In this document: positions 1 to 64,000 of the stretch, piece by piece
Position numbering within the stretch: position 1 is the stretch's first letter
How the letters are laid out: every line of letters starts with the position of its first letter
Assembly: GCA_016193315.1 (NCBI GenBank)
Contig: JACPSJ010000001.1
Span: forward strand, 21,935-85,934
Reading direction: 5' to 3'
DNA length: 64,000 bases
Origin: Candidatus Kerfeldbacteria bacterium
Lineage (GTDB): Bacteria; Patescibacteriota; Patescibacteriia; SBBC01; CAIJZX01
Notes under the pieces: model-generated
The model's input: the letters and a program-made list of their open reading frames with translations, nothing else
What the model was told of the DNA's origin: nothing
Database searches by the model: none
Program-made: the position numbers and the translations under genes

Positions 1-36
1 GAGGGCGGAGTCCAGGCCTGTAATCGGGCGGCCAAG

Positions 37-240
37 TTACTCCTTGAACACGGCTCTCATTTTGTCACCAACGCCGATTTCGGCTGCCATGACAACGTCC
101 ATAAAGCGTGGATTATCATCGAGGCCGATACGAAAGATGGGGCACGCTACATGTTGCCGCCAGACTACCGACCACAGGCCATCATCACTGGCCTGAACAA
201 ATTCAGACTCGAAGAAATCGATCGGCTCACCGAACTGCAT
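37..240 (-). CDS. small hypothetical protein (67 aa). Could also be a spurious ORF at the window edge
   Basis: ORF track only; no recognisable motifs. Confidence 0.2.
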   Translation of the reverse strand: MQFGEPIDFFESEFVQASDDGLWSVVWRQHVACPIFRIGLDDNPRFMDVVMAAEIGVGDKMRAVFKE

Positions 241-333
241 ACATAGTTCAAGACCCGTTAGGAGCCAAGTCGACGGTTGGGGAGCACAAACCCGGCGCGG
301 TTAACAGACGCTCACGTACCGATCAGGCATGTT

Positions 334-1275
334 TTATAGAGTTGTTATCGGCCGCGACTGCAGAATGTAGAAGTTCCCGCGCTGCCACGCCCATTCGATG
401 TCTTGCGGGCGGCGGTAGTGGTTCTCGATTTTGGCGCAGAGTTTGGATAGAGCCAGAATCTGGATTTTAGAAAGTTTCTGTTTCGTTTTTTTGGCCGGCG
501 GTACCGGCCGCTCGATCGTGCCATGCTGGCCACGGACGATGATTTTCTTTTGTTCACTGACATTAATATCAAGGATTTCCCACCCTTTCTTGTGGATGAC
601 GTACGTATCGGGCGTGATTTTCCCGCCGACGATCGCCTCGCCCAGACCCCACCCAGCTTCGATCACCATTTGATCGTAATCTTTGGTGACCGGATGAACG
701 GTGAAGCAAATGCCCGAGACGTCGGACTGGATCATGGCCTGTACCACCACGGCCACGGATACTTTCGTCCGGTGTAATTTATTTTCAAAGCGGTAGAAGA
801 TGGCGCGTGGTGTGAACAGCGATGCCCAGCATTTCTGAACGGCGGAGAGCAAGTCTTTTTTTGTGACGTTGAGATAGCTTTCCAATTCTCCGGCCCATGA
901 GGCGGCGGCGGCGTCTTCGGCCGTGGCCGAACTGCGGACGGCGACCGTTGGTGCTTGGAGCGCCACGAAAGCCAACCGCGTTTCTTTGGCAATGTCAGTC
1001 GGCATATCAACGCTCATGATCTGCCCACGAATGTCTTCAGAAACCCGCTCAATGGAGTTCACGTCGCGGACGTTGATTTTGTGGAGCTGCGCTTCTATTT
1101 CCACGTCGATGTCCGTCTCATCTAAAAAACTTTCAAAAGCCGTAGTCAGCACGACAAAGCCTGACGGCACCGGAATTCCCGCCCTGGCCATTTCACCGAG
1201 GCTCGCGCCCTTGCCGCCCGCGAGAGCAACGTCGGTCCGCGAGAGCAGCCTGAATGGCTTGGTAAACTTAGTCAT
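334..1275 (-). CDS. ATP-grasp nucleotide-binding protein resembling the N-terminal domain of PEP synthase or pyruvate phosphate dikinase (PPDK_N-like)
   Basis: Gly-rich N-terminus VALAGGKGASLGEMARAGIPVPSGFVV and C-terminal DIEWAWQRGNFYILQSRPIT, both typical of PPDK_N; 4-bp overlap with the upstream gene. Confidence 0.75.
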   Translation of the reverse strand: MTKFTKPFRLLSRTDVALAGGKGASLGEMARAGIPVPSGFVVLTTAFESFLDETDIDVEIEAQLHKINVRDVNSIERVSEDIRGQIMSVDMPTDIAKETRLAFVALQAPTVAVRSSATAEDAAAASWAGELESYLNVTKKDLLSAVQKCWASLFTPRAIFYRFENKLHRTKVSVAVVVQAMIQSDVSGICFTVHPVTKDYDQMVIEAGWGLGEAIVGGKITPDTYVIHKKGWEILDINVSEQKKIIVRGQHGTIERPVPPAKKTKQKLSKIQILALSKLCAKIENHYRRPQDIEWAWQRGNFYILQSRPITTL

Positions 1276-2288
1276 CGTCGCGTCAACAGCTTTACCATAC
1301 CTCGATTGCCGTCGACTTCGACTTGATCACCGTCTTGAAAAACCTGCGTGGCATACTTGGTGCCGACGATACAGACGATCCCAAATTCTCGGGCCACGAT
1401 CGCGGCATGGCACATTGCTCCACCCTCGTCGGTCACAATCGCCGCGGCCCGGCGAGCCGCGGTTACGAAATCCGGAGTCGTCATCGGCGCAACCAAGACA
1501 TCACCCGGCCGAACTTTCCGGAGCTGTGAGTGCTCGAACACGACTTTGACGCGGCCACTCGCTTTTTTCTGTATCACACTTGTCCCGCGGAGAGGGCCCG
1601 ACGAGCCAGCCGCGGCATCAAAGGTGATATTGCGGCGACGGGCAAACGTTTCCAGGCGGAGGTCAGCGAATAATTTCCCGCGATAAAAGATGAAGCCGCG
1701 TTTTCGGCGGTTAATGTCTGGCGGCAGGCGGACTGATTCAACTTCCTGTTTAGTCAGGAGCTGGACTATTGGGGAGAAGCTCGCCGGGAGCTTTTTCTTA
1801 GCCATAGATACGAACGTTTTTTCGCCGACACTCAGCAGCTGATCGTATTGGTGGCGCAATCGTTGTGCCTTTTTAGCCAATGGCGGCGAAATTTGATCAG
1901 GGATAAAGCTGCCGAAAATGTCGGCAAAATCTATCAGTGGCCAGATGCTTAGCAGCAAACTGTAGGCTTTCGAAAAATCTTTGGGATTTGCTCGTTCCGA
2001 TAACTCCAAAAATTGTTGCGCCCGCGTCTCGCATTTCACCAGCATTGAATCGACCGCGTGCCGATGTTTGGAATAGTGCTGCTCGAAATGATCGTAATCT
2101 TGCCGGCGATCGGAAAAGTCGAAGTAGAGTGCCGTCCCGCGGCCGGGCCGGTAGTGAAACAGGGGAGCGAAGAAAATACTGCCACCAAATGCTTTCGGTA
2201 AGATGACGCGTTCCCCGCGATCCCAATTTTGACAGAGCAGGAGGGAGATTGATCGATTTTCGACCTTTCGAAAGTGATGAGGCTTCAC
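1272..2288 (-). CDS. PEP-utilizing enzyme mobile (swivel phosphohistidine) domain protein with a ~240-aa N-terminal domain of unknown function
   Basis: C-terminal TTPDFVTAARRAAAIVTDEGGAMCHAAIVAREFGIVCIVG is the PEP-utilisers His motif; 4-bp overlaps at both ends suggest an operon. Confidence 0.7.
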   Translation of the reverse strand: MKPHHFRKVENRSISLLLCQNWDRGERVILPKAFGGSIFFAPLFHYRPGRGTALYFDFSDRRQDYDHFEQHYSKHRHAVDSMLVKCETRAQQFLELSERANPKDFSKAYSLLLSIWPLIDFADIFGSFIPDQISPPLAKKAQRLRHQYDQLLSVGEKTFVSMAKKKLPASFSPIVQLLTKQEVESVRLPPDINRRKRGFIFYRGKLFADLRLETFARRRNITFDAAAGSSGPLRGTSVIQKKASGRVKVVFEHSQLRKVRPGDVLVAPMTTPDFVTAARRAAAIVTDEGGAMCHAAIVAREFGIVCIVGTKYATQVFQDGDQVEVDGNRGMVKLLTRR

Positions 2289-3778
2289 AATATCTTGACT
2301 ACACCTTTCCCGGCATCAACTTCCACTAGATCTCCATCCTTGAGCACTTTTGTAGCCACTCGGGTGCCGATGACGCACGGCTTCTTCAACTCCCGGGCGA
2401 TGATTGCGGCGTGACAAAGCATACCGCCCTCATCAGTGATGATTGCCTTAGCCCGCTTCATCAGCGGCACGAACTCAGGTGAGGTCATCGAGGTGACGAG
2501 GATTTCACCATTTTGAAAGTACCGTCCTTCGTGAATCGGATTGGTGATCGAACGAACCCGGCCAGTAGCTTTTCCCGAAAAGGCGGTTGAGCCTTGGAGT
2601 AGTTTCGCTTGCGCGATTGCTTCCTCGTGCCAATCTTCTTTGCGCACGCCGCTCAAAACTTGAATTTGCTGGCCCACCTGTTTAATGGTAAAACCCTTCA
2701 CCTTGCGCCCGGCGACGATGCGGCGGATCGAATCGCCGCGAAGTCCAGCTATGATTTCCTCCCGCGACAGCCACCATAAATCATTGGGTTCGATACTGAG
2801 GCGTCGGCTGACCTCGTCGTACAGTGGGGCAGCGTGCTGCCAGTAATCGTGGATAAAGAGTGAATCGAGGTTGCGGTAACCCATCATAACCCGCAGCCAA
2901 TGGATGTGTTGACGGACTCGCGGATAGGTACGGAAGCGGGCGAGGATCTTTCGCACCGTCGTGGCTGCTTGCCGTTCTTGAGTTTGGAGAAGTCGTCGGG
3001 CTCGTGGCACCGATAATCCCCGCGACCGAAGAAATCGTTGTTCATAATCAGCCGGGGTAAACGGCCTATTCGTACGCTCGTTGAAAACGCTATGGCCGAA
3101 GTCGTACCATTGTTGGAAAACTACGTTCTGAATGGCCGCCAGGCGACGCTGGCGCTTGATTCGATGGAGACGATGGATCTGTTGCAGGCGGCGGAGGAAA
3201 GCCATGCGCTCGGCGATGAAAATGGAACGGATGCCGACTTGACATAACTGTCGGTAGACCCGCTCTTGTTCTTCGTCCGTGGCGTCAATCAGAACTTCGC
3301 CAATCTCCTGTCTGACAATCCGTGTCAGCAGGTTCACTAGGTCATAGACGATGTAGTATCCCGCTGAAGCAATCTTGCTAGCTAGATGCAGTACTTCGAA
3401 CTCGCGGCGGAGTTGGTTGGTGGACAACCCCAGGTAAAATTCAGGCCCCTTTCGGAAGATTGCATCGGTCATCCGCCTGAGTTGGCGGTACGAGTCGTGG
3501 AAATACCGATCGAGATATTGGAAATAGCGGTGCTCGCGCCGCAGGCGTTTCCAGATTTTTCCCAAAAAAGCATCTTCGACCTTCCGATCCCAATACAAAT
3601 AGACTTGCCGCTTGTTCGGCCCGTCCATCGATACGTACTTGACCCAATTAGGCAAGTTTCGGTACGGCGCGGCGCGCCAGTTGAGCAACGTCACCTGAAG
3701 CGTCTCCTGCTCATGGAGGACTTCAATGGTCCGAACCATTTTTTCGATGTAGCGCTGGTCGGAAAAGGGACGGTACAT
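2285..3778 (-). CDS. second PEP-utilizing mobile-domain protein with a ~390-aa N-terminal domain of unknown function
   Basis: C-terminal TSPEFVPLMKRAKAIITDEGGMLCHAAIIARELKKPCVIG; paralogous to the 1272..2288 gene. Confidence 0.7.
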   Translation of the reverse strand: MYRPFSDQRYIEKMVRTIEVLHEQETLQVTLLNWRAAPYRNLPNWVKYVSMDGPNKRQVYLYWDRKVEDAFLGKIWKRLRREHRYFQYLDRYFHDSYRQLRRMTDAIFRKGPEFYLGLSTNQLRREFEVLHLASKIASAGYYIVYDLVNLLTRIVRQEIGEVLIDATDEEQERVYRQLCQVGIRSIFIAERMAFLRRLQQIHRLHRIKRQRRLAAIQNVVFQQWYDFGHSVFNERTNRPFTPADYEQRFLRSRGLSVPRARRLLQTQERQAATTVRKILARFRTYPRVRQHIHWLRVMMGYRNLDSLFIHDYWQHAAPLYDEVSRRLSIEPNDLWWLSREEIIAGLRGDSIRRIVAGRKVKGFTIKQVGQQIQVLSGVRKEDWHEEAIAQAKLLQGSTAFSGKATGRVRSITNPIHEGRYFQNGEILVTSMTSPEFVPLMKRAKAIITDEGGMLCHAAIIARELKKPCVIGTRVATKVLKDGDLVEVDAGKGVVKIL

Positions 3779-3855
3779 TGTTCTATCGATTCCCGTGTTT
3801 CTGGATGATCGCCTCAGAGACCCCCCGCCGAGGCTCGGGGTGGAGGACGCGGCAG

Positions 3856-6489
3856 CTACCGGTTTCCATGTTTTTGTATGATCGCTTCCGCGTCCTCCAT
3901 CTTGACCGATAGGATTTGTGACACGCCGTCATTCCCCATGGTGACACCGTACAGAATCTGCGATTTTTCCATCGTCGCCCGGTTGTGGGTGATGACGAGG
4001 AACTGGGTTTTCTTGGCCAAGTGGTCGAGGATGGCAGCGAAGCGCTGCGAGTTGGCTTCGTCGAGGGCGGCGTCGACTTCGTCGAGGACGACGAACGGCG
4101 ATGGATTGTTAGAAATAATGGCGCAGAGCAAGGCGATCGAGGTCAGCGCCCGTTCGCCGCCGGAGAGCATGGTAATCGATTGAAGCTTTTTCCCGGGCGG
4201 AGTGGCCTTAATCTCGATACCGGTAATAACCTTCTGGCCCGGATTTTTGCCCGACGGCGGTTCGGATGGAACCGAAACTTCCTCTCCTTCTTCCATCTCT
4301 GGCTGGATGACTTCTTGGGTGAGCGCCAGTTCAGCTCGGCCGCCGCTGAAGAGCGTGCGGAAGTATTGGTGAAACTCCTGGTTGATTTTTTTAAAGGCGC
4401 TGTCGAAGCGTTGTTTAATGGTTGATTCAAGATGGTCAATGGCCTTTTCGAGCGAGGCAATCGCTTGACGAAGGTCGTCGGCCTGATGGCTGAGAAACTC
4501 CCAGCGTTCGTTCGTGCTCCGGTACTCGTCGGTCACTTGCTGGTCAATGCCGCCGATTAGTTGCAGCTGGTGGGTCAAGCGGCCGATCTCTTCGGCTAGC
4601 CGGCCGACGTCGCCATTCAGTTTCTGGTCGGCCGCCTGGGCGATCAGGTCGACCGCCTCCGGGGACATGGCTTGGCGGATTTCTTTTTTTAGATCGTCAA
4701 TCTGTTGCTCGAGCTTGGCCATCTGCACCCGTAAACCGTTGACCGTCGTGGTGGCGTGGTTGAGATGTTGTTGGCTGTCGCGGAAGGCTTTCTGCAAGGT
4801 GAAGAGCCGATCCTTCTTGCTGGTTTCCAGGGCGTTGAAGTTATTGATTTCCTCTCGAGCCGCGGTCAGCGTTTCGTCGAGGGCGGCGATCCGCTGCTCG
4901 ATTTCCTTGGCCTGCTTGGCGTAGGCGGCGTAGGCTTCCTCGGGGTTGGTTTTAGCCAGTTCCTGGATCGACGACTCCTGATGGAGTTTTTCATGCTCGG
5001 CGCCAAGCCGCTCGCGCTCGTCGAGCAGGCGTTGACGGTGGTCGTGAACCCGCTGGCGTTCCGCCCGCGCCTCAGCCAAGCGCTCCGCCGCCCACTGGCG
5101 TTCGGCCATCAGTTTTAAGGCCGATCGTTGGAGCGTTACCAGACTGCGCGTTTCGTCAGAGCCGGCCGAGTCAAGCTGGTCGAGCAAGGTAGTTAGTTCA
5201 ACCGCCAGCGCGTTCGCTTGCTGGCGAAGGGCCGGGAGATCAACCGTTTCCGCTGCCAGGACTTTCTGCCACTGCCGGAATTTCTGCTGCCATCGTCTGA
5301 GCGCCGATTTCCCGGCCGCCAACGACTGTCGTGTCCCATGTCCTTCGATCTGGCTGAGTTGCTGTTCCAGCGCGGCGAACTGCTGGTCCAAGGCGGCCTT
5401 CGACTTTTCCTCACGCTCGACCGAGGTGCCGATACGCTGGCTCATCTGTTCCGCCACATCAAGCTCTTCTTGAATGCGATCGAGCGCCCGCTTCAATTCT
5501 TGGAGTCGATGTTGATGATAGACAACTTCTCCTCGACCCGCTTCTTTGACCGCCACCTCGAGTCGGCCCTTGACCACCGACTGTTCCTGGAGGAGGGCAT
5601 TCTTCTGATCAAGGACGCGATTGTACTTTTTTTGTAGCTCGGCGAAGACCTCCGAGCCGGTTCGTTCCCGCTCGATCTGTTCCAGTTCATCCTGAATAGT
5701 CGAGAGTTCATGTTCAATCGTTCCCCGCCGGCCATCGTTCGACGAATGTGTCGCTTGTCGTTCTTCGAGCTGGCGGTGGAGGGCTTGCCACTGTAACCCG
5801 TAATACAGCCGCTGCTGCTCATGAAGCTGACGTTCGACTTCTTCCCGCCGCTCGAGGCGGCGAACCTGGCGGGTCAAAGAACGAAGCCGCGGCTCAATCT
5901 CCACCATCAGCGTCTCCCCTTGGGCCAGGTTCTCTTTGGCCTGAGCAAGCTTGTGAACCGCCTGATCTTTCTTCAGCTGAAATTGTCGAACACCGGCGGC
6001 TTCGTCGAACAGGTGCTTTCGTTCTTGGGGACTGGAAATGAGGAATGAGTCAATCATCCCTTGGCCGATGACCGAATACGTTCGTTGGCCGAAATTGGCC
6101 TGAGCCAGAAGCAGCTGCATGTCCTGCAAACGGGTGGCTTGGTGGTTCAAAAGATACTCACCCTCGCCGTCGCGGTAGACGCGGCGGGTCAGCACCACCT
6201 CGCTGTACGGCAGTGGGGCACGTTGGTCTTCGTTGTTCAAGTGGAGCGAGACCTCAGCGACCCCGAGCCGCGCCTTCTTATCCGAACCGGCGAAGATGAC
6301 GTCTTCGCTCTTCTTGCCGCGCAGGGCTTTCAGACTTTGCTCGCCAAGGGCCCAACGAATCGCTTCGGCCACATTCGATTTGCCAGAGCCGTTCGGCCCG
6401 ACGATGGCGGTAATGCCGGGCCGAAAGGTGAGGCTGATGCCGTGGGCGAATGATTTGAATCCTTGGAGATCGAGACGAGAGAGGAACAT
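3856..6489 (-). CDS. smc: chromosome segregation protein SMC, short form (~877 aa)
   Basis: N-terminal LDLQGFKSF...GPNGSGKSN (Walker A), long coiled-coil middle, C-terminal LSGGERALTSIALL...VLDEVDAALD signature plus Walker B. Start taken at MFLSRL (6489); the longest ORF start is at 6510. Confidence 0.9.
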   Translation of the reverse strand: MFLSRLDLQGFKSFAHGISLTFRPGITAIVGPNGSGKSNVAEAIRWALGEQSLKALRGKKSEDVIFAGSDKKARLGVAEVSLHLNNEDQRAPLPYSEVVLTRRVYRDGEGEYLLNHQATRLQDMQLLLAQANFGQRTYSVIGQGMIDSFLISSPQERKHLFDEAAGVRQFQLKKDQAVHKLAQAKENLAQGETLMVEIEPRLRSLTRQVRRLERREEVERQLHEQQRLYYGLQWQALHRQLEERQATHSSNDGRRGTIEHELSTIQDELEQIERERTGSEVFAELQKKYNRVLDQKNALLQEQSVVKGRLEVAVKEAGRGEVVYHQHRLQELKRALDRIQEELDVAEQMSQRIGTSVEREEKSKAALDQQFAALEQQLSQIEGHGTRQSLAAGKSALRRWQQKFRQWQKVLAAETVDLPALRQQANALAVELTTLLDQLDSAGSDETRSLVTLQRSALKLMAERQWAAERLAEARAERQRVHDHRQRLLDERERLGAEHEKLHQESSIQELAKTNPEEAYAAYAKQAKEIEQRIAALDETLTAAREEINNFNALETSKKDRLFTLQKAFRDSQQHLNHATTTVNGLRVQMAKLEQQIDDLKKEIRQAMSPEAVDLIAQAADQKLNGDVGRLAEEIGRLTHQLQLIGGIDQQVTDEYRSTNERWEFLSHQADDLRQAIASLEKAIDHLESTIKQRFDSAFKKINQEFHQYFRTLFSGGRAELALTQEVIQPEMEEGEEVSVPSEPPSGKNPGQKVITGIEIKATPPGKKLQSITMLSGGERALTSIALLCAIISNNPSPFVVLDEVDAALDEANSQRFAAILDHLAKKTQFLVITHNRATMEKSQILYGVTMGNDGVSQILSVKMEDAEAIIQKHGNR

Positions 6490-6574
6490 ACGATAGTCAA
6501 TGCCGGGCAAGGTTGCCTGGCCGCAGTCTCATGGTTGAGTCTTCAAACTGGCACCTTCGACCGACCGGAGAGGC

Positions 6575-7069
6575 CTACAACTTTCCCTGAATGCGGAGGA
6601 TGAACAGCCCGATCATGGCGATGGCGGCCAAGAGCTTAACCAGCGTGCCGCCCATGAAAGCGACAATGGTGTAGTTGCCGCTCTGGTAGGAGTAGACGCG
6701 GTCGCGCCCGCGGAACAGTTCGAGGACGATGGCGCCAACCAGCGGTCCGACGAGGTAGGTGGAAATGGGGCCGAAAATCGAGCCGACTAGGCCGCCGACC
6801 ACCGCCCCAATCACGCCCCAGGCGTCGGCCCGCAACGGTTGAACGCCGCTCCGGCTGAGGGTGTAGTCAAGAACGATGGTGGCGACGGCGATGGCCGAGA
6901 TGAGAACCATAAAATTCTCACTCACCGCCACGTAACCGTGCGTCAGGCCGTAGAGGAAGATGCCAAACCAAATGGTCGGGATTGACGGGGCAAAAGGGAA
7001 AACAATGGCCAACAAACCACCGGCCACCAGGAGAAAGCTCAGAATGACACCAAGATTTGCTAGATTCAT
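6575..7069 (-). CDS. DUF456-like small membrane protein
   Basis: 4 predicted TM helices; Gly-rich VGGLVGSIFGP, typical of the YqgC/DUF456 family. Confidence 0.55.
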   Translation of the reverse strand: MNLANLGVILSFLLVAGGLLAIVFPFAPSIPTIWFGIFLYGLTHGYVAVSENFMVLISAIAVATIVLDYTLSRSGVQPLRADAWGVIGAVVGGLVGSIFGPISTYLVGPLVGAIVLELFRGRDRVYSYQSGNYTIVAFMGGTLVKLLAAIAMIGLFILRIQGKL

Positions 7070-7079
7070 CTTCCTAGTC

Positions 7080-7784
7080 TTATGAATTCCAACCTTTGGC
7101 CGCCAACCCGTTGAAGGCGGCCATCACCTGAGCTTCTTGTTTTGAGGCGCCCTCGCCCGCGGCGATTTGATCGTCATCAATGTACAGGCCGACCAAAAAA
7201 TGCTTGTCATGATCCGGCCCCCATTCTTTCAGCACTTTGTAGGACGGCGTGATGCCGAGAATAGCCTGGCTCATTTCCTGAAACTTGCTCTTGGGATCGA
7301 CGTAGAGCTGTTGTTGCAGGATATCCGGCAGCTTGCTTAAGATCCGGGCCATGATGAACGCCTCGGCCGGCGCCAAGCCGCCGTCGAGAAAGAGGGCACC
7401 AATAATGGCTTCGACCGCGTTGGCGTGAATGTTCTGACGGGCCTTGGAGTTTTTTTCTTTGGCTTCGCCGCGGCTCATCATCAGCCAGTGATCGAGATCG
7501 AGTTCGGCGGCCACCGTGGACAGCGACTTGGCGTTGACCAGACTGGCCCGCCAGTTTGTCAGATCGCCCTCCGGGTTGGGGTAGTGATGGAAGAGGTGCT
7601 GGCTGACGACCAGTTCCAAGACGGCGTCGCCGAGGAATTCCAGCCGCTCGTTGTGCCCGAGCGGAAAATCAGGGTGCTCGTTGAGGTAGGAGCGATGGAC
7701 CAGCGCTTGGCGTAGGAGATCGGGATGTAGAAATTGGTGCTTCAGGATAGTTTGGATTTCGTCGATGTCGGCCATAGCCGTCAT
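7080..7784 (-). CDS. rnc: ribonuclease III
   Basis: RNase III signature [15 protein letters not shown]; dsRBD at the C-terminus. Confidence 0.9.
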
Positions 7785-8260
7785 GATTTATGTGGTGGCG
7801 AATGGGCGGAGGTAGCTGCTGGGATTTGATCGCCATACTTCCCCTGGGCGATCAGATCGCGGTAGATCGCGCCGAGCACCCCGTTGACGAACTTACCCGA
7901 CGATTCGCCGCCAAAACCCTTGGCCACCTCGATCGCTTCGTTAATGGCGACTTTCGGCGGCACGTCTGGGCTGTATTTCAGCTCATAAACGCCAATCCGG
8001 AGAATGTTGCGGTCGACAATGGTGATTTGCTCCAGTGGCCATTCTGGTGCGTATTTCGTGATGGTCGCGTCGAGGTCGTTGATGTGGTCGAGGACGCCGC
8101 GAATGACCGACTCCGAAAAACCGTCATCGGCGAAATCCGGGGCGAACTGGTGCAGGTTGTCATGGAGAAGCTTGACCACGTCGATCGGCTGGCGACCATT
8201 AAAGTCCCACTCGTAGAGCGTCTGCATCGCGATGGTCCGCGCCAGGTGGCGGTTGGACAT
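7781..8260 (-). CDS. nusB: transcription antitermination factor NusB
   Basis: [14 protein letters not shown]...[16 protein letters not shown]...FVNGVL matches the NusB family; overlaps rnc by 4 bp. Confidence 0.85.
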
Positions 8261-8263
8261 AGC

Positions 8264-8497
8264 CTAGGCTTCCTTGTGCTCGTGTTTCTCTTTTTGTTTC
8301 TTCTTGGCTGACTCGGCCGCCACCGGCATCTTAACCACCTCCCGGCCCTGGTAGTAGCCGCAATAGGGGCAGACATGGTGCGGTCGGATGCGCCGGTGGC
8401 AATGGGAACAGGCGACCAGTTGGCTGGGTAGGAGGGCGAAATGTGCAGCTCGCTCGCGTTTACTCTGTTTCGTGCGTCGCTTGGCAGGCAGGCCCAT
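8264..8497 (-). CDS. rpmF: 50S ribosomal protein L32
   Basis: MGLPAKRRTKQSKRERAAHFAL...CSHCHRRIRPHHVCPYCGYYQGREVV matches L32 with its zinc ribbon. The longer track ORF (to 9037) has an implausible N-terminal extension. Confidence 0.85.
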   Translation of the reverse strand: MGLPAKRRTKQSKRERAAHFALLPSQLVACSHCHRRIRPHHVCPYCGYYQGREVVKMPVAAESAKKKQKEKHEHKEA

Positions 8498-8647
8498 GGT
8501 GTCGTAGAGTGAGGTGTAGACTGGAAATGGTGTGCTGAAAAGGAGGCAAACCACTACTAGTGTACTAACTTTTCGCCCTTTTGGCAAGCCGTCCCCGACC
8601 TTCCCGCTTAGCGGGGACCGGGGATGACCGGCCGGCAAGGAGGTCCA

Positions 8648-8968
8648 ATGCGCAAGCATACCCCGCCGCCGGCCATGGATGGTCAGCAATTGCTCGCCCT
8701 GGCCAAGCGGATTGCCCGCGCGGCCGAGGTGTTCTACCAACGGTACTGGTACGAACAAAAACTGAAACGTCAGGATCAAGAGCTGCGGTTCGAGGTCCGG
8801 TGGGACGATCTTGTGGCCGCGGCCGAGCGTCTTGATGATGAACCATTCGCGGCGTTGATGGAGCGCCTGGCAGCGGTGGCTGAACAGGACGACGAAACGG
8901 CGGCCAGACTGTTCGCCAGCGCGAAAAGACCGAAAAAGCTCAGACCGCCAGCCGCTCCAAGCACCTAA
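8648..8968 (+). CDS. hypothetical protein (107 aa)
   Basis: AAGGAGG 5 nt upstream of the ATG at 8648; plausible composition; followed by a hairpin and T-run. Confidence 0.45.
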   Translation: MRKHTPPPAMDGQQLLALAKRIARAAEVFYQRYWYEQKLKRQDQELRFEVRWDDLVAAAERLDDEPFAALMERLAAVAEQDDETAARLFASAKRPKKLRPPAAPST

Positions 8969-8971
8969 ACC

Positions 8972-9012
8972 AGCCGAAGGCTGAAGGCTCAGGCTGGGTT
9001 TTCTTTGCGGTG
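8972..9012 (+). terminator. intrinsic terminator candidate
   Basis: ccagccgaaggctgaaggctcaggctgg followed by gttttcttt. Confidence 0.4.
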
Positions 9013-9030
9013 CCGCCGCGTGATTGACCA

Positions 9031-9145
9031 CCCCCACACAAAATCCATCTCACTTTCGGAGAACGGTGGCAGAACTTGGATTTGTGGCCAGTAGAAAACT
9101 TTGGGCCCCTCCTCATGAGAGGAGGGGGAAGTTAAGGAGGCGCCG
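9031..9145 (+). repeat. structured intergenic element, copy A (~115 nt)
   Basis: Aligns with 10022..10134 (cccccacacaaaa...tttcggag...ttgtggccag.agaaa...cctcct/aggagg hairpin...aggcgccg), with compensatory changes in the hairpin loop and stem. Confidence 0.5.
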
Positions 9146-9182
9146 CTGAGTAAGAAAAACCGCCTCGAGTGAGGCGGCGCAG
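9146..9182 (-). terminator. intrinsic terminator of the GNAT gene (minus strand)
   Basis: Reverse complement reads gccgcctcactcgaggcggtttttctt. Confidence 0.5.
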
Positions 9183-9184
9183 AG

Positions 9185-9781
9185 TCATTTCTTGGTGCCG
9201 CGACGAGCAGACACGCGCCGCCGGTATCGTTGCCAGGCGAGGAGCCATTGGCGGCGGAATACCTCGAGGAGGATTTCGTCGTAGAACCGACCGCGGCGGA
9301 AGAACTGTTGTCGACGGCGGCCGATGACCCGATAGCCGCATTTCAAGGAGTAAGCCACGCTCCGGGCGTTAAAGGCGATGACACTGGAAAGAACTTTGCG
9401 GAGACCGAGGGTGTTGAAAGCGTATTCCAGTAGCATCATCTTGGCGTCAGTACCGTAGCCTCGATTCCAGTAGCTCGGCTCGCCGATGAAGGCCCCGGTG
9501 GTGGCAAAGCCGTGACGCCAGTTGATCCGATGGAGCCCGATGATCCCGATCGCCGCACCGTCTTTGGTTTCGATGATCAGGACGATGTCATCAGGATGCT
9601 TGGCTAAACCATCGAACCACTCGATCTCCATCTCCCGAGTCTTCGGGGTGCTCGTCTTGAGGTATTGCCAGACCTGCGGCCGGTTGATCCAGACGGTGAC
9701 GAGCTCAAGGTCGCGTTGCTTGTCGGGCGGACGGAGGTTAACAAATATTCCCTCAAGAAAGACAACTTTTGGCGCGGACAT
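9185..9781 (-). CDS. GNAT family N-acetyltransferase (RimJ/RimL-like)
   Basis: GNAT core motifs ...IGIIGLHRINWRHGFATTGAFIGEPSYWNRGYGTDA...; start at MSAPKVV. Confidence 0.8.
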   Translation of the reverse strand: MSAPKVVFLEGIFVNLRPPDKQRDLELVTVWINRPQVWQYLKTSTPKTREMEIEWFDGLAKHPDDIVLIIETKDGAAIGIIGLHRINWRHGFATTGAFIGEPSYWNRGYGTDAKMMLLEYAFNTLGLRKVLSSVIAFNARSVAYSLKCGYRVIGRRRQQFFRRGRFYDEILLEVFRRQWLLAWQRYRRRVSARRGTKK

Positions 9782-10021
9782 TTGTACCTCCCGCGGTAGG
9801 AATGAACAAAACACCCGGCGGTTCCGCCGGGGCAGTCACTGTCTACGTCGAGAAGTTACTTAGCTCTTAAAGTAAACAAGAATTGGCCCGGCAGAACGCG
9901 TTGAGCGTTCCGGCAGATGATCATGGCGTGGCACTTGGACCAATTCTGGAATTGCATGATGCGAAGAGATTACATGCCTAGTGGCCTACTGTCAAGGGCG
10001 GCGCCGCAGCGTTGTTGGGCT

Positions 10022-10134
10022 CCCCCAACACAAAACCCACCCTATTTTCGGAGGATGATGGTAGTATTGAGACTTGTGGCCAGCAGAAACTCTTAGCTCC
10101 CTCCTAAGGTAGGAGGGGATGACGAGAGGCGCCG
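10022..10134 (+). repeat. structured intergenic element, copy B
   Basis: See copy A. The hairpin ccctcctaaggtaggaggg corresponds to cccctcctcatgagaggagggg in copy A. Confidence 0.5.
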
Positions 10135-10498
10135 TGGGCCGATTACGTCAACTGCAACCGCCGCTTGACTCGCTCAACATCCCGCTCGATCCGGCGAATC
10201 CATTCGGCGGTGAAAACGCGTTCTTGGTCAATACGGGTGACGATGACTAAAGAGTCTGTCCATCACCTCGTGAAATTCATTCTTCGTCAGCATAGTTTTC
10301 TCGATCCGGTCGAATCGCGCATCATGTCGGTCGAACCTAGTATCATGTTCAAAAAGCTTCTTGTATATTGTTGTGAGATCGGGGCGAGCAGCTCGACGCT
10401 TCATTCAGCCACCATACACGAAAAGAGATCGAGCGTCAACTCTAAACGAAAGTTACACTCGCCACCCTTCGACTGGGCTCAGGGTCGCATCAGCTTTG

Positions 10499-12970
10499 TT
10501 AAATAAACGTAACGGATGCGACCCGATCATTCTTCTCCGAGAACCGCATCACCCGCACGCCCTGGGTATCACGGCCCAGCACGGATACTGATTTTAACGG
10601 TGTCCGGATAACTTGCCCCTTCTGTGAGATGACAATCACATCGTTTTGCTCCAATTTGGCATTAACGATGAACCCCGCTACTGTCTTGCCGGTCTTGTCG
10701 GTGATTTTGGCCGTTCGGATACCAATCCCGCCGCGGCCTTGGACCTTGTACTGTTTCAACGGCGTCCGCTTGCCAAAACCATTGGTCATGATGACCAGGA
10801 GTTGTTCGTTTGCTTCGGCCTTACCATCAGTCACTAAATCCATGCCGGCCACCTCGTCGCCCCGGCGGAGCCGAATACCGCGGACGCCGGTGGCAGCCCG
10901 GCCCATGGCCCGAACGTCTTTTTCGCGGAAACGGATAGATTGGCCATTGGCCGAGACAAGAATAATGTCGTCACTGCCGCTCGACGGCTTGACCCAGCGC
11001 AAAGCATCGCCACTTCTGAGCTTAATAGCGATCAGCCCAGAGCGCCGAACACTGGTGAAGGCGTCAATCGCTACTTTCTTGATGACGCCGTTCTTGGTGA
11101 CCATGACCAGGTGTTTGTATGGCTTTAAGTCGGCGACCGACAGAACGGCGGTTACTTTCTCCTCGCTCGTTAACTGCAGGAAGTTGACGAGCGCTTGCCC
11201 GCGGGCCGTGCGTGAGGCGGACGGAATGTCGTAGGCCTTAAGCTGAAAGACGCGGCCGCGGCCGGTAAAAAACAGGATGTCAGCGTGGGTGGTGGTCGAG
11301 AGGAAATGGGTGACCATATCTTCTTCCTTGGTGGTCAAACCGACGACCCCTTTGCCGCCGCGACCTTGGGTTCGGAATAGTTCCGGCGAGACGCGCTTGA
11401 TGTAACCGTCGCGGGTGGTGACGATAATCGTGGCTTCGTTCGGAATCAGATCTTCCTGAGTGAAGGCGCCGACGGCACCGGCCACGATCTCGGTTCGTCG
11501 CGGGTCGGCGTACTGCCGCTTGAGCTCGGTTAGCTCATTCCTGACGAGGCCCAAGATTTTCTTCGGACTGGCCAGCAAGGCTTGTAATTCTTTGATCAGC
11601 GCCAGCTTCTCTTTATGTTCTTGCTCGATCTTCAGGCGTTCAAGGTTAGCCAGCTGCTGCAGGCGCATTTCCAAGATGGCCGTGGCCTGCGGATCGGTGA
11701 GTTTGTATTTTTTGATCAGATTGACCTTGGCCTCGTCGCGGTCCCTTGACTTTTGAATCGTTTTGATAACCTCTTGAATGTGGGCCAGGGCGATGAGTAG
11801 CCCTTGAAGAATGTGGTCGCGCTCCTTGGCGCCTCGGAGCTCAAACTCGGCCCGCCGCCGGGCCACCGTCTGCCGGTGCTTGAGGTACTCTTCCAGCACC
11901 ATCTTCAACGTCAGCACGCGCGGCTGGATACCGTCGACCAAGGCCAGCATGTTGACATGGAACGTCTCTTGCAGCTGGGTCAGCGTGAACAGACGGTTGA
12001 GTACTTTTTTCGGGTAAGCATCTCGCTTCAACTCGATGACGACGCGCACCCCGCCTTTGTTCGATTCATCGCGCAGGTCTTTGATGCCCTCGATTTTCTT
12101 GTCGCGGACGGCGTTAGCGATTTGTTCCAGTAAGGTGGCCTTGTTCACTTGGTAGGGGATGGCGGTGACAATGATATTGAACGCACCACCCTTAGCCTCG
12201 ATGATATCTGTTTTGGCCCGCATCACGATCGCCCCCTTGCCGGTGGCATAGGCGGCTTTGATGTCCTGGCGGTTGTAAATTAAACCGCCGGTCGGGAAAT
12301 CCGGACCCTTGACAAACTCGGTTAGATCATCGGCCGTAGCCTCCGGGCGATCGATCAGATGAATCGAGGCGTCGACCAGTTCACCGAGATTGTGCGGCGG
12401 GATATTGGTGGCCATGCCGACGGCGATGCCGACCGTACCGTTGAGGAGCAGATTCGGCAATTTGGCCGGCAGGACCCGCGGCTCATGCTGCGAACCGTCG
12501 TAGTTGGGAACGAAGTCCACGGTTTGCTTATCGATGTCGACCAGCAGTTCCGCCGCCATCCGATCAAGCCGCGCTTCGGTATAGCGCATGGCGGCCGCCC
12601 CATCACCATCCATCGAGCCGAAATTCCCCTGACCGTCGATCAGGGGGTAGCGCATGGCAAAGTCTTGGGCCAGCCGAACCATGGCGTCATAGACGGCGAT
12701 GTCGCCGTGGGGATGGTACTTACCGAGGACTTCACCGACCACCGTCGCCGACTTGCGGTACTTCGCGCCAGGCCGCAAACCGATGTCCCACATGGCGTAG
12801 AGAATGCGCCGCTGGACCGGCTTCAGGCCGTCGCGAACGTCCGGCAAAGCCCGCGCCACGATGACGCTCATGGCGTAATCGAGGTAGGACTCTTGCATTT
12901 CGGTTACCAACGGCCGGGGCGCAACGGTGCCGATGGCAAACGATGGGCGTGATTCAGGGGTGGTGGGCAT
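10499..12970 (-). CDS. gyrA: DNA gyrase subunit A
   Basis: [22 protein letters not shown]...catalytic-Tyr region AMRYTEARL; C-terminal beta-pinwheel repeats. Confidence 0.95.
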
Positions 12971-12979
12971 GGGAGTCGA

Positions 12980-13429
12980 TTACGGCTGGAATTGCGGGAA
13001 GACTCGTCGCTCCAGTTGGCGGATTTCTTGATCGTTCGCCGAGGAGGTGGTGGCCGGCGGTAGCTTGACGGTCCGGAACAGTTGCGCCAAGTCAGTCAAG
13101 ATGTTCGGCGGTCGGCCGGTCTGACGCAACTCGTTCCCCAGGTTCATCGCCCAGCCCAGGACGACGACCGTCATCACACCCAGAACGAGGCCCCACATCA
13201 GGCGCCGACGGCGTTCGATGGGCCACTGCTCAACTGGTTGCCGTAACGCCGCGGCGACTGGCGCCCGGGGGGCCGGCTTGGGCGACTCAATTCGTTTCGT
13301 GCCCGCGGTCGACAGCCCGGACCGGTTCGTTTTCACCGTCGGCCTAGGGTGGCGTGGAGTCATGGCGACCGTCACCTTGATCGGGACGGCCGCGGGCGAC
13401 GATCGCTTGGTCGATTTTCTGGTAGTCAT
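12980..13429 (-). CDS. hypothetical single-pass membrane protein
   Basis: One TM helix (LMWGLVLGVMTVVVLGWAM); basic N-terminus. Confidence 0.4.
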   Translation of the reverse strand: MTTRKSTKRSSPAAVPIKVTVAMTPRHPRPTVKTNRSGLSTAGTKRIESPKPAPRAPVAAALRQPVEQWPIERRRRLMWGLVLGVMTVVVLGWAMNLGNELRQTGRPPNILTDLAQLFRTVKLPPATTSSANDQEIRQLERRVFPQFQP

Positions 13430-13505
13430 CCCGTTAGAGCGAGCTTTGTTAAGCGGTCAGGAGCTTAATACTGTGAGAGACAATCCATGTCGCGTTCAAA
13501 CGGGA

Positions 13506-14114
13506 TTATGGCTGCAGAACGACAACTTGAGTTTCTTCGGCCGGCAGGTCCTTGGTGGTTATTTTCAATTTCGGTATTGGACTGATGTTCTTGGCCCCGA
13601 ACTCTTTCAGGAACGGATCGACGGCGGCGTAGGAAAAGCGGCTGCCGGCGAAATGGTATTGAATTGGAACGACTACCCGCGGTTCGATTTGGCTGATCAG
13701 CGCCGCCGCTTGCTCGGCATTGAGTACCCGCTTGCCCCCGACCGGTACGAACAGGATGTCGACACCCTCCAGTTGCGACAACTCGCCGTTGTCGAGCTGG
13801 TGGTTAAGGTCGGCCACGTGGCCGAGGCTTAAACCCTCGGCTTCGATCCGCCAGTGCACCCGGCCGGATTCTGAGGGTAATGCCAGGCCGTAGAAAAATA
13901 ACCCCAGCAGTTCGTATTCGCCAGGAGTATTGATGACCAACGGCTGCCCCGTTACCAACGAGCGGTCGCGATGTTCGGCTTGCGACAACGCCACCACGTC
14001 AGCCGCCAGCTGGCCGGGCTTACTTCCGGTCTCGGCTGCCGGCGGGTCGACCACGGCCGAGGCCGCTTTCGTTTGGATCCGTAAACCCGCTTCTCCGAGC
14101 CAAGAAATCAGCAT
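13506..14114 (-). CDS. MBL-fold metallo-hydrolase (Lactamase_B_3-like)
   Basis: MLISWLGEAGLRIQT start and a histidine-rich beta-lactamase-fold pattern (HWRIEAEG..., GHVAD..., ILFVPVGG). Confidence 0.65.
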   Translation of the reverse strand: MLISWLGEAGLRIQTKAASAVVDPPAAETGSKPGQLAADVVALSQAEHRDRSLVTGQPLVINTPGEYELLGLFFYGLALPSESGRVHWRIEAEGLSLGHVADLNHQLDNGELSQLEGVDILFVPVGGKRVLNAEQAAALISQIEPRVVVPIQYHFAGSRFSYAAVDPFLKEFGAKNISPIPKLKITTKDLPAEETQVVVLQP

Positions 14115-14214
14115 AAAAACCAGACAGTCGACATAGCGATAATGCCCTTAGTCTAGCAGAAAAACAGACTTGTGGCAAATGTCTCGCCGTCGTACCGGCC
14201 GGCTAGAAACCTGG

Positions 14215-15075
14215 TTAGATCGGCAGCTCGTGGACCTGGCTTGAGTCAGGTGGTTCCACCGGCTGAGCGGACGGCGGTGTGGCTGGCGGGAGAGTTGAGG
14301 GTCGGGATTCGGCCGCCGGCAATGACGAAGTTGGCGGCCGTACAGTTTCCGTGCCCCGGTCGTCTTTCGTCGGCACCCGGCCAGTTTGAATCCCGCCCAT
14401 CAGCGGAGCGGCCACCGGGCGATGGGTAGACCCGACCGGTTGACCTTGACCGAGGCCCGCACCGGCCGGACCAGGGCGATTTGACCAACCGGTTGGCTGT
14501 CCGGGCAACGGCTCTGGTTCCAGAAACGCCGGCTGAACACCGCTCGTGGCAGCCATCCGGCCATGCTGAATGCCCAGCCGTTCACGGACCATGGCCATCG
14601 CCTGTTCGTGGCTCGGACGGGCCGGGGTAGTTTCGGTTGGCGGCGGAGCCGGAGCGGCCGCGGGTAGCGATTCTTTCAGCAGCCGTTTCGCCTGTTCGGT
14701 CTCATGCCCTGGCGGGTTGAGACCGGAACGCAACTTCGTTCCCTGTTCATGGGCCATCTTTAAAAAACCTCGGCTGTAGCGCCCGATTTCTTCCTTCGTC
14801 TTCAGGGTTCGCTCGTCCTTAAGCTGTCGGAGGAAGTAGGCTTGTTCTTTGTCCTCCACCCGGGCTGGTCGGGTCTGCCGGAGCTGTCGCTTAAACGATT
14901 CGGGAATGTATTTCTCAAACCCCCGCTTGATCAACTCCTGTTTGGCGGCCGGCGTCAACTGCTTCGGCCGATACGACGGTCGGAGCTGACGGGGCGGCTG
15001 CAGACGGCTGGGCACGTAACTTCGTCTCAGTGCCGGCCGACCAGAGAATCGAATGAATCGGTCGAGCATGGTCAA
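14215..15075 (-). CDS. hypothetical Pro/Ala-rich protein
   Basis: Long ORF with a basic structured N-terminal half and a low-complexity Pro-rich C-terminal half. Confidence 0.35.
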   Translation of the reverse strand: MTMLDRFIRFSGRPALRRSYVPSRLQPPRQLRPSYRPKQLTPAAKQELIKRGFEKYIPESFKRQLRQTRPARVEDKEQAYFLRQLKDERTLKTKEEIGRYSRGFLKMAHEQGTKLRSGLNPPGHETEQAKRLLKESLPAAAPAPPPTETTPARPSHEQAMAMVRERLGIQHGRMAATSGVQPAFLEPEPLPGQPTGWSNRPGPAGAGLGQGQPVGSTHRPVAAPLMGGIQTGRVPTKDDRGTETVRPPTSSLPAAESRPSTLPPATPPSAQPVEPPDSSQVHELPI

Positions 15076-15317
15076 AAGAAAAACCCGATATCACAATTAG
15101 ACCAGGACCGCAAGGAATTGTCAAAGGAACGGCCATCCTTGATTGCATAGTTTGTCTATAGTATACTTTCAGCGCTGTTGTTTCTATATCAGACGCTACT
15201 TATCAGCCCCCGGCGGTAACCCAACCTATCGGTTGGTCAGCGTCGCCGGGACCATGGTCGTGTTTTTGCCCAGCCCGTTTGCGGCCGAACAGCACGCCAG
15301 GGTTGAACAATCTATTC

Positions 15318-16532
15318 ATGAACACGCCTTCATCCCTGCCAACATCCGAGATGGAGCGTTTGTTGCACGATGCTTCGCTGCCGCAGCTGCCCAAGGTCGG
15401 CGATATCGTCCAGGGCACGATACTTAGTATCTCGAAGAACGAAGCCATTGTTGATATCGACCGCATCACCACTGGCGTGGTGCGGGGGCGCGAGTTGTTC
15501 GACGAATCAGGGGAGTATACGGACCTGAAAGTTGGGGACGAAGTTCACGCCACGGTTCTCGAATTGGAGAACGAGAACGGCCAGATGGAACTGTCGTTCC
15601 GCTCGGCCGGCCACCAGAAAGCGTGGGACGAGCTGACGCGCCTGATGAACTCCGGCGAAGTGGTTGAGGTGCCGGCGGCCGATGCTAACCGCGGCGGGTT
15701 GATGGTCCTGGTCGGCCGGATCGAAGGCTTCCTACCGGTCTCGCAACTAACGCCCGAGCACTACCCGCGAGTCGAGGGCGGCGACAAATCGCGGATTCTA
15801 GAATTGCTCCAGAAATTCATCGGCCACAACTTGCGGGTCAAGGTGATCGATGTCAACGAAGGCGAGGGAAAGTTGATTGTCTCCGAGAAGTCGGCCTGGG
15901 CGAAGGAACATGCCCAAATCGTGGCTGGCTACAACGTCGGCGACGTGGTCGATGGGGCGGTGACCGGTGTGGTCGACTTCGGCGCCTTCGTTGAATTCGG
16001 CCAGCACCTCGAGGGCTTGATCCACATTTCGGAATTGGCCTGGCAGCGGGTGGAAAACCCGCGCGATCTGGTCAAGCCCGGTGACCGGCTGAAGGCGATG
16101 ATCATCGGCATCGAGGGAACCAAAATCTCCTTGTCGTTGAAACGCCTAAAGGAGGATCCTTGGAAGAAGGCCGTCGAAAAATACCAAGTCGGACAGGTAG
16201 TGACCGGAAAAGTCCTCAAACTCAATCCCTTCGGCGCCTTCGTAGAGCTGGATGCGGAAATTCACGGCCTGGCTCATATCTCCGAGCTGTCTAAAAAAAC
16301 CGTCCACTCACCGGCCGAAGTGCTGAAAGCCGGCGACAGTCGCGAGTTCAAAATCATCTCCATCGAACCGGAAGCGCACCGACTGGGGTTGTCTATCAAG
16401 GCCCTGGAAGAAGAACGCGGGTTGGCGACCGCCGAGGGTGAACGAGTGAGCGATCCGGCCTTGGCCGGCATCAGTCTGGAAGAATCCGTGCCCACGGGAG
16501 CGGCGGAAGAAAACAAGGCTCAAGAAACGTAG
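15318..16532 (+). CDS. rpsA: 30S ribosomal protein S1, short four-S1-domain form
   Basis: Four S1 repeats (VGDIVQGTILSI..., GEVVEVPAAD..., VGDVVDGAVTGVVDFGAFVEF...HISEL, VGQVVTGKVLKLNPFGAFVEL...HISEL). Start uncertain: 15279, 15318 or 15357. Confidence 0.85.
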   Translation: MNTPSSLPTSEMERLLHDASLPQLPKVGDIVQGTILSISKNEAIVDIDRITTGVVRGRELFDESGEYTDLKVGDEVHATVLELENENGQMELSFRSAGHQKAWDELTRLMNSGEVVEVPAADANRGGLMVLVGRIEGFLPVSQLTPEHYPRVEGGDKSRILELLQKFIGHNLRVKVIDVNEGEGKLIVSEKSAWAKEHAQIVAGYNVGDVVDGAVTGVVDFGAFVEFGQHLEGLIHISELAWQRVENPRDLVKPGDRLKAMIIGIEGTKISLSLKRLKEDPWKKAVEKYQVGQVVTGKVLKLNPFGAFVELDAEIHGLAHISELSKKTVHSPAEVLKAGDSREFKIISIEPEAHRLGLSIKALEEERGLATAEGERVSDPALAGISLEESVPTGAAEENKAQET

Positions 16533-16542
16533 GCTGGATAAC

Positions 16543-16616
16543 CCCGCCGCGCCCGTCTTGGACCTCCTCACCTAGCCTCTCCTCTAAGCGGAGAGGAAAT
16601 AGGAGGAGCGCGGCGG
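16543..16616 (+). terminator. large GC hairpin downstream of rpsA, a terminator or structured element
   Basis: ccgccgcgc...cctctcctctaagcggagagg...aggaggagcgcggcgg nested inverted repeats. Confidence 0.35.
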
Positions 16617-16643
16617 ACCAATCTCGCAGAATGTGCTCCTGAC

Positions 16644-17309
16644 ATGTCGTTAATTACGCTCAATCACATCACCAAGTCGTTCGCCGTCGGCGAAAGCCAA
16701 TTTCGAGCACTTGATAACGTTAGCTTGTCGGTTGAACCCGGAGAATTTGTGGCCATCATGGGCCCGTCCGGTTCGGGCAAGTCAACACTGATGAATATCA
16801 TCGGGCTGCTAGATCGCCCCAGCAGTGGCGAGTACCGACTTGACGGCCGGCCGGCGTCAACAACAATGTCTGATCGGCAGCAAGCCAGACTGCGGAGTGA
16901 GTTTATCGGTTTCATTTTTCAGAATTTCAATCTTCTGCCGAACGTCGACGTCCTGGCCAACGTCCTCCTGCCGGCGATGTACAGTCGTGACCAGCGCGAC
17001 AGTAAACAGCGGGCTGAGCGCCTGCTCCAAGAAGTTGGCCTCGGCCACCGACTGCGTTATCAACCGAACAAGTTGTCCGGCGGCGAGAAACAGCGTGTCG
17101 CCATCGCCCGGGCGTTGATGAATAACCCGAAGGTCATCTTGGCTGACGAGCCGACGGGCAACCTTGATTCAAAGTCTGGACAGGAGGTTATGAAACTGCT
17201 GACCGCGCAGCGTCATCGCGGTACGACGCTCCTGCTAGTAACGCACAACCACGATTTGGCTCGCCTGGCCGATCGGGTGATTCAGCTGATGGACGGTCGG
17301 ATTGTTTGA
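16644..17309 (+). CDS. ABC transporter ATP-binding protein (MacB/LolD/FtsE-like)
   Basis: Walker [10 protein letters not shown], signature [15 protein letters not shown], Walker [12 protein letters not shown]. Confidence 0.9.
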
Positions 17310-18532
17310 CCATGTCTTTAGTTCTGGCCACTGCGGTCCGGTCCATCTGGTCGAAGAAGACGAGATCGTTCTTGACCATGCTCGGGGTGATCATCGGCGT
17401 GGCGCAAATTATTGCCCTGATCGGACTCGGGCAGGGCGTAAAACAATCTGTGGCCGATGAAGTAACGCAACTCGGGACTAACGTCTTGTTCGTCTTGCCG
17501 GGCAAACTGCAAGACGCCGAGGGCGGATTCAATCCGGCCGCCTCAGTCGGCGCTTCGACCCTGACCGAGAAAGATCTGGAAAATCTCCGGGCCCTGCCGG
17601 AAATTACAACCCTGACCCCGGTCTCGCTGTTGGCTGGCATTCCAACGGCCGGTCAACGTTCGGCGTTGGGGACACTGACGGTGGCGGTTGAGCCGGATTA
17701 CTTCGAGGTTGTCACCACCATTCGACTGACCGCCGGTCAAAAGTTCAACGCCGACGACAATCGTCAGCAGCGACGCGTGATCATGCTTGGTCGCGCGGCC
17801 CAACGATCACTCTTTCCGAACACCGTGGCCAAAGACATCGTCGGGCGGTCAGTCGCGATCGGCAAAGAAACTTTTGAGGTCATTGGTGTGCTGGCGACTG
17901 ACCAGTCAACTTCGATCTTCGGTGGGCAGACGTTCGACAACATGGTTTTCATGCCCTACCTGACTGGCAAGGCGACCAACGAAAACGTTCAGATTTTTCG
18001 GATGGTCATGAAGATTGATCCCGATCAAGACGTCAAAGCGTTTGCCCAGAAGGTTCATCAGTTGTTGAAGGACGAACACGGCGCTGATGACATTACGGTT
18101 TTCACGCAAGCAGACCTGCTCAAGGTGGTCGATGATATTCTCGGACTCATCACGAAGGCCATCGTCGGCCTGGCTTCGATTTCGCTCATCGTCGGCGGCA
18201 TCGGCATCATGAACATCATGCTGGTGGCGGTGTCCGAACGAACCAAAGAGATCGGCTTGCGAAAAGCTGTGGGCGCTACTCGTCAAGCCATTCTGTGGCA
18301 ATTCCTGGTCGAATCAGCCGCCATCTCCTTGATCGGCGGGGCCATTGGTGTCGGCCTGGCGGCGGTGGGCGGGGTTTTCAGTCAGGCTAAGGCGAACTTG
18401 CCGATCGTCATCAACCTGAATTCGATTGTGATCGCCACCGGCTTTTCGCTTGGCGTCGGCGTGATCTTCGGGCTGCTGCCGGCGATTCGGGCGGCACGTA
18501 AAGACCCGATTGAGGCTCTGCGCTACGAGTAG
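17306..18532 (+). CDS. ABC transporter permease, FtsX/MacB-type
   Basis: N-terminal TM, large periplasmic domain, C-terminal FtsX four-TM region with a conserved ...ERTKEIGLRKAVGA... motif; 4-bp overlap with the ATPase. Confidence 0.9.
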   Translation: MTMSLVLATAVRSIWSKKTRSFLTMLGVIIGVAQIIALIGLGQGVKQSVADEVTQLGTNVLFVLPGKLQDAEGGFNPAASVGASTLTEKDLENLRALPEITTLTPVSLLAGIPTAGQRSALGTLTVAVEPDYFEVVTTIRLTAGQKFNADDNRQQRRVIMLGRAAQRSLFPNTVAKDIVGRSVAIGKETFEVIGVLATDQSTSIFGGQTFDNMVFMPYLTGKATNENVQIFRMVMKIDPDQDVKAFAQKVHQLLKDEHGADDITVFTQADLLKVVDDILGLITKAIVGLASISLIVGGIGIMNIMLVAVSERTKEIGLRKAVGATRQAILWQFLVESAAISLIGGAIGVGLAAVGGVFSQAKANLPIVINLNSIVIATGFSLGVGVIFGLLPAIRAARKDPIEALRYE

Positions 18533-18536
18533 GATA

Positions 18537-18572
18537 CCCCACAGCGTGGGTTTCAAACCCACGCTGTGGGGG
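18537..18572 (+). terminator. hairpin terminator candidate after the ABC permease
   Basis: ccccacagcgtgggtttcaaacccacgctgtggggg, a 14-bp stem. Confidence 0.45.
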
Positions 18573-18597
18573 CCACATGGATTCCTCATCGGCCATA

Positions 18598-18624
18598 GAA
18601 AAACCCCGCTCGATGATGAGCGGG
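18598..18624 (-). terminator. intrinsic terminator of the 18642..19217 gene
   Basis: Reverse complement reads cccgctcatcatcgagcggggttttt. Confidence 0.5.
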
Positions 18625-18641
18625 CCAGGTAGAATCCTAGG

Positions 18642-19217
18642 TTACCACCTGATTCTCCCGGGTGATTGACGCCGCGGTAGGGTGCGTTTTTCTCGGCGCA
18701 GCTGAAGTAGTTCGCGGCGGAGGATGGTCACTTGGCCTCGGCGGCAGACCCTGAGGTACGTGAAGTACTGTGGCGGCACCCAGCGGAGGTACCAGTCCTT
18801 AATCACGGCCAGCGCTTTTCGTTGAGGGAAAAGACGCCGGTAGCGCTCGGCCCGCGGTCGATCGATTGACCGTGGGCAAGGCTTAAGCCGCTGCGGGTCA
18901 AAAGTGCGCCGATACTCCACCCACTGAACGCTACCGGGCGGCAACCACTCGTCGAGGAGCTGCTGTAAGACCTCCTCCGGGGTGGCATTGGCAAACACCG
19001 CATGCCATTCGGCTTCCAGTCGGCGCGGCAGGACGGCCAGATTGGTACCATCCAGACTTGCTCGCGAACGCGGCACGAGGTGATGACGAACATACGACGG
19101 GATTGGCCGGTGAGCCATGACGCCTCCTGGTGGAGAGTAGTGGAGAGTAGAAGTAGGGTGCAACCAAGCGAGTCCGAGGACAGCGTCGATGCTAACAAAC
19201 GTCCTCAACGCCGTCAA
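18642..19217 (-). CDS. hypothetical protein, divergent from the pilus operon
   Basis: ORF of 191 aa; basic, no recognisable motif; true start may be the internal MAHRP. Confidence 0.4.
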   Translation of the reverse strand: MTALRTFVSIDAVLGLAWLHPTSTLHYSPPGGVMAHRPIPSYVRHHLVPRSRASLDGTNLAVLPRRLEAEWHAVFANATPEEVLQQLLDEWLPPGSVQWVEYRRTFDPQRLKPCPRSIDRPRAERYRRLFPQRKALAVIKDWYLRWVPPQYFTYLRVCRRGQVTILRRELLQLRREKRTLPRRQSPGRIRW

Positions 19218-19248
19218 TGAACGCGCTCGCTGGCATCGGGTTGGTGAG

Positions 19249-19283
19249 TTGGAATTGCCCGCGGCCTATGGTAATCTAGAGGC
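19249..19283 (+). promoter_or_regulatory. sigma70-like promoter candidate for the response-regulator/pil operon
   Basis: -35 TTGGAA, 17-nt spacer, TGgTAATCT (TG-extended -10) ending 3 nt before the ATG at 19287. Confidence 0.35.
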
Positions 19284-19286
19284 GCC

Positions 19287-19664
19287 ATGCCGGCTAAAAC
19301 ACCGAAGAACATTCTGATTGTTGAAGACGAAAAACCAACGGCCCAAGCTCTCCAACTGAAGCTGCAACGAAGCGGCTTTGCGGCGGCCATCGTCACTAAC
19401 GGTACCGACGCACTCGAAGCCTTGCTGCAACGCCGGTACTCACTAATCATTCTTGACCTCATCGTCCCGCAGCTAGACGGTTTCAGCTTTCTGGCGGCGA
19501 TGAAAGATCGCGGCGACCCGACGCCGGTCATCGTAGTCAGCAACCTCAGTCAGCCGGAAGATATGGCTCGGGCCGCCGAACTCGGCGCCAAGCATTTCTT
19601 CGTCAAGTCAGAAACAACCCTGGCGGCGATCGTCAACGCCATCAAGAAAACCCTGACGCCATGA
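19287..19664 (+). CDS. single-domain response regulator (CheY-like receiver)
   Basis: Receiver-domain motifs: ILIVEDE acidic pocket, phospho-acceptor IILDL(D), T/S at VIVVS, K at FFVKS. Confidence 0.85.
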   Translation: MPAKTPKNILIVEDEKPTAQALQLKLQRSGFAAAIVTNGTDALEALLQRRYSLIILDLIVPQLDGFSFLAAMKDRGDPTPVIVVSNLSQPEDMARAAELGAKHFFVKSETTLAAIVNAIKKTLTP

Positions 19665-21307
19665 AATTCGACGACGGCAAAATCAAGGACATCCTGCAAG
19701 GCGAAAATTACGTCTCGGCCGAAGATCTGGAAAAGGGGGCGGCCTCGGCGCGAGCCCACCGGGTCAGCCTAGTAGACGCACTGCTGGCCGAGAACCTGAT
19801 CACTAAGGATCTGCTGGGGCAAGCCATCGCCGAGTCGTTCGATGTCGCCTTCCTTGACTTGTCGGCGAACCCGCCGCCGCGTGATCTGGTGACGCGGTTG
19901 CCAGCCGCGATGGCCAAGCAAGAACGAGTCGTGCTGGTGGCCGAAGAACATCACCAGGTGAAGGTGGCAACTGACGACCCGGGACGGTCGACGCTAAAGA
20001 CGAAGCTGAAGAAACTCTGGCCCCGCAAGAAGCTGGTGGTCGTGTATGCGTTGCCAGAAGACATTGATGGCATACTGAAACACTATCGGCCGCCGCTCGG
20101 CAAACGGTTCCTAGCCATTCTCCAGCAACGGCAGCGGGTGGCGCCGGAGCTGATCGATGAAATCATCGAGGACGCAGTTACCAGCCGAGCCTCCGATATC
20201 CACATCGAGCCCCAAGGTCAGGAGATCGTTGTCCGCTTCCGGGTCGATGGCGTCCTCTATGAGGCCGGCCGGATCCCGAAGCGCTACTACGAGATGCTGC
20301 TCAACCGGATCAAGATCGAAGCCCGGTTACGGATCGATGAACATTTCGCCGCCCAAGACGGCGCTATTCGTCACGAACAACGGGATCGGGTGATCGATAT
20401 GCGGGTCTCGATCGTGCCAACCTACGATGGAGAAAAGGTGGCCATCCGGCTGTTGACCGACTATGTCCGCGAGTTCACGCTCGGGCGACTGGGGTTGTCC
20501 GAACGACACCAGCAGCAGTTACTCGAAGCCGCCCGCCAGCCATTCGGCATGATTCTAGTCACTGGCCCGACCGGGTCGGGCAAAACCACCTCGCTCTACG
20601 CGTTGATGAAAGTGCTAAACGCGCCGGAGATTAACATCACCACCATTGAGGACCCCATCGAATACCAGGTCACTGGCATCAACCAAATTCAGGCCAATCC
20701 GAATACCAACTTGACGTTCGCCCAAGGCTTACGGTCGATCATTCGCCAAGACCCAGATGTGGTCTTGGTCGGCGAGATACGTGACCAAGAGACAGCGGAA
20801 ATCGCCATTAACGCCGCTCTCACCGGCCACCTGTTGCTGTCCACTTTCCATGCCAACGACGCCGCCACAGTCATCCCTCGTTTGATCGAGATGGGTGTTG
20901 AGCCGTTCCTGGTCGCCTCGACCCTGGAACTGGTCATTGCCCAGCGTCTGGTCCGGACCATTTGCCGCGTTTGCCGAGTCAGCCAGCCGGTAAACCTCGA
21001 AGCGGTGGCCGAACTATACCCGCAAATCCGACGCTACCTGCGCGGGGCCAAGACGACGCTCTACCATGGCAAGGGATGCGCTGCTTGTAACGGCACCGGC
21101 TATCAAGGTCGGACTGGTCTATTCGAAGTCATTGCCATGACACCAGCGATGGAAGAACTAATTCTTCGCCGGCCAACGACGCAGATGGTCTGGCAACGAG
21201 CCGTCCAGCAAGGATCACGATCGCTGTTCGAGGATGGGATTGATAAAGTTAAAGCCGGGAAGACTACCCTCGAGGAGCTGCTGCGCGTCGCTCCGCCGCC
21301 GTCATAA
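19661..21307 (+). CDS. pilB: type IV pilus / type II secretion assembly ATPase (PilB/GspE family)
   Basis: GSPII_E N-terminal domain, Walker A GPTGSGKTT, Asp box and His box, tetracysteine CRVCRV...CAACNGTG. Confidence 0.9.
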   Translation: MKFDDGKIKDILQGENYVSAEDLEKGAASARAHRVSLVDALLAENLITKDLLGQAIAESFDVAFLDLSANPPPRDLVTRLPAAMAKQERVVLVAEEHHQVKVATDDPGRSTLKTKLKKLWPRKKLVVVYALPEDIDGILKHYRPPLGKRFLAILQQRQRVAPELIDEIIEDAVTSRASDIHIEPQGQEIVVRFRVDGVLYEAGRIPKRYYEMLLNRIKIEARLRIDEHFAAQDGAIRHEQRDRVIDMRVSIVPTYDGEKVAIRLLTDYVREFTLGRLGLSERHQQQLLEAARQPFGMILVTGPTGSGKTTSLYALMKVLNAPEINITTIEDPIEYQVTGINQIQANPNTNLTFAQGLRSIIRQDPDVVLVGEIRDQETAEIAINAALTGHLLLSTFHANDAATVIPRLIEMGVEPFLVASTLELVIAQRLVRTICRVCRVSQPVNLEAVAELYPQIRRYLRGAKTTLYHGKGCAACNGTGYQGRTGLFEVIAMTPAMEELILRRPTTQMVWQRAVQQGSRSLFEDGIDKVKAGKTTLEELLRVAPPPS

Positions 21308-21313
21308 TCAACC

Positions 21314-22900
21314 ATGAGGAAAAACCGCGCCAGCAACGACAGCGGTTCAGGCCGGCGGACGAAGACGCGGCATCACGACTGGCCGAGTCGCACGCGGGCA
21401 CCAGGCCGACTCGGATGGTGGCGGCGTGGCTGGGGCAAGGAGCGAGAGTATCTGATTGAGAACTTAGCGATGCTCGTCGCTTCGGGGCTGGACTTAGTGT
21501 TGGCTCTCCAGTCGCTGGTCGAAGAAACACGTTCGCCGGCTGCGCGTCGAGCCCTGGTGGCTGTCCGGAGCGAGGTGGAGACCGGCCAACCGCTGTGGCG
21601 AGCGCTCGCCGGCAGCCGAGCTTTTTCAGACTACGTCATTTCGTTGATCCGCGTGGGTGAAGAAAGCGGTCGGCTGGCCGAACATCTTCAGGTGGTGGCC
21701 GAACAACTAGCCAAGGACCGGCAGTTCGCCGAGCGGGTGCGCTCGGCCATGATGTATCCGCTGATTGTATTATCGCTCACCATTGTGGTCGGCACGGGCG
21801 TGGCTTGGTTTATCTTGCCTCGTCTGGCCACAATTTTCACCCAACTCCACCGCGACCTGCCGGTGGTGACAAGGGTAATGATCGCCAGCGGTCAGTTCCT
21901 AGGGACATTTGGGTGGTTGGCGGTGCCCTTGTTCCTGTTGGCGGTGGTTGGTGTGGGGTACCTCGTCTTTGTCCATCCCAAAACAAAATTCATCGGCGAA
22001 GGGCTGCTCGATCGAATTCCTCCCCTGCGTCGCCTGACGCAGGAGGTGGAATTGGCACGGGCGGGGTACCTGTTTGGACACTTGCTGGAGGCGGGCGTGC
22101 CGATCATCGAGTCGCTGGAATCGCTCAGCCAGGCGACGACCACTCGTAAATACCGACAGTTTTACCAGCACCTGCGAGGCAGCATCGCCGATGGGCATTC
22201 CTTCCGCCATAGCTTCCGCGTCATTCCGGCCGCCAACGCCATCGTCCCAACGCCCATCCAACAGATGATTGTGGCCGGCGAGCAATCCGGTCGCCTAGCC
22301 TCGACGTGGCTCGGTATTGGCCAGCGCTTCGAAGCCAAGACGGAAACGACGGCCAAAAACCTAGCGGTCGTCATCGAGCCCGGTTTGCTTGTCGTCGTTT
22401 GGTTGGGCGTGGTCTTTGTGGCGGTGGCCGTCATTCTGCCGATCTACTCGCTGATCGGCAGCTTGGATGAGCCGCCGGCCGTGAATGGCACGTCTCGGAA
22501 CGTCACGTCTCAGCCGCCGACCGCTGAGGCCAATACCAATACCGCGCCGCCGGCCGACGATAACGTCAATGTTACGGTCAATGCCCCGAGTGAGCCCGAA
22601 CCCACACCCAACCCGCCGGTCGGCGATTCGAATGAAAATACGAATCAAAATGTGACTCCGGAGACGCCGACGACTCCGACGGCCGGCAACCAACTGACGA
22701 TTAACCAGACCAGCACTGGCTATCTTAATGTCCGACAAGGGCCGGGCCTCGGATACACGGTCCTCACCCGGGCCAAGCCTGGCCAGACGTACCCCTGGCT
22801 CCGTCTCGAAGCCGGCTGGTATGAAATCGAATTGGCCGAGGGTCAAACCGGTTGGGTTATCGGCCGGTACGTAACCGTGGCATCGAGTCAGGAACCTTGA
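21314..22900 (+). CDS. pilC: PilC/GspF-type platform protein fused to a C-terminal Pro/Thr-rich linker and an SH3b-like domain
   Basis: Two T2SSF repeats with 3 TM segments (residues ~45-370), a PT-rich low-complexity stretch, then GYLNVRQGPGLGYTVLTRAKPGQTYPWLRLEAGWYEIELAEGQTGWVIGRYV, which resembles a bacterial SH3 domain. Confidence 0.8.
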   Translation: MRKNRASNDSGSGRRTKTRHHDWPSRTRAPGRLGWWRRGWGKEREYLIENLAMLVASGLDLVLALQSLVEETRSPAARRALVAVRSEVETGQPLWRALAGSRAFSDYVISLIRVGEESGRLAEHLQVVAEQLAKDRQFAERVRSAMMYPLIVLSLTIVVGTGVAWFILPRLATIFTQLHRDLPVVTRVMIASGQFLGTFGWLAVPLFLLAVVGVGYLVFVHPKTKFIGEGLLDRIPPLRRLTQEVELARAGYLFGHLLEAGVPIIESLESLSQATTTRKYRQFYQHLRGSIADGHSFRHSFRVIPAANAIVPTPIQQMIVAGEQSGRLASTWLGIGQRFEAKTETTAKNLAVVIEPGLLVVVWLGVVFVAVAVILPIYSLIGSLDEPPAVNGTSRNVTSQPPTAEANTNTAPPADDNVNVTVNAPSEPEPTPNPPVGDSNENTNQNVTPETPTTPTAGNQLTINQTSTGYLNVRQGPGLGYTVLTRAKPGQTYPWLRLEAGWYEIELAEGQTGWVIGRYVTVASSQEP

Positions 22901-22902
22901 GT

Positions 22903-23343
22903 ATGCTGAAAGCTATGCGGTCAGGAATTACTCTGATCGAGGTCCTGTTAAGTCTCACCGTGATCGGGTTGCTCGTCGGCCTGGCCGCACCGGTCATGCA
23001 GTCCCTCCAAGCGCGTAACGACCTCGACGTGGCCGCCAACATCACCGCGCAAACGCTGCGGCGAGCGCAAGCCTTAGCTGTGGCCGTGGACGGGGACATG
23101 ATGTGGGGAGTTGTCCTCCAACCAGGGTCGGTAGTTTTGTTTCGCGGGTCGTCGTATGCGGCTCGCGAGCCGACTTTCGACGAGCAGTATGATCTCGCCC
23201 CGGCCATTACGCCGAGCGGGTTGACGGAGGTCGTATTTGCCAAGCTGACCGGTCGACCACAGGCGGTCGGCACGATCACCCTGGCTAATCCGGAGACGAG
23301 CCGGACGCTGACGGTCAACGAACTGGGGATGATTGAATACTAG
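22903..23343 (+). CDS. prepilin-type minor pilin / pseudopilin
   Basis: Class III signal MLKAMRSG|ITLIEVLLSLTVIGLL with Glu at +5. Confidence 0.7.
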   Translation: MLKAMRSGITLIEVLLSLTVIGLLVGLAAPVMQSLQARNDLDVAANITAQTLRRAQALAVAVDGDMMWGVVLQPGSVVLFRGSSYAAREPTFDEQYDLAPAITPSGLTEVVFAKLTGRPQAVGTITLANPETSRTLTVNELGMIEY

Positions 23344-23496
23344 CCTTGGCGACCCAGACGTGCTATGCCCCGGCACACGTTACCTGACCGACCCACCGCA
23401 GGTCAGATCAAACACTCCGGCTTTATCAGACACCTCGCTTTTAGTGTGATGCGACGCTCGCGAGTAAAGAGGAGAATCAACCAGCAGTCCAATACT

Positions 23497-25227
23497 ATGG
23501 TCAGGCACAGACGGCAAAATGGCTCTAGCGCGGGGTTTTCGGTGGTTGAAGTTTTGCTGGGCGTCAGCGTCTTTAGCTTATTAGTGACAGTTTTCGTTGG
23601 GGCTTACATCTACGGCCGCGAAAGCTCGCTTTTGGCCGGCCACCGTGGCCGGGCCGCGTTGGTGGCCGAGGAAGCAATGGAGGGCGTTCGCAGCATTCGT
23701 GACGGCAGTTTCGTTGACCTGACGGCCGGTGATCATGGCGTCCTCCCGATCGGCGGCCAGTGGCAGTTCTTCGGGACTAGTGTCCTGAATGATATCTTCA
23801 CCCAGCAGGTGACGATCAACGACGTCAGTCCGACGGCCAAATCAGCTGTCGCTCAAGCCACCTGGACGCAGAATCTGCAGCGGCCAGGATCCGTCAGTCT
23901 GAGCACTCGTTTGACCGACTGGCGGCGAACTGTCCGGCGAGGTGGGATGCTTATTTATGGCGATTACTCTGGGAATGACGACGTTATTCAGTACCGCCTG
24001 TTCAGCCGCGCCGGCACCTGGGGCGCCGTACAAACGGTTCCAGATTTCGGTGTACCGCTGCACCGACCGACACGCCGAGTCGAACTGTATTCCAACCCTT
24101 CGTCACGTGATGAGAAGGTGTTGGTAACGAAACATTTTGGCGGCGGGGCGGGAGATGACCTTTATCTGTATGCCCAAGTTTGGAACGGCACGACTTGGGG
24201 CAATGCCACTCAACTCGCCACTCGGAAAGACACGAACTTCCCGAGCAGTCGCGAGTTCGACGGCGACTATCTCGACGACGGTCGGTTTCTCTTGGTCTAC
24301 GGCGATGACACCAGAATCCCAAAATTCAGATTCTGGGACGGTACGGCGTGGTCATCAGCCGCCCCAACCGTTGATATCCGCGGCCGACCAGTCTGGATTG
24401 TCGTTCGGTCCCGCTCAGGGACGAACGAAGCCATGGTCGTCATTCTCGACGACCAGCGGGATACGAACACCATCTACTGGAACGGCAGCAGCTGGCTCGG
24501 CCCGGTTGAACACGGCAATAACGGGCCGGGAGCGGAATTCGACATGGTCAACTTCGTTTGGCGGCCGACCAACCCGACGCTCGGCGCGCTCGTCTACAAC
24601 GAAGGGAATGACAACCATCCAAACATCAAAGTGTGGGACAATGGAATTTGGGGCCCCAGCGTGGAAAACATCAACCTGGGGAAATCTATCCGCGCGATGC
24701 AGACCACCAGCGATCCGACGAGTGGCGATTGGCTACTCGGCGTCAAGGACAACGGCGATCGTATCAACAGCTTACTGAGTGACACCACGCCATCGTGGCA
24801 TACATTGACCAACGGACAACTGGCGGTCAAGACCGACAACGGTCCGCAGCGGAGTTTTTCGCTGGCCTTTGAAACCAACGCCGGCCAGCGGGCCATCGCC
24901 GTCTACGCCGATGGGCCGAACGCTGATGCCCTGGGGATTCCTAAGTACCGGACGTATGACCCGGCTACGAAAACCTGGGGTGCCGCCGGGAACTTGGCCG
25001 ATCTTGGTGGTCGGGCCGCAGCGCTCGAGAGCGTGGGGTTAATTCCCGACCCAGGAGGGGAGGATATCATGACGCTGATGGCCACCACCAACCAGCAGCT
25101 GTGGACGGTGCGGTGGAACGGTGCGACGCACGCTTTTTACTCGACCGGCGACGAGGCGCAGATTCGTCAAGCCACGAACGGATCTAGCGACGAAGATTTT
25201 TGGTTTGATTATGCCTGGGACAATTAA
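23497..25227 (+). CDS. large prepilin-like protein (577 aa) with a PilY1-like C-terminal repeat (putative beta-propeller) domain
   Basis: Leader MVRHRRQNGSSAG|FSVVEVLLGVSVF. The C-terminal half carries ~6 repeats of a W(N/D)G..W motif (VWNGTTWGNA, FWDGTAWSSA, YWNGSSWLGP, VWDNGIWGPS, KTWGAAGN, VRWNGATHAF). Confidence 0.65.
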   Translation: MVRHRRQNGSSAGFSVVEVLLGVSVFSLLVTVFVGAYIYGRESSLLAGHRGRAALVAEEAMEGVRSIRDGSFVDLTAGDHGVLPIGGQWQFFGTSVLNDIFTQQVTINDVSPTAKSAVAQATWTQNLQRPGSVSLSTRLTDWRRTVRRGGMLIYGDYSGNDDVIQYRLFSRAGTWGAVQTVPDFGVPLHRPTRRVELYSNPSSRDEKVLVTKHFGGGAGDDLYLYAQVWNGTTWGNATQLATRKDTNFPSSREFDGDYLDDGRFLLVYGDDTRIPKFRFWDGTAWSSAAPTVDIRGRPVWIVVRSRSGTNEAMVVILDDQRDTNTIYWNGSSWLGPVEHGNNGPGAEFDMVNFVWRPTNPTLGALVYNEGNDNHPNIKVWDNGIWGPSVENINLGKSIRAMQTTSDPTSGDWLLGVKDNGDRINSLLSDTTPSWHTLTNGQLAVKTDNGPQRSFSLAFETNAGQRAIAVYADGPNADALGIPKYRTYDPATKTWGAAGNLADLGGRAAALESVGLIPDPGGEDIMTLMATTNQQLWTVRWNGATHAFYSTGDEAQIRQATNGSSDEDFWFDYAWDN

Positions 25228-25273
25228 CTACACTCGGCCGCGACCCAGGACCCAGCCTGACAAGGTTTCAGGA

Positions 25274-25777
25274 TTGAAATCCCGGCCCAGCTTTACCCTG
25301 ATTGAACTCCTCCTCTACATCTCGCTGACCGCCATCATTACCTTCTCGGTCAGCTCCTTTCTGGTCGTGACTATCGATGCGCGGGTAAAAAACCAAACGG
25401 TAGCCGAGGTCGAGCAACAGGGTCAGACGGCGATGGTCATGATGACGCAGGCGATCAGGAACGCTCAAGGCATCAACAGCCCCGCCCTGGGAGAGGTCAC
25501 TAACACATTGTCGCTCGACGTGATCGAGGTGAGCAAAGACCCGACGACATTCACTTTGGCTGCCGGACAGCTGTGGGTGCAGGAAGGTGTAGCCCCGGCA
25601 GTGGCCCTGACGAATACCCGCATCCGGGTCATGGACATGTCGTTCATAGACTTATCACGCTCGAGCCAATCGCGCTCCGTCCGTATCAACCTCGTTCTCA
25701 ACTACTTCAATACTAGCGGCCGCAACATCCACACCTACACCAAGGTCTTTCAAGCCGCGGCTAACCCACGACCATGA
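25274..25777 (+). CDS. prepilin-like minor pilin, probably TTG-initiated
   Basis: TTG at 25274 gives MKSRPS|FTLIELLLYISL, a short leader with Glu+5. The in-frame ATG at 25211 would overlap the upstream gene by 17 nt. Confidence 0.5.
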   Translation: MKSRPSFTLIELLLYISLTAIITFSVSSFLVVTIDARVKNQTVAEVEQQGQTAMVMMTQAIRNAQGINSPALGEVTNTLSLDVIEVSKDPTTFTLAAGQLWVQEGVAPAVALTNTRIRVMDMSFIDLSRSSQSRSVRINLVLNYFNTSGRNIHTYTKVFQAAANPRP

Positions 25778-26172
25778 ACCAACGACGAAAGGGCATGATT
25801 ACGCTGATCAGCATCCTCGTCCTGGCCGCGGTCGGCGGCGCGGTGGCGGTGTCACTACTGCTGCTCGGGGTGGATGCCACCAGGACGAGTTCCAGCCGCG
25901 AGTTCTCGGCCGCGGCCCGGGCCCTGGCCAACGCCTGTGTCGAGACAGCCCTCGAGGAAATTCGTTCTTATACTCCCTTCACCACCGCCGGCACAAACCT
26001 GAACATTGGTTCTGGCACCTGCACCTACGTCGTGGCAAACACTGGCGGCTTCCGTCGCACCATCCAGGCGAGCGGGAGCATGGGGTCAGTCAGCCGCAAG
26101 GTCTTGGTCACCGTTGACCGAATCAACCCTACTATTCGGGTCACGTCTTGGCAGGAAGTGGGGGATTTCTAG
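25774..26172 (+). CDS. prepilin-like minor pilin (PilX/ComGG-like)
   Basis: MNQRRKG|MITLISILVLAAVGGAVAV; 4-bp overlap with the upstream pilin. Confidence 0.6.
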   Translation: MNQRRKGMITLISILVLAAVGGAVAVSLLLLGVDATRTSSSREFSAAARALANACVETALEEIRSYTPFTTAGTNLNIGSGTCTYVVANTGGFRRTIQASGSMGSVSRKVLVTVDRINPTIRVTSWQEVGDF

Positions 26173-26220
26173 GTCGGCGCCATACCGCTGGCCCGCCCAA
26201 TCAGGCTGTGTACAGCTCTT

Positions 26221-26253
26221 TGCTTCACAGACGAGCGCGGGTGTGCTATAATA
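26221..26253 (+). promoter_or_regulatory. extended -10 promoter upstream of the major pilin gene
   Basis: gtgTGcTATAAT at 26245..26253 (TGnTATAAT consensus); TTGCTT 21 nt upstream. Confidence 0.45.
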
Positions 26254-26308
26254 GGTGTGGTCGAGCCAGTACCTAACATCCAGATCTAGATAATCTCTCC
26301 AAACGAAA

Positions 26309-26818
26309 ATGAAACTAACCATGCCGACGCTTTCGTTACAAACCCGCCGCCATCTCCCCCGCGGGCGGGCAGGACGGGCCGGTTTTACGCTGCTCGAAAT
26401 TCTACTCGTCGTGGCGGCCATCGGTATTTTAGCGGGGATTGTCATCATAGCCATTAATCCTACCAAACAGCTCGGTGACACTCGGAACGCCCAGCGCAAA
26501 ACGGACGTCAATACGATCCTCAATGCGGTGTACCAGTACGCGGTTGACAGCGGTTCAATCCCATCGACGATCACGGACACCGCTACCGAGATTTGCGCCA
26601 CCGGCGTGGCCGCCGCTGATTGTACCACCGCCGGGCTGATTGATCTCTCAGTTCTGACCACGGCCGAGAAATACTTAGTCTCCATGCCCCAGGATCCGCA
26701 GTGTAGCACCGTTTGCGCGACCGACGGCGTCGACTACCAAATCCTCAAGACGGCCAATAACCGCGTGACGGTCAGCGCGCCGGGAGCTGAAGGAACGACC
26801 GTTTCGGTCACCCGATAA
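26309..26818 (+). CDS. pilA: type IVa major pilin candidate
   Basis: ...RAGRAG|FTLLEILLVVAAIGILAGIVIIAINP classical pilin N-terminus; Cys pairs in the C-terminal part; own promoter. Confidence 0.75.
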   Translation: MKLTMPTLSLQTRRHLPRGRAGRAGFTLLEILLVVAAIGILAGIVIIAINPTKQLGDTRNAQRKTDVNTILNAVYQYAVDSGSIPSTITDTATEICATGVAAADCTTAGLIDLSVLTTAEKYLVSMPQDPQCSTVCATDGVDYQILKTANNRVTVSAPGAEGTTVSVTR

Positions 26819-26884
26819 GTCAGGCGGCTTAAACCCACCAGATTCTCTCCGGAAAATAGCTCTCCCTGACGGGCGAGCTAGTGA

Positions 26885-29800
26885 TTGCATGCCATGTTTC
26901 CCTCCACCACCGTCCACCATCCTCCGTCATCAACACTTTCCGCGCCTCAGGTAAGCCGCCAACCGTTGACCGGCCGACAAGTGATCGTGCGCTTAGCCAG
27001 CGCCGCGGTTTCTTATCTGGGCTTGTTTACCTTGATCGGCTGGGCGGGGGAACTCGAAACATTCAAGAGCGTCTTACCCGGGACGTTACCAACGAACCCG
27101 TTGCTGGCCGTGTCCTTAATCTTTCTCGGCGGCGCGATGTGGCTAGCGGAAGATCGTTCCCGGGCCGAGCTGCAGCGGCTAAGCGGCGTTTTGTCTGGCA
27201 CAGTGGTGGCCGTGGCGATACTGCGGCTGGTGGCCTGGCTGGGGCTCGATCTGGGTATCGATCAAGCCATCTTCCCCAGAGCGGTTAGCTCGTATGTCCC
27301 GCCCATCCGGATCGGCATCGCCACCGCGGTTGGTCTCCTCACGGGGTCGACGGCGCTGGCCTTCCTCCGCCTCGGCCACCAACGGTGGTTGCGGCCGGCG
27401 CAGTGGTTATCGTTCCTAACGGCAACATTGGCCAGCCTGGCCCTGATCGGACATCTTTACGGCGTCACCGCACCCGTACCGATCGGTCTAGTTTCCGCTG
27501 TCGGCCTGTTGATTGTTGGTCTCGGCCTGCTGGCCAGCGATCCACTCCGCCAGCTGCCAGGCTTAGGTCTGGCCACGAAAGTCAGTCTAGCCGTCGGATT
27601 CTTCGGCCTGGTCAGCATGGCCGTCGCCAGCTACTCGGTCTACGGCAAGACGATTCGTGATCTCGAGCAGTCGCTCGGCCAGCAACAAGAAGTCGCGGCG
27701 GCTAACACGATGCAGAAGATTGACCGTTTGCTGGAAGAGGCGTTGGAGGATATCGAATTGATCAGCACTGATAACGCCCTAGTCGCGTCCTTGTCTAGTT
27801 CGCCAACAGACACAGACGTTAGCTCTCGTCTCAGCACGCTGGCCGGCGCCACTGGGCCGTGGTCGATGTTGAGTGTCGTCGGATCGGACTTTCAGCTGGT
27901 GTCCTCGACGAGCCCTTCGTTTTCATCAACCTCGACGGCCCTCACGACCGAAGGCCGGCGTGTCTTGACGTCGGCGCGGCTGCGATTGGTATCTTACAGC
28001 GATGTCATCCCACCCACCCGCCAGCGCTCACCAACCGTTATCCTGGCCGCGCCAGTCTTGGCCACTGCTCCTGATCGCCCCCTCCTCGGGGTGGCGGTCG
28101 GCGAGATAGATTGGTCCGGGGTGACCAAGACGTTACGCGACGTCCGTGATGGCACGGTCCAGCTCTACGACCGCCGCGGGATCATGGTGGCCACGAATGA
28201 TGTCGGTCGGCAGCGCTTGGCGTGGCGAGCAAATTTTCGCGGCCACCGGGCGGTGGATCAAGCGCTGCGCGGGCGAGTCGGGTCAGAGATTGGTTCGGGG
28301 CTAGTCCCGGAGTCGATTGGTCAAGCCCCACCAACGCTCGCGGTAGGCGAATTAACTGCCGGTTCGGAAGCAACGTCACAACAAACACTCGTTTCCTACG
28401 TGCCGCAGCGTGGGTACCTCGAGTATCGCGGCAGTGGCTGGGCTTTGACCCTGGAGACGAAAACCGGCTCCGTGGTGACGGCGGCGCTGCAGACCGCTTC
28501 CCAAGTAGCTCTGACCACTGCGGTTTTAGTCAGCCTACTGATTGTGTCCTTGCTACTCGTGCTGCGGACGTTCCTTCATCCCGTGGCCCGACTGACCGCC
28601 GGCGCCCGCGGCTTAGCGGCTGGCAATTTTGCTCAGCGAGTGGCGGCCGACACTGATGACGAACTCGGCCAGCTAGCGGCGGCATTTAACACCATGGCCA
28701 CCCGCCTCCAGGAGCTCTACCGACGACTTGATGATAAAGTCCATCGGCGGACGGCACAGCTGGTGGAGAAAGTAGAGTTCATCTCCCGCCAAAATCTCCT
28801 GCTACAGGAAGCACGTCGAGCGATGTCAAAGGTGGTCCAAGAATTACAAACCGACAAGGCGAGGATCGCCGAAGAGCAGGCCAAAGACCAAGCCATGCTA
28901 GCCAGCATCGGCGATGGGGTGGCCATCACCGATGCCGAGGGGAAGGTAGTAATGTTGAATCAGTCCGCGGAACGACTGCTGGGGTGGACCGTCGCCGAAG
29001 CGATCGGCCAGCGTTACGATCAGGTGGCCCCGCTGGTTGACGACCGTGGTCGAGAAGTCCCGCTCCTGGAACGGCATTTCTACCAATCGCTGCAAACCGG
29101 CGCGGTCACGTCGTTACCAGTCATCGCTTCCCGCTCATTCTATCGGCGGAGAGATGGGACCAAGTTTCCGATGGCGGGCATTACCACCCCGATCCATCTC
29201 CACCATCGAATCATCGGCGCCATTACCGTCTTCCGCGACATTACCCAGGAAAAAGCTGTTGATCGCGCCAAGACGGAATTTGTGTCCCTCGTCTCACATC
29301 AACTCCGGACCCCGATTTCATCAATCAATTGGCTGACCGAGCTACTCCTGACCGGTGAAATTGGTCGCCTGACTCGAGACCAACGTCAAGTGGTCGGCGA
29401 AATCGCTTCCGCCAGCCACCGCGTGATCGAGATGGTCACGACGTTCCTCAACGCGACACGATTAGAACTCGGTACGCTGGTGGTCGAACCGGAGCCGGTC
29501 GACGTCAGCCGCCTGGTGACATCGATTTTCCAGGAGCTGGAGCCGGTCGTCAAGCACAAGCGTTTGCAGATGGAACAACGCCAGGTCGGTCCAGGGACGC
29601 CGGTGCCGGCCGATCCGACCCTGATGCGCATCATCGTTCAGAATTTGCTCACCAACGCCGTCGTCTACTCCCGCCCCGGTGGCAAGGTTCGGGTGACCGT
29701 AACGAACCGTAGTCCCCAGGCCAGGCCGGCGCCGGACGCCCAGGGAGTGATGATCTTGGAAGTAGCCGATAATGGCATCGGCATCCCGACCGAACAACAG

Positions 29801-30127
29801 CCCCAAATCTTCGATAAGCTTTTTCGGGCAGATAACGCTCGGACGGCTGAACCGAACGGTACCGGTCTCGGATTATACATCGTCAAGTCTATCCTCGACC
29901 ACGTCGGCGGTACCATCTCGTTCACCTCTCCAGCCGGGCGGGGCACAACCTTTACGGTCACCTTGCCGCTGAGCGGCATGAAGCGACAGGCCGGCACCAA
30001 GCCGCTCCAGATCAGTCCGCGCAAACAAGTATCTCTGGACACGAGTAACAAAAAACCCCGATCCCCGCGATCCCCAATTGAATCGGGGCGGGGAGATCGG
30101 AGACAGCCTGTTGGCATCAGGCGGTAA
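26885..30127 (+). CDS. sensor histidine kinase (1080 aa): N-terminal multi-TM sensor, ~300-aa extracytoplasmic domain, HAMP, PAS, HisKA, HATPase_c
   Basis: ~7 N-terminal TM helices, HAMP (LTAGARGLAAGNFAQRVAADTDDELGQLAAAFNTMATRLQ), PAS (ASIGDGVAITDAEGKVVMLNQSAERLLGWT), H-box EFVSLVSHQLRTPISSI, N/G boxes (LLTNAVVYS, GTGLGLYIV). Confidence 0.85.
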   Translation: MHAMFPSTTVHHPPSSTLSAPQVSRQPLTGRQVIVRLASAAVSYLGLFTLIGWAGELETFKSVLPGTLPTNPLLAVSLIFLGGAMWLAEDRSRAELQRLSGVLSGTVVAVAILRLVAWLGLDLGIDQAIFPRAVSSYVPPIRIGIATAVGLLTGSTALAFLRLGHQRWLRPAQWLSFLTATLASLALIGHLYGVTAPVPIGLVSAVGLLIVGLGLLASDPLRQLPGLGLATKVSLAVGFFGLVSMAVASYSVYGKTIRDLEQSLGQQQEVAAANTMQKIDRLLEEALEDIELISTDNALVASLSSSPTDTDVSSRLSTLAGATGPWSMLSVVGSDFQLVSSTSPSFSSTSTALTTEGRRVLTSARLRLVSYSDVIPPTRQRSPTVILAAPVLATAPDRPLLGVAVGEIDWSGVTKTLRDVRDGTVQLYDRRGIMVATNDVGRQRLAWRANFRGHRAVDQALRGRVGSEIGSGLVPESIGQAPPTLAVGELTAGSEATSQQTLVSYVPQRGYLEYRGSGWALTLETKTGSVVTAALQTASQVALTTAVLVSLLIVSLLLVLRTFLHPVARLTAGARGLAAGNFAQRVAADTDDELGQLAAAFNTMATRLQELYRRLDDKVHRRTAQLVEKVEFISRQNLLLQEARRAMSKVVQELQTDKARIAEEQAKDQAMLASIGDGVAITDAEGKVVMLNQSAERLLGWTVAEAIGQRYDQVAPLVDDRGREVPLLERHFYQSLQTGAVTSLPVIASRSFYRRRDGTKFPMAGITTPIHLHHRIIGAITVFRDITQEKAVDRAKTEFVSLVSHQLRTPISSINWLTELLLTGEIGRLTRDQRQVVGEIASASHRVIEMVTTFLNATRLELGTLVVEPEPVDVSRLVTSIFQELEPVVKHKRLQMEQRQVGPGTPVPADPTLMRIIVQNLLTNAVVYSRPGGKVRVTVTNRSPQARPAPDAQGVMILEVADNGIGIPTEQQPQIFDKLFRADNARTAEPNGTGLGLYIVKSILDHVGGTISFTSPAGRGTTFTVTLPLSGMKRQAGTKPLQISPRKQVSLDTSNKKPRSPRSPIESGRGDRRQPVGIRR

Positions 30128-31976
30128 TGGTGCATTTCATGTGGTGGATGAACGTCAGTAACCGACGGGTGATTTCCTGTCCCGGGCCGACGGCTTGACG
30201 TGCGTGCGGATTGAGGCCGACGGTGTCCTGGTGTTTCTTCCGCTTCTCGAGCAAGACCCGCGTCCGGACTAAGAACTGCAGCGCCGCGCGGAACTGCCAA
30301 GGATCGTAGGCGCCCCCCAAGGTTCCTTGGACCCGCTGCCGCACCTGGTTGACGGCTTCATATCGGTCTTTCACGGCCAGCTGGTCGCGCTTGCCGAGCT
30401 GGTACAAACCGTGGATGAGGATGGCCCGGGCGTGGCAGTGGTCGATGTCAGGGGGTAGGCAGTCGCGGACGTCGAATAGCTCCTCGGCTTCGGCGAAGTT
30501 ACGAATTGCCGCCCCGTTGGTCGGTGCGACGGCGGTAGTCTTGCTTTCCAGCGGAGGTTCCGTTTCCTCGGGAGCTAAAGCCGCCTCCAGTGCCTGACCG
30601 AGCCAGTAATCGCCGATAGCCCGTCGGGGATTTGTCTCTTCCTCTCGGAAGCTGTGCAGATACTGCCTGAACCGCTCGAGTTGTGCCGGTGGGATGTCCT
30701 CTCGGCGAATCAGCGCCAGCCGGCCGAGTAAGCGCTGACGGTAATCGGGGCTCTGTGGAGATAGCGCTTCGCGCCGCGGGTGGTCCTGGCGCTCAGCCCA
30801 GCCTCGAACGTCCCACATCGCCCGCACGCGAACTTCCAACGCGCAGCTTGGATCGTTGGCTGTTCGCCAGAGCTGGTTTGCTTCCCCGGTCATTGCCCGA
30901 TCTCGAAGCTGAGCGTCGACCTGCGGCAAGAGCCGGTGTTCGAGGTCATCGACCAGCCGGCGCACCACCCCGGCCTGGCGCGCCTCCTTTCGATTCTTCG
31001 TCAGCTCGACCGCGGCGGCGCTTAGCAGCCGGGCGTAGTGCTGACGATACCATTCGATCCGCGGTGACAGATTCAATAGCCACAAGCTCGGCCGCCTGAC
31101 TCGGCGTCCGATCGCCCGGTGTTGACGGTAGAGAATGTACAGATAGCGGTAGGCGCGCCGGGTTTGACGGAAGTGGTAGCCGATCGCCACGACGATGATC
31201 GTCAGCCCGACGGCGATGAGGATCCTCGGTCGGGTGGCTTCAAGCAGGTGGGCGAAGTGGTAGTCGATGGTGCCGGTGGCTTTTGTCAGCGTTAGTCCGG
31301 GCGAGAAGCCGGGGAACATCGATCCCGCCCGGGCCGCCAGCCGCTGGTAAAGATGTTCGAGATTCGCCAGGTTGTCGGCGCGTTGGTCTGACTCCGGGTA
31401 GCGAATCCAGAGCTGCGGGTACTCTTTGTACCCCAGGCTTCTCTCTTTCTTCGCGTCGATGCCGGCGTTCGGTCCGACACCGAGCACCTCGTGCGGCACA
31501 AACATCGTCGTCAAGATGCCCGGCCCCCGCCACCAGTGAAACTGGACGTAGCCGAGCGGCTTGCCGCGGAGCGGATCGAAAGCAGTGATCACGCTATCGG
31601 ATAGGCTTCTCCAACGGAGGCCGAGGGCCCGCTCATCTGCTTTCTTGCCGAGGCTTCCCAAGCGGTGGTTTTCGAGATAGACTTTGATGCCGGTCGCGCG
31701 CCGGAACTCACCGACGCCGGAGTCAAGAACGTATTCGGCGTTGCCGGCGTGATTGGGGCACCGCCACTTGTGGAGCGGCGGCCAGCAGGAGAAGAGGACG
31801 AGATACAGTCCCAGCAGAAGCGGCACCAAGATGACTGGCCAGCCGTAGTTCCGCTGCGACCACGAGAGTTGCGTTGGCGGTTGGGCCATGACACGAATCT
31901 CCTTTCGGAGTTGGGGGTGGGATGTCAAACAGCGTTCAAGATCTGCGGCAGCAAGGCCTTGTAGCATTTTTTCCAA
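30117..31976 (-). CDS. hypothetical membrane protein (619 aa), 2 TM helices
   Basis: Only long ORF in this 1.9-kb very GC-rich stretch; plus-strand ORFs are all under 140 aa; no recognisable domain; overlaps the HK stop by 11 nt. Confidence 0.4.
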   Translation of the reverse strand: MEKMLQGLAAADLERCLTSHPQLRKEIRVMAQPPTQLSWSQRNYGWPVILVPLLLGLYLVLFSCWPPLHKWRCPNHAGNAEYVLDSGVGEFRRATGIKVYLENHRLGSLGKKADERALGLRWRSLSDSVITAFDPLRGKPLGYVQFHWWRGPGILTTMFVPHEVLGVGPNAGIDAKKERSLGYKEYPQLWIRYPESDQRADNLANLEHLYQRLAARAGSMFPGFSPGLTLTKATGTIDYHFAHLLEATRPRILIAVGLTIIVVAIGYHFRQTRRAYRYLYILYRQHRAIGRRVRRPSLWLLNLSPRIEWYRQHYARLLSAAAVELTKNRKEARQAGVVRRLVDDLEHRLLPQVDAQLRDRAMTGEANQLWRTANDPSCALEVRVRAMWDVRGWAERQDHPRREALSPQSPDYRQRLLGRLALIRREDIPPAQLERFRQYLHSFREEETNPRRAIGDYWLGQALEAALAPEETEPPLESKTTAVAPTNGAAIRNFAEAEELFDVRDCLPPDIDHCHARAILIHGLYQLGKRDQLAVKDRYEAVNQVRQRVQGTLGGAYDPWQFRAALQFLVRTRVLLEKRKKHQDTVGLNPHARQAVGPGQEITRRLLTFIHHMKCTITA

Positions 31977-32094
31977 GCGGTGTCAACCCCGGACGGGGTC
32001 GGTCTTGACGCGTTGCACTTTTTGTGTTACCGTGCCTTGTCCTTCACGGACACTCACGTCGAACATTTTTCAACCAGTTCCATGAGGAGGCAGC

Positions 32095-32634
32095 GTGGAA
32101 AGCTCAGTTGCGTCCCTGAAACTCGGCCCACCCGAACTCGTCGAAGCCCGCATCTGGGGGACCCTGGCCGCCGGCATTCTCATTGGTCACCTCAAGGATC
32201 CGGCTCGGAACTCCGGACGGCTACTGGTCATGACCGACAGCGGCACGAGCGAGTGGAACGTCGGGATCGTCCCCGACGACAAGCTGGCGAAACGCAAGGA
32301 CATCGTTCGCGAGAAGGCTGCGAGGCTGAGGCGGATGAACAACCAGCGCGGTGACGTCTTATCCTGGCAGTCGAAGGATGAGGCCAACGAGCAGTTTGGT
32401 GGTGCGGCTTTCGCCCGGGACGTGATCGTCGCCTTCACCGGCCTGCCGCAGTTGGCTGACGAAGCGGTCAGCCTGGCCGTGCTCGTCCGGCTCAGGGCAC
32501 TGTCGGTCGCGCCGGCCCGCCAGTACAGCCTGATCAGTGGCAGCACCGAGTTCTTCGACCTCCTGGCGCGTCTGTTCTGGCCGAATGAGTTCGCGGCGCT
32601 CGGAGCGCCGGCCGCCAGCCCCGTTCCCGCCTAA
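32095..32634 (+). CDS. hypothetical protein, GTG start
   Basis: GAGGAGG 4 nt upstream of the GTG at 32095. Confidence 0.45.
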   Translation: MESSVASLKLGPPELVEARIWGTLAAGILIGHLKDPARNSGRLLVMTDSGTSEWNVGIVPDDKLAKRKDIVREKAARLRRMNNQRGDVLSWQSKDEANEQFGGAAFARDVIVAFTGLPQLADEAVSLAVLVRLRALSVAPARQYSLISGSTEFFDLLARLFWPNEFAALGAPAASPVPA

Positions 32635-32649
32635 GCAGTCAGACCTTTT

Positions 32650-33140
32650 TCAGACCGCGGGCACGTCAGTGCCCCGGTTTTTTGTCGATTCGCTGGGCGC
32701 CGATTGCCAGGCGCGTCTCGCCGCGAGCGCGGTTCCAAACAAAAAAATTGAAATCCCAGCTGAGATGAGGCAGTAGAAACAATAAGCTTTCAACACGAAT
32801 GCTTGCAGCCAGAGTAGATACAGGCTAAAGAGGAACCCCACCACGGTCAGAAGCATCAGGATCCGTAGCCACCGGACCTGTCCAGTATCCAGAACCATGA
32901 TGCTGAGAACGACAATGACCAGGTAGTAGCCCGCGCCCAGGAGCGAAATCGGAACCGGGCCGATGGTAGCGTAGACGCTATTGGTCACTACGTCGCAGCC
33001 GGTGGTGACCAGGCAGGGGATTGGCCCGTGCGTTAACTTCTCGACCGTCAGGAATGTGGCGTCGGCAAAGCCAAGCACGCCCAGGACGAGAAAGACAATG
33101 ACCCAGGTTTTTGGTTGACGCGCCGCCAGACCGTTAGTCA
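32650..33140 (-). CDS. vitamin K epoxide reductase (VKOR) family protein
   Basis: 4 TM helices, loop Cys pair CLVTTGC and active-site CFYC in TM4. Proposed GTG start at 33140 overlaps the TAA of the upstream DsbA-like ORF (gtgactaa). Confidence 0.7.
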
Positions 33141-34272
33141 CATCCCGTTCCCAAGCCCCCGACGCAGTTCTCGGTCGGCGGTTGACCGCGCTCCGGGCAC
33201 TTCTCCGAGTAGATACAGGCTTTGTCCGTGACGTTGGCCACCTGATCTTGGGTTTCGGCCGGCGTGTAGGTGCCAAAGAGAACAAGAATCCTGTCCAGGT
33301 CGTTCGGCTGATAGGCGCCAAACTGTGTATTCGCTTGGCCATTGACGAACAGTTGAAGTTTCTGGTCGCCGCTGGTGCATTTGTCCTGGCCGGTGTCGAG
33401 TTTCAAACATTGCGCGGTCAAGCCCATGCCGAAGGAGGTCAAGAGATCACTGAGGCTGACGTCAGCGGCGTGGATGTGCACCACCTCGCCATTGCCGTCG
33501 TGGAAATGGATGCCGGGGTGGAGGTGGTTGGCTTCGGTGGCTTGGAATTTATCCTGGGAGAAGTCGATGGCTTGACCATCGACGACCAGGCGAAAATCAA
33601 AGTGGTTGTGCACGGTGGCCGGGCTGGTGTTTGTCAACGGCCGCTTAGCAATTGCTTCTTCAATCAGCTTCTGGAAGTCTTCCAGACTGCGCGGGTTCTG
33701 AAGACGTTCGCCGTTGAGAAAGAAGGTCGGTGTACCGTTGACTTGGGCGCGGCGGCCGCTGGCGGCGTCGGTATCGACGACACTCGATACGGCGGTAGAA
33801 TCCAGATCAAGAGATCGTGCATCGGCCAGAACGCATCCTGTTTGGCCGCGGCCTCGGAGGCTTCGGCCGAGGCTTCAGCGTTTAGATGCGACTGGGTCAG
33901 CGGGAAGTGGCGGTAGGCGAGGCCAAGCCGGTCACCGAACTTGTCCGTCAATGATTGCAGGACCGATTCGTAGGCGGCGCAGGCCGGACACTGGAAGTCG
34001 CCGTATTCGATCAGAATCGCTGGTGCCTGGGCTGAACCACGAACATGATCAGTGGCTTTGATGGCATCAACCGATGAGTTAGTGTTGTTATCCGGTTGGC
34101 CCTTGGCCAAGTAGACGAGGCCCCAGACGATGAGGCCTAACCCAAGAATCGTCCCCCCCCAAGTGAGGATGCGCCGCGGGGCCACCGGTTTCTTGACCGA
34201 CTCATTGGTCGGCAACAGTCCTTGCCGGCGTAACTCGCGACGCTGCTTCTTGGTCAAATGTTGGTCGTCCAT
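33134..34272 (-). pseudogene. DsbA-family thiol:disulfide oxidoreductase with an N-terminal TM anchor and a C-terminal Cys-rich extension, interrupted by a frameshift near 33760..33810
   Basis: Upstream ORF: TM anchor, then FQCPAC...FWPMHDLL (DsbA-like). A different frame continues with ...RRAQVNGTPTFFLNGERLQNPRSLEDFQKLIEEAI... (classic DsbA C-terminal motif) into ORF 33134..33637. Confidence 0.5.
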
Positions 34273-34291
34273 AGGTGAACGGTTAGGTTAC

Positions 34292-34501
34292 TCAAGTGTC
34301 GTCTGGCGCGCTATATTTCTCTGGATCGTCGAGGAATTGTCGAAAGCAATCGGCGGAGTGAAAATAATACGTGGTTTGGTGGTAGTCATATGTCTGAGCC
34401 GCTTGTCGAGGGTCGAGGGCGACATCACAAACGGGATCAACAACCGAGCCGATGGATGCGTCGTCGACTTCTGTCGATGCTGCATATGGACCAATGACCA
34501 C
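34292..34501 (-). CDS. YHS-domain small metal-binding protein
   Basis: DPVCDVALDPRQAAQTYDYHQTTYYFHSADCFRQFLDDPEKY fits the YHS motif (DPVCxM...YYFCS..C...F..nPekY). Confidence 0.6.
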   Translation of the reverse strand: MVIGPYAASTEVDDASIGSVVDPVCDVALDPRQAAQTYDYHQTTYYFHSADCFRQFLDDPEKYSAPDDT

Positions 34502-34519
34502 GGCGATAGGCAGGTGCTG

Positions 34520-35458
34520 TTATTGGCACACCGGCGGCGATTCGTAACTGACCGATTCATAGGTTAGGCCCAGACTAGCGATTAAGCCAGCTTTTTCTAA
34601 CTCGCCATCGCACTTATGATCGCCCGAAGGTCGTTTCCCAACGTTCCCGACGCAGTAGTACTGCATTTCGGTGCCGGTCCAGGGCCAATACTGGTCTCCG
34701 CACATGACCAGTGGACCGTCATCCGGCCAAAATCCTCCTCCGGCACAGTTACAGCAAGTCCCATAATAGGTGCTATTTGACGAGAAGGAATGACTAGTTT
34801 CAGTGGTGTTGCCATTTGGGGAGCGGTAGCGGCGCAATTGACCCTTAATTGCTTTGCTGGAGTTCAAGAACGCTCGGCTGCCGCTTTTTTCCAGTTCAAT
34901 CTGAATGACATAGTGTTGGAAGTTGTCGAGTTCGCCGCTCACCAGATAGTGCCAGTGCTGCCGGTGCCAAGTGCTGCTCGGCCCACCCTCATATCTGGGC
35001 GTACCCGGAATTATTTTGTTAACAATCGGGTCATCGGGGATGGAACCGATAAGGTAGGGCTGTAAGATATCTTCCAACTGTTTCCATCCGCTCGGTAAGT
35101 CGCCCCCGGAGGCGGAAGAGATACACTCGGTATGAGGGTAAGTACCGTGGGCCGTATAGTACCGTTCGAGAGCCAGCTGAATCTCGGCCGCATCGGCTGC
35201 CCGCTGGGCATTCCTCGCTCGCACCCGCGCGCCGGAGGCGTAGTTGATGCCGATCAGGCTAATAATGCCGAGCACGCCGATGGTGATGACTATTTCGATC
35301 AAGGTGAAACCGAAAATTCGCCGTACTTTCTTGGTCGGAAGGTGTGGGGTTTGTAGAAGGTTGGACGGAGCCCGGCGGCTCGACCGGGCGACTGGGGGTG
35401 AAGCGGTTATTGCCGGCCGGGTGGCGGTGGGCTTAGGGTCTCGTGGTGTCACTAGCAA
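34520..35458 (-). CDS. prepilin-type N-terminal domain protein with a Cys-rich C-terminal domain
   Basis: ...KKVRRIFG|[16 protein letters not shown] prepilin motif. The C-terminus has a CCNC...C...C...C cluster. Start unclear: the conceptual leader is ~49 aa and the ORF overlaps the copA 3' end. Confidence 0.6.
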
Positions 35459-37868
35459 GGCGGAAACGTTTTAGCCGCAGTGAGTTTAGCACGACGAAGA
35501 GCGACGAGCCAGCCATGGCGCCGGAAGCGATGATCGGGCTGAGCAACAGATGAAACGCCGGGTACAGGACACCAGCGGCGATCGGCAGGCCGAGAATATT
35601 GTAGATGAATGCCCAGAAGAGATTCTGCTTGATATTCCGGAGCGTAGCTTTTGATAGGCGGATGGCGGTTACCACCTGACGGAGGTCATTGCCGACGATG
35701 GTGATATCCGACGCTTCCCGCGCCACGTCCGTGCCCGAGCCCATGGCCATGCCGACATCGGCTTGGGCCAGAGCTGGTGCATCATTGACGCCATCGCCGA
35801 CCATGGCCACGCGGTGTCCAGCAGCCTGGAGTTCTTTGACCTTGGCCGCTTTGTCGCCCGGCAGAATATTGGCCAGCACCCGATCGCGGTCAATGCCGAC
35901 TAGCTGAGCGATGCGGGCGGCCGTCACTTCGTGGTCGCCGGTGATCATGAAGACGGTTAGCCCGAGGCGACGTAATTGCGCGATGGCCGCCTGGCTGGTT
36001 GGCTTGATTTTGTCGCCGACGCCAATCAGCCCAGCCGTGTCTGCCTCAACCGCCACCATGATCGGCGTCAACCCACGCCTGGTGTAGGCTTGATGGTCGA
36101 ATCGGTCACCCGTAGTGAAAACGCCGAGGTTGTGCACCAGCCGTGGGGAACCGACAATCACTCGCTGTCCATTGATCACACCACTGACTCCTTGTCCGGG
36201 ATGGTTGTTGAAACCCACGACCGGCTGGAGAGTTAAACCCCGCTTCTTGGCTTCGGCCACGATCGCTTTGGCCATCGGGTGCTCGCTTTTTGCTTCGACT
36301 GAGGCGGCGTACTGCAGCGTGTAGTCTCGCCCGACGACATCGATCACGGCCATCTGCCCGCTGGTGACGGTGCCGGTCTTGTCCAGCACGATCGTGTCGA
36401 CCCGCTGAAGCAATTCCAAAGCCTCGGCATCGCGCACCAGCACGCCTTGTTCAGCGCCGCGACCAACACCAATCATAACCGCCGTCGGCGTGGCTAAGCC
36501 AAGGGCGCAGGGGCAGGCAATGATCAGCACCGTGACCGCGGCGATCAAGCTGAAGTTCAGGGCCAGGACGCCAGCCGGCGGGAAAATCATCCAGACGGTA
36601 AACGCCACCAGCGCGATGGCGATGACAATCGGCACAAAAACTCCAGAAATCTTGTCGGCCAAACGCTGAATTGGAGCTTGCGAGCTCTGGGCCTCCTCCA
36701 CCAGCTGGATGATCTGTGACAACATCGTTTGCTTCCCGACCTTCGTGGCGCGGAAGGTGAAGCTGCCGTGAGTATTGATGGTACTGCCGTAGACGATACT
36801 GCCCGGACTTTTCTCCCGCGGCAGGCTTTCGCCAGTGACCATCGCCTCGTCAACCGCCGACTGCCCGTCGACCACCTCGCCATCAACGGCTATTTTTTCA
36901 CCCGGCCGGACGACGATCACATCGCCCACCACGACTTGGTCAAGCGGTACTTCTCGTTCTTGCCCATGGCGGATAACGCGCGCCACTTTGGCGGCCAATT
37001 GGGCCAGTTTGCGGATCGCTTCATTGGCGCCGGCCTTAGCCCTGGCTTCAAGATACTTACCGAGCAGAATGAGCGTGATGATGACGACGGTCACGTCAAA
37101 GTAGGTGGCTGGTTGCTGCCCACTGCCGGCAAAAGCCGCTGGCCAGACCACTGCGACCAGGCTGAAAAAGTATGCGGCGCTGGTGCCGAGAGCGATGAGC
37201 GTATCCATGTTCGCTTGCCAGAAGCGCAGCGATTTCCAGGTGCTGACGAAAAACTGCGATCCAGCCCAGAAGAGGACCGGCGTGGCCAGAAGAAGTTGAA
37301 TCGGTCGAATGGTTGATTCGGGAGCGATGGTTGCTCCGAACAACATCAATGCGTCCGGCAGCATGACCATGATCGAAGTAACCACCCCGAACCTCAACTT
37401 GCGTTTTAAGATAAGGAGTTCTTCCTGTCGCAACATCCGGGCGTGATCGTGGACGCTGTGTTCCATTGAGCCGGTTTCACCGGTGTGTTCGTGGGCCGAT
37501 GGTTCGTGTTCGTCATGGTGGTCGTGGGCGGCCGCGGCTCCTCCCCTGCCCGACCGCTCGGCCATGAGCTCGCGGCCGAATGGGGGGAGGTGTCCCGAGC
37601 TTCGTCGAGGGGCGGAGGGGTGGGAGCCGCGGCCGCCCTCAATAACGGCCGTGTATCCCAGCTTGTCGATTTGCTCGGCGATCCGTGTTGGTGAGCATTG
37701 CTGTGAATCGAAAGTCACCCGACCCTGCTCGGTGGCGTAATTGACGTTAACCTCAGCCACGCCTGGTAGCTTTTTGACCACCCGCTCAATGTTCTTGGCG
37801 CACGAAGCACAGTGCATGCCGACGATGGGAAAACGAAGGCTGGTGGTCATACCCTGGTCACTGAACAA
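35433..37868 (-). CDS. copA: copper-translocating P1B-type ATPase
   Basis: N-terminal HMA ([12 protein letters not shown]), His-rich stretch, CPC in the TM region, [15 protein letters not shown]. Confidence 0.9.
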
Positions 37869-38859
37869 TGTTCACCGGCTGACCGTGCTCAAAAGCCTCG
37901 ATGTTCTTTATCGTTGTGTCTAGAATGCGCTGGAGCGCCTCGCCGGAGTTAAAGGCGTTGTGTGGTGTGATGATCACTTTCGGGTGGTTGAGGAGCAGGT
38001 GATCGGCCAAGACCGTCTTGAGGTCACACTTCGTCTGGAAAACCTTTGACAGCAACTCCCGCTCTTCCTTGATGGTGCATTCTTCTTCCAAAACATCTAG
38101 GCCGACGCCAGCCAGGTGTCCTTCGCCCAACACCTTCAAGAGTGCCTGCGTATCAATCAGTTGACCACGGGCGGTGTTGATCAGCCAGGCAGTCGGCTTC
38201 ATCAACCGCAATCGTGCTTCGTTGAGGAGATGCTGATTGTCCGGCGTGGCTGGCGCGTGGAGGGAAACGACGTCGCTCCGTCGCAACAGATCGTCCAGCG
38301 GGACGTACTGGAATTCAAGCCGTCGGGCCTGCTCTTGATTCGGGCGTGGGTCATAAGCGATGACCGACATTTCCAGCCCCCGCCCCATTTTGATCAGCCG
38401 TTGACCGATCCGACCGGCACCGACCACGCCCATGGTTTTACCGGCCAAGTCCACGCCACGCAGGTCGTCGAGACGAAAATCGCCATGCTGAGTTCGGACC
38501 ACGCTGGGGATGATTTTTCTCGACAGGGCGAGGAGCAGGGCCAAAGCATGTTCAGCCACAGTGTTCTCGCCGTACGACGGCACGTTGCAAACGGTGATGC
38601 CGTGGCTGTGGCAGGCGGCCAAGTCAATGTGGTCGTACCCGGTCGACATGGTGGCGATCAGCCTCAGTGCCGGGTAGCGGTCGAGGACGTCTTTGGTGAT
38701 CGGGCTGTAGATAAAGATGGCCAACACGTCGGGTTGCCCGATATCACCGGCTTCATCAAGATGCTTGGTGGAAAACTGCCCGTTGGGGAAAACCCGCCGT
38801 AGATAATCGATTTCCCATTGTTCCAGCTCGACCGCCGCCAGGCGCATGGTTTGATTCAT
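37858..38859 (-). CDS. D-isomer-specific 2-hydroxyacid dehydrogenase family protein
   Basis: NAD-binding [12 protein letters not shown], catalytic R/E/H region (NTARGQLID...PHNAF). Confidence 0.85.
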
Positions 38860-39131
38860 AGTCGGTCAAAAACCTGCATTAGTTCAGCGATCGTTTTTTC
38901 GGCCGCCCCGCCTCTGGTGTCCCGCATGTCCCGGGCGACGCAGGTACGGAGGTGATGCTGCAGCACTTGCTCGTCAAACTTTCGCAGCGCCTGCTGGATG
39001 GCCCGCGATTGGTGGATGATGTCGATGCAGTAGGCGCCTTCATCGAGCATGCGGCGAACTTTCCGCAGGTGTCCCTCGACGATGGCCAGACGGTGAGCCG
39101 TGGTTTTTCGCTTATCTTGGAGGGTTTTCAT
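38856..39131 (-). CDS. csoR: CsoR/RcnR-family metal-sensing transcriptional repressor
   Basis: HRLAIVEGHLRKVRRMLDEGAYCIDIIHQSRAIQQAL...HL (W-X-Y-Z Cys/His positions of the CsoR family); 4-bp overlap with the dehydrogenase gene. Confidence 0.75.
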   Translation of the reverse strand: MKTLQDKRKTTAHRLAIVEGHLRKVRRMLDEGAYCIDIIHQSRAIQQALRKFDEQVLQHHLRTCVARDMRDTRGGAAEKTIAELMQVFDRL

Positions 39132-39157
39132 GGTTATCCAACCTTCGTCCACAAGTC

Positions 39158-39216
39158 TGGTATGGGGGATTGAGGAATCATGGTGTGGATAGTCCTAATC
39201 CCCTATGGGGGGATTA
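39158..39216. promoter_or_regulatory. candidate CsoR operator(s) in the csoR promoter region
   Basis: GC-tract pseudo-palindrome taatcccctatggggggatta (39196..39216) plus a second tggtatgggggattg half-copy (39158..39172). Resembles known CsoR boxes (TACCC-n-GGGTA type). Confidence 0.4.
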
Positions 39217-39332
39217 TAACAGTCCACAGGCCGGGGCACAATCCCCTCTATCTACGGACCTACTTCGCGAGGTTTTTGCTTGTCGCTTGACATTGAAATA
39301 GCGGCTGGTGTAGGGTGTGTTTACAACCGAAT

Positions 39333-39510
39333 ACGCATCAAGAGAGGGTGATAGCGCACGCTCAACGTGCCGCGGGTGTACTGGACCCGCCAAGCGCCCC
39401 CACAACCTACCTCAAGCTTGTCGAGAGGCAAGGTGCGAACCCAGCCCTGTCCGGCGGAGGGACGTAGTACGTCCCGGAGCCGGATCCGGCTCGGCCGGAA
39501 AAGGGACAGA
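39333..39510 (+). promoter_or_regulatory. SAM-I (S-box) riboswitch-like element, variant with insertions (upstream copy)
   Basis: P1 acgcatc...gatgc; core ATCAAGAGAGGGTGA...ACTGGaCCCG...AACC...GGTGCGAAccCAGCC...GGACAGATG; resembles the RF00162 consensus. Confidence 0.4.
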
Positions 39511-39575
39511 TGCAAAGAATCTCTTTGCAGTCCGTCCTGAACAGGGGCGGTTGTTTCATGCACATTGACAATTGA

Positions 39576-39683
39576 ATAACATCAAGAGCGAGTGCTAGGG
39601 TCCTGGCCCAGTGATCACTCCCCCAACCAATTCCGCTATCCAGCGGAAGAACGGTGGGACTTCCAGCCTGAAATGGACAGATG
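39576..39683 (+). promoter_or_regulatory. SAM-I (S-box) riboswitch (downstream copy)
   Basis: aacATCAAGAGcGAGtGCTAGGGtCCTGGCCCAgTGAtCACtCcCCCAACC..TTCCGC..GCGGAA..GGTGGGActTCCAGCC..GGacAGATGtt; P1 aacatc/gatgtt, P3 ttccgc/gcggaa; 68 nt upstream of the ATG at 39752. Confidence 0.6.
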
Positions 39684-39751
39684 TTGTATTCGAACTGCAG
39701 CCGCCTTTTCGGGCGGTTGTTTTGTCCTGCTGGCACCAAAAGGAGCAAACT

Positions 39752-40579
39752 ATGCCATCGAAAGTAGAGAAGCAAGACCGCCACGCGAAAGAAGTATCGG
39801 CCATCGTGGCTGGGGCGCGTGAAGAGCTGGAACGCGCCAGCCAAACGCTCCAGCGCATGGTCGAGTTCGTTCACCAGCCGTTGTTCCTCCAATTCCGCAA
39901 CCGGGCCGCCCAGATGATCGCCACCGCTCACCCTAAACTGGTGACGGCCATGCAGATCATCGAAGCGGCAGTCGAACAGGTGCAGGTGACCGGCAAGCTG
40001 GCGCCGCACAATCCGTGGCCCGGGCCGTGGCCGGAAACGTGGGACTGCCTACGCTTGCCGACCGGCGCGGTCGACTACGCGAACATCGTGTGCGCCAACT
40101 ACCTGACCCGGCTTGAGGGCGACCTCGAGTATCACGAGGAAGGCTGGATGTACGCACTGCTGCCCTGCCTGCAATTCGCTCACGATCGGTTGGTTGCCGT
40201 TCGCGGAGAATTCCTCAGCCAGTTCGGCGAACCGTTTGATCGGGCGGCCGTGGATAGGCAGTACGACCGAGTCCCCCGGGTTCGCTTCGAGCACGTAGCC
40301 GACGTGCTGCGGGAGTGCGATGAGCGATCCCAGGGGCAGGCGCTCAGGGACTGGCTCAAGCGCCATGCCAACACGGATGTCACGCTAGCCGGCGGCCACG
40401 GCGTCCGGTTCATGCTTTGGGACCAGGGCGAAGAAATTATTCCCATGTATTACCTGGACCACGAGAAGCGGCCTGGTCGGAGCGATTGGAAGCATTGGCG
40501 GGACGCGATCAAACTGGTCATTGCCCGCCGGTCTCCGGCGCGACCGGACAATCCACAGTCGTGGCAGGAATTCTTCTGA
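39752..40579 (+). CDS. hypothetical protein (276 aa) downstream of the SAM riboswitches
   Basis: AAAGGAG 6 nt upstream of the ATG at 39752; no recognisable motif (Trp/His-rich). Confidence 0.5.
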   Translation: MPSKVEKQDRHAKEVSAIVAGAREELERASQTLQRMVEFVHQPLFLQFRNRAAQMIATAHPKLVTAMQIIEAAVEQVQVTGKLAPHNPWPGPWPETWDCLRLPTGAVDYANIVCANYLTRLEGDLEYHEEGWMYALLPCLQFAHDRLVAVRGEFLSQFGEPFDRAAVDRQYDRVPRVRFEHVADVLRECDERSQGQALRDWLKRHANTDVTLAGGHGVRFMLWDQGEEIIPMYYLDHEKRPGRSDWKHWRDAIKLVIARRSPARPDNPQSWQEFF

Positions 40580-40963
40580 AAGGAGGTGAACCAATGACCA
40601 CTCGTGCGCAGCGGCAAAAACTCCGCAATCGACTTGAGGATGTCCTGGAAATTCGCCAGGAGGTCCGGCGCTGTCTCCGTTGCCGGGGGAGGGTTATCTC
40701 CCTTATCAGGAGGCGAGAGCGCTGCTTGGCGACGAGCTAGGCAAAATCGGTTGGGGCTGGCTCGATCTCCTCCACCTCCGTCGTGAACTTCAGACTGAGC
40801 GACGGTTGTGGATGGAGTGCCAGGGGACCAGCGACCCTCGCTGGATTGCCTGGCAGAACGGGGAATCCTTCTCTGCCCCGATGGGCGTGGAGGTGTAGTT
40901 CCTGTTCAACCCGCCGCCCCGAGCGAAGTCGAGGGGCGGCGGCGCGCCAATCAAGGAGCCATC

Positions 40964-41428
40964 ATGAACCAGAGCACAGACGAATTCAAAGTCTTCCGTT
41001 TGGAGAAGTTCATTCCCACCCATTGCCCGAAGTGCGCCCATCCGTTCCGATCGAACGCGGATCGCGACTTCCTGTTCGACCACCGCCTCCTGCATCCGCA
41101 GGAAACGCCGGCCGAGTGGCTAGCCGTGTTTCCGGAAGCGGCTGCGACCGAGGGGCTGCACGCCGAGCCGATCTGGTGCGGCCGATGCCAGAACATCACC
41201 TTGCGCGTCGTGACCGCCGTTCGACATGTGACCACCGAGGCGGAGGCGGTCGAGCTCGAATCCCTCGGTTACGCCAACCGGCGGGTGCTCGAGTGCTCCG
41301 GGGAAAGTTTCTCGCAGCTACCGGAGTACACGTTAGCCGTTCTGGTAGATCCAGAAACAGAGCGCGGCCCGATTACGTTCTTTCCGAAGGCCATGCATCG
41401 ACCTGGCCCACCCCGCCCCTCACAGTGA
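40964..41428 (+). CDS. hypothetical zinc-ribbon protein (154 aa)
   Basis: AAGGAG plus ATG at 40964; CPKC...CGRC; followed by a hairpin and T-run. Confidence 0.45.
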   Translation: MNQSTDEFKVFRLEKFIPTHCPKCAHPFRSNADRDFLFDHRLLHPQETPAEWLAVFPEAAATEGLHAEPIWCGRCQNITLRVVTAVRHVTTEAEAVELESLGYANRRVLECSGESFSQLPEYTLAVLVDPETERGPITFFPKAMHRPGPPRPSQ

Positions 41429-41550
41429 GGCGGGTTTTGTTTTGGCCGACGCTCAGCTCCGGAGATCAGCGTTGACACCTCTACACGCTGTCTGTTACAG
41501 TAGCTTCCCCTTGCAATATCTCGGATGGGTTGACCGTCCGTGAGGAGGAT

Positions 41551-41769
41551 ACGGTGGAAAAGCGAACCTTGATCGTCGTCAAGCCGCGGCCATGTCCACA
41601 CTGCAAGGCGCCGGCCGGGTATGGCGACACCGACTACCGGTGTCCAAGTTGCGGCCAAGGATTCTGCAGCCTGTGTTACAAGACGGATCCTGACGGGCCG
41701 GGAGATTACGTCTTCTGTCCCAGCTGCAAAGCCACGCTGTACTTTCCGATAACGCTCCTGACCGCTTAG
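41551..41769 (+). CDS. small double zinc-ribbon protein (~72 aa)
   Basis: Four CxxC motifs (CPHC, CPSC, CSLC, CPSC); GAGGAGG before the GTG at 41551 (the ORF could also start at 41530). Confidence 0.45.
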   Translation, partial: TVEKRTLIVVKPRPCPHCKAPAGYGDTDYRCPSCGQGFCSLCYKTDPDGPGDYVFCPSCKATLYFPITLLTA

Positions 41770-41770
41770 C

Positions 41771-41800
41771 CGCTCCTCGTCGAGCGGTTTTTTGTATGGC
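41771..41800 (+). terminator. intrinsic terminator
   Basis: ccgctcctcgtcgagcgg followed by ttttttgt. Confidence 0.5.
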
Positions 41801-41820
41801 TGGAATGGGCGCGGCGGCGC

Positions 41821-42027
41821 CTAAACTAATTCCACCGGGTAACCCTCCGAGTCGAGCGCGGTCTTGAGAGCCGCCGATTGGACGCTGTCGTCATGCTCAA
41901 CCGTCAACGTTTTCTGCCGGACATTGACTTCAGCCTTTTTCACTCCCGGCGTATCTTCGCAGATGCCTTCCATCACCAAAGCGCAGGAGGCGCAGTCGTA
42001 CTTGAGAACCTTGAATGTCGTCGTCAT
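41821..42027 (-). CDS. copZ: heavy-metal-associated (HMA) copper chaperone, CopZ-like
   Basis: MTTTFKVLKYDCASCALVMEGICEDTPGVKKAEVNV, a ferredoxin-like HMA fold with a CxxC metal site; the start overlaps the upstream stop (TAATG). Confidence 0.7.
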   Translation of the reverse strand: MTTTFKVLKYDCASCALVMEGICEDTPGVKKAEVNVRQKTLTVEHDDSVQSAALKTALDSEGYPVELV

Positions 42028-43025
42028 TAGACCGCCTGGATCGTCCCGCGGAACATGCCCATGCCGCAACTAAACGTATACTCGCCCGGCGCGGGGAAGA
42101 TCGCACTTACCAGCGTGGTACCGGTTCGCGGCAGGGATCGTTCAATCTGGAGCTTCGGGATGCGAAAGAGCTGGGTGCAGCCGGCGTTGTTGTTCGTTAC
42201 CAAACTCAACTCGACAGGTTGGCCGGCTGGGACAGTAACGATGTTCGGTTCGTAGCCATTGTTAAGAACATTGATAGTTAGACTAGTTTCCCCGGCAGTC
42301 GAAGTCTGAGTGGTGCCGTAGGCCAAGGCTCGGAAGGCGGCGATTTCGTTTTGAATGGAGTAAGGCGAATCGACCATCACCAGCACGCCGTTGAGCGTGT
42401 AGAGTCCTAACGCCACCACCACCGCGGCGGCGGCATAGGCCAACCGCCGTTGCAACAATGCTGTGCCCTTAGCCAGAATCCCGACGGTAAAGAACAACGG
42501 CGCCGTCCCCAGGACAAAAGCGAGCATCACGCTCGCGCCTTGCCAAGGGCTGGCCGTGGCGATGGCCGCCACCTCCATCGCCTGCGTCGTCCCGCAGGGG
42601 ATGAGCACCGTCAGCAGACCGAGGATGGCGGGCGCGATCAGGAGTTGACTCTTGGCGCTCCGCCGAATCAGACGGCGGGCCGAGGCCGGCGGATGAATGG
42701 TTAACCATGGTAACCAGTGGGGGAAGATCAATCGAACGCCGGCTACCAACATAAACAAACCGGCTAACGTCTGCAGCCAAATACGAACGGTGGTGGTCAA
42801 TTGGATGGTATCGCCGAGCCAGCCGAGGCCGAATCCAAGGACCGTATGGATAATCAGCTTGGCCACCAGGAAAGCGGTTACCGGCAAGATCAACAGTTGC
42901 CATCGCTGCAGGTGGGGTTCCTCTCGGCGGCGGGCCAAAAGTCCGAGTAGCAGCCCGCCCTGGACGGCCAGGCAGGTCAGGCCCCCGGTACTGAGGCCAG
43001 TCAAGAAAGCAGTCAGCGGCGTCAT
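42027..43025 (-). CDS. membrane protein: CcdA/DsbD-like six-TM core fused to a C-terminal cupredoxin-like domain
   Basis: TM1 FLTGLSTGGLTCLAV and TM4 LIPCGTTQ resemble the two Cys-containing helices of CcdA/DsbD. The C-terminal ~90 aa ends in GEYTFSCGMGMFRGTIQAV, a Cupredoxin_1-like motif. Confidence 0.6.
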   Translation of the reverse strand: MTPLTAFLTGLSTGGLTCLAVQGGLLLGLLARRREEPHLQRWQLLILPVTAFLVAKLIIHTVLGFGLGWLGDTIQLTTTVRIWLQTLAGLFMLVAGVRLIFPHWLPWLTIHPPASARRLIRRSAKSQLLIAPAILGLLTVLIPCGTTQAMEVAAIATASPWQGASVMLAFVLGTAPLFFTVGILAKGTALLQRRLAYAAAAVVVALGLYTLNGVLVMVDSPYSIQNEIAAFRALAYGTTQTSTAGETSLTINVLNNGYEPNIVTVPAGQPVELSLVTNNNAGCTQLFRIPKLQIERSLPRTGTTLVSAIFPAPGEYTFSCGMGMFRGTIQAV

Positions 43026-43277
43026 GGTCTTTCTACTACATACTGTAGTACCTTGGGCCGAGTGTCAACCCCGCACCACTTTTTGGTATTCTCACGGCCG
43101 CGGATGCCGCCGACGTCGAAGCCGCCTCTCATTGTATACCAAGAGGCGAATCTGATTGGCGGAAAAGTGGTGCGGGGTGCCCGGCCCCCGGGGCCAGCGC
43201 TATGGCCGGACCGAAAAGCGCTTGTCAAATGGGGTAACCTTGGCTATACTTCGCCTGCTTCGTTTGGTCGACCAGCT

Positions 43278-45143
43278 ATGGCTAAGACTCCCAGCGTCAG
43301 CCCATTGTTCAAGAAGATCCTCGGTTTCTTCGTCTCTTTAATTGTCCTCAGCTTAATCCTGAGCTCGTTCTCCTTGCCCGAGTCGAGAGCCAAGGCCGTC
43401 ACCCTCGGCTTCGTGGTCGAGCAGATCAAAGCCGGCAAGGTGAAGGTGGTCGACATCAACGGCGACCGTCTCGAGGTCACACTCAAGGATGGGACAAAAC
43501 TTATCTCCCGGAAGGAACCAACGGTCGACTGGACCACCGCCGCGACCAATCTGGGCGTTAAGCCAGAGCAGTTGATCGCCGTCACCGGCACGGTCCGTGA
43601 CAACACCACGGCCGCGTTCTGGCTCAATACCTTGCTGCCCATTTTAGTACCAATTCTGTTCGTCGGTGGTTTTATCTGGTTGACGTACCGACAGGTCCAA
43701 GGCCAAAACACCCGAGCCTTGTCCTTTGGTCAGGTGCCGACGAAAGAACCAGAGACAGCGAAGAAGAAACGGATCACTTTTCGTGATGTGGCTGGCGCGG
43801 CGGAGGCAAAGGAAGAGCTCCAGGAGATCGTCGAATTCCTCAAGAACCCCAAACGTTTCACCGACCTCGGGGCGCGAATCCCTAAAGGCGCTCTCCTCGT
43901 TGGCCCACCGGGGACCGGCAAAACCCTGCTGGCAAAGGCGGTGGCTGGCGAGGCCGATGTCCCGTTCTTCAACATCTCCGGTTCAGAATTCGTGGAGATG
44001 TTCGTTGGGGTTGGCGCGTCGAGGGTGCGTGACCTGTTTCGCCGGGCCAAGAAAACCGCGCCGAGTATCGTCTTCATCGATGAAATTGATGCCGTCGGGC
44101 GGCAGCGCGGCGCCGGTTTAGGCGGCGGTCACGACGAACGGGAACAGACGTTGAATCAGATCTTGGTCGAGATGGATGGTTTTGATACCGATACGCACGT
44201 CATCGTCGTCGCGGCCACCAATCGACCAGACACGCTTGATCCAGCTCTGCTCCGGCCGGGGCGATTCGACCGGCGCATCACCATCGACCTGCCAGACATC
44301 AACGAACGGGAAGCGATCCTCAAAGTCCACGCCCAGCAAAAACCGCTCGGCCCGGATGTTAACTTGCGGCGCTTGGGGGAACGGACGGCTGGGTTCTCCG
44401 GTGCTGATCTCGAGAACATGCTGAATGAAGCGGCCATCATCGCTGCCCGACAGCATCGAACCCTGATCACCTTCCTCGACTGCGTCAACGCCATGGAAAA
44501 AGTCCTGCTCGGTCCGGAGCGAAAGTCGAAGGTCATGAGCGAGGAAGAAAAGAAAATCACCGCCTACCACGAAGCCGGACATGCGGTGGTGGCGCATTTC
44601 CTGCCACACACTGACCCGGTTCAGAAAGTCTCGATCATTGCCCGTGGTCGGGCCGGCGGCTTCACCCTCAAGACGCCCGAGCAGGACCGCAGCTACCGCC
44701 GGTACCGCGAGTTCATGTCCGAGTTATCGGTCATGCTAGCTGGTCAATTGGCCGAGCAACTTGTCTTTAATGAAATCTCCACCGGCGCCGCCAACGACCT
44801 GCAAAGCGCGACGCGCCTGGTCCGCCAACTGATCACCCGTTTCGGGATGAGCAAGCTGGGACCGCGGACGTTCGGCGAGCGCGAGGAACTCATCTTTCTC
44901 GGTCGAGAGATCCACGAGCAGCGTGACTATTCGGAAAAAGTGGCGCAAGAGATCGACCGCGAGATTGATCGTCTCCTCGGCCAGGCCCGGCTGGTGGCGG
45001 AACGGATCCTCCGCGATCACCGGTCCGATCTGGACAAGGTGGCCGGAGAATTGCTGGTCAAGGAGACTATTGAACGGGAGGATTTTGAAAAGTTGCTCGG
45101 CCCGAAGCCGACGCCGACCAAGGTCGCGACCGCTCGCACATAG
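43278..45143 (+). CDS. ftsH: ATP-dependent zinc metalloprotease FtsH
   Basis: TM anchor, AAA Walker [19 protein letters not shown], second region of homology, Zn-binding HEAGHAVV. Confidence 0.9.
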
Positions 45144-45189
45144 ACACGACCGCTGATTCCTGCTATAGTTAGGAGGGAAAAACAAAGCC

Positions 45190-46152
45190 ATGCCGTACTT
45201 CTACCGTCGCGAGGTGTTCCAGCAAGCGCTGGATATCATCTGGCGAAAAAAATACCTCTGGTTTCTCGGTTTCTTTGCTGGCCTGGCCGCCCATGGCGGC
45301 GAACCGGATTTGTTGTTCCGCAACACGAATTCACTCCGCTGGCTTCAGGATAGCGTCGCTATTCTCCGCGATGTCGTCCGCGGCGGTCAAGCCGATCAAT
45401 TCCTGGCTAACCTCCGGCTCTTCTTCAACAACTACACGCTCAACGCGGTGGGATACCTGGCCGTTCTGATCCTGATCTTAGTCGTTATCTTGTGGCTGGT
45501 GATCGTTTCCCAATCAGCCATCGTCCGGGTGGTCGGTCGGGCCAGCCAAAAGAAGCAGACTAGTCTATTTGACGGGTTGGCTACGGGGACGGAAAAATTC
45601 TGGTCGCTACTGACCGTCAACGTGGTAACTAAACTGTTCACGTGGGCACTCTGGATCATTGTGGCCGGCATCCCAGCCATCGCTTTTTTTGTTACTGGCC
45701 AGGCCGCCTGGGCCATAACATTCAGTCTTGGCTCGCTCTTGGTCACCCTCCCGATCAGCATCGTCGTCTCCTTCCTGACCAAGTATGCCATCGCCGCCAT
45801 TACGCTTGGCGGAACGGACACCATTGGCGGCCTGCGGCAGGCCTGGAAGATATTCCGCGACAATTGGTTGGTCAGTATTGAGCTGGCCGTGCTCATCTAT
45901 CTGTTCAACTTGGCCGTCGTTTTGGTCGTGGCTGGGGTAACGCTGCTGGTAGTGCAAACAGTCACCTCATTCCGCGAGTTCTTCACGCTCTTAACGGTCC
46001 TCGCCATCGTTCACAGTTTTGTCAGCGCCTTCAGCTATGCGGCTTGGACTACGGTCTATCAAAAGTTACTGATTAGCAAAGGCGAAAGCCAGCTCGGCTA
46101 CTGGACCACGAAGCTGACCAATTTCATCCAACCGAAGCGATCACTAGGATAG
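45190..46152 (+). CDS. hypothetical polytopic membrane protein
   Basis: ~6 TM helices; AGGAGGG RBS. Confidence 0.5.
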   Translation: MPYFYRREVFQQALDIIWRKKYLWFLGFFAGLAAHGGEPDLLFRNTNSLRWLQDSVAILRDVVRGGQADQFLANLRLFFNNYTLNAVGYLAVLILILVVILWLVIVSQSAIVRVVGRASQKKQTSLFDGLATGTEKFWSLLTVNVVTKLFTWALWIIVAGIPAIAFFVTGQAAWAITFSLGSLLVTLPISIVVSFLTKYAIAAITLGGTDTIGGLRQAWKIFRDNWLVSIELAVLIYLFNLAVVLVVAGVTLLVVQTVTSFREFFTLLTVLAIVHSFVSAFSYAAWTTVYQKLLISKGESQLGYWTTKLTNFIQPKRSLG

Positions 46153-46168
46153 GGTTGTCGCGATGATA

Positions 46169-46198
46169 GAACGGTGGTAGAGTGAGACCGTTGTTTTT
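46169..46198 (+). terminator. intrinsic terminator
   Basis: gaacggtggtagagtgagaccgttgttttt. Confidence 0.5.
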
Positions 46199-46315
46199 CC
46201 AATCCTGATGCCCGTGCCCACCGCGCGCCGCTTGCCTGGTCGGTCCTTAGCTCCTCGTAAAGACCGGCGAAGCCGGTCCACGGGGCAGGCAATGTACGTA
46301 CGGTCCCGCCCCGGT

Positions 46316-46387
46316 TCGGTCCCTAGCTCAATGGTAGAGCACTCGTCTTATACACGAGCGGTTGCAGGTTCGAGTCCTGCGGGACCG
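46316..46387 (+). tRNA. tRNA with anticodon TAT (would read AUA; Ile-like), no encoded CCA
   Basis: Cloverleaf: acceptor CGGTCCC/GGGACCG, D-arm GCTC..GAGC, anticodon stem CTCGT/ACGAG, loop CTTATAC, T-arm GCAGG TTCGAGT CCTGC. Confidence 0.6.
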
Positions 46388-46548
46388 AGTTTGGGCGGGA
46401 CAGGTACACGAGCGGTCGCGGGACTGCCCCGAAAACGAGGAACTACGTGACAAGTTGTACGGGACTCGAATCCTGGCGGGCCGACCATGGAAAGGGTGTA
46501 TCGCCTCAGCGCTTAAGGCACCCGGTGTGAAAGATTCAACCGAAAACT

Positions 46549-47574
46549 ATGAAAGCAGTTTTCTTTGAGCGGCCTGGCGGGCTGGAAGTTCTTCGGTACG
46601 GAGATTTCGATGATCCGATTCCGAATGAAGGCGAAGCTTTGGTTCGAGTCAAAGCTGGTGGCCTGAATCGACTGGATATTTGGCTGCGCGAAGACCGGGA
46701 CAACATTCGGAACATACCGATGCCTCACATCCCCGGGTCAGATGTATCGGGCACGGTGGAGAAGATCGTAGGTCAGGCGGGTTTCCGAATCGGTCAGGAC
46801 GTGGTGCTGAATCCGGCCATTCCGTGCGGCCTCTGTCCGCGTTGCAAAAAAGGACAGCCGTGCGAGCTGGTGAAGATATTCGGCGTCAAGAATCAAGGTG
46901 GGTACGCTGAGTACGTGGTAGCACCAATCGCGCAGCTGTATCCAAAACCGCCCCACCTTTCTTTCATCGAAGCTGCGGCATTTCCCCTGACGATGCTGAC
47001 CGCTTGGCACATGCTGGCCGGTCGGGCTCACGTGCAGCCGGGTGAAACGGTCTTTATCTGGGGCGCCTCCGGTGGCCTAGGATCGGCGGCCATTCCTGTA
47101 GCTAGATATCTGGGGGCCAGGATTATCGCCGCGGCCAAGTCTGAAGAACAGGCCCGCCGCATCCGTGAGTTGGGCGTGGATGAAACCGTGGTCTATACGA
47201 GGGATGACGTTGATCAAAAAGTAAAGAGTCTGACACATGGCCAAGGAGTCGATGTCGTCTTTGAAAGTGTCGGTCAGAAGACTTGGCCGACAACGCTGGC
47301 CATGCTTAGACCGTTCGGCCGCGTGGTGATTGCCGGCACCACCACTGGTGACGTGGGGACGCAAGATTTGAGTGATTTGTACGTTCGCCAACTGTCTATG
47401 CTAGGCGCCAGGATGGGCACCAAAGAAGAATTCGAAACGGTCTTGAGATTAATCGCCAGCGGTCACTTGAAACCGATTATTGATCGGACCTTCCCACTCA
47501 GCCAAGCGGCTGAAGCCCAACGAAGGATGGTAGACGGAAAACACATAGGGAAGATCGTTCTAGAAATTCCGTAA
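46549..47574 (+). CDS. zinc-type alcohol dehydrogenase / quinone oxidoreductase (MDR family)
   Basis: GroES-like N-terminus, Rossmann motif FIWGASGGLGSAAI. Confidence 0.85.
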   Translation: MKAVFFERPGGLEVLRYGDFDDPIPNEGEALVRVKAGGLNRLDIWLREDRDNIRNIPMPHIPGSDVSGTVEKIVGQAGFRIGQDVVLNPAIPCGLCPRCKKGQPCELVKIFGVKNQGGYAEYVVAPIAQLYPKPPHLSFIEAAAFPLTMLTAWHMLAGRAHVQPGETVFIWGASGGLGSAAIPVARYLGARIIAAAKSEEQARRIRELGVDETVVYTRDDVDQKVKSLTHGQGVDVVFESVGQKTWPTTLAMLRPFGRVVIAGTTTGDVGTQDLSDLYVRQLSMLGARMGTKEEFETVLRLIASGHLKPIIDRTFPLSQAAEAQRRMVDGKHIGKIVLEIP

Positions 47575-47686
47575 GTCAGGTCTGGCGGGACGCCGGTGAC
47601 CTCGATCCACGTGATTCGGGGCGAAAAGCCTAGCTCGCCTGCCAAGGTCGCTGACAGTGTGATAAACTATAACGAGATCAATTATC

Positions 47687-47938
47687 ATGACCCTGCCGGT
47701 GACGACCAAAACCAAGGTTACCTCGACACTCACCCCGGTCATCATTCTGACGACCGCGGGCAGCCTGCTGGAGCTCCAGACAGTTGGGGTGGCGATGTTG
47801 ATGGCTGTGTCAGCGTTGTTTATTCTCCTGCTGGCGCCGGCACCATCACTGTTCGGCTTGATCTGGCTCTTCAGCGCCGTGCTGATGGTCATCCGCGCGG
47901 CCCAGGGTTTCTTCGCCTGGCAGGCTGGGCTACGCTGA
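47687..47938 (+). CDS. small hydrophobic protein (2 TM)
   Basis: ORF only. Confidence 0.35.
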   Translation: MTLPVTTKTKVTSTLTPVIILTTAGSLLELQTVGVAMLMAVSALFILLLAPAPSLFGLIWLFSAVLMVIRAAQGFFAWQAGLR

Positions 47939-48032
47939 CATTGACGTCCCTGTAACTCGCCGCGACGAATAGAATAGCAGGTTTCACTGCACTGTCGAAT
48001 ACCACTTGAGCCGCCCAAAGGAGGTGGGGTTG

Positions 48033-48290
48033 ATGCCGCTACAGCTCCTTGAGACGTCAGGTCGCGAGGCCGGAGTGCTGATGCCCGACGATGAAGCCTT
48101 CACGCAACTAGGCGTGATGATCAGGCGACGGACTCGTTGGGTCCTGACCAGCTACGCACCGCAACGGGTCAGAGTCGGTGGTCAGCCGGCACCAATCGGC
48201 GTGGCGCGCGGCCTGCGGTCGCAAGACCTGGTCATCATTGGCGATCTGCCGTTCCGGTTTCGTCCGGTCAAGCCGGGCTCAAGACATTAA
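48033..48290 (+). CDS. hypothetical small protein
   Basis: AAGGAGG before the ATG at 48033. Confidence 0.35.
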   Translation: MPLQLLETSGREAGVLMPDDEAFTQLGVMIRRRTRWVLTSYAPQRVRVGGQPAPIGVARGLRSQDLVIIGDLPFRFRPVKPGSRH

Positions 48291-48504
48291 TCTTAGCCCG
48301 GTATTTCTTACTTGAACTATTGGGGTCGGCGTGCTACCCTCCATCGCGCGAGTTTCCTGTACTTTCTGGTTTACGAGTTCGTAGCTCTCGCCCGCTAGCG
48401 CCTTCGGCGCAAGCCGTGGCGAGCGGGCAGCCCGGTTAGACCCGCCCGCCGGCTTCGCCCGATTCTGTCAAATTATCGTCTTGGTTTAAAGAAAAGCTGC
48501 TGTT

Positions 48505-48581
48505 GGGTTCGTAGCTCAGTTGGTTAGAGCGCCACATTGACATTGTGGAGGTCAGAGGTTCAAATCCTCTCGGACCCACCA
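48505..48581 (+). tRNA. tRNA-Val (GAC), CCA encoded
   Basis: Cloverleaf GGGTTCG..anticodon loop TTGACAT..TTCAAAT..CGGACCCACCA. Confidence 0.85.
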
Positions 48582-48617
48582 AGAGCTTTTCTTACGCCGG
48601 CGAAGCGGGCCGGGGCG

Positions 48618-48665
48618 CTACGTTGACATCGTGAAGGCCAGAGGTTCAAATCCGGGCGTGGTACG
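48618..48665 (+). repeat. degenerate partial copy of the tRNA-Val anticodon/T-arm region
   Basis: cgttgacatcgtgaaggccagaggttcaaatcc versus tRNA cattgacattgtggaggtcagaggttcaaatcc; the T-stem is not complementary. Confidence 0.3.
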
Positions 48666-48690
48666 TAGAACGTGCCGCGCGGACCGGAGG

Positions 48691-49590
48691 ATGGTGGGAG
48701 ATGAGTGGTATACTGTGGACGTGGAACAGGAGGATTTGGGCCGGAATCCCGAACGTCGTGAACGAGAATTCCAGTTTCGAATTGGCCAGCGCACCAGGCC
48801 GAGCGCCCGACACCCGGAGCGAAATGAGGACGCCATACTGGTTGACCAGGAAGCTGGCGTGTTTGCGGTTTTTGATGGCGTCAGTGGCCTGGAAAACGGA
48901 GCTGGCGGATCGGCCGCCCAAATGGCCAAAGAACACATCGCCCGACTGGTTCGAGAAATGCCCAGGCAGATGTCGCTGGTCGATGTCCGAGATTACTTGG
49001 TGTTAGCGGCACACCACACCAACGAAACACTGTGGAAACATCAACGTGAACGCAACCTCGAGGGCCTTGAAACGACGATGACGCTCGGCTGTATCGTTGA
49101 GGAACATGGTTCACGCTGTCTCCTGACCGTTCATGTCGGGGATAGCCGAGCGTATGTATTAAGAGGCCGGTCAACTCTGGAAACGGTCACTCTTGATGAC
49201 AGCTTGATTCGGAGCATGGGTCTCGATGAGGCCGGAATGAAACAGGTGCAGAAGAGGCTCAGCAACGCCCAAACTGCCGCCGGGCTGTCGCCCGAAGAAA
49301 GACGCGCGTTTAGATTTCGGAACCTAATCACTCAGGGACTCGGTTATGAATCGATCGAACCACACACGACCGCTACCGAGATTCAGCCCGGTGATCGCGT
49401 CCTGCTTACGACCGACGGTATCCACGATAATCTGATTCAGGACGAAATGGAAGGAACTCTTAAATCGTCAGCCGACGTCCAGCAATCCGCCGACAACATG
49501 GTTGAGGCCGCCGCGCAACGCAGCGCGGAAAAAGGCGATCGTGCTAACCCGGACGATATGACGACGTTGGTGGTTGAGGTGGTGGAATAA
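48691..49590 (+). CDS. PP2C-family Ser/Thr protein phosphatase
   Basis: PP2C motifs EDAILVDQEAGVFAVFDGVSG, TMTLGCIVEEHG, HVGDSRAYV, LLTTDGIHDNL. Confidence 0.8.
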   Translation: MVGDEWYTVDVEQEDLGRNPERREREFQFRIGQRTRPSARHPERNEDAILVDQEAGVFAVFDGVSGLENGAGGSAAQMAKEHIARLVREMPRQMSLVDVRDYLVLAAHHTNETLWKHQRERNLEGLETTMTLGCIVEEHGSRCLLTVHVGDSRAYVLRGRSTLETVTLDDSLIRSMGLDEAGMKQVQKRLSNAQTAAGLSPEERRAFRFRNLITQGLGYESIEPHTTATEIQPGDRVLLTTDGIHDNLIQDEMEGTLKSSADVQQSADNMVEAAAQRSAEKGDRANPDDMTTLVVEVVE

Positions 49591-49630
49591 CAATCACCCC
49601 CCAACGGGGGGGGTGATTGCGTTGATGGTT

Positions 49631-52600
49631 CTAACTTTCCAACCCGAGCTCGCGGCGATTGCGTCGCAGGAGGACGTATCCAGCCGTCAGGGCGGCCACC
49701 CCGAGACTGAAGAGCACGTAGTCGCTAGCCGAGACGCCAGTTTCGGCCAGACCCAGCACCTGCGGCACCTTGACCGTGATGGTAGCTTGAGCGGTGATTG
49801 GATCGACGTCGTCGGCCGTCGCCACTGCCGTATTGACGTAGTTGCCAGCCTTAACGTCTTGACCGACGGTTACCTGGTAGGTGATCGTCTTTGCATCGCC
49901 GGGCGCGATCAAGTCGTAAGTCCATTCCTTGGTGCTAGTGCCATCGGGATAGGAGAACCCGGCTGGCAACTTGTCGGTCACCACGACGTTTCGGGCCTGG
50001 CCGTCACCGTGGTTGGAAACCACCAGGGTATAGGTCACGGTCTTACCTGGATTGGTGACGGTCGGGTCGGCCGTTTTCTCCAGGCTGAGTTCAGGAGTAG
50101 CGACGCCGAGGACTTGGGGTACTCTGACCACGATGTCCGAAGTGTCGCTGACCGGATCAGTGTTGGTGGCGTCAGCGGTGGCCGTGTTGGTGTAGGTGCC
50201 GGCCGTCGCGCCGGGGTCGATATTGACGACATAGGTGAAGGTTTTTGATTTGCCCGGCGCCAAGTCACCGATGACGAAATCCTTGGCTGTACCGCCGCCG
50301 TCGTTGAACGTCAGGTTAGCTGGCAGGACATCCTTGAGCGTTACGTCCTCAGCCGCAGCGGTGGCGGATGAAGCGTTGCTCACCGATACCGTGTAGGTGA
50401 TAGCGCTGTTGGGATTGACGAAGGCCGGGGCGTTGTTTGACTTGGACACCCGCAGAGCCGGAGCTGATTTGACGGTGGTGGTGGCGGTGTCTTCGACCGC
50501 GTCGGTCTCGTCGCTGTCAAAGGTGGCGGTGTTCTCTAGGATCGTACCAGTAGCCAGCGGCGATTTGACTTTCACCGTGACGGCCACGCGGCCGCGGTCG
50601 CCGGGATTCTTGGTGCCGAGATCCCAGGTGACGGTGCCGTCGGCAAAGGCGCCGCCGTGGTCAGCACTGACGAACGTTGTGTCGGACGGAATCGGGTCAG
50701 TGATGACGGCCTGGGTGGCCGGCGTGTTGCCGTCGACGGACCAATCCAGGGTGTAAGTCAGGTTATCGCCAGCGTCGATGGTAGCGGGCCCGGTCTTGTC
50801 GAGATCGATGGTGGTCACCAGTTTCCGGTTGGTGAACGTGCACTGGTATTCAGCCCCCGGCGAGGCCCGGAAGGTGACACTCGTATCCTGGTCGACGTCC
50901 AATGGGTCCCCGTTGACGCGACACTCGACGCCGACGAACTCATAGCCAGCCTTGACATCTTCACGGACGGTCGTCGAGCCCGGACTGATGGTGCGCGTCG
51001 AACCCGTGGCGAAGTTTTGATTGCCACCGTTGAGATCCCACGTCCAGTTCGTGGCTCCAACCACGTCGCTGGCATCTTCCAGGTCGCCGTCACCGTTCTG
51101 ATCGACGTTCTTGTTGACGGTCAGCGAGGCGGTGGGTAGAAGACGATTGCAGAGCGTAATGGCTGTATTCTGGAACGGCTCGACGTCAACCATGATCGGT
51201 AAGGTTGTGCCTTCAAAACTCTCGGCATCGTCACACGAGGCCTCTCGGTCGCTGAAGAACCAGCCCACGAATCCGTAACCGGCGGCTAGTTTTTCATTGA
51301 CCGAATGGGAACCCGGGTTAGCCACGACGGTGTTGCCCATGGCGTTGGCGCTGCCGCCATCGACGGCCCAGGTGAATCCGAGTTGGTTGGCCTGGTCATT
51401 ACCGCCCTCGAATTGTTGATCGAAGTCGGAGTTAACCTGCTTGTTGACCCGAATCGAGCCGGGGCAGAGCGCACGCGCATAACCGGTCAAGGCGTCGCCG
51501 ATGCCGTCGAAGTCGGCGACCTTGATGACATCAGTGTTCGTGGTGATGGCGTCTGGGCTAGTGGCGATGGCCGGGCCAGAGATAGCCGACAACTTATAGT
51601 TATTCCAGCTTGAGTCACCGCTATCGAATTCCGGATCAGTGTCATCCTCGCCGATGCCGATGACGACAATGCGAGTACCGCTCTGTTTGATGGTGTTGGC
51701 ACGCTCGATCGCTTTTTCCAATCCGTCGTTCCAGTCAAACGGTTCGGCGGCGGGATACCCCCAGCGATTCGGTGATCCGTCGGTAGCGATGACCATCAGG
51801 TTTGGGTTCGGACGCGGGTCGAAGCTGTCCCCACTCTGGGCCAGCCCGGCATCCCAGTTGGTATGACCGTCACCACTCGACGGCAAGGCGTTGATCGCGG
51901 CCGCTGCTTGCGCCGCGGTCATGGGAAAACCCTGCTCGAGATTTGAACTGGTGGCAAACGAGGCCAGGCTGAAGACCGTTGGCGTGTCGTCGAAGGCGTT
52001 AACGAAGGTGGTCATCGCCTCCTTGATCTGCGTCATGTCGCTGCTGCTGACGCTGTCCGAGGCGTCGACAATCAATCCCACATCGAGACCACAGGATTGC
52101 CCGAGGCCCGGATTCGCCGTGGGCATCAAGTAGTTGACCCTGACCGCCACCGAGTCGACGCCCACCCGATTCGGAGTCTGGAGGCTGCCCGGGAAGCTCG
52201 CCCGGAGGCGGACGGCGAATGAATCGTTGTCCAAGTCGGTGGCCGGCCACTGGTCACGGCCCCATTCGTCGTTCGGTCCACCCACGATGAGTGTGGTGTA
52301 GTCGGCACCGAAGTTGTCAGCGTCTCGCCGGTCCTCCCAACCCGACGTGCCAGCCGGATTGTCGGCGCTGACATAAACGTCGAGATCGAGTTCGCCGCTG
52401 CCGCTGGTGCGGTGAGCTTTGATTTGTACCTCCAGACCGGTGACGACCGCGCCGGACGGGATGGAAATGTTAAAACCGCCATACTTCTCTTGGCCATCGT
52501 GGTCGAAGACTGCATCCTCGCCATCGGCGGCGTAGGCTTTGGATGGGTTGGATACGATGGTATGAATATTGGCGTTCGATGTTGGCGCTTTCCAGCTCGT

Positions 52601-52852
52601 GGTGGCCGCGTTGGCCACCGCTGGTACGAACAACGCCGTCAGTGAACTGATGTTAATCATGGTGGCGATGGCCACCAAGATATTGAAAACTTTCCACGTG
52701 CGCCGGCGCGCGGCTTTCCGGCGGAGCGTGGCCCAGCCAATGATTGTGCCACTGATCATGAGAAAAACCCTGGTTAGCTTATGAAAACGGCCAAGGGGTT
52801 TTCTACTACCCCCCATAGCCGGTGCATGTTTTTGACCATGTTTCATTACCAT
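49631..52852 (-). CDS. large surface protein: signal/TM N-terminus, vWA domain, DUF11-type repeats, C-terminal LAETG sortase-type sorting signal
   Basis: vWA MIDAS region GLDVGLIVDASDSV...VIATDGSPN; repeated Thr/Val-rich Ig-like repeats; C-terminus LAETGVSASDYVLFSLGVAALTAGYVLLRRNRRE (LPXTG-like motif, TM helix, basic tail). Confidence 0.8.
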   Translation of the reverse strand: MVMKHGQKHAPAMGGSRKPLGRFHKLTRVFLMISGTIIGWATLRRKAARRRTWKVFNILVAIATMINISSLTALFVPAVANAATTSWKAPTSNANIHTIVSNPSKAYAADGEDAVFDHDGQEKYGGFNISIPSGAVVTGLEVQIKAHRTSGSGELDLDVYVSADNPAGTSGWEDRRDADNFGADYTTLIVGGPNDEWGRDQWPATDLDNDSFAVRLRASFPGSLQTPNRVGVDSVAVRVNYLMPTANPGLGQSCGLDVGLIVDASDSVSSSDMTQIKEAMTTFVNAFDDTPTVFSLASFATSSNLEQGFPMTAAQAAAAINALPSSGDGHTNWDAGLAQSGDSFDPRPNPNLMVIATDGSPNRWGYPAAEPFDWNDGLEKAIERANTIKQSGTRIVVIGIGEDDTDPEFDSGDSSWNNYKLSAISGPAIATSPDAITTNTDVIKVADFDGIGDALTGYARALCPGSIRVNKQVNSDFDQQFEGGNDQANQLGFTWAVDGGSANAMGNTVVANPGSHSVNEKLAAGYGFVGWFFSDREASCDDAESFEGTTLPIMVDVEPFQNTAITLCNRLLPTASLTVNKNVDQNGDGDLEDASDVVGATNWTWDLNGGNQNFATGSTRTISPGSTTVREDVKAGYEFVGVECRVNGDPLDVDQDTSVTFRASPGAEYQCTFTNRKLVTTIDLDKTGPATIDAGDNLTYTLDWSVDGNTPATQAVITDPIPSDTTFVSADHGGAFADGTVTWDLGTKNPGDRGRVAVTVKVKSPLATGTILENTATFDSDETDAVEDTATTTVKSAPALRVSKSNNAPAFVNPNSAITYTVSVSNASSATAAAEDVTLKDVLPANLTFNDGGGTAKDFVIGDLAPGKSKTFTYVVNIDPGATAGTYTNTATADATNTDPVSDTSDIVVRVPQVLGVATPELSLEKTADPTVTNPGKTVTYTLVVSNHGDGQARNVVVTDKLPAGFSYPDGTSTKEWTYDLIAPGDAKTITYQVTVGQDVKAGNYVNTAVATADDVDPITAQATITVKVPQVLGLAETGVSASDYVLFSLGVAALTAGYVLLRRNRRELGLES

Positions 52853-53001
52853 GTTGATCCAGAGGTGTCAAATCGGTCCAAGATCTCTTGATCTGGTTGT
52901 GGACAGACCCTGTTGGTGATTCTGTCGAACGCCTACTTTAGGGGCCTCTACGCTGCATTAGGTATGCACAAGTTATCCACCATTTTTCATCACCGAAATA
53001 T

Positions 53002-53964
53002 GTGGTCTGGGTTCATGATATGCTGAGCAGTGCTATGAGCAACCAGTCGATTGTAGTCCCAGCCGGGACGCCGCCAGTCCGCCTCGATGTCTTTCTGACG
53101 CAACACACTGATCTATCCCGGTCGCAACTCCAAAAACACATCAAGTCTGGCGCCGTATTACTGAATGGCCGGGCCGTTTCCGCCCACCACCAGGTACATC
53201 CTGGCGATGCCGTCGTCCTGCAGGAAATCAGTGCCACCTACCACGAGCAGCCGATCACCGCTGATACCGCTGACCCAGTGGTGGTGTTTGAAGATGACAA
53301 TCTGCTGGTCATCAACAAGCCCAGCGGCCTGGTGGTTCATCCCGCACCCGGCATCCGTGAACGTACGGTTTACGACTGGGCCGTACAGCATGCTCCGGCC
53401 ATTGGCGGCATTGGCGATCAACCACAATTGCGGGGAGGTATTGTGCACCGTCTCGATCGCGATGTCTCCGGGCTGATGGTGATCGCCAAGTCACAACCAA
53501 TGTTCGATTTTCTGAAGTCTCGGTTTCAGGAGCACGCTGTGGAGAAGGAGTACCTAGCCCTTGTCCATGGCCGCTTGACTGACACCAGTGGCCGGATTGA
53601 CTTTGCCATCGCCCGTAAAGCCGATCATTCTGGGTTAATGGTGGCGCGACCGAAGTCACAGGAAGGGAAAGAGGCGGCGACACTGTTTACGGTCGAGCGC
53701 CACATCAAGAATCTCACGCTCGTTCGGGTCCGAACGTTGACTGGTCGCAGTCACCAAATCCGCGTTCACTTCAAGGCCATTGGTCATCCACTGGTTGGCG
53801 ACCCGCTGTATCGAATCCGGGGCCAAAAACGATTGCGGATCACTCCGCCCCGCCCGTTTCTCCATGCCACGGTGCTCGGCTTCACCGATCTTGCCGGGCA
53901 GCGCAGAAAATTCGAAGCGCCGTTGCCGAATGATTTGCAGCAGTACTTGGCTCGGGTTGGATAA
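53002..53964 (+). CDS. rluD: RluA-family 23S rRNA pseudouridine synthase (RluD-like)
   Basis: S4 domain at the N-terminus; catalytic HRLDRDVSGLMVIAKS. Confidence 0.85.
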   Translation: MVWVHDMLSSAMSNQSIVVPAGTPPVRLDVFLTQHTDLSRSQLQKHIKSGAVLLNGRAVSAHHQVHPGDAVVLQEISATYHEQPITADTADPVVVFEDDNLLVINKPSGLVVHPAPGIRERTVYDWAVQHAPAIGGIGDQPQLRGGIVHRLDRDVSGLMVIAKSQPMFDFLKSRFQEHAVEKEYLALVHGRLTDTSGRIDFAIARKADHSGLMVARPKSQEGKEAATLFTVERHIKNLTLVRVRTLTGRSHQIRVHFKAIGHPLVGDPLYRIRGQKRLRITPPRPFLHATVLGFTDLAGQRRKFEAPLPNDLQQYLARVG

Positions 53965-54054
53965 GGCCGCCGCTCCGGACCGTGACCACCCCGTCTCCGC
54001 CAAAGGCGGAGCCACCCCTCCTTATCAAGGAGGGGATGGGCCGGAGCGGCGGCC
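53965..54054 (+). promoter_or_regulatory. highly structured element between rluD and rplS (possible L19 leader or terminator)
   Basis: 14-bp outer stem ggccgccgctccgg/ccggagcggcggcc enclosing hairpins ccgtctccgccaaaggcggagcc and cccctccttatcaaggagggg. Confidence 0.4.
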
Positions 54055-54083
54055 TTGACCGCAATGGTCTACCGCGCTAGACT
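54055..54083 (+). promoter_or_regulatory. promoter candidate for rplS
   Basis: TTGACC, 17 nt, TAGACT. Confidence 0.35.
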
Positions 54084-54105
54084 GTCGTGGTCCTCAGTAA
54101 TTCTT

Positions 54106-54417
54106 ATGCCCCACGAACTCCCACGCACCGACATCAAGCCCGGCCAAACCGTTCGGGTCCACCAGAAAATCAAAGAAGGCGACAAAGAGCGTCTTCAGGT
54201 TTTTGAAGGTGTGGTTATCTCGCGACGGCACGGCACCGGACCGACCAGCACTTTCACGGTGCGTAAGGTCAGTGAGGGCGTGGCGGTGGAACGGATTTTC
54301 CCGCTCCACTCGCCGATCATCGCCAAGCTCGATCTGGTTCGGAGTGCCAAGATCCGACGAGCCAAACTGTATTATCTGCGCCACCCGGGCGCCAAGCCGC
54401 TGAAGGAAAAGAGGTAA
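54106..54417 (+). CDS. rplS: 50S ribosomal protein L19
   Basis: [62 protein letters not shown] matches L19. Confidence 0.85.
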
Positions 54418-54452
54418 AACGTTACACTGTCTGTCAGGCCGGAATCTTGATC

Positions 54453-54483
54453 CGGCCTGATTGTGGGTGAGTAAAAAAAGCGA
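54453..54483 (-). terminator. intrinsic terminator (minus strand)
   Basis: Reverse complement reads gcgacccctaggggtcgcttttttt. Confidence 0.5.
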
Positions 54484-54486
54484 CCC

Positions 54487-54744
54487 CTAGGGGTCGCTCA
54501 ACCACGGGCCGTCGTAGACGGTGGTGTACCCGCCGAATCGGCACGAGGCCTCTTTGTAGACCTCGCGGTTGGTGGTCGTCAGGCCGCAGCGGAGGCATTG
54601 GAATTCACGACCTTTGGCGGTCCGGAGGCGGACTGGAGTTTTTCCTACCAGCGTAGCCTCAGGATCCTGGTCAGTGACGGTGATGACAAAGTGTTCGCCG
54701 TCACGGGACGTCGCCGTCCCTCCATAGAAGGCGTGGACAGACAT
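54487..54744 (-). CDS. small Cys-containing protein, possibly the C-terminal part of a frameshifted secreted protein (with ORF 54645..55031)
   Basis: ORF 54645..55031 has a signal-peptide-like N-terminus and overlaps this ORF by ~100 nt in another frame. Confidence 0.3.
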   Translation of the reverse strand: MSVHAFYGGTATSRDGEHFVITVTDQDPEATLVGKTPVRLRTAKGREFQCLRCGLTTTNREVYKEASCRFGGYTTVYDGPWLSDP

Positions 54745-55677
54745 GGTTCACCTCTTTCAGTTCGCTTCACGCGAGTGAAGTCGTAGTGGAAAGTTGATTC
54801 GGCCAGGACATGGGCACCGCTCAAATAGCGACCGGCTCGACCATTTGCTGTGACCGGGCGGCAAGACATTATCGTGACACTGGTCCTGTCGCCAGGGTTT
54901 GAAGTCATCTGGTTAGTCAAGACGTGTCCGTTGACGAACAGTTCCGGGCCAGGTTCATGATCCGCCATCGGGCCTCCGGCAAAGATGGAAAGGGCGAAGA
55001 TAACGAAACAAGCTCCCGGTCGGGAGCTCATGTCTTGGCGTCGAGTAGTGGGTGGATTTATGGCGACAACACAGGAACTCCCGATCGGCTGGAGCCGGTC
55101 AGAATCAGACTAAGCGTGATGGTCAGAATCTGGGAGTAGACTGTGGTGTCCATACAAGAATAACCTAGCGCAAAACCGCCAAGGTGTCAATACCCCCCCT
55201 GGAACATTAGTCGTTCCCCCGCCTGCGCGTCTACCCAATTAGGCGCCCAGGTGGGGGAGCGGCCGCGTAGATGGCTTGCACCTTACGCGGCCGCCTCGTC
55301 TTGACCGCCATTCCGGTTTTCCGGAACGGCTTCCAAGGGTTTGGACTTGGCTGGCTCGCCGCGGTGGTTTTGGCGCCGGCCGGAATAGACCATCCCAGCC
55401 GCCAAAAGAATCGGGGTCGCGACCACCAGCGCGATCATCCACACCCAGGCAGGTACTGGCACTAGATTCACCTCCTTTGGTTTAGGTGCGGCTTTCCACG
55501 TGATCCGGACTGGCACGTATTACGTGGTGCTGCGGCCGGACTTACGTGGTCCCGGTCAGCTGCGGCGCAAAATGAGCGTTGGCCTAGGCATAGCACAAAG
55601 GCCTTCCGTTGTAAAGAGTGTGCTTGTCCGGACAATAGTTATGGCTAACGAGTGTGACAGTCAAGCTTGTAAGCAGC

Positions 55678-55765
55678 TGGTGCGGCCGAGAGGACTCGAA
55701 CCTCCAATCCCTTGCGGGAACTAGCACCTCAAGCTAGCGCGTATACCAAATTCCGCCACGGCCGC
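55678..55765 (-). tRNA. tRNA-Leu (GAG), class II, CCA encoded
   Basis: Reverse complement GCGGCCG...CTAGC TTGAGGT GCTAG, long variable arm, GGAGG TTCGAGT CCTCT CGGCCGCACCA. Confidence 0.8.
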
Positions 55766-55965
55766 ACCAGCTGCTGACAAAGTTTCAAGGTGCTGCGTCC
55801 CTCTTGGTAGGTTGAGATTGTGCCATAAAAATTTGTCCTCGGCAAGCGATCATTCCAACTTGCCCTTCCTTGCTTTTTCCGCTAGGGTAGTCGCGGCCGG
55901 TCGAGGAATCGGTTATATGAGAAGCTCTTTGACACATCGGCCAACAACCGAAAGGAGGTTTCGGC

Positions 55966-56847
55966 ATGCTCGACTGGATCCTGCGGCGCATTCCGCGCTG
56001 GCTGGTCTGGAAGATCGCCCAACGGTACATCGCCGGGACCTCGCTAGAGGGGGCGGTGGCTGTGGTACGACGAATGAATGATGAAGGTTTCGTCGTTGCC
56101 CTATCGTATCTCGGTGAACACTCGACTCGAGCCGAACAGTGTGACCAGGCGCTGACTCAGTACCTGGAAATTCTTGAGACCATCCATCGTCTCAAGCTCC
56201 GCGCCCAGTTGTCGGTCAAACCATCGCAGCTCGGCTTACCGCTCGACTTCGGCACCTTCCTCCAGCGAACCGTTGCCTTACTGACCCGCGCGTCGGCGCT
56301 CGGCATCTTCGTCCGCTTGGATATGGAGGATTCGAAGCATACGCAATCGACACTCTTAGCCTACCGTATTCTCCGCCGTCGCTTCCCGAACATTGGGACC
56401 GCCCTCCAGGCGACGCTCCATCGGAGCAAGACCGATGCTGCCAGCCTGCTTGACGGTGAGACGAATCTCCGTGTCTGCAAAGGGATTTATCCCGAACCAA
56501 GGTCCATCGCCTGGCAACGCCCGCCCGAAATCTGGCGCCACTATCTGCAAATCGTTTTACTCCTGATGCGCCGCCGCGCGTTCGTGGCCTTGGCCACGCA
56601 CAACGAGCGGATGCTGCGCCGGTTGGAAAAGCTGGTGGCCCAAGTCGGGCTTCCGCCAGAGCGGTACATTTTTGAGATGCTGCTGGGCGTCCGATTCACC
56701 CGCGCCCGCCAACTACTGGCCGCCGGGCATCCGGTTCTTCTCTACGTGGGGTTCGGGGCTGAGTGGTATGAATTCGCCCTGCGGCGGATGCACGAAAGCC
56801 CGCAACTCATCTGGTTAGGTATTCGTGGTCTGTTCTCCCGCACCTGA
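55966..56847 (+). CDS. proline dehydrogenase family protein
   Basis: Pro_dh-like: ...ALSYLGEHS...LSVKPSQLGL...LRVCKGIY. Confidence 0.75.
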   Translation: MLDWILRRIPRWLVWKIAQRYIAGTSLEGAVAVVRRMNDEGFVVALSYLGEHSTRAEQCDQALTQYLEILETIHRLKLRAQLSVKPSQLGLPLDFGTFLQRTVALLTRASALGIFVRLDMEDSKHTQSTLLAYRILRRRFPNIGTALQATLHRSKTDAASLLDGETNLRVCKGIYPEPRSIAWQRPPEIWRHYLQIVLLLMRRRAFVALATHNERMLRRLEKLVAQVGLPPERYIFEMLLGVRFTRARQLLAAGHPVLLYVGFGAEWYEFALRRMHESPQLIWLGIRGLFSRT

Positions 56848-56911
56848 AGTATCCGGTCCCGGCATGCAAGATGTGCTGAACCGGATTTTTTATAAGTCGA
56901 ATTGGCCTTGA

Positions 56912-56951
56912 CCCAGCACCACTTTTGTATGGAAACAAAAGTGGTGCTGGG
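56912..56951. promoter_or_regulatory. 16-bp perfect inverted repeat (operator or bidirectional hairpin)
   Basis: cccagcaccacttttg-(tatggaaa)-caaaagtggtgctggg, flanked on both sides by TTGAC. Confidence 0.4.
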
Positions 56952-57083
56952 TTGACAAATCCATCGGCCAGGAGAATGGTAAAGACAGTAGTCGTCCTTT
57001 CCCAATCATGGCCGATATCCATAGCCTGGAGATTTACTACCCAAAACCATGGAGCACATGACCGGGAAGAAAGTGAGGTTGTC

Positions 57084-57797
57084 ATGTCTCCCGTTGTCCT
57101 GTCGGTCGGCCCCGGGATGCCATACGGAGCTCCGGAGCTGAAGGCCGTGCGACGCAAGTACATGGCCCGGGCCACCGTGTTCGCTTCCGGGCTGTGGTCG
57201 GGGGTGTATTTGTTGGGGCTAGCCTTGGGCGTTTTGGTGATTGCCCGATTGCCGGCGACGAGAATCATCACCCTGCCGTATCAGCTCTTACCAACGCCGC
57301 CGCCGCTGACCCAGCAAATCCCGCCGCCGGCCATCGCCATTGCCAAGCCGGCCGTGGCCACAGCCGGCGTGGCCGTGCCAGTGCCGGATGCCAAAGCCGA
57401 GCCAGAACGGACGATCGCCACCCAGCAGGAGATGTCGATTCAGGGTCCCACCCCTGGAGCTTTGGGCGACAGCCTCGTGGTCGCACCACCAGCTGAGGGA
57501 GATCTGCCCAAGCTCGACGATTACGTGTATCGCGAAGAAGAACCAGCCTTGATTACTGACGCCGCACCGGTTTACCCAGACATCGCCCGCGAGGCGCAGG
57601 TCGAAGGCACGGTCCTGTTGCGGGTATTGGTCGGCAAGAACGGACGTGTCATCGAGGTCCACATCGATCATTCCATCCCGATGCTGGACCAGGCCGCTGT
57701 CGAAGCCGCTCGGAAATGGGTGTTCAAGCCGGCCCTCAACAACAACCGGCCGGTACCGGTGTGGGTGGCTCGACAAGTTCGGTTTTCGCTCCACTAG
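57084..57797 (+). CDS. TonB C-terminal domain protein with TM anchor and Pro-rich linker
   Basis: TM helix, PPPLTQQIPPPAIAIAKPAV linker, C-terminal PVYPDIAREAQVEGTVLLRVLVGKNGRV...AAVEAARKWVFKP (TonB_C). Confidence 0.7.
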   Translation: MSPVVLSVGPGMPYGAPELKAVRRKYMARATVFASGLWSGVYLLGLALGVLVIARLPATRIITLPYQLLPTPPPLTQQIPPPAIAIAKPAVATAGVAVPVPDAKAEPERTIATQQEMSIQGPTPGALGDSLVVAPPAEGDLPKLDDYVYREEEPALITDAAPVYPDIAREAQVEGTVLLRVLVGKNGRVIEVHIDHSIPMLDQAAVEAARKWVFKPALNNNRPVPVWVARQVRFSLH

Positions 57798-58116
57798 CGT
57801 TCAGCCGCAGGCCCGCGGCACCACGTTAGCCTCGATTATGTCGGGGCTTTTTTCAAAGTCTTGGACGAAGAGTGGGCTGACCGGCCGGGCCCAAGTGCCT
57901 TGAAATGGACGGCCGATTCTGGTAAAGTAGCGCTGCTCCTGAAGCGCACGGCGGTCACTTGTCCGAGATGCACTGCGTCCCCGCCGTGGCCGATGACGAT
58001 TAGCTCCGCGTAAAGCCCGAAACAAATTCGGGCCACGCGCCGCCGCAGCTAGTCAGAGCGCTCCGCTTATCCCGTACCACTTGTCGCTGCGTTCCTTGGA
58101 TGCGGGGCAGGCATCG

Positions 58117-58191
58117 AGGACGGTTAGCTCAGCGGGAGAGCACTCGGCTTACATCCGAGGGGTCGCAGGTTCGATCCCTGCACCGTCCACC
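58117..58191 (+). tRNA. tRNA-Val (TAC), CCA encoded
   Basis: GGACGGT..anticodon loop CTTACAT..TTCGATC..ACCGTCCACCA. Confidence 0.85.
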
Positions 58192-58306
58192 AAGAAGTCT
58201 GACGGGGTACGCCGAGGAAGTCGCCCCGCCAAAAGGCGGGGCATCGTCCACGGCTTCGGCCGGCGGGTCCGAAAGGCCGTCCCGCCGAATGGCGGGACAC
58301 CGTCCA
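58180..58306 (+). repeat. 10-nt direct repeat (caccgtccac) of the tRNA-Val 3' end, flanking a 107-nt segment made of two GC hairpins
   Basis: caccgtccac at 58180..58189 and 58297..58306; between them cgccccgccaaaaggcggggc and gtcccgccgaatggcgggac. Confidence 0.45.
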
Positions 58307-58318
58307 CTAAAGCAAACC

Positions 58319-58576
58319 ATGACATTCTTCATCATTCTCGGAGTCATCGGCCTGGGCGCGTTGCTGGTCATCAAGACCCAGTGGTTCTACAACTTCACCG
58401 GCCCGATCGACTGGGCCGAACAGCATCTCGGCACGGAAGGCGGCACCCGGCTGTTCATCAAACTGATTGGCATCGCCATCATTCTTGGCGCCTTCCTGTG
58501 GGTGACCGGCGGGTTGCAGGCCATCCTGAACGGGATTTTCAAGCCTTTTGCGCAGACGTTGAATCCGGGGAAGTAA
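58319..58576 (+). CDS. small membrane protein (85 aa, 2 TM)
   Basis: ATG at 58319 after the repeat; hydrophobic. Confidence 0.4.
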   Translation: MTFFIILGVIGLGALLVIKTQWFYNFTGPIDWAEQHLGTEGGTRLFIKLIGIAIILGAFLWVTGGLQAILNGIFKPFAQTLNPGK

Positions 58577-58598
58577 TTCTCCGCCTCGCACCACGGTA

Positions 58599-58635
58599 GG
58601 GGTGTAGCTCAGCGGCAGAGTCCCGCTCCATATAT
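58599..58635 (+). repeat. tRNA 5'-half-like fragment (acceptor plus D-arm) followed by the palindrome ccatatatgg
   Basis: ggggtgtagctcagcggcagag resembles a tRNA acceptor and D-arm, abutting tRNA-Ala. Confidence 0.3.
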
Positions 58636-58708
58636 GGGCTGTTAGCTCAATTGGTAGAGCACCTCATTTGCAATGAGGAGGTCACCGGTTCGAGTCCGGT
58701 ACAGTCCA
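58636..58708 (+). tRNA. tRNA-Ala (TGC), no encoded CCA
   Basis: GGGCTGT (G3:U70)...anticodon loop TTTGCAA...TTCGAGT...ACAGTCCA. Confidence 0.8.
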
Positions 58709-58847
58709 TATCTAGTGCGGGACGAGGGTCAAGGGGCGAGCGAGGCGAGCGGGCAGCCGGTGGCTGCCCCGGGCGCGAAGCGTGACTCCCTTCATCTCCA
58801 TTTTGGTGCGGGACGACCCTCCTCAGGTCTAGAGTCCTCGAAAATGC

Positions 58848-59159
58848 ATGAAAAGACTATACATCATCAACATCAAAAGAGTGTACGCAAAGCCGCAAAA
58901 GAATGACGGATTTAGGATACTTGTTAACTGCCTCTGGCCAAGAGGTGTATCTAAGGAGAATACAAAAGTCGATCTTTCGCTCAAAGACATCGCCCCAAGT
59001 AACAAACTGAGGAAGTGGTTTAGGCATGATCCGAAAAAATGGATAAGGTTCCAAAGCAAATACAGGAAGGAGCTCGCCAAGAATAAGAAAGCCGTCACGC
59101 TTCTGAAAGATATTATCAAAAAAAAAGAGGGACGCGGCCTTGCTTTATTCGGCTTCTGA
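58848..59159 (+). CDS. DUF488 (YeaO-like) family protein in an AT-rich islet
   Basis: KRVYAKPQKNDGFRILVNCLWPRGVSKE...LSLKDIAPSNKLRKWF matches the E. coli YeaO pattern (RVYDP...DGYRVLVDRLWPRG); local GC much lower than the surroundings. Confidence 0.7.
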   Translation: MKRLYIINIKRVYAKPQKNDGFRILVNCLWPRGVSKENTKVDLSLKDIAPSNKLRKWFRHDPKKWIRFQSKYRKELAKNKKAVTLLKDIIKKKEGRGLALFGF

Positions 59160-59227
59160 CGAGTAACATAACCATGCTGTCGTGCTTAAGAAGTTCTTGA
59201 AATCATGAGCCCGCACTTTCCCATGCA

Positions 59228-59590
59228 ATGAAAGCTGAAATCGATCACCTCCAGAAGATCTTAACCGCCGGCGTTGTCATCGCCATCGGCTTGATCGTCC
59301 TAAAATACATCCCCATGGCCATCTGGGGGCCGAGTATTCTATTCGATGCCTCTGGGCACTTGTCCGGTGCGATCTTTGTGCTTTACGTGCTGTGGTTCTT
59401 CGTCGATCAGAACAAGCGATGGCGGTTGCCGTTCATCATCTTTGCCGCTTTTGTGCTGGTGGTAATTTCGCTGCAGCGGATCGTGGCCAATGCGCACAAT
59501 GATGTTGGTTTGTTGCTTGGCTTACTGGTCGGGCTGTCAGCGATCGGCGTGGCCGAATGGAAAACCATTAGGAAGCGGCTGGATTTCTAA
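59228..59590 (+). CDS. small PAP2-like membrane protein
   Basis: 4 TM helices; DASGH and R-x5-H-x2-D (QRIVANAHND), reminiscent of PAP2 motifs 2 and 3. Confidence 0.45.
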   Translation: MKAEIDHLQKILTAGVVIAIGLIVLKYIPMAIWGPSILFDASGHLSGAIFVLYVLWFFVDQNKRWRLPFIIFAAFVLVVISLQRIVANAHNDVGLLLGLLVGLSAIGVAEWKTIRKRLDF

Positions 59591-59604
59591 AATAAAGAAA
59601 AACT

Positions 59605-59632
59605 CCACGGACCGTAGCCCGTGGAGCCTCGA
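59605..59632 (+). terminator. hairpin terminator candidate
   Basis: aaaaactccacggaccgtagcccgtggag. Confidence 0.4.
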
Positions 59633-60123
59633 CTCTCTTGCCGCTCACGCCGCGACTGGTTCCAGCACTCGGCTGGGTTGCGATACCGGCACGGTGTCGG
59701 TGCGGCATTCCCGCAGCTGGGCCGGGACAGCGAGCTTGCCGTCCGGTCGGACCAACCGCTGCCGCAAGAAGCTGAGCAGGCCGCGGGGCAGAGGAGCGTC
59801 GTGGGGCCGATGGCCGCGCAAATGGGCGGCTTCGGCCGCGTTCAGTGAGCCGAGTAAGTGATCGGAGAGCATTGGGGGACCTCCGAGGAGAAGAAAAGGG
59901 GGGACTCGAAATACCTGGCTTTATGTGCAGCACACGGCGCGGCCGGCCGCGAGGGAGAGGGGGAAAGTACGACTTTTATTATTCTAGCTAACCCTCCGAT
60001 CTGGTGCAAGAAACCAACCATCGGCATCTTGGTTGAGATTCCGTTGCCGGCCGATCATCTTGACTCACCGCTAACGGCATGTTACATTCGGCCTGATTTG
60101 GCGTTTCGAAAGGAGGGCAGCGC

Positions 60124-60349
60124 CGTGACTGAACGTTACCAGGGGTTACTGGCCGAGATTCAAGCCGAGCTGGAACGGCGCCGGGCGATCCACCATCCAA
60201 CGAGAATCACCAGCGTCGAGCTCGTGGGTCAGCAGTTCGTTTTCACCATCACCGAAGACAGTAATCGGCGTCAGATCTCTGTTGACTTTGACCAGGCGCA
60301 ACTCGTGTTGGTCGGGATGAAGTCGTCTGGCCCACCCAAGCCGCCCTAG
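60124..60349 (+). CDS. hypothetical small protein (GTG start)
   Basis: AAGGAGGG 8 nt before the GTG. Confidence 0.3.
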
Positions 60350-60462
60350 TATCCTAGATCCCAGGCCGGCTTTTCTTTCACCAACGGGAATCTTGAACGA
60401 TTCTATGATATACGCTATTCTATCGAAGCATTTTTCTATTTCCTGATTGCTTGACATCGATC

Positions 60463-60548
60463 GATCGCACAGTGCCGCGGTAGCTCAGTGGTAGAGCGCA
60501 GGCCTGCCCGGCGGAGCCGGGTCCGGCTCTGCCGGAAAGAACCTGGCC
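60463..60548 (+). other. tRNA-Phe-like 5' half (acceptor, D-arm, 5' anticodon stem) followed by a ~42-nt GC-rich insert. Its first 18 nt form the outer inverted repeat
   Basis: GCCGCGGTAGCTCAGTGGTAGAGCGCAGGCCTG then cccggcggagccgggtccggctctgccggaaagaacctggcc; compare intact tRNA-Phe GCCTGGGTAGCTCAGTGGTAGAGCGCAGCCCTG. Confidence 0.45.
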
Positions 60549-60631
60549 CTTCGCTGCGGCTCAGGGTAAACTCTATCAGTTCGACTTGCCCCGCACCTCA
60601 CAAACAGTAGTTTTTTTCTCGCCTGGTGCCT

Positions 60632-60706
60632 GCCTGGGTAGCTCAGTGGTAGAGCGCAGCCCTGAAGAGGTTGGCGTCATCAGTTCGATTCTGATCCCAG
60701 GCACCA
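60632..60706 (+). tRNA. tRNA-Phe (GAA), CCA encoded
   Basis: GCCTGGG..anticodon stem CAGCC/GGTTG loop CTGAAGA..ATCAG TTCGATT CTGAT CCCAGGCACCA. Confidence 0.85.
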
Positions 60707-60916
60707 GGCGAGAACGGAATGAATGAGGTGCGGGGTTCTGACCCGCGGCACTGTGCGATCTTGGTAGCGAAGTGGGTCGAGCCGGTCTCGCGAAGCGAGA
60801 GCGACAGAACTGCTTCTGTCGCGGCCGGCGAGACGGGCAATCCCATGTTCCGAAGGAACGGGATTGCCCCGGAAGAGCGCCGGGCACGTAAAGGCACGCT
60901 TCGCGTCTCCACGTGC

Positions 60917-61027
60917 CAGGCCTGCCCGGCGAAGCCGGGTCCGGCTCCGGAACGTATAACGTTCCTCCGCCGGAAAGAGCCTGGCGTCGTCAGTTCTGCC
61001 GGACTCCGATCGGGGCTGATCCCAGAT
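60917..61027 (+). other. tRNA-Phe-like 3' half (anticodon arm onward) carrying two inserts
   Basis: CAGGC CTG [49-nt insert homologous to 60507..60548] AAAGA GCCTG GCGTC GTCAG TTC [20-nt insert] TGAT CCCAG; compare tRNA-Phe ...CTGAAGAGGTTGGCGTCATCAGTTCGATTCTGATCCCAGGCACCA. Confidence 0.45.
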
Positions 61028-61179
61028 ACTGAGCAGGGTAATGCGGCGAGGAGCGGGGCCCTGTCTCCCGGCGCCAGAAACCGGTGCCAAATAATTTTTG
61101 AGCAGCGCACCCATTGACCGGCGCCGAGTGTGTGATACCGTGTCTGAAGACAACATGGTGGCTTTCGACAGGAGACACC

Positions 61180-61485
61180 ATGTCCAACATATTAACCATG
61201 AGAGAGCTCAAAGCATCTATCGAAGAGGTAAAAGGCCAGATTCGAGGGCTTGATCTTCGTGTGCAAGGAGTTGAGTTAGAGGTCAAAGACCTGCGGCAGG
61301 AAATGCGTCATGGCTTTCATGATGTTGACCAGAAATTTTCAAGTCTTCAGTCTTCTGTCGACCGGTATTTTAGGAAAACCGAGAGTTGGCACGACGAACA
61401 GGTGATACTGAAAGCCCGGCATGATCGGCTCAGCACCCCCCTGATCGATAGGGGAATTTTGACTAAAGAAGAAACGCTGTTGTAA
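61180..61485 (+). CDS. small coiled-coil protein in an AT-rich islet
   Basis: AGGAGA RBS; heptad-like LKASIEEVKGQIRGLDLRVQGVELEVKDLRQEM; local GC ~45%. Confidence 0.45.
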   Translation: MSNILTMRELKASIEEVKGQIRGLDLRVQGVELEVKDLRQEMRHGFHDVDQKFSSLQSSVDRYFRKTESWHDEQVILKARHDRLSTPLIDRGILTKEETLL

Positions 61486-61653
61486 GGTGATTCCCTAATT
61501 CCTCCCAAGCGATGGAACCTAGAGAGGCTCTTGCTTTTTATTACGTTTTACGATAATTTATTGATCTGTTACGGCCCGCTCCCCCGCACCGCTTTCTTCT
61601 CGCTCGTTCGGGTGCCGGGCGAGACTCAATACACATACATCCGCGGCCCACGT

Positions 61654-61729
61654 GGGCCGTTAGCTCAGCTGGTAGAGCAGCTGCCTCTTAAGCAGCGGGT
61701 CGCAGGTTCGAATCCTGCACGGCTCACCA
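61654..61729 (+). tRNA. tRNA-Lys (CTT), CCA encoded
   Basis: GGGCCGT..anticodon loop CTCTTAA..TTCGAAT..ACGGCTCACCA. Confidence 0.85.
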
Positions 61730-61861
61730 CGCGAGCCGCGGAATGGTAATCGCTAGCTCAATTGGGTCCGGCGAAGGGACGTATTACGTCCCGAAGCCGG
61801 ACGGGCAGAAGCGATCCCGCCGTACGGCGGGAGAGCGATCGGCGAGTTGCCAGTGGCAAGT

Positions 61862-61932
61862 CGCCGCTGCCCAGGAAGAGCAATTGCCTCTTAAGCAATG
61901 GGTTGGAGGTTCGAATCCTAGGCTGGTCACCA
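61862..61932 (+). repeat. degenerate tRNA-Lys(CTT)-like sequence (pseudo-tRNA)
   Basis: ...GCAATTGCCTCTTAAGCAATGGGTTGGAGGTTCGAATCCTAGGCTGGTCACCA has the anticodon and T-loop, but the D-arm/acceptor and T-stem are disrupted. Confidence 0.3.
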
Positions 61933-62325
61933 GCATTTTCACACGCAAGAAGCGCTCGTAGAAAAACTCATCATGGCAGAGCCAGATCCGGCGCCGCCGG
62001 AAAATTGACAACGATCGCGGCGGAACCGCCGGCGGATTTCTAAGGAGCGGCCTGCCCTGAGCCTGCCGAATGGGTCGAACCCTTTTCAAAATAGTTCACC
62101 AGCGGTGGCGCTTGAGGTTAACTCAATCGGGCCCGCGCCCGGCGGATCCGTATGTAACGCGGGGGCATTCTGCCAGACTTGACGTTTTTCCGGGATGATG
62201 TAGTATTGGGCGCGGGTATTCGTTTATTAGACAGATGAACAAGCTGGAGGGAGCTGCCACCAGGGTTGTTGATGTTAGGTTCCACGCCCGGTCAGGCGGT
62301 GTTGTTCTCGTGAACCGGACGTTCT

Positions 62326-63039
62326 ATGATGCGCTTTTCCGATCAAACTATCCTGGTCATCGCCCCCCATCCCGACGATGAGGTTTTTGGTTGTGGCGGT
62401 TTGATCTCTCGCGCCAAGCGCGAAGGCGCCAAAGTCCACGTTTTGTACATGACGGTCGGGACCACTCAAGATTTTTCGCGCCGGGGCGTCTCCACCCAAG
62501 ATGAACGGCTAGCAGAAATTGAACGAGTGGCCAAACGCCTGGGCTTTGATAACTACCGCATCGCCTTTCCCGGCAACAACTTTCATCTCCGACTCGATAT
62601 GGTGCCACAAAAAGACCTGATTCACGCCATTGAGCGGGGCGCGGAAATATCGTTGGAGTCGCTCCAGCCCTCGATGGTCATCACCTGCTCACCCCATGAC
62701 TACAACCAGGACCACCGGGCCGTCCATGAAGCCACCATCACGGCCACCCGACCGGCGGCTCCGGACGTCAAGAGTTTTCAGCCGTTGGTCCTGATGTACG
62801 ATCATCCGTCGAATGGCTGGACCGGCCGAGAGACGGTTCATGCCAAGAATCTATTTATCGCTCTCGACGAACAGGATCTGACCGCCAAACTTGAAGCGTT
62901 GAAGCTCTACCCGTCACAGCTGAAACACTCGAATAACCCCTTGTCAGTAGACGCGGTCCATACCCTGGCGACGCTGAACGGATTCATGTGCGGCACTCGT
63001 TATGCTGAAGCCTTCTTCGTCAAGCGGATCGTGGTATGA
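62326..63039 (+). CDS. PIG-L/LmbE-family N-acetylglucosaminyl deacetylase
   Basis: ILVIAPHPDDEVFGCGGLISRA...HVLYMT signature. Confidence 0.85.
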   Translation: MMRFSDQTILVIAPHPDDEVFGCGGLISRAKREGAKVHVLYMTVGTTQDFSRRGVSTQDERLAEIERVAKRLGFDNYRIAFPGNNFHLRLDMVPQKDLIHAIERGAEISLESLQPSMVITCSPHDYNQDHRAVHEATITATRPAAPDVKSFQPLVLMYDHPSNGWTGRETVHAKNLFIALDEQDLTAKLEALKLYPSQLKHSNNPLSVDAVHTLATLNGFMCGTRYAEAFFVKRIVV

Positions 63040-63114
63040 CCCGGTTAGAGCGTTCATGACCAAAGCATGGCGCCTCTTCAGACTGCCACCCCCGACACCC
63101 AGCGCTCTAACAAG

Positions 63115-63945
63115 ATGAGCCCAGTTCGGCTGTGCGGATATCAGCCGCAGTACTTTCCGCGGCTGCACTATTTCGCTCGGATTCTGGACGCCGAGATCTT
63201 TAAGGTTTCTGATGCTGTCCAATACGTCCGGCGCCATGTTTACGCCACCGCCGAGGGGCGGGGGAAAACTGATGTTTCGTACCAATCCCATACGGTCATC
63301 AAGTCTGCCCACGGGCCGCAACGGCTCGGTCTGCCGATCCTCCACGACGGAAAAGTACCGATTTTTCAAACCAAACTCGACTACCATTGGCCGTGGGTGC
63401 ACGACCACAGTCAAGCTATTCTCCTGTCGTACAGCAAGGCTCGTTTCGGACCCAGAATTGTCTCTCAAGCATCAGACCTCCTGCAAGTATCCTATCAGAG
63501 CTTGGCTGATCTCAGCCTGGCCACTATCCTCTGGGCCCTGAGCCGGATTTTGGACATGACCGAACTTCCCCGTGGATCAATTGCTCTCGACCACCTCAAC
63601 CGACGTCTGGCTGAACCTCATCCGTTCCGACTGAAACGAATCATCATCGCTTCCCAGGCCCCGCTGCCACCACCACAAGATTTTCCCGACGCCACGGAGT
63701 GGATCATTGCCTTTTGTCGACAGTACGGCGCAGACGAATACTACTACGGCGGGACGGCCGCCGCCGCTTACCTCGATCTGGATCGACTGATCAAGGCGGG
63801 AATTACTCCCGTCATCCAGGACTGGAAATGCCAGGAGTATTCCCAGCGCTATCCCCAGGCCGGGTTCATTCCGAACCTGTCGATCATCGACCTGCTGGCC
63901 AACGAGGATCGAACCCGGGTTGTACAGATTCTTCAGGGCGCCTAG
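63115..63945 (+). CDS. WbqC-like family protein
   Basis: MSPVRLCGYQPQYFPRLHYFARILDAEIFKVSDAVQY resembles the WbqC N-terminal motif (QPnYlPwlGYF..i..aD.fv..DdVqf). Confidence 0.7.
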   Translation: MSPVRLCGYQPQYFPRLHYFARILDAEIFKVSDAVQYVRRHVYATAEGRGKTDVSYQSHTVIKSAHGPQRLGLPILHDGKVPIFQTKLDYHWPWVHDHSQAILLSYSKARFGPRIVSQASDLLQVSYQSLADLSLATILWALSRILDMTELPRGSIALDHLNRRLAEPHPFRLKRIIIASQAPLPPPQDFPDATEWIIAFCRQYGADEYYYGGTAAAAYLDLDRLIKAGITPVIQDWKCQEYSQRYPQAGFIPNLSIIDLLANEDRTRVVQILQGA

Positions 63946-64000
63946 AATAGCGAAATGAAAACGAGGAGGTATCTTATCGTCGTCGTGGGCCTAGTGGCGG

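What the first reader, a model, noticed from the sequence alone, without database searches (positions are those of the whole stretch)
334..3778. Three-gene split PEP-synthase / rifampin-phosphotransferase-like module without a PEP-binding barrel
Three co-directional genes with 4-bp overlaps encode two paralogous proteins and one ATP-grasp protein. The two paralogues each have a canonical PEP-utilisers swivel phosphohistidine domain (GGxxCHAAIxARE) at the C-terminus behind a large N-terminal domain of unknown function. The third is a stand-alone PPDK_N ATP-grasp protein. No PEP/pyruvate-binding TIM-barrel domain is present. This is the domain inventory of rifampin phosphotransferase-type small-molecule kinases, but split over three polypeptides in reversed order, and with two alternative His-domain carriers that could each deliver phosphate to a different substrate.
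Basis: partly seen in the sequence, partly recalled or inferred. Interest (0 to 1): 0.6.

Follow-up and report, generated by a model that had tools for sequence, protein, structure and literature searches.

The report
Split kinase: one loader, two carriers
Three overlapping genes in a Candidate Phyla Radiation bacterium encode a rifampin-phosphotransferase-type kinase split into one ATP-binding protein and two different phosphate-carrier/substrate-binding proteins, and this is a small example of large, apparently undescribed arrays of such carriers in ultra-small bacteria and archaea.

Summary
Three minus-strand genes with 4-bp overlaps encode A (497 aa), B (338 aa) and C (313 aa). A and B each end in a PEP-utilizers swivel domain with the catalytic His, and C is a complete stand-alone PPDK_N ATP-grasp protein. 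There is no PEP/pyruvate barrel in these genes or their neighbours. A's N-domain is not unknown: it is the Rph-type substrate-binding domain, and B carries a shortened version. Split Rph-like dikinases are already characterised (PpsAB, CreHI, HpeHI, AcvAB). A plus C equal a fused 820-aa homologue (53-54% identity in each half), and C keeps the Rph ATP-site residues. What differs is two carriers for one loader. In 84 other fetched loci, mostly CPR and DPANN, carrier genes form same-strand arrays of 2-10. No locus has more than one ATP-grasp gene, and some loci are fused into megaproteins (one over 4,613 aa with nine modules). Within arrays, swivel domains stay about 56% identical while N-domains have diverged to about 14%. 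The most likely mechanism is that C loads phosphate onto His456 of A and His294 of B, and each carrier then phosphorylates its own small-molecule substrate. The substrates are unknown. I rate this a new variant of a known kind.

The parts
2285..3778 (-). Gene A: 497-aa carrier, made of an Rph-type substrate-binding domain (res 1-~385) and a C-terminal phosphohistidine swivel domain
   Evidence: ORF. Pfam. AlphaFold model pLDDT 91.7. Foldseek top hits are Listeria Rph 5hv1/5fbu/5fbt at E 1.8e-14. It is 53% identical over 99% of its length to the fused 820-aa P0002.
2624..3778 (-). A N-terminal substrate-binding domain (res 1-385)
   Evidence: The profile aligns to Rph 628-866. Used alone it finds only 18 representative clusters among 1.84 billion proteins.
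2870..2875 (-). A Arg302-Asn303, invariant in the A family, at the position of the Rph Arg666-Glu667 phosphotransfer dyad
   Evidence: Invariant columns. Alignment to 5fbs (YRN against YRE). The role of R666/E667 is from PMC4844700. Codons checked.
2303..2518 (-). A swivel domain (PF00391, res 421-492), with catalytic His456 at 2411..2413
1272..2288 (-). Gene B: 338-aa carrier, made of a shorter N-domain (res 1-~228) and a swivel domain; GTG start overlaps the stop codon of A
1299..1511 (-). B swivel domain (PF00391, res 260-330), with catalytic His294 at 1407..1409
334..1275 (-). Gene C: 313-aa stand-alone PPDK_N ATP-grasp protein (the loader); ATG start overlaps the stop codon of B
   Evidence: PF01326 E 4.3e-101. 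PDB hits: Rph ATP-grasp 5hv6 E 3.7e-64 and HpeI 9GOJ E 1.8e-57. K22, R114, S133 and E294 correspond to Rph K22, R117, T136 and E297. It is 54% identical to P0002 res 11-322.

Best explanation
The three genes encode a multi-component small-molecule dikinase of the rifampin-phosphotransferase (Rph) type. C is the ATP-grasp loader. It binds MgATP, and the swivel-domain histidine of a carrier (His456 of A or His294 of B) attacks the beta-phosphate. The gamma-phosphate is then released as Pi, which leaves AMP and a phosphohistidine. The swivel domain returns to the carrier's own N-terminal substrate-binding domain and transfers the phosphate to a bound small molecule. In A this step is assisted by the invariant Arg302-Asn303 site. 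A and B share only the swivel domain and the ~70 residues before it, so they most likely phosphorylate two different substrates while drawing on one shared loader. The architecture, the homology and the conservation of catalytic residues are shown by the analysis. Loading of both carriers by C, the AMP + Pi chemistry and the small-molecule nature of the substrates are inferred from Rph, PpsAB and HpeHI. The substrates themselves are unknown. Candidates are host-derived or environmental hydroxylated compounds that are either trapped or inactivated by phosphorylation.
For: Domain calls are. A folds as the Rph RIF-binding domain plus swivel, and B's best full-chain match is also Rph. C keeps all four Rph ATP-site residues. 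A keeps the Arg of the Rph Arg-Glu dyad in an invariant YRN motif. A and C are 53% and 54% identical to the two halves of a single fused 820-aa protein, P0002. That is a Rosetta-stone link between A and C. Fusions also join the loader to B-type modules: L081 has a 665-aa ATP-grasp + B-like fusion next to an A orthologue, and L052 and L044 carry ATP-grasp, B-like and further modules in one chain. The 4-bp overlaps suggest co-translation. Across 85 loci there are 277 swivel modules and 41 ATP-grasp domains. No locus has more than one ATP-grasp, all 60 multi-gene loci are on a single strand, and the median gap between genes is 4 bp. Of 275 modules, 264 keep the (C/S)H motif. Within-locus swivel domains are 56% identical, against about 14% identical residues in the N-domains. 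This fits a common docking partner combined with diverged specificities. The mechanism has been shown biochemically for the two-component homologues PpsAB and HpeHI and for Rph (PMC12167813, PMC4844700).
Against: There is no biochemical evidence for any CPR or DPANN member. The first ~150 residues of B have no confident structural match, so whether B binds a small molecule is less certain than for A. The Glu of the Rph dyad is Asn in the A family. In 43 of 85 fetched loci no ATP-grasp gene lies within the DNA held, although many of these arrays run off the locus edge. No conserved neighbouring gene points to a pathway. The loci were seeded from swivel-domain patterns of a CPR family, so the taxonomic picture is biased.
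Confidence: 0.7

Rival explanations
1. Only A and C form the enzyme, as a split copy of the fused P0002-type protein. B would then be an unrelated insertion that is loaded by another ATP-grasp protein elsewhere in the genome, or that acts as a regulator or decoy for C.
For: A and C each match one half of P0002 at equal identity, whereas B has no counterpart in that protein. B orthologues occur without A orthologues (L083, L084) and A orthologues occur without B (L085).
Against: B lies between A and C with 4-bp overlaps on both sides. B keeps the catalytic His and 18 invariant columns across 37 homologues. B-type modules are fused directly to the ATP-grasp domain in L081, L044, L052, L070, L073 and L076. 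No fetched locus has a second ATP-grasp gene.
Confidence: 0.12
2. The carriers phosphorylate macromolecules such as proteins, glycans or cell-envelope polymers rather than small molecules. This would resemble glucan water dikinase or the Enzyme I to HPr relay, and the arrays would then be signalling or surface-modification systems.
For: Swivel domains also serve protein and polymer phosphorylation in EI and GWD. One array (L083) is embedded among mur genes. VadK shows that barrel-less PPDK derivatives can be regulatory.
Against: The only full-length structural match for A is the small-molecule kinase Rph. All characterised two-component relatives act on small phenolics. No carbohydrate-binding or HPr-like domains were detected. 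The gene neighbourhoods are heterogeneous.
Confidence: 0.1
3. The genes are bona fide rifamycin or other antibiotic resistance genes (rph orthologues), as automated resistome surveys of CPR genomes have labelled similar genes.
For: The Rph architecture is present. A resistome survey reports rph-like hits in CPR (PMC8651080). The fused homologue P0002 sits near APH and nucleotidyltransferase genes.
Against: The NCBIfam Rph models score 74 and 50 bits for A, against cut-offs of 999 and 1700. A is about 16% identical to Rph in the structural alignment. Glu667 is replaced. Tandem arrays of 5-10 highly diverged paralogues are not what a single-drug resistance gene looks like.
Confidence: 0.05
4. 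The trio is a fragmented pseudogene of ppsA or an rph-like gene.
For: All three products hit PEP-synthase models in part.
Against: The gene order does not match any parent gene. There are two swivel domains and no barrel. Each product has many full-length homologues of the same size with invariant residues. The fold predictions are high confidence, and the same layout recurs in dozens of genomes.
Confidence: 0.01

Closest known systems
Two-component small-molecule dikinases: phenylphosphate synthase PpsAB (Thauera aromatica), CreHI (Corynebacterium glutamicum), HpeHI (Rhodococcus rhodochrous), AcvAB (Sphingobium SYK-6)
   Same: They have a separate ATP-grasp subunit and a carrier subunit made of an Rph-like substrate-binding domain plus a C-terminal swivel domain with the catalytic His in GGxx(C/S)HAAI. 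They have no PEP/pyruvate barrel. C matches HpeI (PDB 9GOJ) at E 1.8e-57 (PMC12167813).
   Different: The known systems are described as one carrier with one ATP-grasp subunit, act on phenolics, and lie in aromatic-catabolism clusters. Here two carriers with unrelated N-domains share one ATP-grasp gene, there is no catabolic context, and related loci hold up to 10 carriers. A matches the PRK08296-type models only in the swivel region (87 bits against a cut-off of 578), and its nearest relative is a fused enzyme. This split is therefore probably independent of the aromatic-kinase clade.
Rifampin phosphotransferase Rph (Listeria monocytogenes, PDB 5FBS/5HV1)
   Same: The same three domain types and, by inference, the same swivelling dikinase mechanism. 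A's whole chain superimposes on the RIF-binding and swivel domains. C keeps the equivalents of K22, R117, T136 (as Ser) and E297. A keeps the equivalent of Arg666.
   Different: Rph is a single 867-aa chain in the order ATP-grasp, RIF-binding domain, swivel. Here the parts are on separate proteins with the carriers encoded first. Structural-alignment identity is about 16%, Glu667 is Asn, and the NCBIfam Rph cut-offs are missed by a wide margin.
PEP synthase (PpsA) and pyruvate phosphate dikinase (PPDK)
   Same: Homologous ATP-grasp and swivel domains, and the same His-mediated transfer of the beta-phosphate.
   Different: The PEP/pyruvate TIM-barrel domain (PF02896) is absent. In PpsA and PPDK the swivel domain is central rather than C-terminal. 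The substrate domain here has a different fold (PMC12167813).
Mycobacterium tuberculosis VadK (Rv1127c), a barrel-less PPDK derivative
   Same: An ATP-grasp domain plus a phosphohistidine domain without a PEP barrel, with autophosphorylation on His (PMC13400623).
   Different: VadK is a single chain without an Rph-type substrate-binding domain and has a regulatory role. The proteins here carry dedicated substrate-binding domains and are split.

Membership tests
Two-component Rph-like small-molecule dikinases (PpsAB/CreHI/HpeHI/AcvAB) | Stand-alone ATP-grasp (PPDK_N) subunit homologous to the Rph ATP-grasp domain | tested here: met
   C: PF01326 E 4.3e-101 over the full length; HpeI 9GOJ E 1.8e-57 and Rph 5hv6 E 3.7e-64
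Two-component Rph-like small-molecule dikinases (PpsAB/CreHI/HpeHI/AcvAB) | Carrier subunit made of an Rph-type substrate-binding domain followed by a C-terminal swivel domain | tested here: met
Two-component Rph-like small-molecule dikinases (PpsAB/CreHI/HpeHI/AcvAB) | Catalytic His in a GGxx(S/C)HAAI motif near the C-terminus | tested here: met
   A GGMLCH456AAII and B GGAMCH294AAIV; the His is invariant in both family alignments
Two-component Rph-like small-molecule dikinases (PpsAB/CreHI/HpeHI/AcvAB) | Close sequence kinship of the carrier with PpsA/CreH/HpeH (~45% pairwise identity within that clade) | tested here: not met
   This is an indirect test. The PRK08296-type NCBIfam models match A and B only in the swivel region (87-89 bits against cut-offs of 578 or more).
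Two-component Rph-like small-molecule dikinases (PpsAB/CreHI/HpeHI/AcvAB) | One carrier gene paired with one ATP-grasp gene | tested here: not met
   There are two carriers and one ATP-grasp gene in the window, and 2-10 carriers per locus elsewhere
Two-component Rph-like small-molecule dikinases (PpsAB/CreHI/HpeHI/AcvAB) | Dikinase chemistry: ATP + substrate gives AMP + Pi + phospho-substrate via phosphohistidine | not testable with these tools
   This needs enzyme assays
Rifampin phosphotransferase (NCBIfam NF041857 / NF000283) | Score above the curated equivalog cut-off | tested here: not met
   A scores 74.1 bits against 999 and 49.5 against 1700. C scores 284 against 999.
Rifampin phosphotransferase (NCBIfam NF041857 / NF000283) | Single chain in the order ATP-grasp, RIF-binding domain, swivel | tested here: not met
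   The domains are split over separate genes. The fused form exists in the homologue P0002.
Rifampin phosphotransferase (NCBIfam NF041857 / NF000283) | Arg666-Glu667 dyad essential for the second phosphotransfer | tested here: inconclusive
   The Arg is conserved (A R302, invariant), but the Glu is replaced by an invariant Asn303
PEP synthase / PPDK | C-terminal PEP/pyruvate-binding TIM barrel (PF02896) | tested here: not met
   There is no PF02896 hit in A, B or C at E<=1. The flanking genes are SMC_N and a convergent ORF with no Pfam hit. The PpsA and PPDK equivalog cut-offs are not reached.
Known anti-phage defence systems (PADLOC) | Match to any PADLOC model | tested here: not met
   No hits for A, B or C

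The most novel reading that the evidence does not exclude
CPR bacteria and DPANN archaea carry a previously undescribed 'one loader, many carriers' phosphorylation platform. A single ATP-grasp protein charges up to ten or so tandemly encoded, or covalently fused, carrier modules. Their swivel domains are conserved, but their substrate-binding domains have diverged almost beyond recognition, which would give these tiny, biosynthetically poor symbionts a broad panel of ATP-driven small-molecule kinases for capturing or neutralising host and environmental compounds. The window's trio is a minimal instance. Megaproteins of more than 4,600 aa with nine modules are the extreme.
Probability: 0.5. Interest if true: 0.8.

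Novelty: new variant of a known kind. Interest (0 to 1): 0.6.

Why it matters
Two-component Rph-like dikinases were recognised as a subfamily only in 2025, and only for aromatic catabolism. This locus and its relatives suggest that the same chemistry has been modularised in ultra-small symbionts, with one ATP-loading subunit serving many rapidly diverging substrate modules. These arrays can occupy 10-15 kb of genomes of about 1 Mb, which is a large investment for organisms with minimal metabolism. Identifying the substrates could show how CPR and DPANN cells acquire or detoxify compounds from their hosts. It also bears on resistome surveys that label such genes as rifampin phosphotransferases. 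In addition, the system offers a natural scaffold for engineering kinases with swappable specificity.

Tried and rejected
- **Pseudogene fragmentation:** rejected. Both carrier families have many full-length homologues, the fold predictions are confident, and the layout recurs.
- **Weak Pfam hits:** Epimerase_2, Cupin_3 and PIG-X all fall below their cut-offs, and the first two overlap the swivel region, so I treated them as noise.
- **Defence-system membership:** no PADLOC hits.
- **Promoter and terminator scan of 1..7200:** counts equalled the shuffled expectation, so it was uninformative.
- **Rfam scan:** only 7 tRNAs, far from the locus.
- **Neighbour enrichment:** among 123 flanking ORFs no family reached more than 4 members. 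HAD and His_Phos_1 phosphatases were highest at 4 each, so no pathway could be inferred.
- **Single-sequence search with A's N-domain:** only 18 representative clusters were found, so it could not link A to any annotated family.
- **Literature:** searches combining PEP-utilizers, PF00391, dikinase, swivel or rifampin phosphotransferase with CPR, DPANN or Patescibacteria found only a resistome survey that counts rph-like hits. None described the arrays. MarK, an aromatic kinase, has an unrelated fold.
- **His456 to Arg302 distance in the model:** I could not measure it because the model coordinates are not exposed.
Full report
**Observation.** The window carries three co-directional minus-strand ORFs:

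| Gene | Coordinates | Length | Start codon |
|---|---|---|---|
| A | 2285..3778 | 497 aa | ATG |
| B | 1272..2288 | 338 aa | GTG |
| C | 334..1275 | 313 aa | ATG |

The A/B and B/C junctions overlap by four bases, GTGA and ATGA. Pfam places a full PEP-utilizers swivel domain at A 421-492 and at B 260-330 (E about 1e-26 each). It places a full-length PPDK_N ATP-grasp domain over C 17-312 (E 4.3e-101). No PEP-utilizers_C barrel is present. The catalytic motifs are GGMLCH456AAIIARE in A and GGAMCH294AAIVARE in B. Upstream on the same strand, 77 bp away, lies an SMC_N gene. Downstream lies a convergent plus-strand ORF that ends near position 243 and has no Pfam match. The source is a Candidatus Kerfeldbacteria (CPR) genome. 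GenBank annotates A and B with later starts (447 and 257 aa), but homologues cover the full 497 and 338 residues.

**What the parts are.**
- **A.** A is not a swivel domain behind an unknown domain. NCBIfam Rph and PRK06241 models align to A from about residue 261 onward, and PDB sequence search aligns A 289-497 to Listeria Rph 653-866. A high-confidence AlphaFold model (pLDDT 91.7) has Rph as its only full-length structural match (Foldseek E 1.8e-14, 570-600 aligned columns). In the family profile alignment, the invariant A residues Arg302-Asn303 (YRN) fall on Rph Arg666-Glu667 (YRE). That dyad contacts the transferred phosphate and is essential for the second phosphotransfer (PMC4844700).
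- **C.** C matches the Rph ATP-grasp domain (5hv6, E 3.7e-64) and HpeI (9GOJ, E 1.8e-57). It retains Lys22, Arg114, Ser133 and Glu294, which correspond to Rph Lys22, Arg117, Thr136 and Glu297.

**A and C are two halves of one enzyme.** The closest relative of A is P0002, an 820-aa single-chain protein with the Rph domain order: PPDK_N at 26-326 and swivel at 745-815. A is 53% identical to its C-terminal 490 residues, and C is 54% identical to its N-terminal 312 residues. Equal divergence of the two halves argues that A and C together are a split orthologue of that enzyme, with B as an additional carrier encoded between them.

**Comparison with what is known.** Splitting an Rph-like dikinase into an ATP-grasp subunit and a subunit carrying the substrate-binding and swivel domains is already established. 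Examples are PpsAB of Thauera aromatica, CreHI of Corynebacterium glutamicum, HpeHI of Rhodococcus rhodochrous and AcvAB of Sphingobium. For these, the ping-pong mechanism through a pyrophospho- or phosphohistidine, and the need for the conserved His, have been shown (PMC12167813; PMC12624787). The window system works like these enzymes but does not belong to their clade. The PRK08296-type models match A and B only in the swivel region, far below their cut-offs. The NCBIfam Rph, PpsA and PPDK equivalog cut-offs are also missed by wide margins.

**The wider pattern.** A pattern scan of one genome per species returned 79 loci. By their record titles, about 45 are CPR lineages and about 19 are DPANN or other archaeal MAGs. 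The rest carry generic or automatic labels. I classified all ORFs in these loci, in five further loci found by exact-protein lookup, and in L001, using profiles for A-N, B-N, swivel and PPDK_N.
- **Tandem arrays.** Carrier genes, each a variable N-domain of about 250-400 aa plus a swivel domain, occur in tandem. Including the window, the 85 loci hold 277 swivel modules. 64 loci have at least 2 modules, 20 have at least 5, and the largest has 10.
- **One loader at most.** There are 41 ATP-grasp domains in total, and no locus has more than one.
- **Tight packing.** All 60 multi-gene loci are on a single strand, with a median gap of 4 bp.
- **Loader position.** The stand-alone ATP-grasp gene is first in 13 loci, last in 10 (as in the window) and internal in 5. 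In 14 loci it is fused to one or more carrier modules.
- **Fusions.** L081 encodes a 665-aa ATP-grasp + B-like protein directly upstream of an A orthologue. L052 encodes ATP-grasp, B-like, another module and A-like in 1,541 aa. L040 is an uninterrupted 4,613-codon frame with one ATP-grasp and nine modules, and I confirmed it by direct translation.
- **Conserved heads, diverged bodies.** Of 275 modules, 264 keep the (C/S)H motif. Within a locus, swivel domains are a median 56% identical, whereas N-domains share only about 14% identical residues. A's N-domain alone retrieves only 18 representative clusters from 1.84 billion proteins.
- **Mix and match.** A and B orthologues are combined freely. 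L082 has two A-type carriers, one other carrier, a B orthologue and an ATP-grasp gene. L083 and L084 have B without A, and L085 has A without B.

**Mechanism.** The best-supported reading is a shared-loader dikinase. C binds ATP. The swivel His of A or B is charged at C, then swings back to its own N-domain and phosphorylates a bound small molecule, which differs between A and B. The following are shown by the analysis:
- the architecture and the homology;
- conserved catalytic residues in all three proteins;
- the fusion links between the loader and both carrier types;
- the limit of one loader per array.

The following are inferred:
- that C serves both carriers;
- the AMP + Pi stoichiometry;
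- that the acceptors are small molecules.

The substrates are unknown. Gene neighbourhoods vary widely. The most frequent flanking families, HAD and His_Phos_1 phosphatases, each occur in only 4 of 123 neighbours. This fits a self-contained capture or detoxification role better than a step in a fixed pathway, but it does not prove one.

**Rivals.**
- **B is not a client of C (0.12).** The double 4-bp overlaps and the loader fusions with B-type modules argue against this.
- **The acceptors are macromolecules (0.10).** This is not excluded. It is disfavoured because Rph is the only full-length structural match and all characterised relatives act on small molecules.
- **True rifamycin resistance (0.05).** The HMM cut-offs, the Glu-to-Asn change and the array structure argue against this.
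- **Pseudogene fragments (0.01).** This is effectively refuted.

**Caveats.**
- The loci were seeded from swivel motifs of a CPR family and capped at 80, so restriction to CPR and DPANN is not demonstrated.
- Flanks were at most 6 kb, so the absence of an ATP-grasp gene in 43 loci may reflect truncation.
- My ORF calls are mechanical.
- The searchable literature yielded no description of these arrays, but that library is incomplete.

**Verdict.** The trio is a new variant of a known kind, a two-component Rph-like dikinase with two carriers per loader. It also points to a broad and apparently undescribed multi-carrier expansion in ultra-small prokaryotes. Interest is 0.6.

Noticed in passing
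window 3856..6510 (-): The SMC_N-family gene directly upstream of A encodes only 884 aa with a TTG start. It gave no SMC hinge-domain Pfam hit at E<=0.01, so it is unusually short for a canonical SMC.
   Followed up: partly
window 2285..3778 and 1272..2288 (-): GenBank annotates both carriers with later start codons (447 and 257 aa), but dozens of homologues align over the full 497 and 338 residues. The deposited gene models are therefore probably truncated at the N-terminus.
   Followed up: yes
L040 229..14067 (+), Nanoarchaeota MAG: An uninterrupted reading frame of 4,613 codons encodes one ATP-grasp domain followed by nine carrier modules and runs off the end of the fetched DNA. Similar multi-module proteins occur in L032 (2,586 aa), L044, L073, L076 and L052.
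   Followed up: partly
L085 9627..10520 (+) and neighbours of other arrays: A His_Phos_1-like phosphatase gene lies between an A orthologue and its ATP-grasp gene. HAD and His_Phos_1 phosphatases are the most frequent array neighbours, though each occurs in only 4 of 123. This may hint at a kinase/phosphatase pairing.
   Followed up: partly
L083 1..13209: One array (a 322-aa carrier, a B orthologue, an ATP-grasp gene and a 108-aa lone swivel domain) is embedded among murG, a Mur ligase gene and murB.
   Followed up: no
L001 749..5150: The fused single-chain homologue P0002 lies a few genes from APH, NTP_transf_6, NTP_transf_2 and D-Ala-D-Ala ligase genes, which is a resistance-like neighbourhood.
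   Followed up: no
window 1..243 (+): A convergent ORF enters from the left edge of the window (81 aa visible, ending ...RLTELHT*) and has no Pfam match.
   Followed up: partly
window 46317..61726: Seven tRNA genes lie within about 15 kb. Six are on the plus strand and one is on the minus strand.
   Followed up: no
window 6575..7069 (-): A DUF456 membrane protein gene lies between the SMC-like gene and the RNase III-like and NusB-like ORFs.
   Followed up: no

What the first reader, a model, noticed from the sequence alone, without database searches (positions are those of the whole stretch)
9031..10134. Two copies of a ~115-nt structured element with covarying hairpin, plus a recurring CCTCCT/AGGAGG hairpin motif
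9031..9145 and 10022..10134 align over their whole length (cccccacacaaaa..tttcggag..ttgtggccag.agaaa..aggcgccg). The internal hairpin differs between copies in a compensatory way (cccctcctcatgagaggagggg versus ccctcctaaggtaggaggg), which argues for selection on RNA structure. Both are intergenic and in the same orientation. One lies between convergent terminators and the other between gyrA and the GNAT gene. The same anti-SD/SD-type hairpin (CCTCC...GGAGG) recurs at 16543..16616 and 54015..54035. It may be an uncharacterised small RNA or a genome-wide REP-like structured repeat.
Basis: seen in the sequence. Interest (0 to 1): 0.55.

Follow-up and report, generated by a model that had tools for sequence, protein, structure and literature searches.

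The report
Palindromic intergenic repeat in a CPR bacterium
Two diverged copies, plus one shorter relative, of a non-coding self-folding DNA element sit exactly at gene boundaries in an uncultured Kerfeldbacteria genome; they look like a small REP- or MITE-type repeat family, not a proven regulatory RNA.

Summary
The repeat is real. The units are longer than reported: copy A is 9007-9146 and copy B is 9998-10136, both on the + strand, about 70-75% identical. Similarity starts and stops at the base of a GC-rich closing stem (GCGGYGCC / GGCGCCG).

A third, shorter relative, C (53965-54054, +), shares three features: the closing-stem design, the 9-mer GACCACCCC (found only in A and C in the window), and the CCCCTCCT..AGGAGGGG hairpin.

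All three sit exactly at gene boundaries:
- A lies between two convergent terminators.
- B lies between a stop codon and the -35 box of the GNAT promoter.
- C lies between the rluD stop codon and the rplS -35 box.

Orthologous loci in the closest relatives keep the genes, promoters and terminators but lack the elements.

I found no Rfam match, coding signal or promoter. There was no hit in 1.2 Mb of related CPR loci, JGI metagenomes or IMG/VR. Between A and B only the closing stem and the CCUCC hairpin are shared, with one compensatory pair, and wobble evidence does not favour one strand consistently.

Best reading (about 0.45): a low-copy, lineage-restricted REP/MITE-like palindromic repeat family. 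A structured RNA is not excluded. Genome-wide copy number could not be tested. Modest interest.

The parts
9007..9146 (+). Copy A, long form (about 140 nt). It has a closing stem (GCGGTGCC 9007-9014 with GGCGCCGC 9139-9146), the 9-mer GACCACCCC (9026-9034), a middle stem-loop (9034-9087) and the CCCCTCCTC/GAGGAGGGG hairpin (9106-9127).
   Evidence: MFE -58.9 kcal/mol, z -3.67 on the + strand. CM score 168 bits.
9998..10136 (+). Copy B, long form. It has a closing stem (CGGCGCC 9999-10005 with GGCGCCG 10128-10134), a middle region (10026-10079) and the hairpin TCCCTCCTA/TAGGAGGGG (10098-10118).
   Evidence: MFE -55.5 kcal/mol, z -2.99 on the + strand. CM score 136 bits.
53965..54054 (+). Element C, a short form (90 nt). 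It has a 14-bp closing stem (53965-53978 / 54041-54054), GACCACCCC (53984-53992), the hairpin CTCCGCC-AAA-GGCGGAG (53995-54011) and the hairpin CCCCTCCTT-ATC-AAGGAGGGG (54015-54035).
   Evidence: MFE -63.2, z -7.3. (best non-self CM hit: 22.7 bits, E about 0.004, same strand, end to end)..
8970..9006 (+). Intrinsic terminator of the + strand orphan gene (8648-8968). Its U-run ends at the first base of copy A.
   Evidence: Sequence, coordinates. Gene called in Logan contigs. The protein is an orphan.
9150..9178 (-). Intrinsic terminator of the GNAT gene (stem 9160-9178, U-run 9159-9150). It abuts the right end of copy A and is orthologous to the GNAT terminators of L003 and L005.
9185..9781 (-). 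RimJ/RimL-type GNAT acetyltransferase gene that lies between the two copies. It is ancestral at this locus and is not part of the repeat.
9967..9995 (-). GNAT promoter TTGACA-17-TAATCT. Its -35 box lies 2 nt from the left end of copy B. It is conserved as CCCTTGAC.. in L003 and L005, where no element precedes it.
54055..54083 (+). rplS promoter TTGACC-17-TAGACT, directly abutting the 3' arm of element C. The rluD stop codon (53962-53964) abuts the 5' arm.

Best explanation
A, B and C are members of a small, lineage-restricted family of non-coding palindromic repeat elements. The closest comparison is with REP/BIME, MITE, ERIC or Correia-type repeats.

Each unit is a discrete piece of DNA bounded by short GC-rich terminal inverted repeats. 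Inside it carries a conserved module (GACCACCCC plus a CCCCTCCTY / RAGGAGGGG hairpin). The long form adds a further stem-loop.

The units were copied into 'safe' sites exactly at gene boundaries: after a terminator or stop codon and before the next -35 box. The flanking genes and their signals were left intact.

Shown here:
- The units are discrete.
- Their boundaries coincide with the closing stem.
- They are absent from orthologous sites in relatives.
- They lack coding and promoter signals.

Inferred:
- They spread by copy-and-paste, through an unidentified transposase or hairpin-recognising enzyme, or by recombination.
- When co-transcribed they simply fold into a very stable closed multi-hairpin. 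That structure could block exonucleases or read-through at the 3' end of the upstream gene.
- They have no trans-acting role.
For: 1. Discrete unit. A/B similarity begins and ends at the two arms of the closing stem, and the flanks are unrelated. The arms of A match as inverted repeats at 9 of 11 positions (GCGGTGCCGCC versus GCGGCGCCTCC).

2. Exact boundary positions.
- A fills the space between two convergent terminators.
- B runs from 7 nt after a stop codon (TAA at 10145-10143, in a small reading frame that is only open across a frameshift) to 2 nt before the GNAT -35 box.
- C runs from the rluD stop codon to the rplS -35 box with 0 nt to spare on each side.

3. Lineage-specific presence.
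- L003 and L005 keep the same gyrA - GNAT module - rpmF locus, with orthologous promoter, leader and terminator, but have no element on either side.
- L094, from the closest relative, has only 8 nt between the rluD stop and the rplS -35 box.

4. Family signal.
- GACCACCCC occurs only twice in the window, both on the + strand upstream of the hairpins of A and C.
- The hairpin pattern occurs 3 times against 0.00 expected.
- C is the best non-self hit of the covariance model, on the same strand and full length.
- A relative (L006 4768-4851, also in the gyrA-rpmF interval) has an 84-nt element whose 9-bp terminal inverted repeats are GACCACCCC/GGGGTGGTC and which encloses CCACCCCTCCTC-GTCA-GAGGAGGGGTGG.
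- L095 has a closed element with CCACCCCC and CCCCCTCCTC-TGAATTCA-GAGGAGGGGG directly after its rluD stop.

5. Not an independent gene.
- There is no Rfam hit.
- There is no coding periodicity.
- There is no promoter-like site upstream of A or B.
- A is flanked by terminators on both sides.

6. Orientation relative to transcription is not uniform. C and A follow + strand genes, while B is antisense to all its neighbours. The L006 element lies in a divergent promoter region.
Against: - Copy number is only 2 + 1 in about 70 kb. Genome-wide abundance, the hallmark of such families, is untested.
- No target-site duplication is visible, and no transposase or RAYT gene was identified (the window was not systematically searched for one).
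- A and B lie 1 kb apart in the same orientation around one gene. A single local duplication could produce that.
- All three window elements are on the + strand and fold better on that strand (z -3.67/-2.99 versus -2.28/-2.65; -7.3 versus -5.2). Three G.U pairs in the robust helices work only in + strand RNA. This hints at selection at the RNA level.
- The link to C and to the elements in L006 and L095 rests on short motifs and shared architecture. CM scores are 22.7 bits for C and only hairpin-level for L006 and L095.
Confidence: 0.45

Rival explanations
1. A family of structured non-coding RNAs read from the + strand. Each would be a three- or four-way junction closed by a long stem and displaying an anti-SD/SD-like hairpin. 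They would be released from longer transcripts by processing at the closing stem and would have a function of their own.
For: - The full units fold significantly better than shuffles, and better on the + strand in all three.
- Paired 5' and 3' ends are typical of stable RNAs.
- tRNA genes of this genome also sit inside long processing-type stems.
- On the model-fitted A/B/C alignment, 88.7% of cells pair, and 7 pairs change on both sides against 3.1 in shuffles (1 of 500 shuffles reach this).
- 17 of 22 core substitutions are transitions.
- A, C and the L095 element lie on the sense strand just downstream of a gene.
Against: - No promoter is conserved or even present upstream of the units.
- A is preceded by a canonical terminator on each strand.
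- B is antisense to every neighbouring gene.
- Between A and B only the closing stem and one hairpin are shared. 11 of 47 pairs of A's fold are broken in B, and the middle stem of B pairs only on the - strand.
- The alignment used was fitted to the structure and has only three rows.
- There is no Rfam match and no homologue in 1.2 Mb of related genomes.
Confidence: 0.2
2. A selected cis-acting boundary element. In this reading a very stable hairpin cluster is kept at gene ends because it stops read-through or protects the upstream mRNA 3' end, or because it insulates the next promoter. Its spread would be secondary.
For: - All three sit exactly between the end of one transcription unit and the next signal.
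- They are extremely stable (-55 to -63 kcal/mol).
- L095 carries a similar hairpin at the same rluD 3' position.
- C is the only structure between rluD and the rplS promoter.
Against: - A lies between two canonical terminators that already do this job.
- The closest relatives manage without any element at the same boundaries.
- There is no U-run after the hairpins on the strand that is transcribed.
- B is inverted relative to the direction of transcription.
Confidence: 0.15
3. A one-off local duplication or recombination scar in an insertion hotspot. A single ancestral spacer segment would have been duplicated to the other side of the GNAT module and then decayed to about 70-75% identity. The resemblance to C would be coincidental.
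For: - The gyrA-rpmF interval is a hotspot. It is 20-130 nt in most relatives but 1.5-6 kb with varied cargo in the closest ones.
- L008 and L025 show fresh direct repeats 563 nt apart in this interval.
- There are only two full copies, 992 nt apart and in the same orientation.
Against: - The duplicated segment has the exact limits of a self-closing structure, which an arbitrary duplication would not.
- The GNAT module between the copies is ancestral and single-copy, with conserved flanks. The two copies therefore occupy two separate sites.
- C shares two independent sequence features plus the architecture, 44 kb away.
Confidence: 0.15
4. Integron-type attC sites flanking a GNAT gene cassette.
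For: There are two imperfectly palindromic elements of about 140 nt, in direct orientation around a promoter-proximal acetyltransferase gene.
Against: - The core sites RYYYAAC and GTTRRRY are not present at the ends in both copies, in either orientation (sequence).
- The GNAT gene has its own conserved promoter, leader and terminator, and is ancestral at the locus.
- The neighbours are housekeeping genes.
Confidence: 0.02

Closest known systems
REP/BIME elements (repetitive extragenic palindromes) of proteobacteria
   Same: They are extragenic, sit at the 3' ends of genes or between convergent genes, occur in either orientation, are built around a conserved imperfect palindrome, form stable hairpins in co-transcribed RNA, and are absent from orthologous sites of relatives.
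   Different: REP units are 20-40 nt, carry a conserved 5' GTAG, are present in tens to hundreds of copies, and are tied to a RAYT gene. Here the units are 90-140 nt composite structures without GTAG. Only 2 + 1 copies were seen, and no RAYT is known.
MITEs and related small non-autonomous elements (Correia/NEMIS, ERIC, RUP, Rickettsia palindromic elements)
   Same: They match in size (about 90-140 bp), terminal inverted repeats, lack of coding capacity, strong secondary structure, insertion next to promoters and terminators, and the existence of long and short forms.
   Different: No target-site duplication is visible, no parent IS is known, the terminal repeats are short (8-14 bp) and GC-only, and copy number is unknown.
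Adjacent paralogous small RNAs (for example PrrF1/PrrF2, OmrA/OmrB)
   Same: There are two diverged copies within 1 kb in the same orientation, with conserved sequence blocks.
   Different: Those genes carry their own conserved promoters and U-tailed terminators and lie in one spacer. Here neither signal is present, and a protein gene with its own signals lies between the copies.

Membership tests
Any Rfam 15 RNA family | Match to a family covariance model at or near its gathering score | tested here: not met
   At gathering thresholds the window gives only 7 tRNAs. A permissive scan of 8900-10300 gives only noise, at most 16 bits with E of 2 or more.
REP / BIME | Short (20-40 nt) imperfect palindrome preceded by a conserved GTAG-type tetranucleotide | tested here: not met
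   The units are 90-140 nt composite structures. The shared module is GACCACCCC plus a 19-22 nt hairpin, and no GTAG precedes it.
REP / BIME | Extragenic location, typically at gene 3' ends or between convergent genes, in either orientation | tested here: met
   A lies between convergent terminators. B and C lie between a stop codon and the next -35 box. B is inverted relative to transcription.
REP / BIME | Many copies per genome and an associated RAYT (Y1 transposase) gene | not testable with these tools
   Only the 64-kb window plus about 6 kb of the source genome could be read. The 857-kb source contig was not retrievable. The window proteins were not all scanned for a transposase.
MITE | Terminal inverted repeats bounding a short non-coding unit | tested here: met
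   A: GCGGTGCCGCC versus GCGGCGCCTCC (9 of 11). B: CGGCGCC / GGCGCCG. C: 14-bp perfect arms. A/B similarity ends at these arms. There is no coding signal.
MITE | Target-site duplication flanking each copy | tested here: not met
   The flanks are TTTTCTTT|..|TGAGTAAG for A, GTCAAGG|..|TGGGCCG for B, and GGATAA|..|TTGACC for C. No direct repeat is visible.
MITE | Empty orthologous sites in related genomes | tested here: met
   L003 and L005 lack A and B at conserved GNAT flanks. L094 lacks C. The relatives are distant (NusB 77-87% identical), so loss cannot be excluded.
Bacterial small RNA gene | Own promoter and intrinsic terminator delimiting a discrete transcript | tested here: not met
   The scan of 8800-10600 finds no promoter-like site upstream of either copy. 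The only terminator-like hit inside a copy is a weak - strand hairpin in B. The sequences upstream of the two copies are unrelated.
Structured RNA (general) | Statistically supported covariation over the proposed helices | tested here: inconclusive
   Between A and B there is 1 compensatory pair, 7 one-sided changes and 11 broken pairs out of 47. With C added on a model-fitted alignment, 7 pairs change on both sides against 3.1 in shuffles. Three rows and a structure-fitted alignment are not enough.
Integron attC site | R''/R' core sites (RYYYAAC ... GTTRRRY) at the ends of an imperfect palindrome | tested here: not met
   Read directly on both strands of both copies. No consistent core sites are present.
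DNA uptake sequence | A 9-12-mer strongly over-represented throughout the genome | tested here: not met
   A k-mer census of the window shows no over-represented word belonging to the elements.

The most novel reading that the evidence does not exclude
The elements may be a previously undescribed family of structured RNAs, specific to Kerfeldbacteria-like CPR bacteria. Each would be a closed multi-way junction presenting a CCUCC/GGAGG (anti-SD/SD-like) hairpin and a conserved GACCACCCC strand. They would be produced from the + strand at the 3' ends of genes, processed at the closing stem, and have a function of their own, for example in ribosome- or RNase-related control.
Probability: 0.12. 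Interest if true: 0.6.

Novelty: new member of a known kind. Interest (0 to 1): 0.3.

Why it matters
CPR/Patescibacteria genomes are small and streamlined, and very little is known about their non-coding DNA. A family of self-folding repeats inserted precisely between stop codons or terminators and the next promoter would matter for three reasons.
- It would show that such genomes still tolerate, or use, REP/MITE-like elements.
- It would give markers for recent genome rearrangement.
- It would flag sequences that annotation pipelines may mistake for small RNAs or terminators.

If the elements were instead shown to be expressed as discrete RNAs, they would be one of the few candidate structured RNAs specific to this radiation.

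Tried and rejected
Leads that gave nothing or were ruled out:
- Rfam: no match at gathering or permissive thresholds.
- Protein-coding remnant: rejected. Mismatches fall 6/8/8 over codon positions, and the + frames contain stop codons.
- Further copies by profile search: none in the window, in 80 related CPR loci totalling 1.2 Mb, in GNAT-homologue loci, or in about 5 kb beyond the window's right edge.
- Collection scans: two different patterns found 0 hits in JGI metagenomes and 0 in IMG/VR. An 18-base pattern gave only 3 chance hits in phage coding sequence.
- Orthologous elements in closer relatives: none exist to compare. The GNAT protein has no homologue above 63% identity, and the neighbouring 106-aa protein is an orphan among 5.8 billion proteins.
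- Copy B as the GNAT leader or riboswitch: rejected. The conserved GNAT module starts at the -35 box, downstream of B, and relatives lack B.
- attC sites: rejected, because the core sites are missing.
- Uptake sequence: rejected.
- Replication origin: no GC-skew switch.
- Inverted repeat at 37526-37638: dropped, because it lies inside an 811-aa ORF.
- 16544-16616 as a member of the family: not supported.
- Literature: the searches found no description of such repeats in CPR bacteria.

Full report
**Observation**

The two stretches are related far beyond chance.
- The gap-free core 9031-9113 / 10023-10105 is 73% identical.
- A profile of the pair finds only these two sites in the window, at E about 1e-34.
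- A 53-position purine/pyrimidine pattern hits only them, with 0.00 expected.

Extending the alignment shows that the unit is longer than reported. Similarity starts at GCGGYGCCGC (9007 / 9998) and ends at GGCGCCG (9146 / 10134-10136). The flanks beyond these points are unrelated. These ends are the two arms of a closing stem.

**Origin and gene map**

NusB-based loci place the window in the Patescibacteria, close to Candidatus Kerfeldbacteria. The exact proteins occur in an NCBI Kerfeldbacteria MAG (857-kb contig, locus tags HYY50_) and in several Logan assemblies.

Gene order on the - strand:
- gyrA (10499-12970)
- a small ORF (10228-10404), possibly continued by a frameshift to a stop at 10145-10143
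- copy B
- the GNAT promoter TTGACA-17-TAATCT (9995-9967)
- a leader with a terminator hairpin (9831-9814)
- a RimJ/RimL-type GNAT gene (9781-9185) and its terminator (9178-9150)
- copy A
- on the + strand, an orphan 106-aa gene (8648-8968) with its terminator (8970-9006)
- rpmF, nusB, rnc, a DUF456 gene and an SMC-like gene

Copy A therefore fills exactly the space between two convergent terminators. Copy B runs from 7 nt after a stop codon to 2 nt before a -35 box.

**Anatomy and folding**

The full units with the closing stem do fold better:
- A: -58.9 kcal/mol, z -3.67 on the + strand and -2.28 on the - strand.
- B: -55.5 kcal/mol, z -2.99 on the + strand and -2.65 on the - strand.

Mapping each copy's fold onto the other shows what is shared. 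Only the closing stem and the CCUCC/GGAGG hairpin are common to both.

The middle stem (CCACACAAAAUCCA / UGGAUUUGUGG in A) survives in B only on the - strand, through G.U pairs. By contrast, the U.G in A's closing stem and the U.G at the base of B's hairpin work only on the + strand. Wobble evidence therefore does not point consistently to one strand. The substitutions show no codon periodicity (6/8/8), and 17 of 22 are transitions.

**A third member**

The CCCTCCT-N3-8-AGGAGGG hairpin occurs three times in the window, with 0.00 expected. The third occurrence lies in a 90-nt element, C (53965-54054, +). C has a perfect 14-bp closing stem and two internal hairpins, with MFE -63.2 kcal/mol and z -7.3.

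A covariance model built from A and B with the shared helices gives C as its best non-self hit. C scores 22.7 bits (rough E 0.004), on the same strand and end to end, with the middle stem-loop deleted.

Independently, the 9-mer GACCACCCC occurs only twice in the window. Both occurrences are on the + strand, upstream of the hairpins of A and C.

C abuts the rluD stop codon on one side and the rplS -35 box (TTGACC-17-TAGACT) on the other, with no spare base on either side.

The site at 16544-16616, which follows rpsA, is a different nested hairpin and scores at noise level.

**Comparison with relatives**

The order gyrA-rpmF-nusB-rnc is conserved across this CPR group. In most relatives gyrA and rpmF are 20-130 nt apart. 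In the closest relatives the interval is 1.5-6 kb with varied cargo, so it behaves as an insertion hotspot.

L003, L005 and L009 carry the same GNAT module at this locus. It comprises the promoter CCCTTGAC.., a small leader ORF, a terminator before the RBS, the gene, and the terminator CCGCCTCA..GGCGGTTTTTCTT. None of these loci has an element on either side. The GNAT module is therefore ancestral, and A and B occupy two separate sites flanking it.

At the rluD-rplS junction, the closest relative (L094) has 8 nt between the stop codon and the -35 box where the window has C.

Neither the profile nor the covariance model finds the element in 1.2 Mb from 83 related loci. Two independent patterns find nothing in JGI metagenomes or IMG/VR. 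No close relative of the source organism exists in the protein collection. Orthologous copies for a real covariation test are therefore not available.

**Related-looking elements elsewhere**

L006 comes from a relative with 82% NusB identity. At 4768-4851, also within the gyrA-rpmF interval, it has an 84-nt closed element. Its 9-bp terminal inverted repeats are GACCACCCC / GGGGTGGTC, and it encloses CCACCCCTCCTC-GTCA-GAGGAGGGGTGG. Only 12 copies of that 9-mer occur in the 1.22 Mb of relatives searched, and two of them flank this hairpin.

L095 has, directly after its rluD stop, a closed element with CCACCCCC and CCCCCTCCTC-TGAATTCA-GAGGAGGGGG.

The covariance model recognises only the hairpin in both. 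The relation therefore rests on motifs and architecture.

**Interpretation**

The following features fit a small palindromic repeat family of the REP/MITE type better than a gene for a small RNA:
- The unit is discrete and bounded by inverted repeats.
- It is placed exactly at gene boundaries.
- It is absent from the same boundaries in relatives.
- It exists in a long and a short form.
- Its orientation relative to transcription varies.
- It has no promoter, no coding signal and no match to a known RNA family.

Several points remain open.
- Copy number in the whole genome is unknown.
- The means of spread is unknown. No target-site duplication is visible and no transposase was identified.
- Whether the structure is used at the RNA level is unknown.

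Some hints still favour an RNA role. The + strand folds better in all three elements. There are a few + strand-only wobble pairs. On a model-fitted three-row alignment, 7 pairs change on both sides against 3.1 in shuffles. I therefore keep the RNA reading as the main rival. A one-off local duplication and a selected boundary/insulator function are further rivals. attC sites, an uptake sequence, a GNAT riboswitch and a coding remnant were tested and rejected.

**Verdict**

The element is a new member of a known kind, of modest interest. The decisive experiment is a scan of the full source genome together with strand-specific RNA data.

Noticed in passing
window 9781-9995 (- strand); L003 7245-7490; L005 7380-7635; L009 8740-8995: The RimJ/RimL-type GNAT gene has a conserved upstream module: the promoter CCCTTGAC.., a small leader ORF, then a terminator hairpin with a U-run directly before the RBS. 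The leader ORFs share a V-x-P-G core (window ..MIICRNAQRVLPGQFLFTLRAK; L003 ..AVLPGRCWYMKK; L005 ..EVVPGRCWYMKM; L009 ..IAVWPGLFVHTLKR). The leader word CTGCCGGG resembles the terminator's 3' arm. This looks like leader-peptide or antiterminator attenuation. More distant GNAT homologues (L086, L087) also have a terminator before the RBS.
   Followed up: partly
loci L003-L040, gyrA-rpmF interval; L008 3002-3620; L025 8244-8905: The gyrA-rpmF spacer is 20-130 nt in most relatives but 1.5-6 kb with varied cargo in the closest ones, so it looks like an insertion hotspot. In L008 the last 56 nt of gyrA are repeated 563 nt downstream at 96% identity. L025 has a 99-nt direct repeat, also 563 nt apart.
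   Followed up: partly
window 46303-46401, 48489-48593, 55667-55780, 60616-60714: Four tRNA genes sit inside 17-23-nt extended inverted repeats that pair their 5' and 3' flanks, like processing stems.
   Followed up: no
window 48615-48653, 60473-60506, 61874-61932: There are partial tRNA-like duplicates (80-91% identical) next to tRNA-Val, tRNA-Phe and tRNA-Lys. They may be remnants of integration events. There is also a repeated 31-mer at 60499 and 60917.
   Followed up: no
window 56911-56952 and 43068-43178: Palindromes built from ACCC(A/C)GCACCACTTTT / AAAAGTGGTGC(T/G)GGGT. AAAAGTGGTGC is the most over-represented 11-mer in the window. The first palindrome is flanked by TTGACC and TTGACA, so it looks like an operator.
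   Followed up: no
window 10143-10404 (- strand): The 58-aa ORF downstream of gyrA appears to continue in another frame (..LVIVTRIDQERVFTAEWIRRIERDVERVKRRLQLT*) up to a stop 7 nt before copy B. This suggests a frameshifted small gene or a sequencing error. Neither part matches Pfam.
   Followed up: partly
window 16544-16616: A nested GC-clamped hairpin (CCGCCGCGC .. CTCCTC .. CCTCTCC-TCTAAGC-GGAGAGG .. GAGGAG .. GCGCGGCGG) lies between rpsA and an ABC ATPase gene. It folds with z -4.5 and has no U-run. The covariance model does not place it in the A/B/C family.
   Followed up: partly
L044 37, 1630, 4010, 4049; L072 790, 846: Other CPR relatives carry their own short repeated hairpins, such as CCTCCCCTTGTGTAAGGGGAGG, in both orientations and sometimes in adjacent pairs. 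This resembles REP/BIME clusters.
   Followed up: no
L094-L096, rluD-rplS spacer: This spacer is also variable. L096 has a 23S_rRNA_IVP gene in it, L095 has three small ORFs plus a CCUCC-hairpin element, and L094 has a GIY-YIG gene nearby.
   Followed up: partly
record titles of L006, L009, L020, L021 and others: Several MAGs whose gyrA-rpmF-nusB-rnc loci are clearly Kerfeldbacteria-like are titled 'uncultured Gammaproteobacteria bacterium'. These are probably taxonomic mislabels.
   Followed up: no

What the first reader, a model, noticed from the sequence alone, without database searches (positions are those of the whole stretch)
19249..30127. Compact pilus locus bracketed by an orphan CheY-like regulator and a 1080-aa multi-sensor histidine kinase, lacking PilD/PilT/PilMNO in cis
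Gene order is promoter, REC-only regulator, PilB, PilC-SH3b, 4 pilin-like genes, then a separately promoted major pilin, then the HK. The HK has a ~7-TM N-terminal module, a ~300-aa extracytoplasmic domain, HAMP, PAS, HisKA and HATPase. The REC protein has no output domain, so if it is the HK's partner it likely acts by protein-protein interaction (for example on PilB). No prepilin peptidase, retraction ATPase, alignment-complex genes or secretin are in the window.
Basis: inference. Interest (0 to 1): 0.5.

Follow-up and report, generated by a model that had tools for sequence, protein, structure and literature searches.

The report
Sensor-wired pilus operon of CPR bacteria
This is a type IV pilus operon from a tiny Candidatus Kerfeldbacteria (CPR) bacterium, and its bracketing response regulator and sensor kinase are not strays: the same arrangement recurs across many CPR lineages, so it is probably a built-in signalling switch for a lectin-tipped pilus.

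Summary
Window 19287-30127 (+) encodes a REC-only regulator, PilB, PilC-SH3b, four minor pilins, a separately promoted major pilin, and a 1080-aa kinase (about 7 TM, ectodomain, HAMP, PAS, HisKA, HATPase). Neither the window nor about 5 kb beyond each end holds a PilD, PilT, PilMNO or secretin gene.

New findings:
- The source is a Candidatus Kerfeldbacteria MAG (CPR/Patescibacteria).
- The cassette REC-PilB-PilC-4 minor pilins-major pilin-HK recurs across CPR lineages. REC sits directly upstream of pilB in 19 of 20 close loci, and the HK is present in 14 of 14 loci long enough to show it.
- In more distant CPR loci the HK lies next to REC, upstream of pilB. This supports a cognate pair dedicated to the pilus.
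- The 620-aa minor pilin carries a lectin-like 7-bladed beta-propeller.
- PilC-SH3b fusions are common in CPR.
- The kinase's sensor half is lineage-specific: an unannotated 6-TM module fused to a Cache-type module.

Most likely mechanism (inferred): an external cue acts on the HK, the HK phosphorylates REC, and REC~P modulates the PilB/PilC motor directly. Xanthomonas EmvR is the precedent.

I rate it a new variant of a known kind, of moderate interest.

The parts
19250..19278 (+). Possible weak promoter (TTGGAA-17-TAATCT) ahead of the REC gene
   Evidence: Read from the sequence. The consensus scan did not report it, so this is inference only.
19287..19664 (+). Stand-alone receiver (REC-only) response regulator, 125 aa
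   Evidence: Pfam Response_reg 3e-21 and no other domain. E13/D14, D57, S85 and K106 are conserved in 18 orthologues. It belongs to the clade of PilB-adjacent RECs.
19661..21307 (+). PilB/GspE-type assembly ATPase with an N-terminal MshEN domain, 548 aa; its start overlaps the REC stop by 4 nt
   Evidence: T2SSE 3e-121 and MshEN 2e-14. NCBIfam PilB/GspE about 484 bits, below the equivalog cut-offs. Identical to the NCBI Kerfeldbacteria protein P0155.
21314..22900 (+). PilC/GspF platform protein fused to a disordered Pro/Thr/Asn-rich linker and a C-terminal SH3b domain (aa 470-520)
   Evidence: Two T2SSF repeats plus SH3_3 1e-11. The AF2 model has pLDDT 85, three long membrane helices, a disordered linker and an SH3 barrel at pLDDT about 97. 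Roughly two-thirds of the 120 best PilC hits in CPR have the same fusion.
22903..23343 (+). Minor pilin 1 (GspH-like N-terminus), 146 aa; leader MLKAMRSG|ITLIE
   Evidence: N_methyl; weak GspH/GspG N-terminal hits; orthologues in L003-L015.
23497..25227 (+). Minor pilin 2 with a C-terminal lectin-like 7-bladed beta-propeller (ORF from 23365; likely start M45, leader ...SSAG|FSVVE)
   Evidence: AF2 pLDDT 90.3: N-terminal helix, pilin sheet, then all-beta 150-574. Foldseek best compact matches are Photorhabdus PLL/PHL and Burkholderia BP39L lectins, target-normalised TM 0.61-0.70. Only the N-terminal 130-190 aa are conserved in the loci, and the size ranges from 331 to 1688 aa.
25211..25777 (+). 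Minor pilin 3, 188 aa; leader ...KSRPS|FTLIELLL
   Evidence: Gene call in L081; orthologues carry GFTLIELLLY; weak pseudopilin hits.
25774..26172 (+). Minor pilin 4, 132 aa, lacking Glu+5 (GspK/PilX-like feature); leader MNQRRKG|MITLIS
   Evidence: Glu+5 is absent in the window and in all 11 orthologues. The ATGA overlap with the preceding gene follows from the coordinates.
26224..26252 (+). Strong sigma-70-like promoter (TTCACA-17-TG-TATAAT) for the major pilin
   Evidence: Consensus scan, 11 of 12 matches with an extended -10. A consensus match only; activity is not shown.
26309..26818 (+). Major pilin, 165-169 aa; G|FTLLEILLVVAAIGILAGIVIIAINP, 4 Cys
   Evidence: N_methyl; GspG-like N-terminus; 54-67% identical orthologues at the same position in L003-L013.
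26885..30127 (+). Sensor histidine kinase, 1077-1080 aa: 6-TM module (about 25-225), TM-ectodomain-TM (about 226-570, Cache-like), HAMP, PAS, HisKA, HATPase
   Evidence: Pfam; hydropathy. The transmitter half is 32-40% identical to kinases at the same position in relatives. The two sensor modules occur separately in other proteins and together only here.

Best explanation
This is a self-contained type IV pilus core cassette of a CPR bacterium (Candidatus Kerfeldbacteria) with its own two-component switch.

Structural part:
- A PilB ATPase and a PilC platform polymerise a GspG-like major pilin.
- Four minor pilins form the priming and tip complex. One of them displays a lectin-like beta-propeller, probably a glycan adhesin for a host or surface.
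- The PilC C-terminus should lie outside the membrane (3 TM, N-terminus in). It carries an SH3b domain that probably tethers the platform to peptidoglycan.

Regulatory part (inferred):
- The membrane kinase encoded after the major pilin senses an extracytoplasmic or membrane cue through its lineage-specific sensor half.
- It autophosphorylates and transfers phosphate to D57 of the REC-only protein, which is translationally coupled to PilB.
- REC~P then acts directly on the motor (PilB, possibly PilC) to switch pilus extension on or off. Transcription is not involved, because REC has no output domain.

The prepilin peptidase, and any PilM/N/O or retraction ATPase, are supplied from elsewhere in the genome or are dispensable.

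Shown: gene content, domains, conservation of the arrangement, intact catalytic residues, and the propeller and SH3 folds (predicted). Inferred: HK-to-REC phosphotransfer, REC-motor contact, the sign of regulation, and the ligands.
For: Anatomy.

Source organism: (NCBI names, 857-kb contig). Nearest relatives are all Patescibacteria.

Conservation:
- REC is directly upstream of pilB (gap -1 to +103 nt in the window-type loci measured) in 19 of 20 window-type loci, against 4 of 61 more distant PilB loci. Fisher p is about 1e-13.
- An orthologous HAMP/PAS/HisKA/HATPase kinase follows the pilins in 13 loci that reach that far, and follows PilC directly in L001.
- The gene order is permuted in distant CPR loci, with the HK adjacent to REC upstream of or beside pilB.
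- PilB-adjacent RECs form one clade.

Pairing and competence:
- This REC and this HK are the only two-component genes in the 64-kb window and its roughly 5-kb flanks.
- The phospho-acceptor pocket is intact and the H-box is conserved.

Operon structure: the run from REC to minor pilin 4 has overlaps or gaps of at most 21 nt.

Folds: propeller adhesin; PilC-SH3b.

Precedents:
- The single-domain RR EmvR binds PilB, represses its ATPase and is linked to the kinase ColS (PMC11973254).
- DrdR binds PilB and PilT (PMC13507683).
- In TM7x, a propeller-bearing minor pilin, PilX2, is needed for host binding (PMC11623550).
Against: - There is no direct evidence of a REC-PilB contact. The multimer-style prediction could not be run.
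- No natural REC-PilB fusion occurs among the 120 nearest PilB relatives.
- In Synechocystis, stand-alone CheY-type regulators did not bind PilB1 or PilC; only PATAN-domain ones did.
- For P. aeruginosa PilG/PilH, no direct PilB interaction has been reported.
- Several sister loci have an additional REC gene right after the HK. In those genomes the HK's primary partner could be that one.
- The rest of the genome (about 857 kb) could not be searched for other kinases, regulators, PilD, PilM or PilT.
- The ectodomain's Cache assignment is below Pfam's threshold.
Confidence: 0.6

Rival explanations
1. The PilB-adjacent REC is a phosphate sink or connector, not the effector. The kinase's real output would be another regulator: an HK-adjacent REC as in sister loci, or a DNA-binding regulator elsewhere. 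That regulator would control pilin transcription as PilS-PilR does. The REC would only tune signal flow, as proposed for PilH.
For: - Extra REC-only genes lie next to the HK in L001, L089, L090, L091 and L092, and two RECs lie next to the HK in L017 and L018. They form clades separate from the PilB-adjacent RECs.
- The HK sits immediately after a separately promoted major pilin. This recalls pilin-linked PilS.
- A PilH sink role is discussed in the PilB-cofactor review.
Against: - In the window, and in L004, L007, L009 and L093, no second REC is present in the cassette. The window and its flanks hold no DNA-binding regulator domain paired with REC.
- It is the PilB-adjacent REC, not the HK-adjacent one, that is universally kept and translationally coupled to pilB.
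Confidence: 0.2
2. The cassette is a non-retractile, Com-like DNA-uptake pseudopilus (the ComGA/GB/GC-GG equivalent) rather than an adhesive pilus. The two-component pair would be a competence switch.
For: - The inventory is the same as a ComG operon: one ATPase, one platform, one major and four minor pilins, with no PilMNO or PilT and the peptidase encoded elsewhere.
- There are weak ComGC/GD/GE/GF N-terminal hits.
- From my own knowledge, CPR bacteria depend on scavenged nucleotides and usually carry ComEC.
Against: - All ComG models score far below their cut-offs: ComGA 256 against 300, ComGB 120 against 240.
- PilB has the long MshEN N-terminal domain that ComGA lacks.
- The major pilin gene is last, not first.
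- One minor pilin carries a large lectin-like propeller. That fits adhesion, as shown for TM7x PilX2.
- No comEC or comEA is in the window.
Confidence: 0.12
3. The REC and the HK are unrelated neighbours of the pilus genes, each with another partner, and the bracketing is a coincidence.
For: They are 7 kb apart on opposite sides of the pilus genes, which is not the usual adjacent HK-RR layout. The rest of the genome was not searchable.
Against: - The arrangement is conserved across Kerfeld-, Falkow-, Jackson-, Lipton-, Moran-, Parcu- and Peribacteria-labelled genomes at 47-62% PilB identity. REC is present in 19 of 20 loci and the HK in 14 of 14.
- Permuted loci place the HK next to REC.
Confidence: 0.04

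Closest known systems
EmvR / ColS-ColR of Xanthomonas oryzae pv. oryzicola (single-domain RR acting on PilB; PMC11973254), and DrdR of X. campestris (PMC13507683)
   Same: An output-less receiver protein, phosphorylatable on the conserved Asp, is linked to a membrane HisKA-type kinase. It controls type IV pilus function post-translationally by binding PilB and changing its ATPase activity.
   Different: - EmvR is a genomic orphan shared with a classical ColS/ColR pair. Here the receiver is translationally coupled to pilB, and the kinase sits inside the pilus cassette.
- Binding to PilB is experimental there and only inferred here.
- Sequence relatedness to EmvR was not tested. The REC's best matches are generic OmpR-family and RssB receivers.
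- The organisms are CPR, not Proteobacteria.
Pil-Chp system PilG/PilH (P. aeruginosa) and Tax/Pix CheY-like regulators (Synechocystis)
   Same: Stand-alone receiver proteins govern where and when the PilB motor works. Some sister CPR loci even have two or three REC-only genes, reminiscent of antagonistic PilG/PilH pairs.
   Different: - No CheA, CheW or MCP is present. The kinase is a classical transmembrane HisKA/HATPase sensor.
- No direct PilG/H-PilB contact is known.
- In Synechocystis, only PATAN-domain regulators, not CheY-type ones, bound PilB1 or PilC.
PilS-PilR two-component control of pilin expression
   Same: A multi-TM sensor kinase is genetically linked to the major pilin gene. 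The kinase could monitor pilin or the membrane state.
   Different: The partner here has no NtrC-type AAA+ or DNA-binding output. No similarity of the 6-TM module to PilS was tested. The kinase has an additional large ectodomain.
Saccharibacteria (TM7x) type IV pili, especially T4P-2 with the propeller-bearing minor pilin PilX2 (PMC11623550)
   Same: A CPR pilus with a small major pilin, T2SS-pseudopilin-like minor pilins and one large minor pilin carrying a heptabladed beta-propeller implicated in host binding. T4P-2 has no retraction ATPase in its loci.
   Different: - The TM7x loci include PilM/N/O (and PilD and PilT in locus one), and their pilins are split from the motor genes.
- That paper mentions no response regulator or histidine kinase in any T4P locus (0 occurrences).
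- Orthology to the TM7x genes was not tested.
ComG competence pseudopilus operon of Firmicutes
   Same: A minimal inventory: one ATPase, one platform, one major plus four minor pilins, with the peptidase encoded elsewhere and no PilMNO, PilT or secretin.
   Different: - Scores are below all ComG equivalog cut-offs.
- PilB has an MshEN N-domain.
- The gene order differs, with the major pilin last and under its own promoter.
- The propeller adhesin, the SH3b tail and the embedded two-component system have no ComG counterpart.

Membership tests
Type IV filament (T4P/T2SS/Com) assembly systems | PilB/GspE-family hexameric assembly ATPase | tested here: met
   T2SSE 3e-121 and MshEN; a tetra-Cys motif is visible in the sequence; PilB/GspE models about 484 bits.
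Type IV filament (T4P/T2SS/Com) assembly systems | PilC/GspF polytopic platform protein with two T2SSF repeats | tested here: met
   Two T2SSF repeats, 4e-42; three TM helices in the AF2 model.
Type IV filament (T4P/T2SS/Com) assembly systems | Pilins with a class III signal peptide (Gly-1, hydrophobic helix, Glu+5) | tested here: met
   The major pilin and two of the minor pilins have G|(F/I)xxxE. Minor pilin 3 has Ser at -1 with Glu+5. Minor pilin 4 lacks Glu+5, as GspK and PilX do.
Type IV filament (T4P/T2SS/Com) assembly systems | Prepilin peptidase (Peptidase_A24, PilD/ComC) | tested here: not met
   None among the window ORFs of at least 150 aa that were scanned, nor in the roughly 5-kb flanks. 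It is presumably encoded elsewhere on the 857-kb contig, which could not be searched. Peribacteria relatives have it about 3.7 kb upstream.
Type IVa pilus machine (PilMNOPQ plus PilT) | PilM/PilN/PilO alignment complex | tested here: not met
   Absent from the window. Present beside or inside some related cassettes: L089 has PilM_2 and PilN, and L017-L019 have PilM_2.
Type IVa pilus machine (PilMNOPQ plus PilT) | PilT/PilU retraction ATPase | tested here: not met
   There is no second T2SSE gene in the window. The extra ATPase 2.8-4 kb left of the window is GspE/PilB-type (509 bits against 183 for the PilT family, with a tetra-Cys motif).
Classical two-component system | Kinase with a phospho-acceptor His (HisKA) and an ATP-binding HATPase_c; receiver with an acidic pocket, Asp57, Ser/Thr and Lys | tested here: met
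   HisKA 4e-11 and HATPase_c 5e-28; H-box SHQLRTP. REC has E13/D14, D57, S85 and K106, all conserved.
Classical two-component system | The kinase and the receiver are cognate (phosphotransfer specificity) | tested here: inconclusive
   Conserved co-occurrence and permuted adjacency support it. Phosphotransfer itself is not testable with these tools, and extra RECs in sister loci leave the wiring open.
Chemosensory (CheA/CheY, Pil-Chp) control of pili | CheA-type kinase with CheW and an MCP feeding a CheY-like receiver | tested here: not met
   No CheA, CheW or MCP domains occur in the window or the related cassettes. The kinase is of HisKA type. The receiver's nearest relatives are OmpR-family and RssB receivers.
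PilS-PilR | NtrC-type response regulator (REC, AAA+, HTH) activating a sigma-54 pilin promoter | tested here: not met
   The only regulator is a 125-aa REC. The pilin promoter looks like a sigma-70 type.
EmvR-like single-domain regulators of PilB | Output-less receiver that physically binds PilB and changes its ATPase activity | not testable with these tools
   The architecture is met.
ComG competence pseudopilus | ComGA/ComGB/ComGC-GG equivalogs in the order ATPase, platform, major pilin, minor pilins | tested here: not met
   All ComG models score below their cut-offs. The major pilin gene is last.

The most novel reading that the evidence does not exclude
Many CPR/Patescibacteria lineages share a hard-wired 'sense-and-grab' module. 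A kinase with a fast-evolving external sensor detects a host or surface cue. Through a pilB-coupled stand-alone receiver, it directly gates extension of a pilus tipped with a lectin-like propeller. In many lineages a peptidoglycan-binding SH3b tail on PilC would take over the anchoring role of the missing PilMNO/secretin scaffold. On this reading the cassette would be the host-recognition switch of episymbiotic ultrasmall bacteria.
Probability: 0.3. Interest if true: 0.7.

Novelty: new variant of a known kind. Interest (0 to 1): 0.45.

Why it matters
Type IV pili are the best-supported host-contact organelles of CPR bacteria. The Saccharibacteria T4P study lists extension/retraction regulation among many open questions (PMC11623550).

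A two-component pair that is conserved inside the pilus cassette across many CPR lineages gives a concrete, testable candidate for that control. It also gives a defined set of parts to test:
- the receiver;
- a kinase with interchangeable sensors;
- a lectin-like tip pilin;
- the PilC-SH3b anchor.

It would extend the recently found 'receiver binds PilB' mechanism from Xanthomonas to a very distant, genome-reduced group in which transcriptional regulators are scarce.

None of the component types is new, so the surprise for a pilus specialist is moderate.

Tried and rejected
- AlphaFold prediction of a REC-linker-PilB chimera, as a stand-in for AF-multimer.
- Rosetta-stone test, searching 5.8 billion proteins with a REC+PilB concatenate. 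All 120 best hits are PilB alone, about 550 aa at 81% coverage, with no fusion. This is negative but not decisive.
- Retrieving the 857-kb NCBI contig through P0001, to look genome-wide for PilD, PilT and PilM. The protein was not on record. Only about 5 kb beyond each window end could be read from Logan contigs.
- The extra T2SSE ATPase left of the window was considered as the 'missing PilT'. I rejected this: it is GspE/PilB-type with a tetra-Cys motif.
- The PilC-SH3b tail first looked unique, since 0 of 20 loci chosen by PilB similarity had it. I rejected this too: about two-thirds of the 120 best PilC hits have it.
- Sequence similarity between the window kinase's sensor half and those of orthologous kinases: none.
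- Specificity-residue comparison of the DHp helices: all are PhoR/WalK-like and too few pairs were available for co-variation.
- Literature searches for a described CPR pilus/two-component cassette or a PilC-SH3b fusion found nothing.
- The Rfam and tRNA scans found nothing relevant to the locus.

Full report
**1. What is in the sequence**

On the + strand between 19287 and 30127 there are nine genes.

- **REC**, 125 aa, 19287-19664: receiver domain only (Response_reg, 3e-21).
- **PilB**, 19661-21307: T2SSE 3e-121 plus an N-terminal MshEN domain. Its ATG overlaps the REC stop codon (ATGA).
- **PilC**, 21314-22900: two T2SSF repeats, then a Pro/Thr/Asn-rich linker and an SH3_3 domain at aa 470-520.
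- **Four pilin-like genes**:
  - 22903-23343, leader MLKAMRSG|ITLIE.
  - 23365/23497-25227, leader ...SSAG|FSVVE.
  - 25211-25777, leader ...SRPS|FTLIE.
  - 25774-26172, leader MNQRRKG|MITLIS, with no Glu+5.
- **Major pilin**, 26309/26321-26818: G|FTLLEILL.
- **Kinase**, 1077-1080 aa, 26885/26894-30127.

From REC to the fourth minor pilin the genes overlap or are at most 21 nt apart. A 136-nt gap then holds a near-consensus sigma-70-type promoter at 26224-26252 (TTCACA-17-TG-TATAAT). The kinase follows the pilin after about 70 nt with no convincing terminator. The 'promoter' before REC is only a weak match.

Kinase layout, from hydropathy and Pfam:
- about seven TM segments (33-253);
- an ectodomain of about 280 aa, with a sub-threshold dCache_1 hit;
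- an eighth TM (535-570);
- HAMP, PAS, HisKA and HATPase_c.

The locus is insulated. Upstream lie an ABC/FtsX pair, terminator-like hairpins and a small divergent ORF. Downstream lies a convergent 619-aa ORF.

**2.

Pfam on nearly all long non-overlapping ORFs of at least 150 aa in the window found no Peptidase_A24, PilT-type ATPase, PilM/N/O or secretin. tblastn with the locus proteins found no other REC, kinase or PilB paralogue. Contigs from the same population extend about 5 kb beyond each end.

- The right side holds only glycosyl-metabolism genes.
- The left side holds a 424-aa T2SSE ATPase about 2.8-4 kb outside the window. It has a tetra-Cys motif and scores 509 and 474 bits on the GspE and PilB models, against 183 on the PilT family. 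It is therefore a second assembly-type ATPase without an N-domain, not a retraction ATPase.

The window also contains a sixth pilin gene at 34520-35458 (-). Its features are:
- leader ...RRIFG|FTLIEIV;
- a Cys-rich globular part of about 260 aa;
- a position next to DsbA-like and VKOR genes.

**3. Source and relatives**

The 620-aa protein and PilB are identical to NCBI proteins of a 'Candidatus Kerfeldbacteria bacterium' MAG on an 857,372-bp contig. The nearest PilB relatives among 185,579 species genomes are all Patescibacteria, at no more than 59% identity. Public protein collections hold relatives up to 62% identical.

**4. The arrangement is a conserved cassette**

I called ORFs in the fetched loci and searched them with the nine window proteins.

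- L003-L007, L009, L010 and L013 contain the cassette from REC through the pilins to the HK in the same order (L007 and L013 each lack a detectable match to one or two of the minor pilins).
- L002, L008, L011, L012 and L015 show the same beginning and are cut by contig ends.
- L001 has REC-PilB-PilC followed directly by the kinase and two more RECs.
- Five further contexts, reached from PilC or PilB homologues, repeat the pattern with precomputed Pfam labels:
  - L089;
  - L090 (Moranbacteria);
  - L091 (a Kerfeldbacteria relative);
  - L092 (Jacksonbacteria);
  - L093 (Liptonbacteria).

Counts:
- REC lies directly upstream of pilB in 19 of 20 window-type loci. In the 14 genome-contig loci measured the gap is -1 to +103 nt.
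- The exception is L014, which has 470 nt of non-coding DNA there.
- Only 4 of 61 more distant PilB loci have a REC there, all of them CPR (Fisher p about 1e-13).
- A kinase with an orthologous transmitter half (32-40% identity, E 1e-65 to 1e-117) is in the cassette in all 14 loci that extend far enough: after the pilins in 13, and directly after PilC in L001.

In more distant CPR loci the order is permuted so that the kinase is adjacent to a receiver:
- HK-REC-REC-PilB in L017 and L018;
- HK-REC-PilB in L060 and L063;
- HK-REC-pilin-...-PilB in L019;
- PilB-HK-REC-PilC in L016.

This is the strongest available evidence that the kinase and the receiver form one dedicated circuit with the pilus motor.

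**5. The receiver and the kinase look functional**

In 18 orthologues the receiver keeps E13/D14, D57, S/T85 and K106, plus a family signature (DGF..., SNLGQEED, YFVKSNTP). Its nearest solved and curated relatives are OmpR-family and RssB receivers, not CheY. This fits a HisKA (PhoR/WalK-like) kinase.

A rough neighbour-joining tree puts all PilB-adjacent receivers of window-type loci in one clade. The extra receivers encoded next to the kinase in L001, L089, L090 and L091 fall in separate clades. L092's extra receiver is a recent copy of its PilB-adjacent one. The window has only the PilB-adjacent type.

**6. The sensor half of the kinase is lineage-specific**

Orthologous kinases range widely:
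- PAS-only with no confident TM segment (L092);
- TM-ectodomain-TM, the commonest form, with a clear dCache_1 in L090;
- multi-TM forms (L017, L018).

Residues 1-560 of the window kinase match none of them. A search of 1.84 billion representative proteins shows that two modules make up this half:
- Residues about 25-225 are a six-TM module with no Pfam family. It heads many unrelated PAS/HisKA or hybrid kinases.
- Residues about 226-560 are the TM-ectodomain-TM module that begins hundreds of kinases and HAMP proteins.
- Among the 150 best of 2,854 hits, only the query itself carries both modules.

'Multi-sensor' is therefore apt, and the double input is peculiar to this lineage.

**7. Structural parts**

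*Propeller pilin.* AlphaFold2 on a 31-sequence alignment of the 620-aa pilin gave pLDDT 90.3. The model shows a long N-terminal helix, a small pilin sheet and a large all-beta domain. Foldseek's best compact matches are seven-bladed propeller lectins:
- Photorhabdus PLL/PHL and Burkholderia BP39L;
- target-normalised TM 0.61-0.70;
- about 400 aligned columns at 10-13% identity.

Only the N-terminal 130-190 aa are conserved among the loci. The C-terminal part varies from about 330 to 1688 aa, with fn3 or LVIVD hits in some. This is what a variable tip adhesin would look like. It parallels TM7x PilX2, a propeller-bearing minor pilin needed for host binding.

*Minor pilin 4.* It lacks Glu+5 in every orthologue, as GspK and PilX do. 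The four minor pilins thus resemble a GspH/I/J/K-like priming set.

*PilC-SH3b.* None of the 20 loci chosen by PilB similarity has the tail, but roughly two-thirds of the 120 best PilC hits do. These include proteins named as Uhr-, Moran-, Kaiser-, Magasanik- and Paceibacterota. AF2 (pLDDT 85) shows three long membrane helices, a disordered linker of about 70 aa and a confident SH3 barrel.

From the established GspF/PilC topology (N-terminus in, three TM), the tail should be outside the membrane. Binding to peptidoglycan is an inference from what SH3b domains usually do.

**8. Where the missing parts are in relatives**

- Four Peribacteria-type loci have a PilD (A24) gene about 3.7 kb upstream of REC. 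It is separated by smpB, recR and a divergent purH.
- L089 has a convergent PilM-PilN operon just after the cassette.
- L017 and L018 carry long PilM_2 proteins between the minor and major pilins.

The core cassette is thus modular, and the accessory genes wander. Their absence from this window is normal for the type. Whether this genome has them at all could not be tested.

**9. Mechanism**

The best-supported model has three steps:
1. The kinase senses an outside or membrane cue.
2. It phosphorylates the pilB-coupled receiver.
3. The receiver, having no output domain, acts directly on PilB, or on PilC, to gate pilus extension.

The first two steps rest on conservation and intact catalytic residues. 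The last rests on gene coupling and on precedent:
- EmvR, a single-domain regulator, binds PilB, represses its ATPase and interacts with the kinase ColS.
- DrdR binds PilB and PilT.

Cautions:
- Synechocystis CheY-type regulators did not bind PilB1.
- No PilG/H-PilB contact is known.
- No REC-PilB fusions were found.
- Extra receivers in sister loci allow a sink or two-receiver circuit.

My estimates are 0.6 for direct motor control, 0.2 for a sink or connector role, 0.12 for a Com-like DNA-uptake function of the filament (a question about the filament, not exclusive of the first two), and 0.04 for coincidence.

**10. Novelty**

Every component type is known. What I could not find described is the CPR-wide cassette with an embedded kinase and a pilB-coupled receiver, or the PilC-SH3b fusion. 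This holds for the main Saccharibacteria pilus paper (zero mentions of a response regulator or histidine kinase) and for five further full-text searches.

I rate it a new variant of a known kind, with interest 0.45. It is useful because it turns 'how do CPR bacteria regulate their pili?' into a testable circuit. It is not startling to a pilus specialist.

Noticed in passing
window 34520-35458 (-), with 33664-34272 (-) and 32650-33342 (-): A sixth, orphan type IV pilin has the leader ...RRIFG|FTLIEIV and a Cys-rich C-terminal part of about 260 aa. It lies 4.4 kb beyond the kinase, on the same strand as a DsbA-like thioredoxin and a VKOR, which could be an oxidative-folding set for pilins. It resembles the major pilins of other loci.
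   Followed up: partly
L087:14037-15311 (-), about 2.8-4 kb before window coordinate 1: A second assembly-type ATPase of 424 aa has no N-terminal domain, carries a tetra-Cys motif, and scores GspE 509 bits against PilT family 183. It stands alone between an aminotransferase gene and rpsP. Its partner machinery is unknown.
   Followed up: partly
window 26960-27560 (kinase aa about 25-225): A six-TM membrane module with no Pfam family recurs at the N-terminus of many unrelated PAS/HisKA and hybrid kinases, and also occurs as short stand-alone proteins. It looks like an undescribed membrane sensor domain.
   Followed up: partly
window 334-3778 (-); also L092:1-5939: A PEP-synthase/PPDK-like enzyme appears split into three consecutive genes: PPDK_N, then two PEP-utilizers proteins. 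A similar trio of PEP-utilizers genes lies beside the pilus cassette in a Jacksonbacteria contig.
   Followed up: no
window 49631-52852 (-): A 1073-aa predicted surface protein combines a VWA domain, a SpaA-like prealbumin fold and three DUF11 repeats. It could be a second adhesin.
   Followed up: no
window 46316-46389 (+): A tRNA-Ile with anticodon TAT (UAU), which from my own knowledge is uncommon in bacteria, is one of seven tRNA genes scattered over 46-62 kb.
   Followed up: no
window 56925-57797 (+): A 290-aa protein has a TonB_C domain (2e-20). This is unexpected in a group usually thought to lack an outer membrane.
   Followed up: no
window 30117-31976 (-) and 18642-19217 (-): The ORFs flanking the cassette have no Pfam match and no counterpart next to the cassette in any related locus. 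They are a 619-aa ORF convergent with the kinase (overlapping its end by 11 nt) and a 158-191-aa ORF divergent from REC.
   Followed up: partly
L093:15334-15696: In the Liptonbacteria cassette, a small gene with 23S_rRNA_IVP/bAvd hits sits between two minor pilin genes. This family is associated with diversity-generating retroelements, which is noteworthy next to variable pilins.
   Followed up: no
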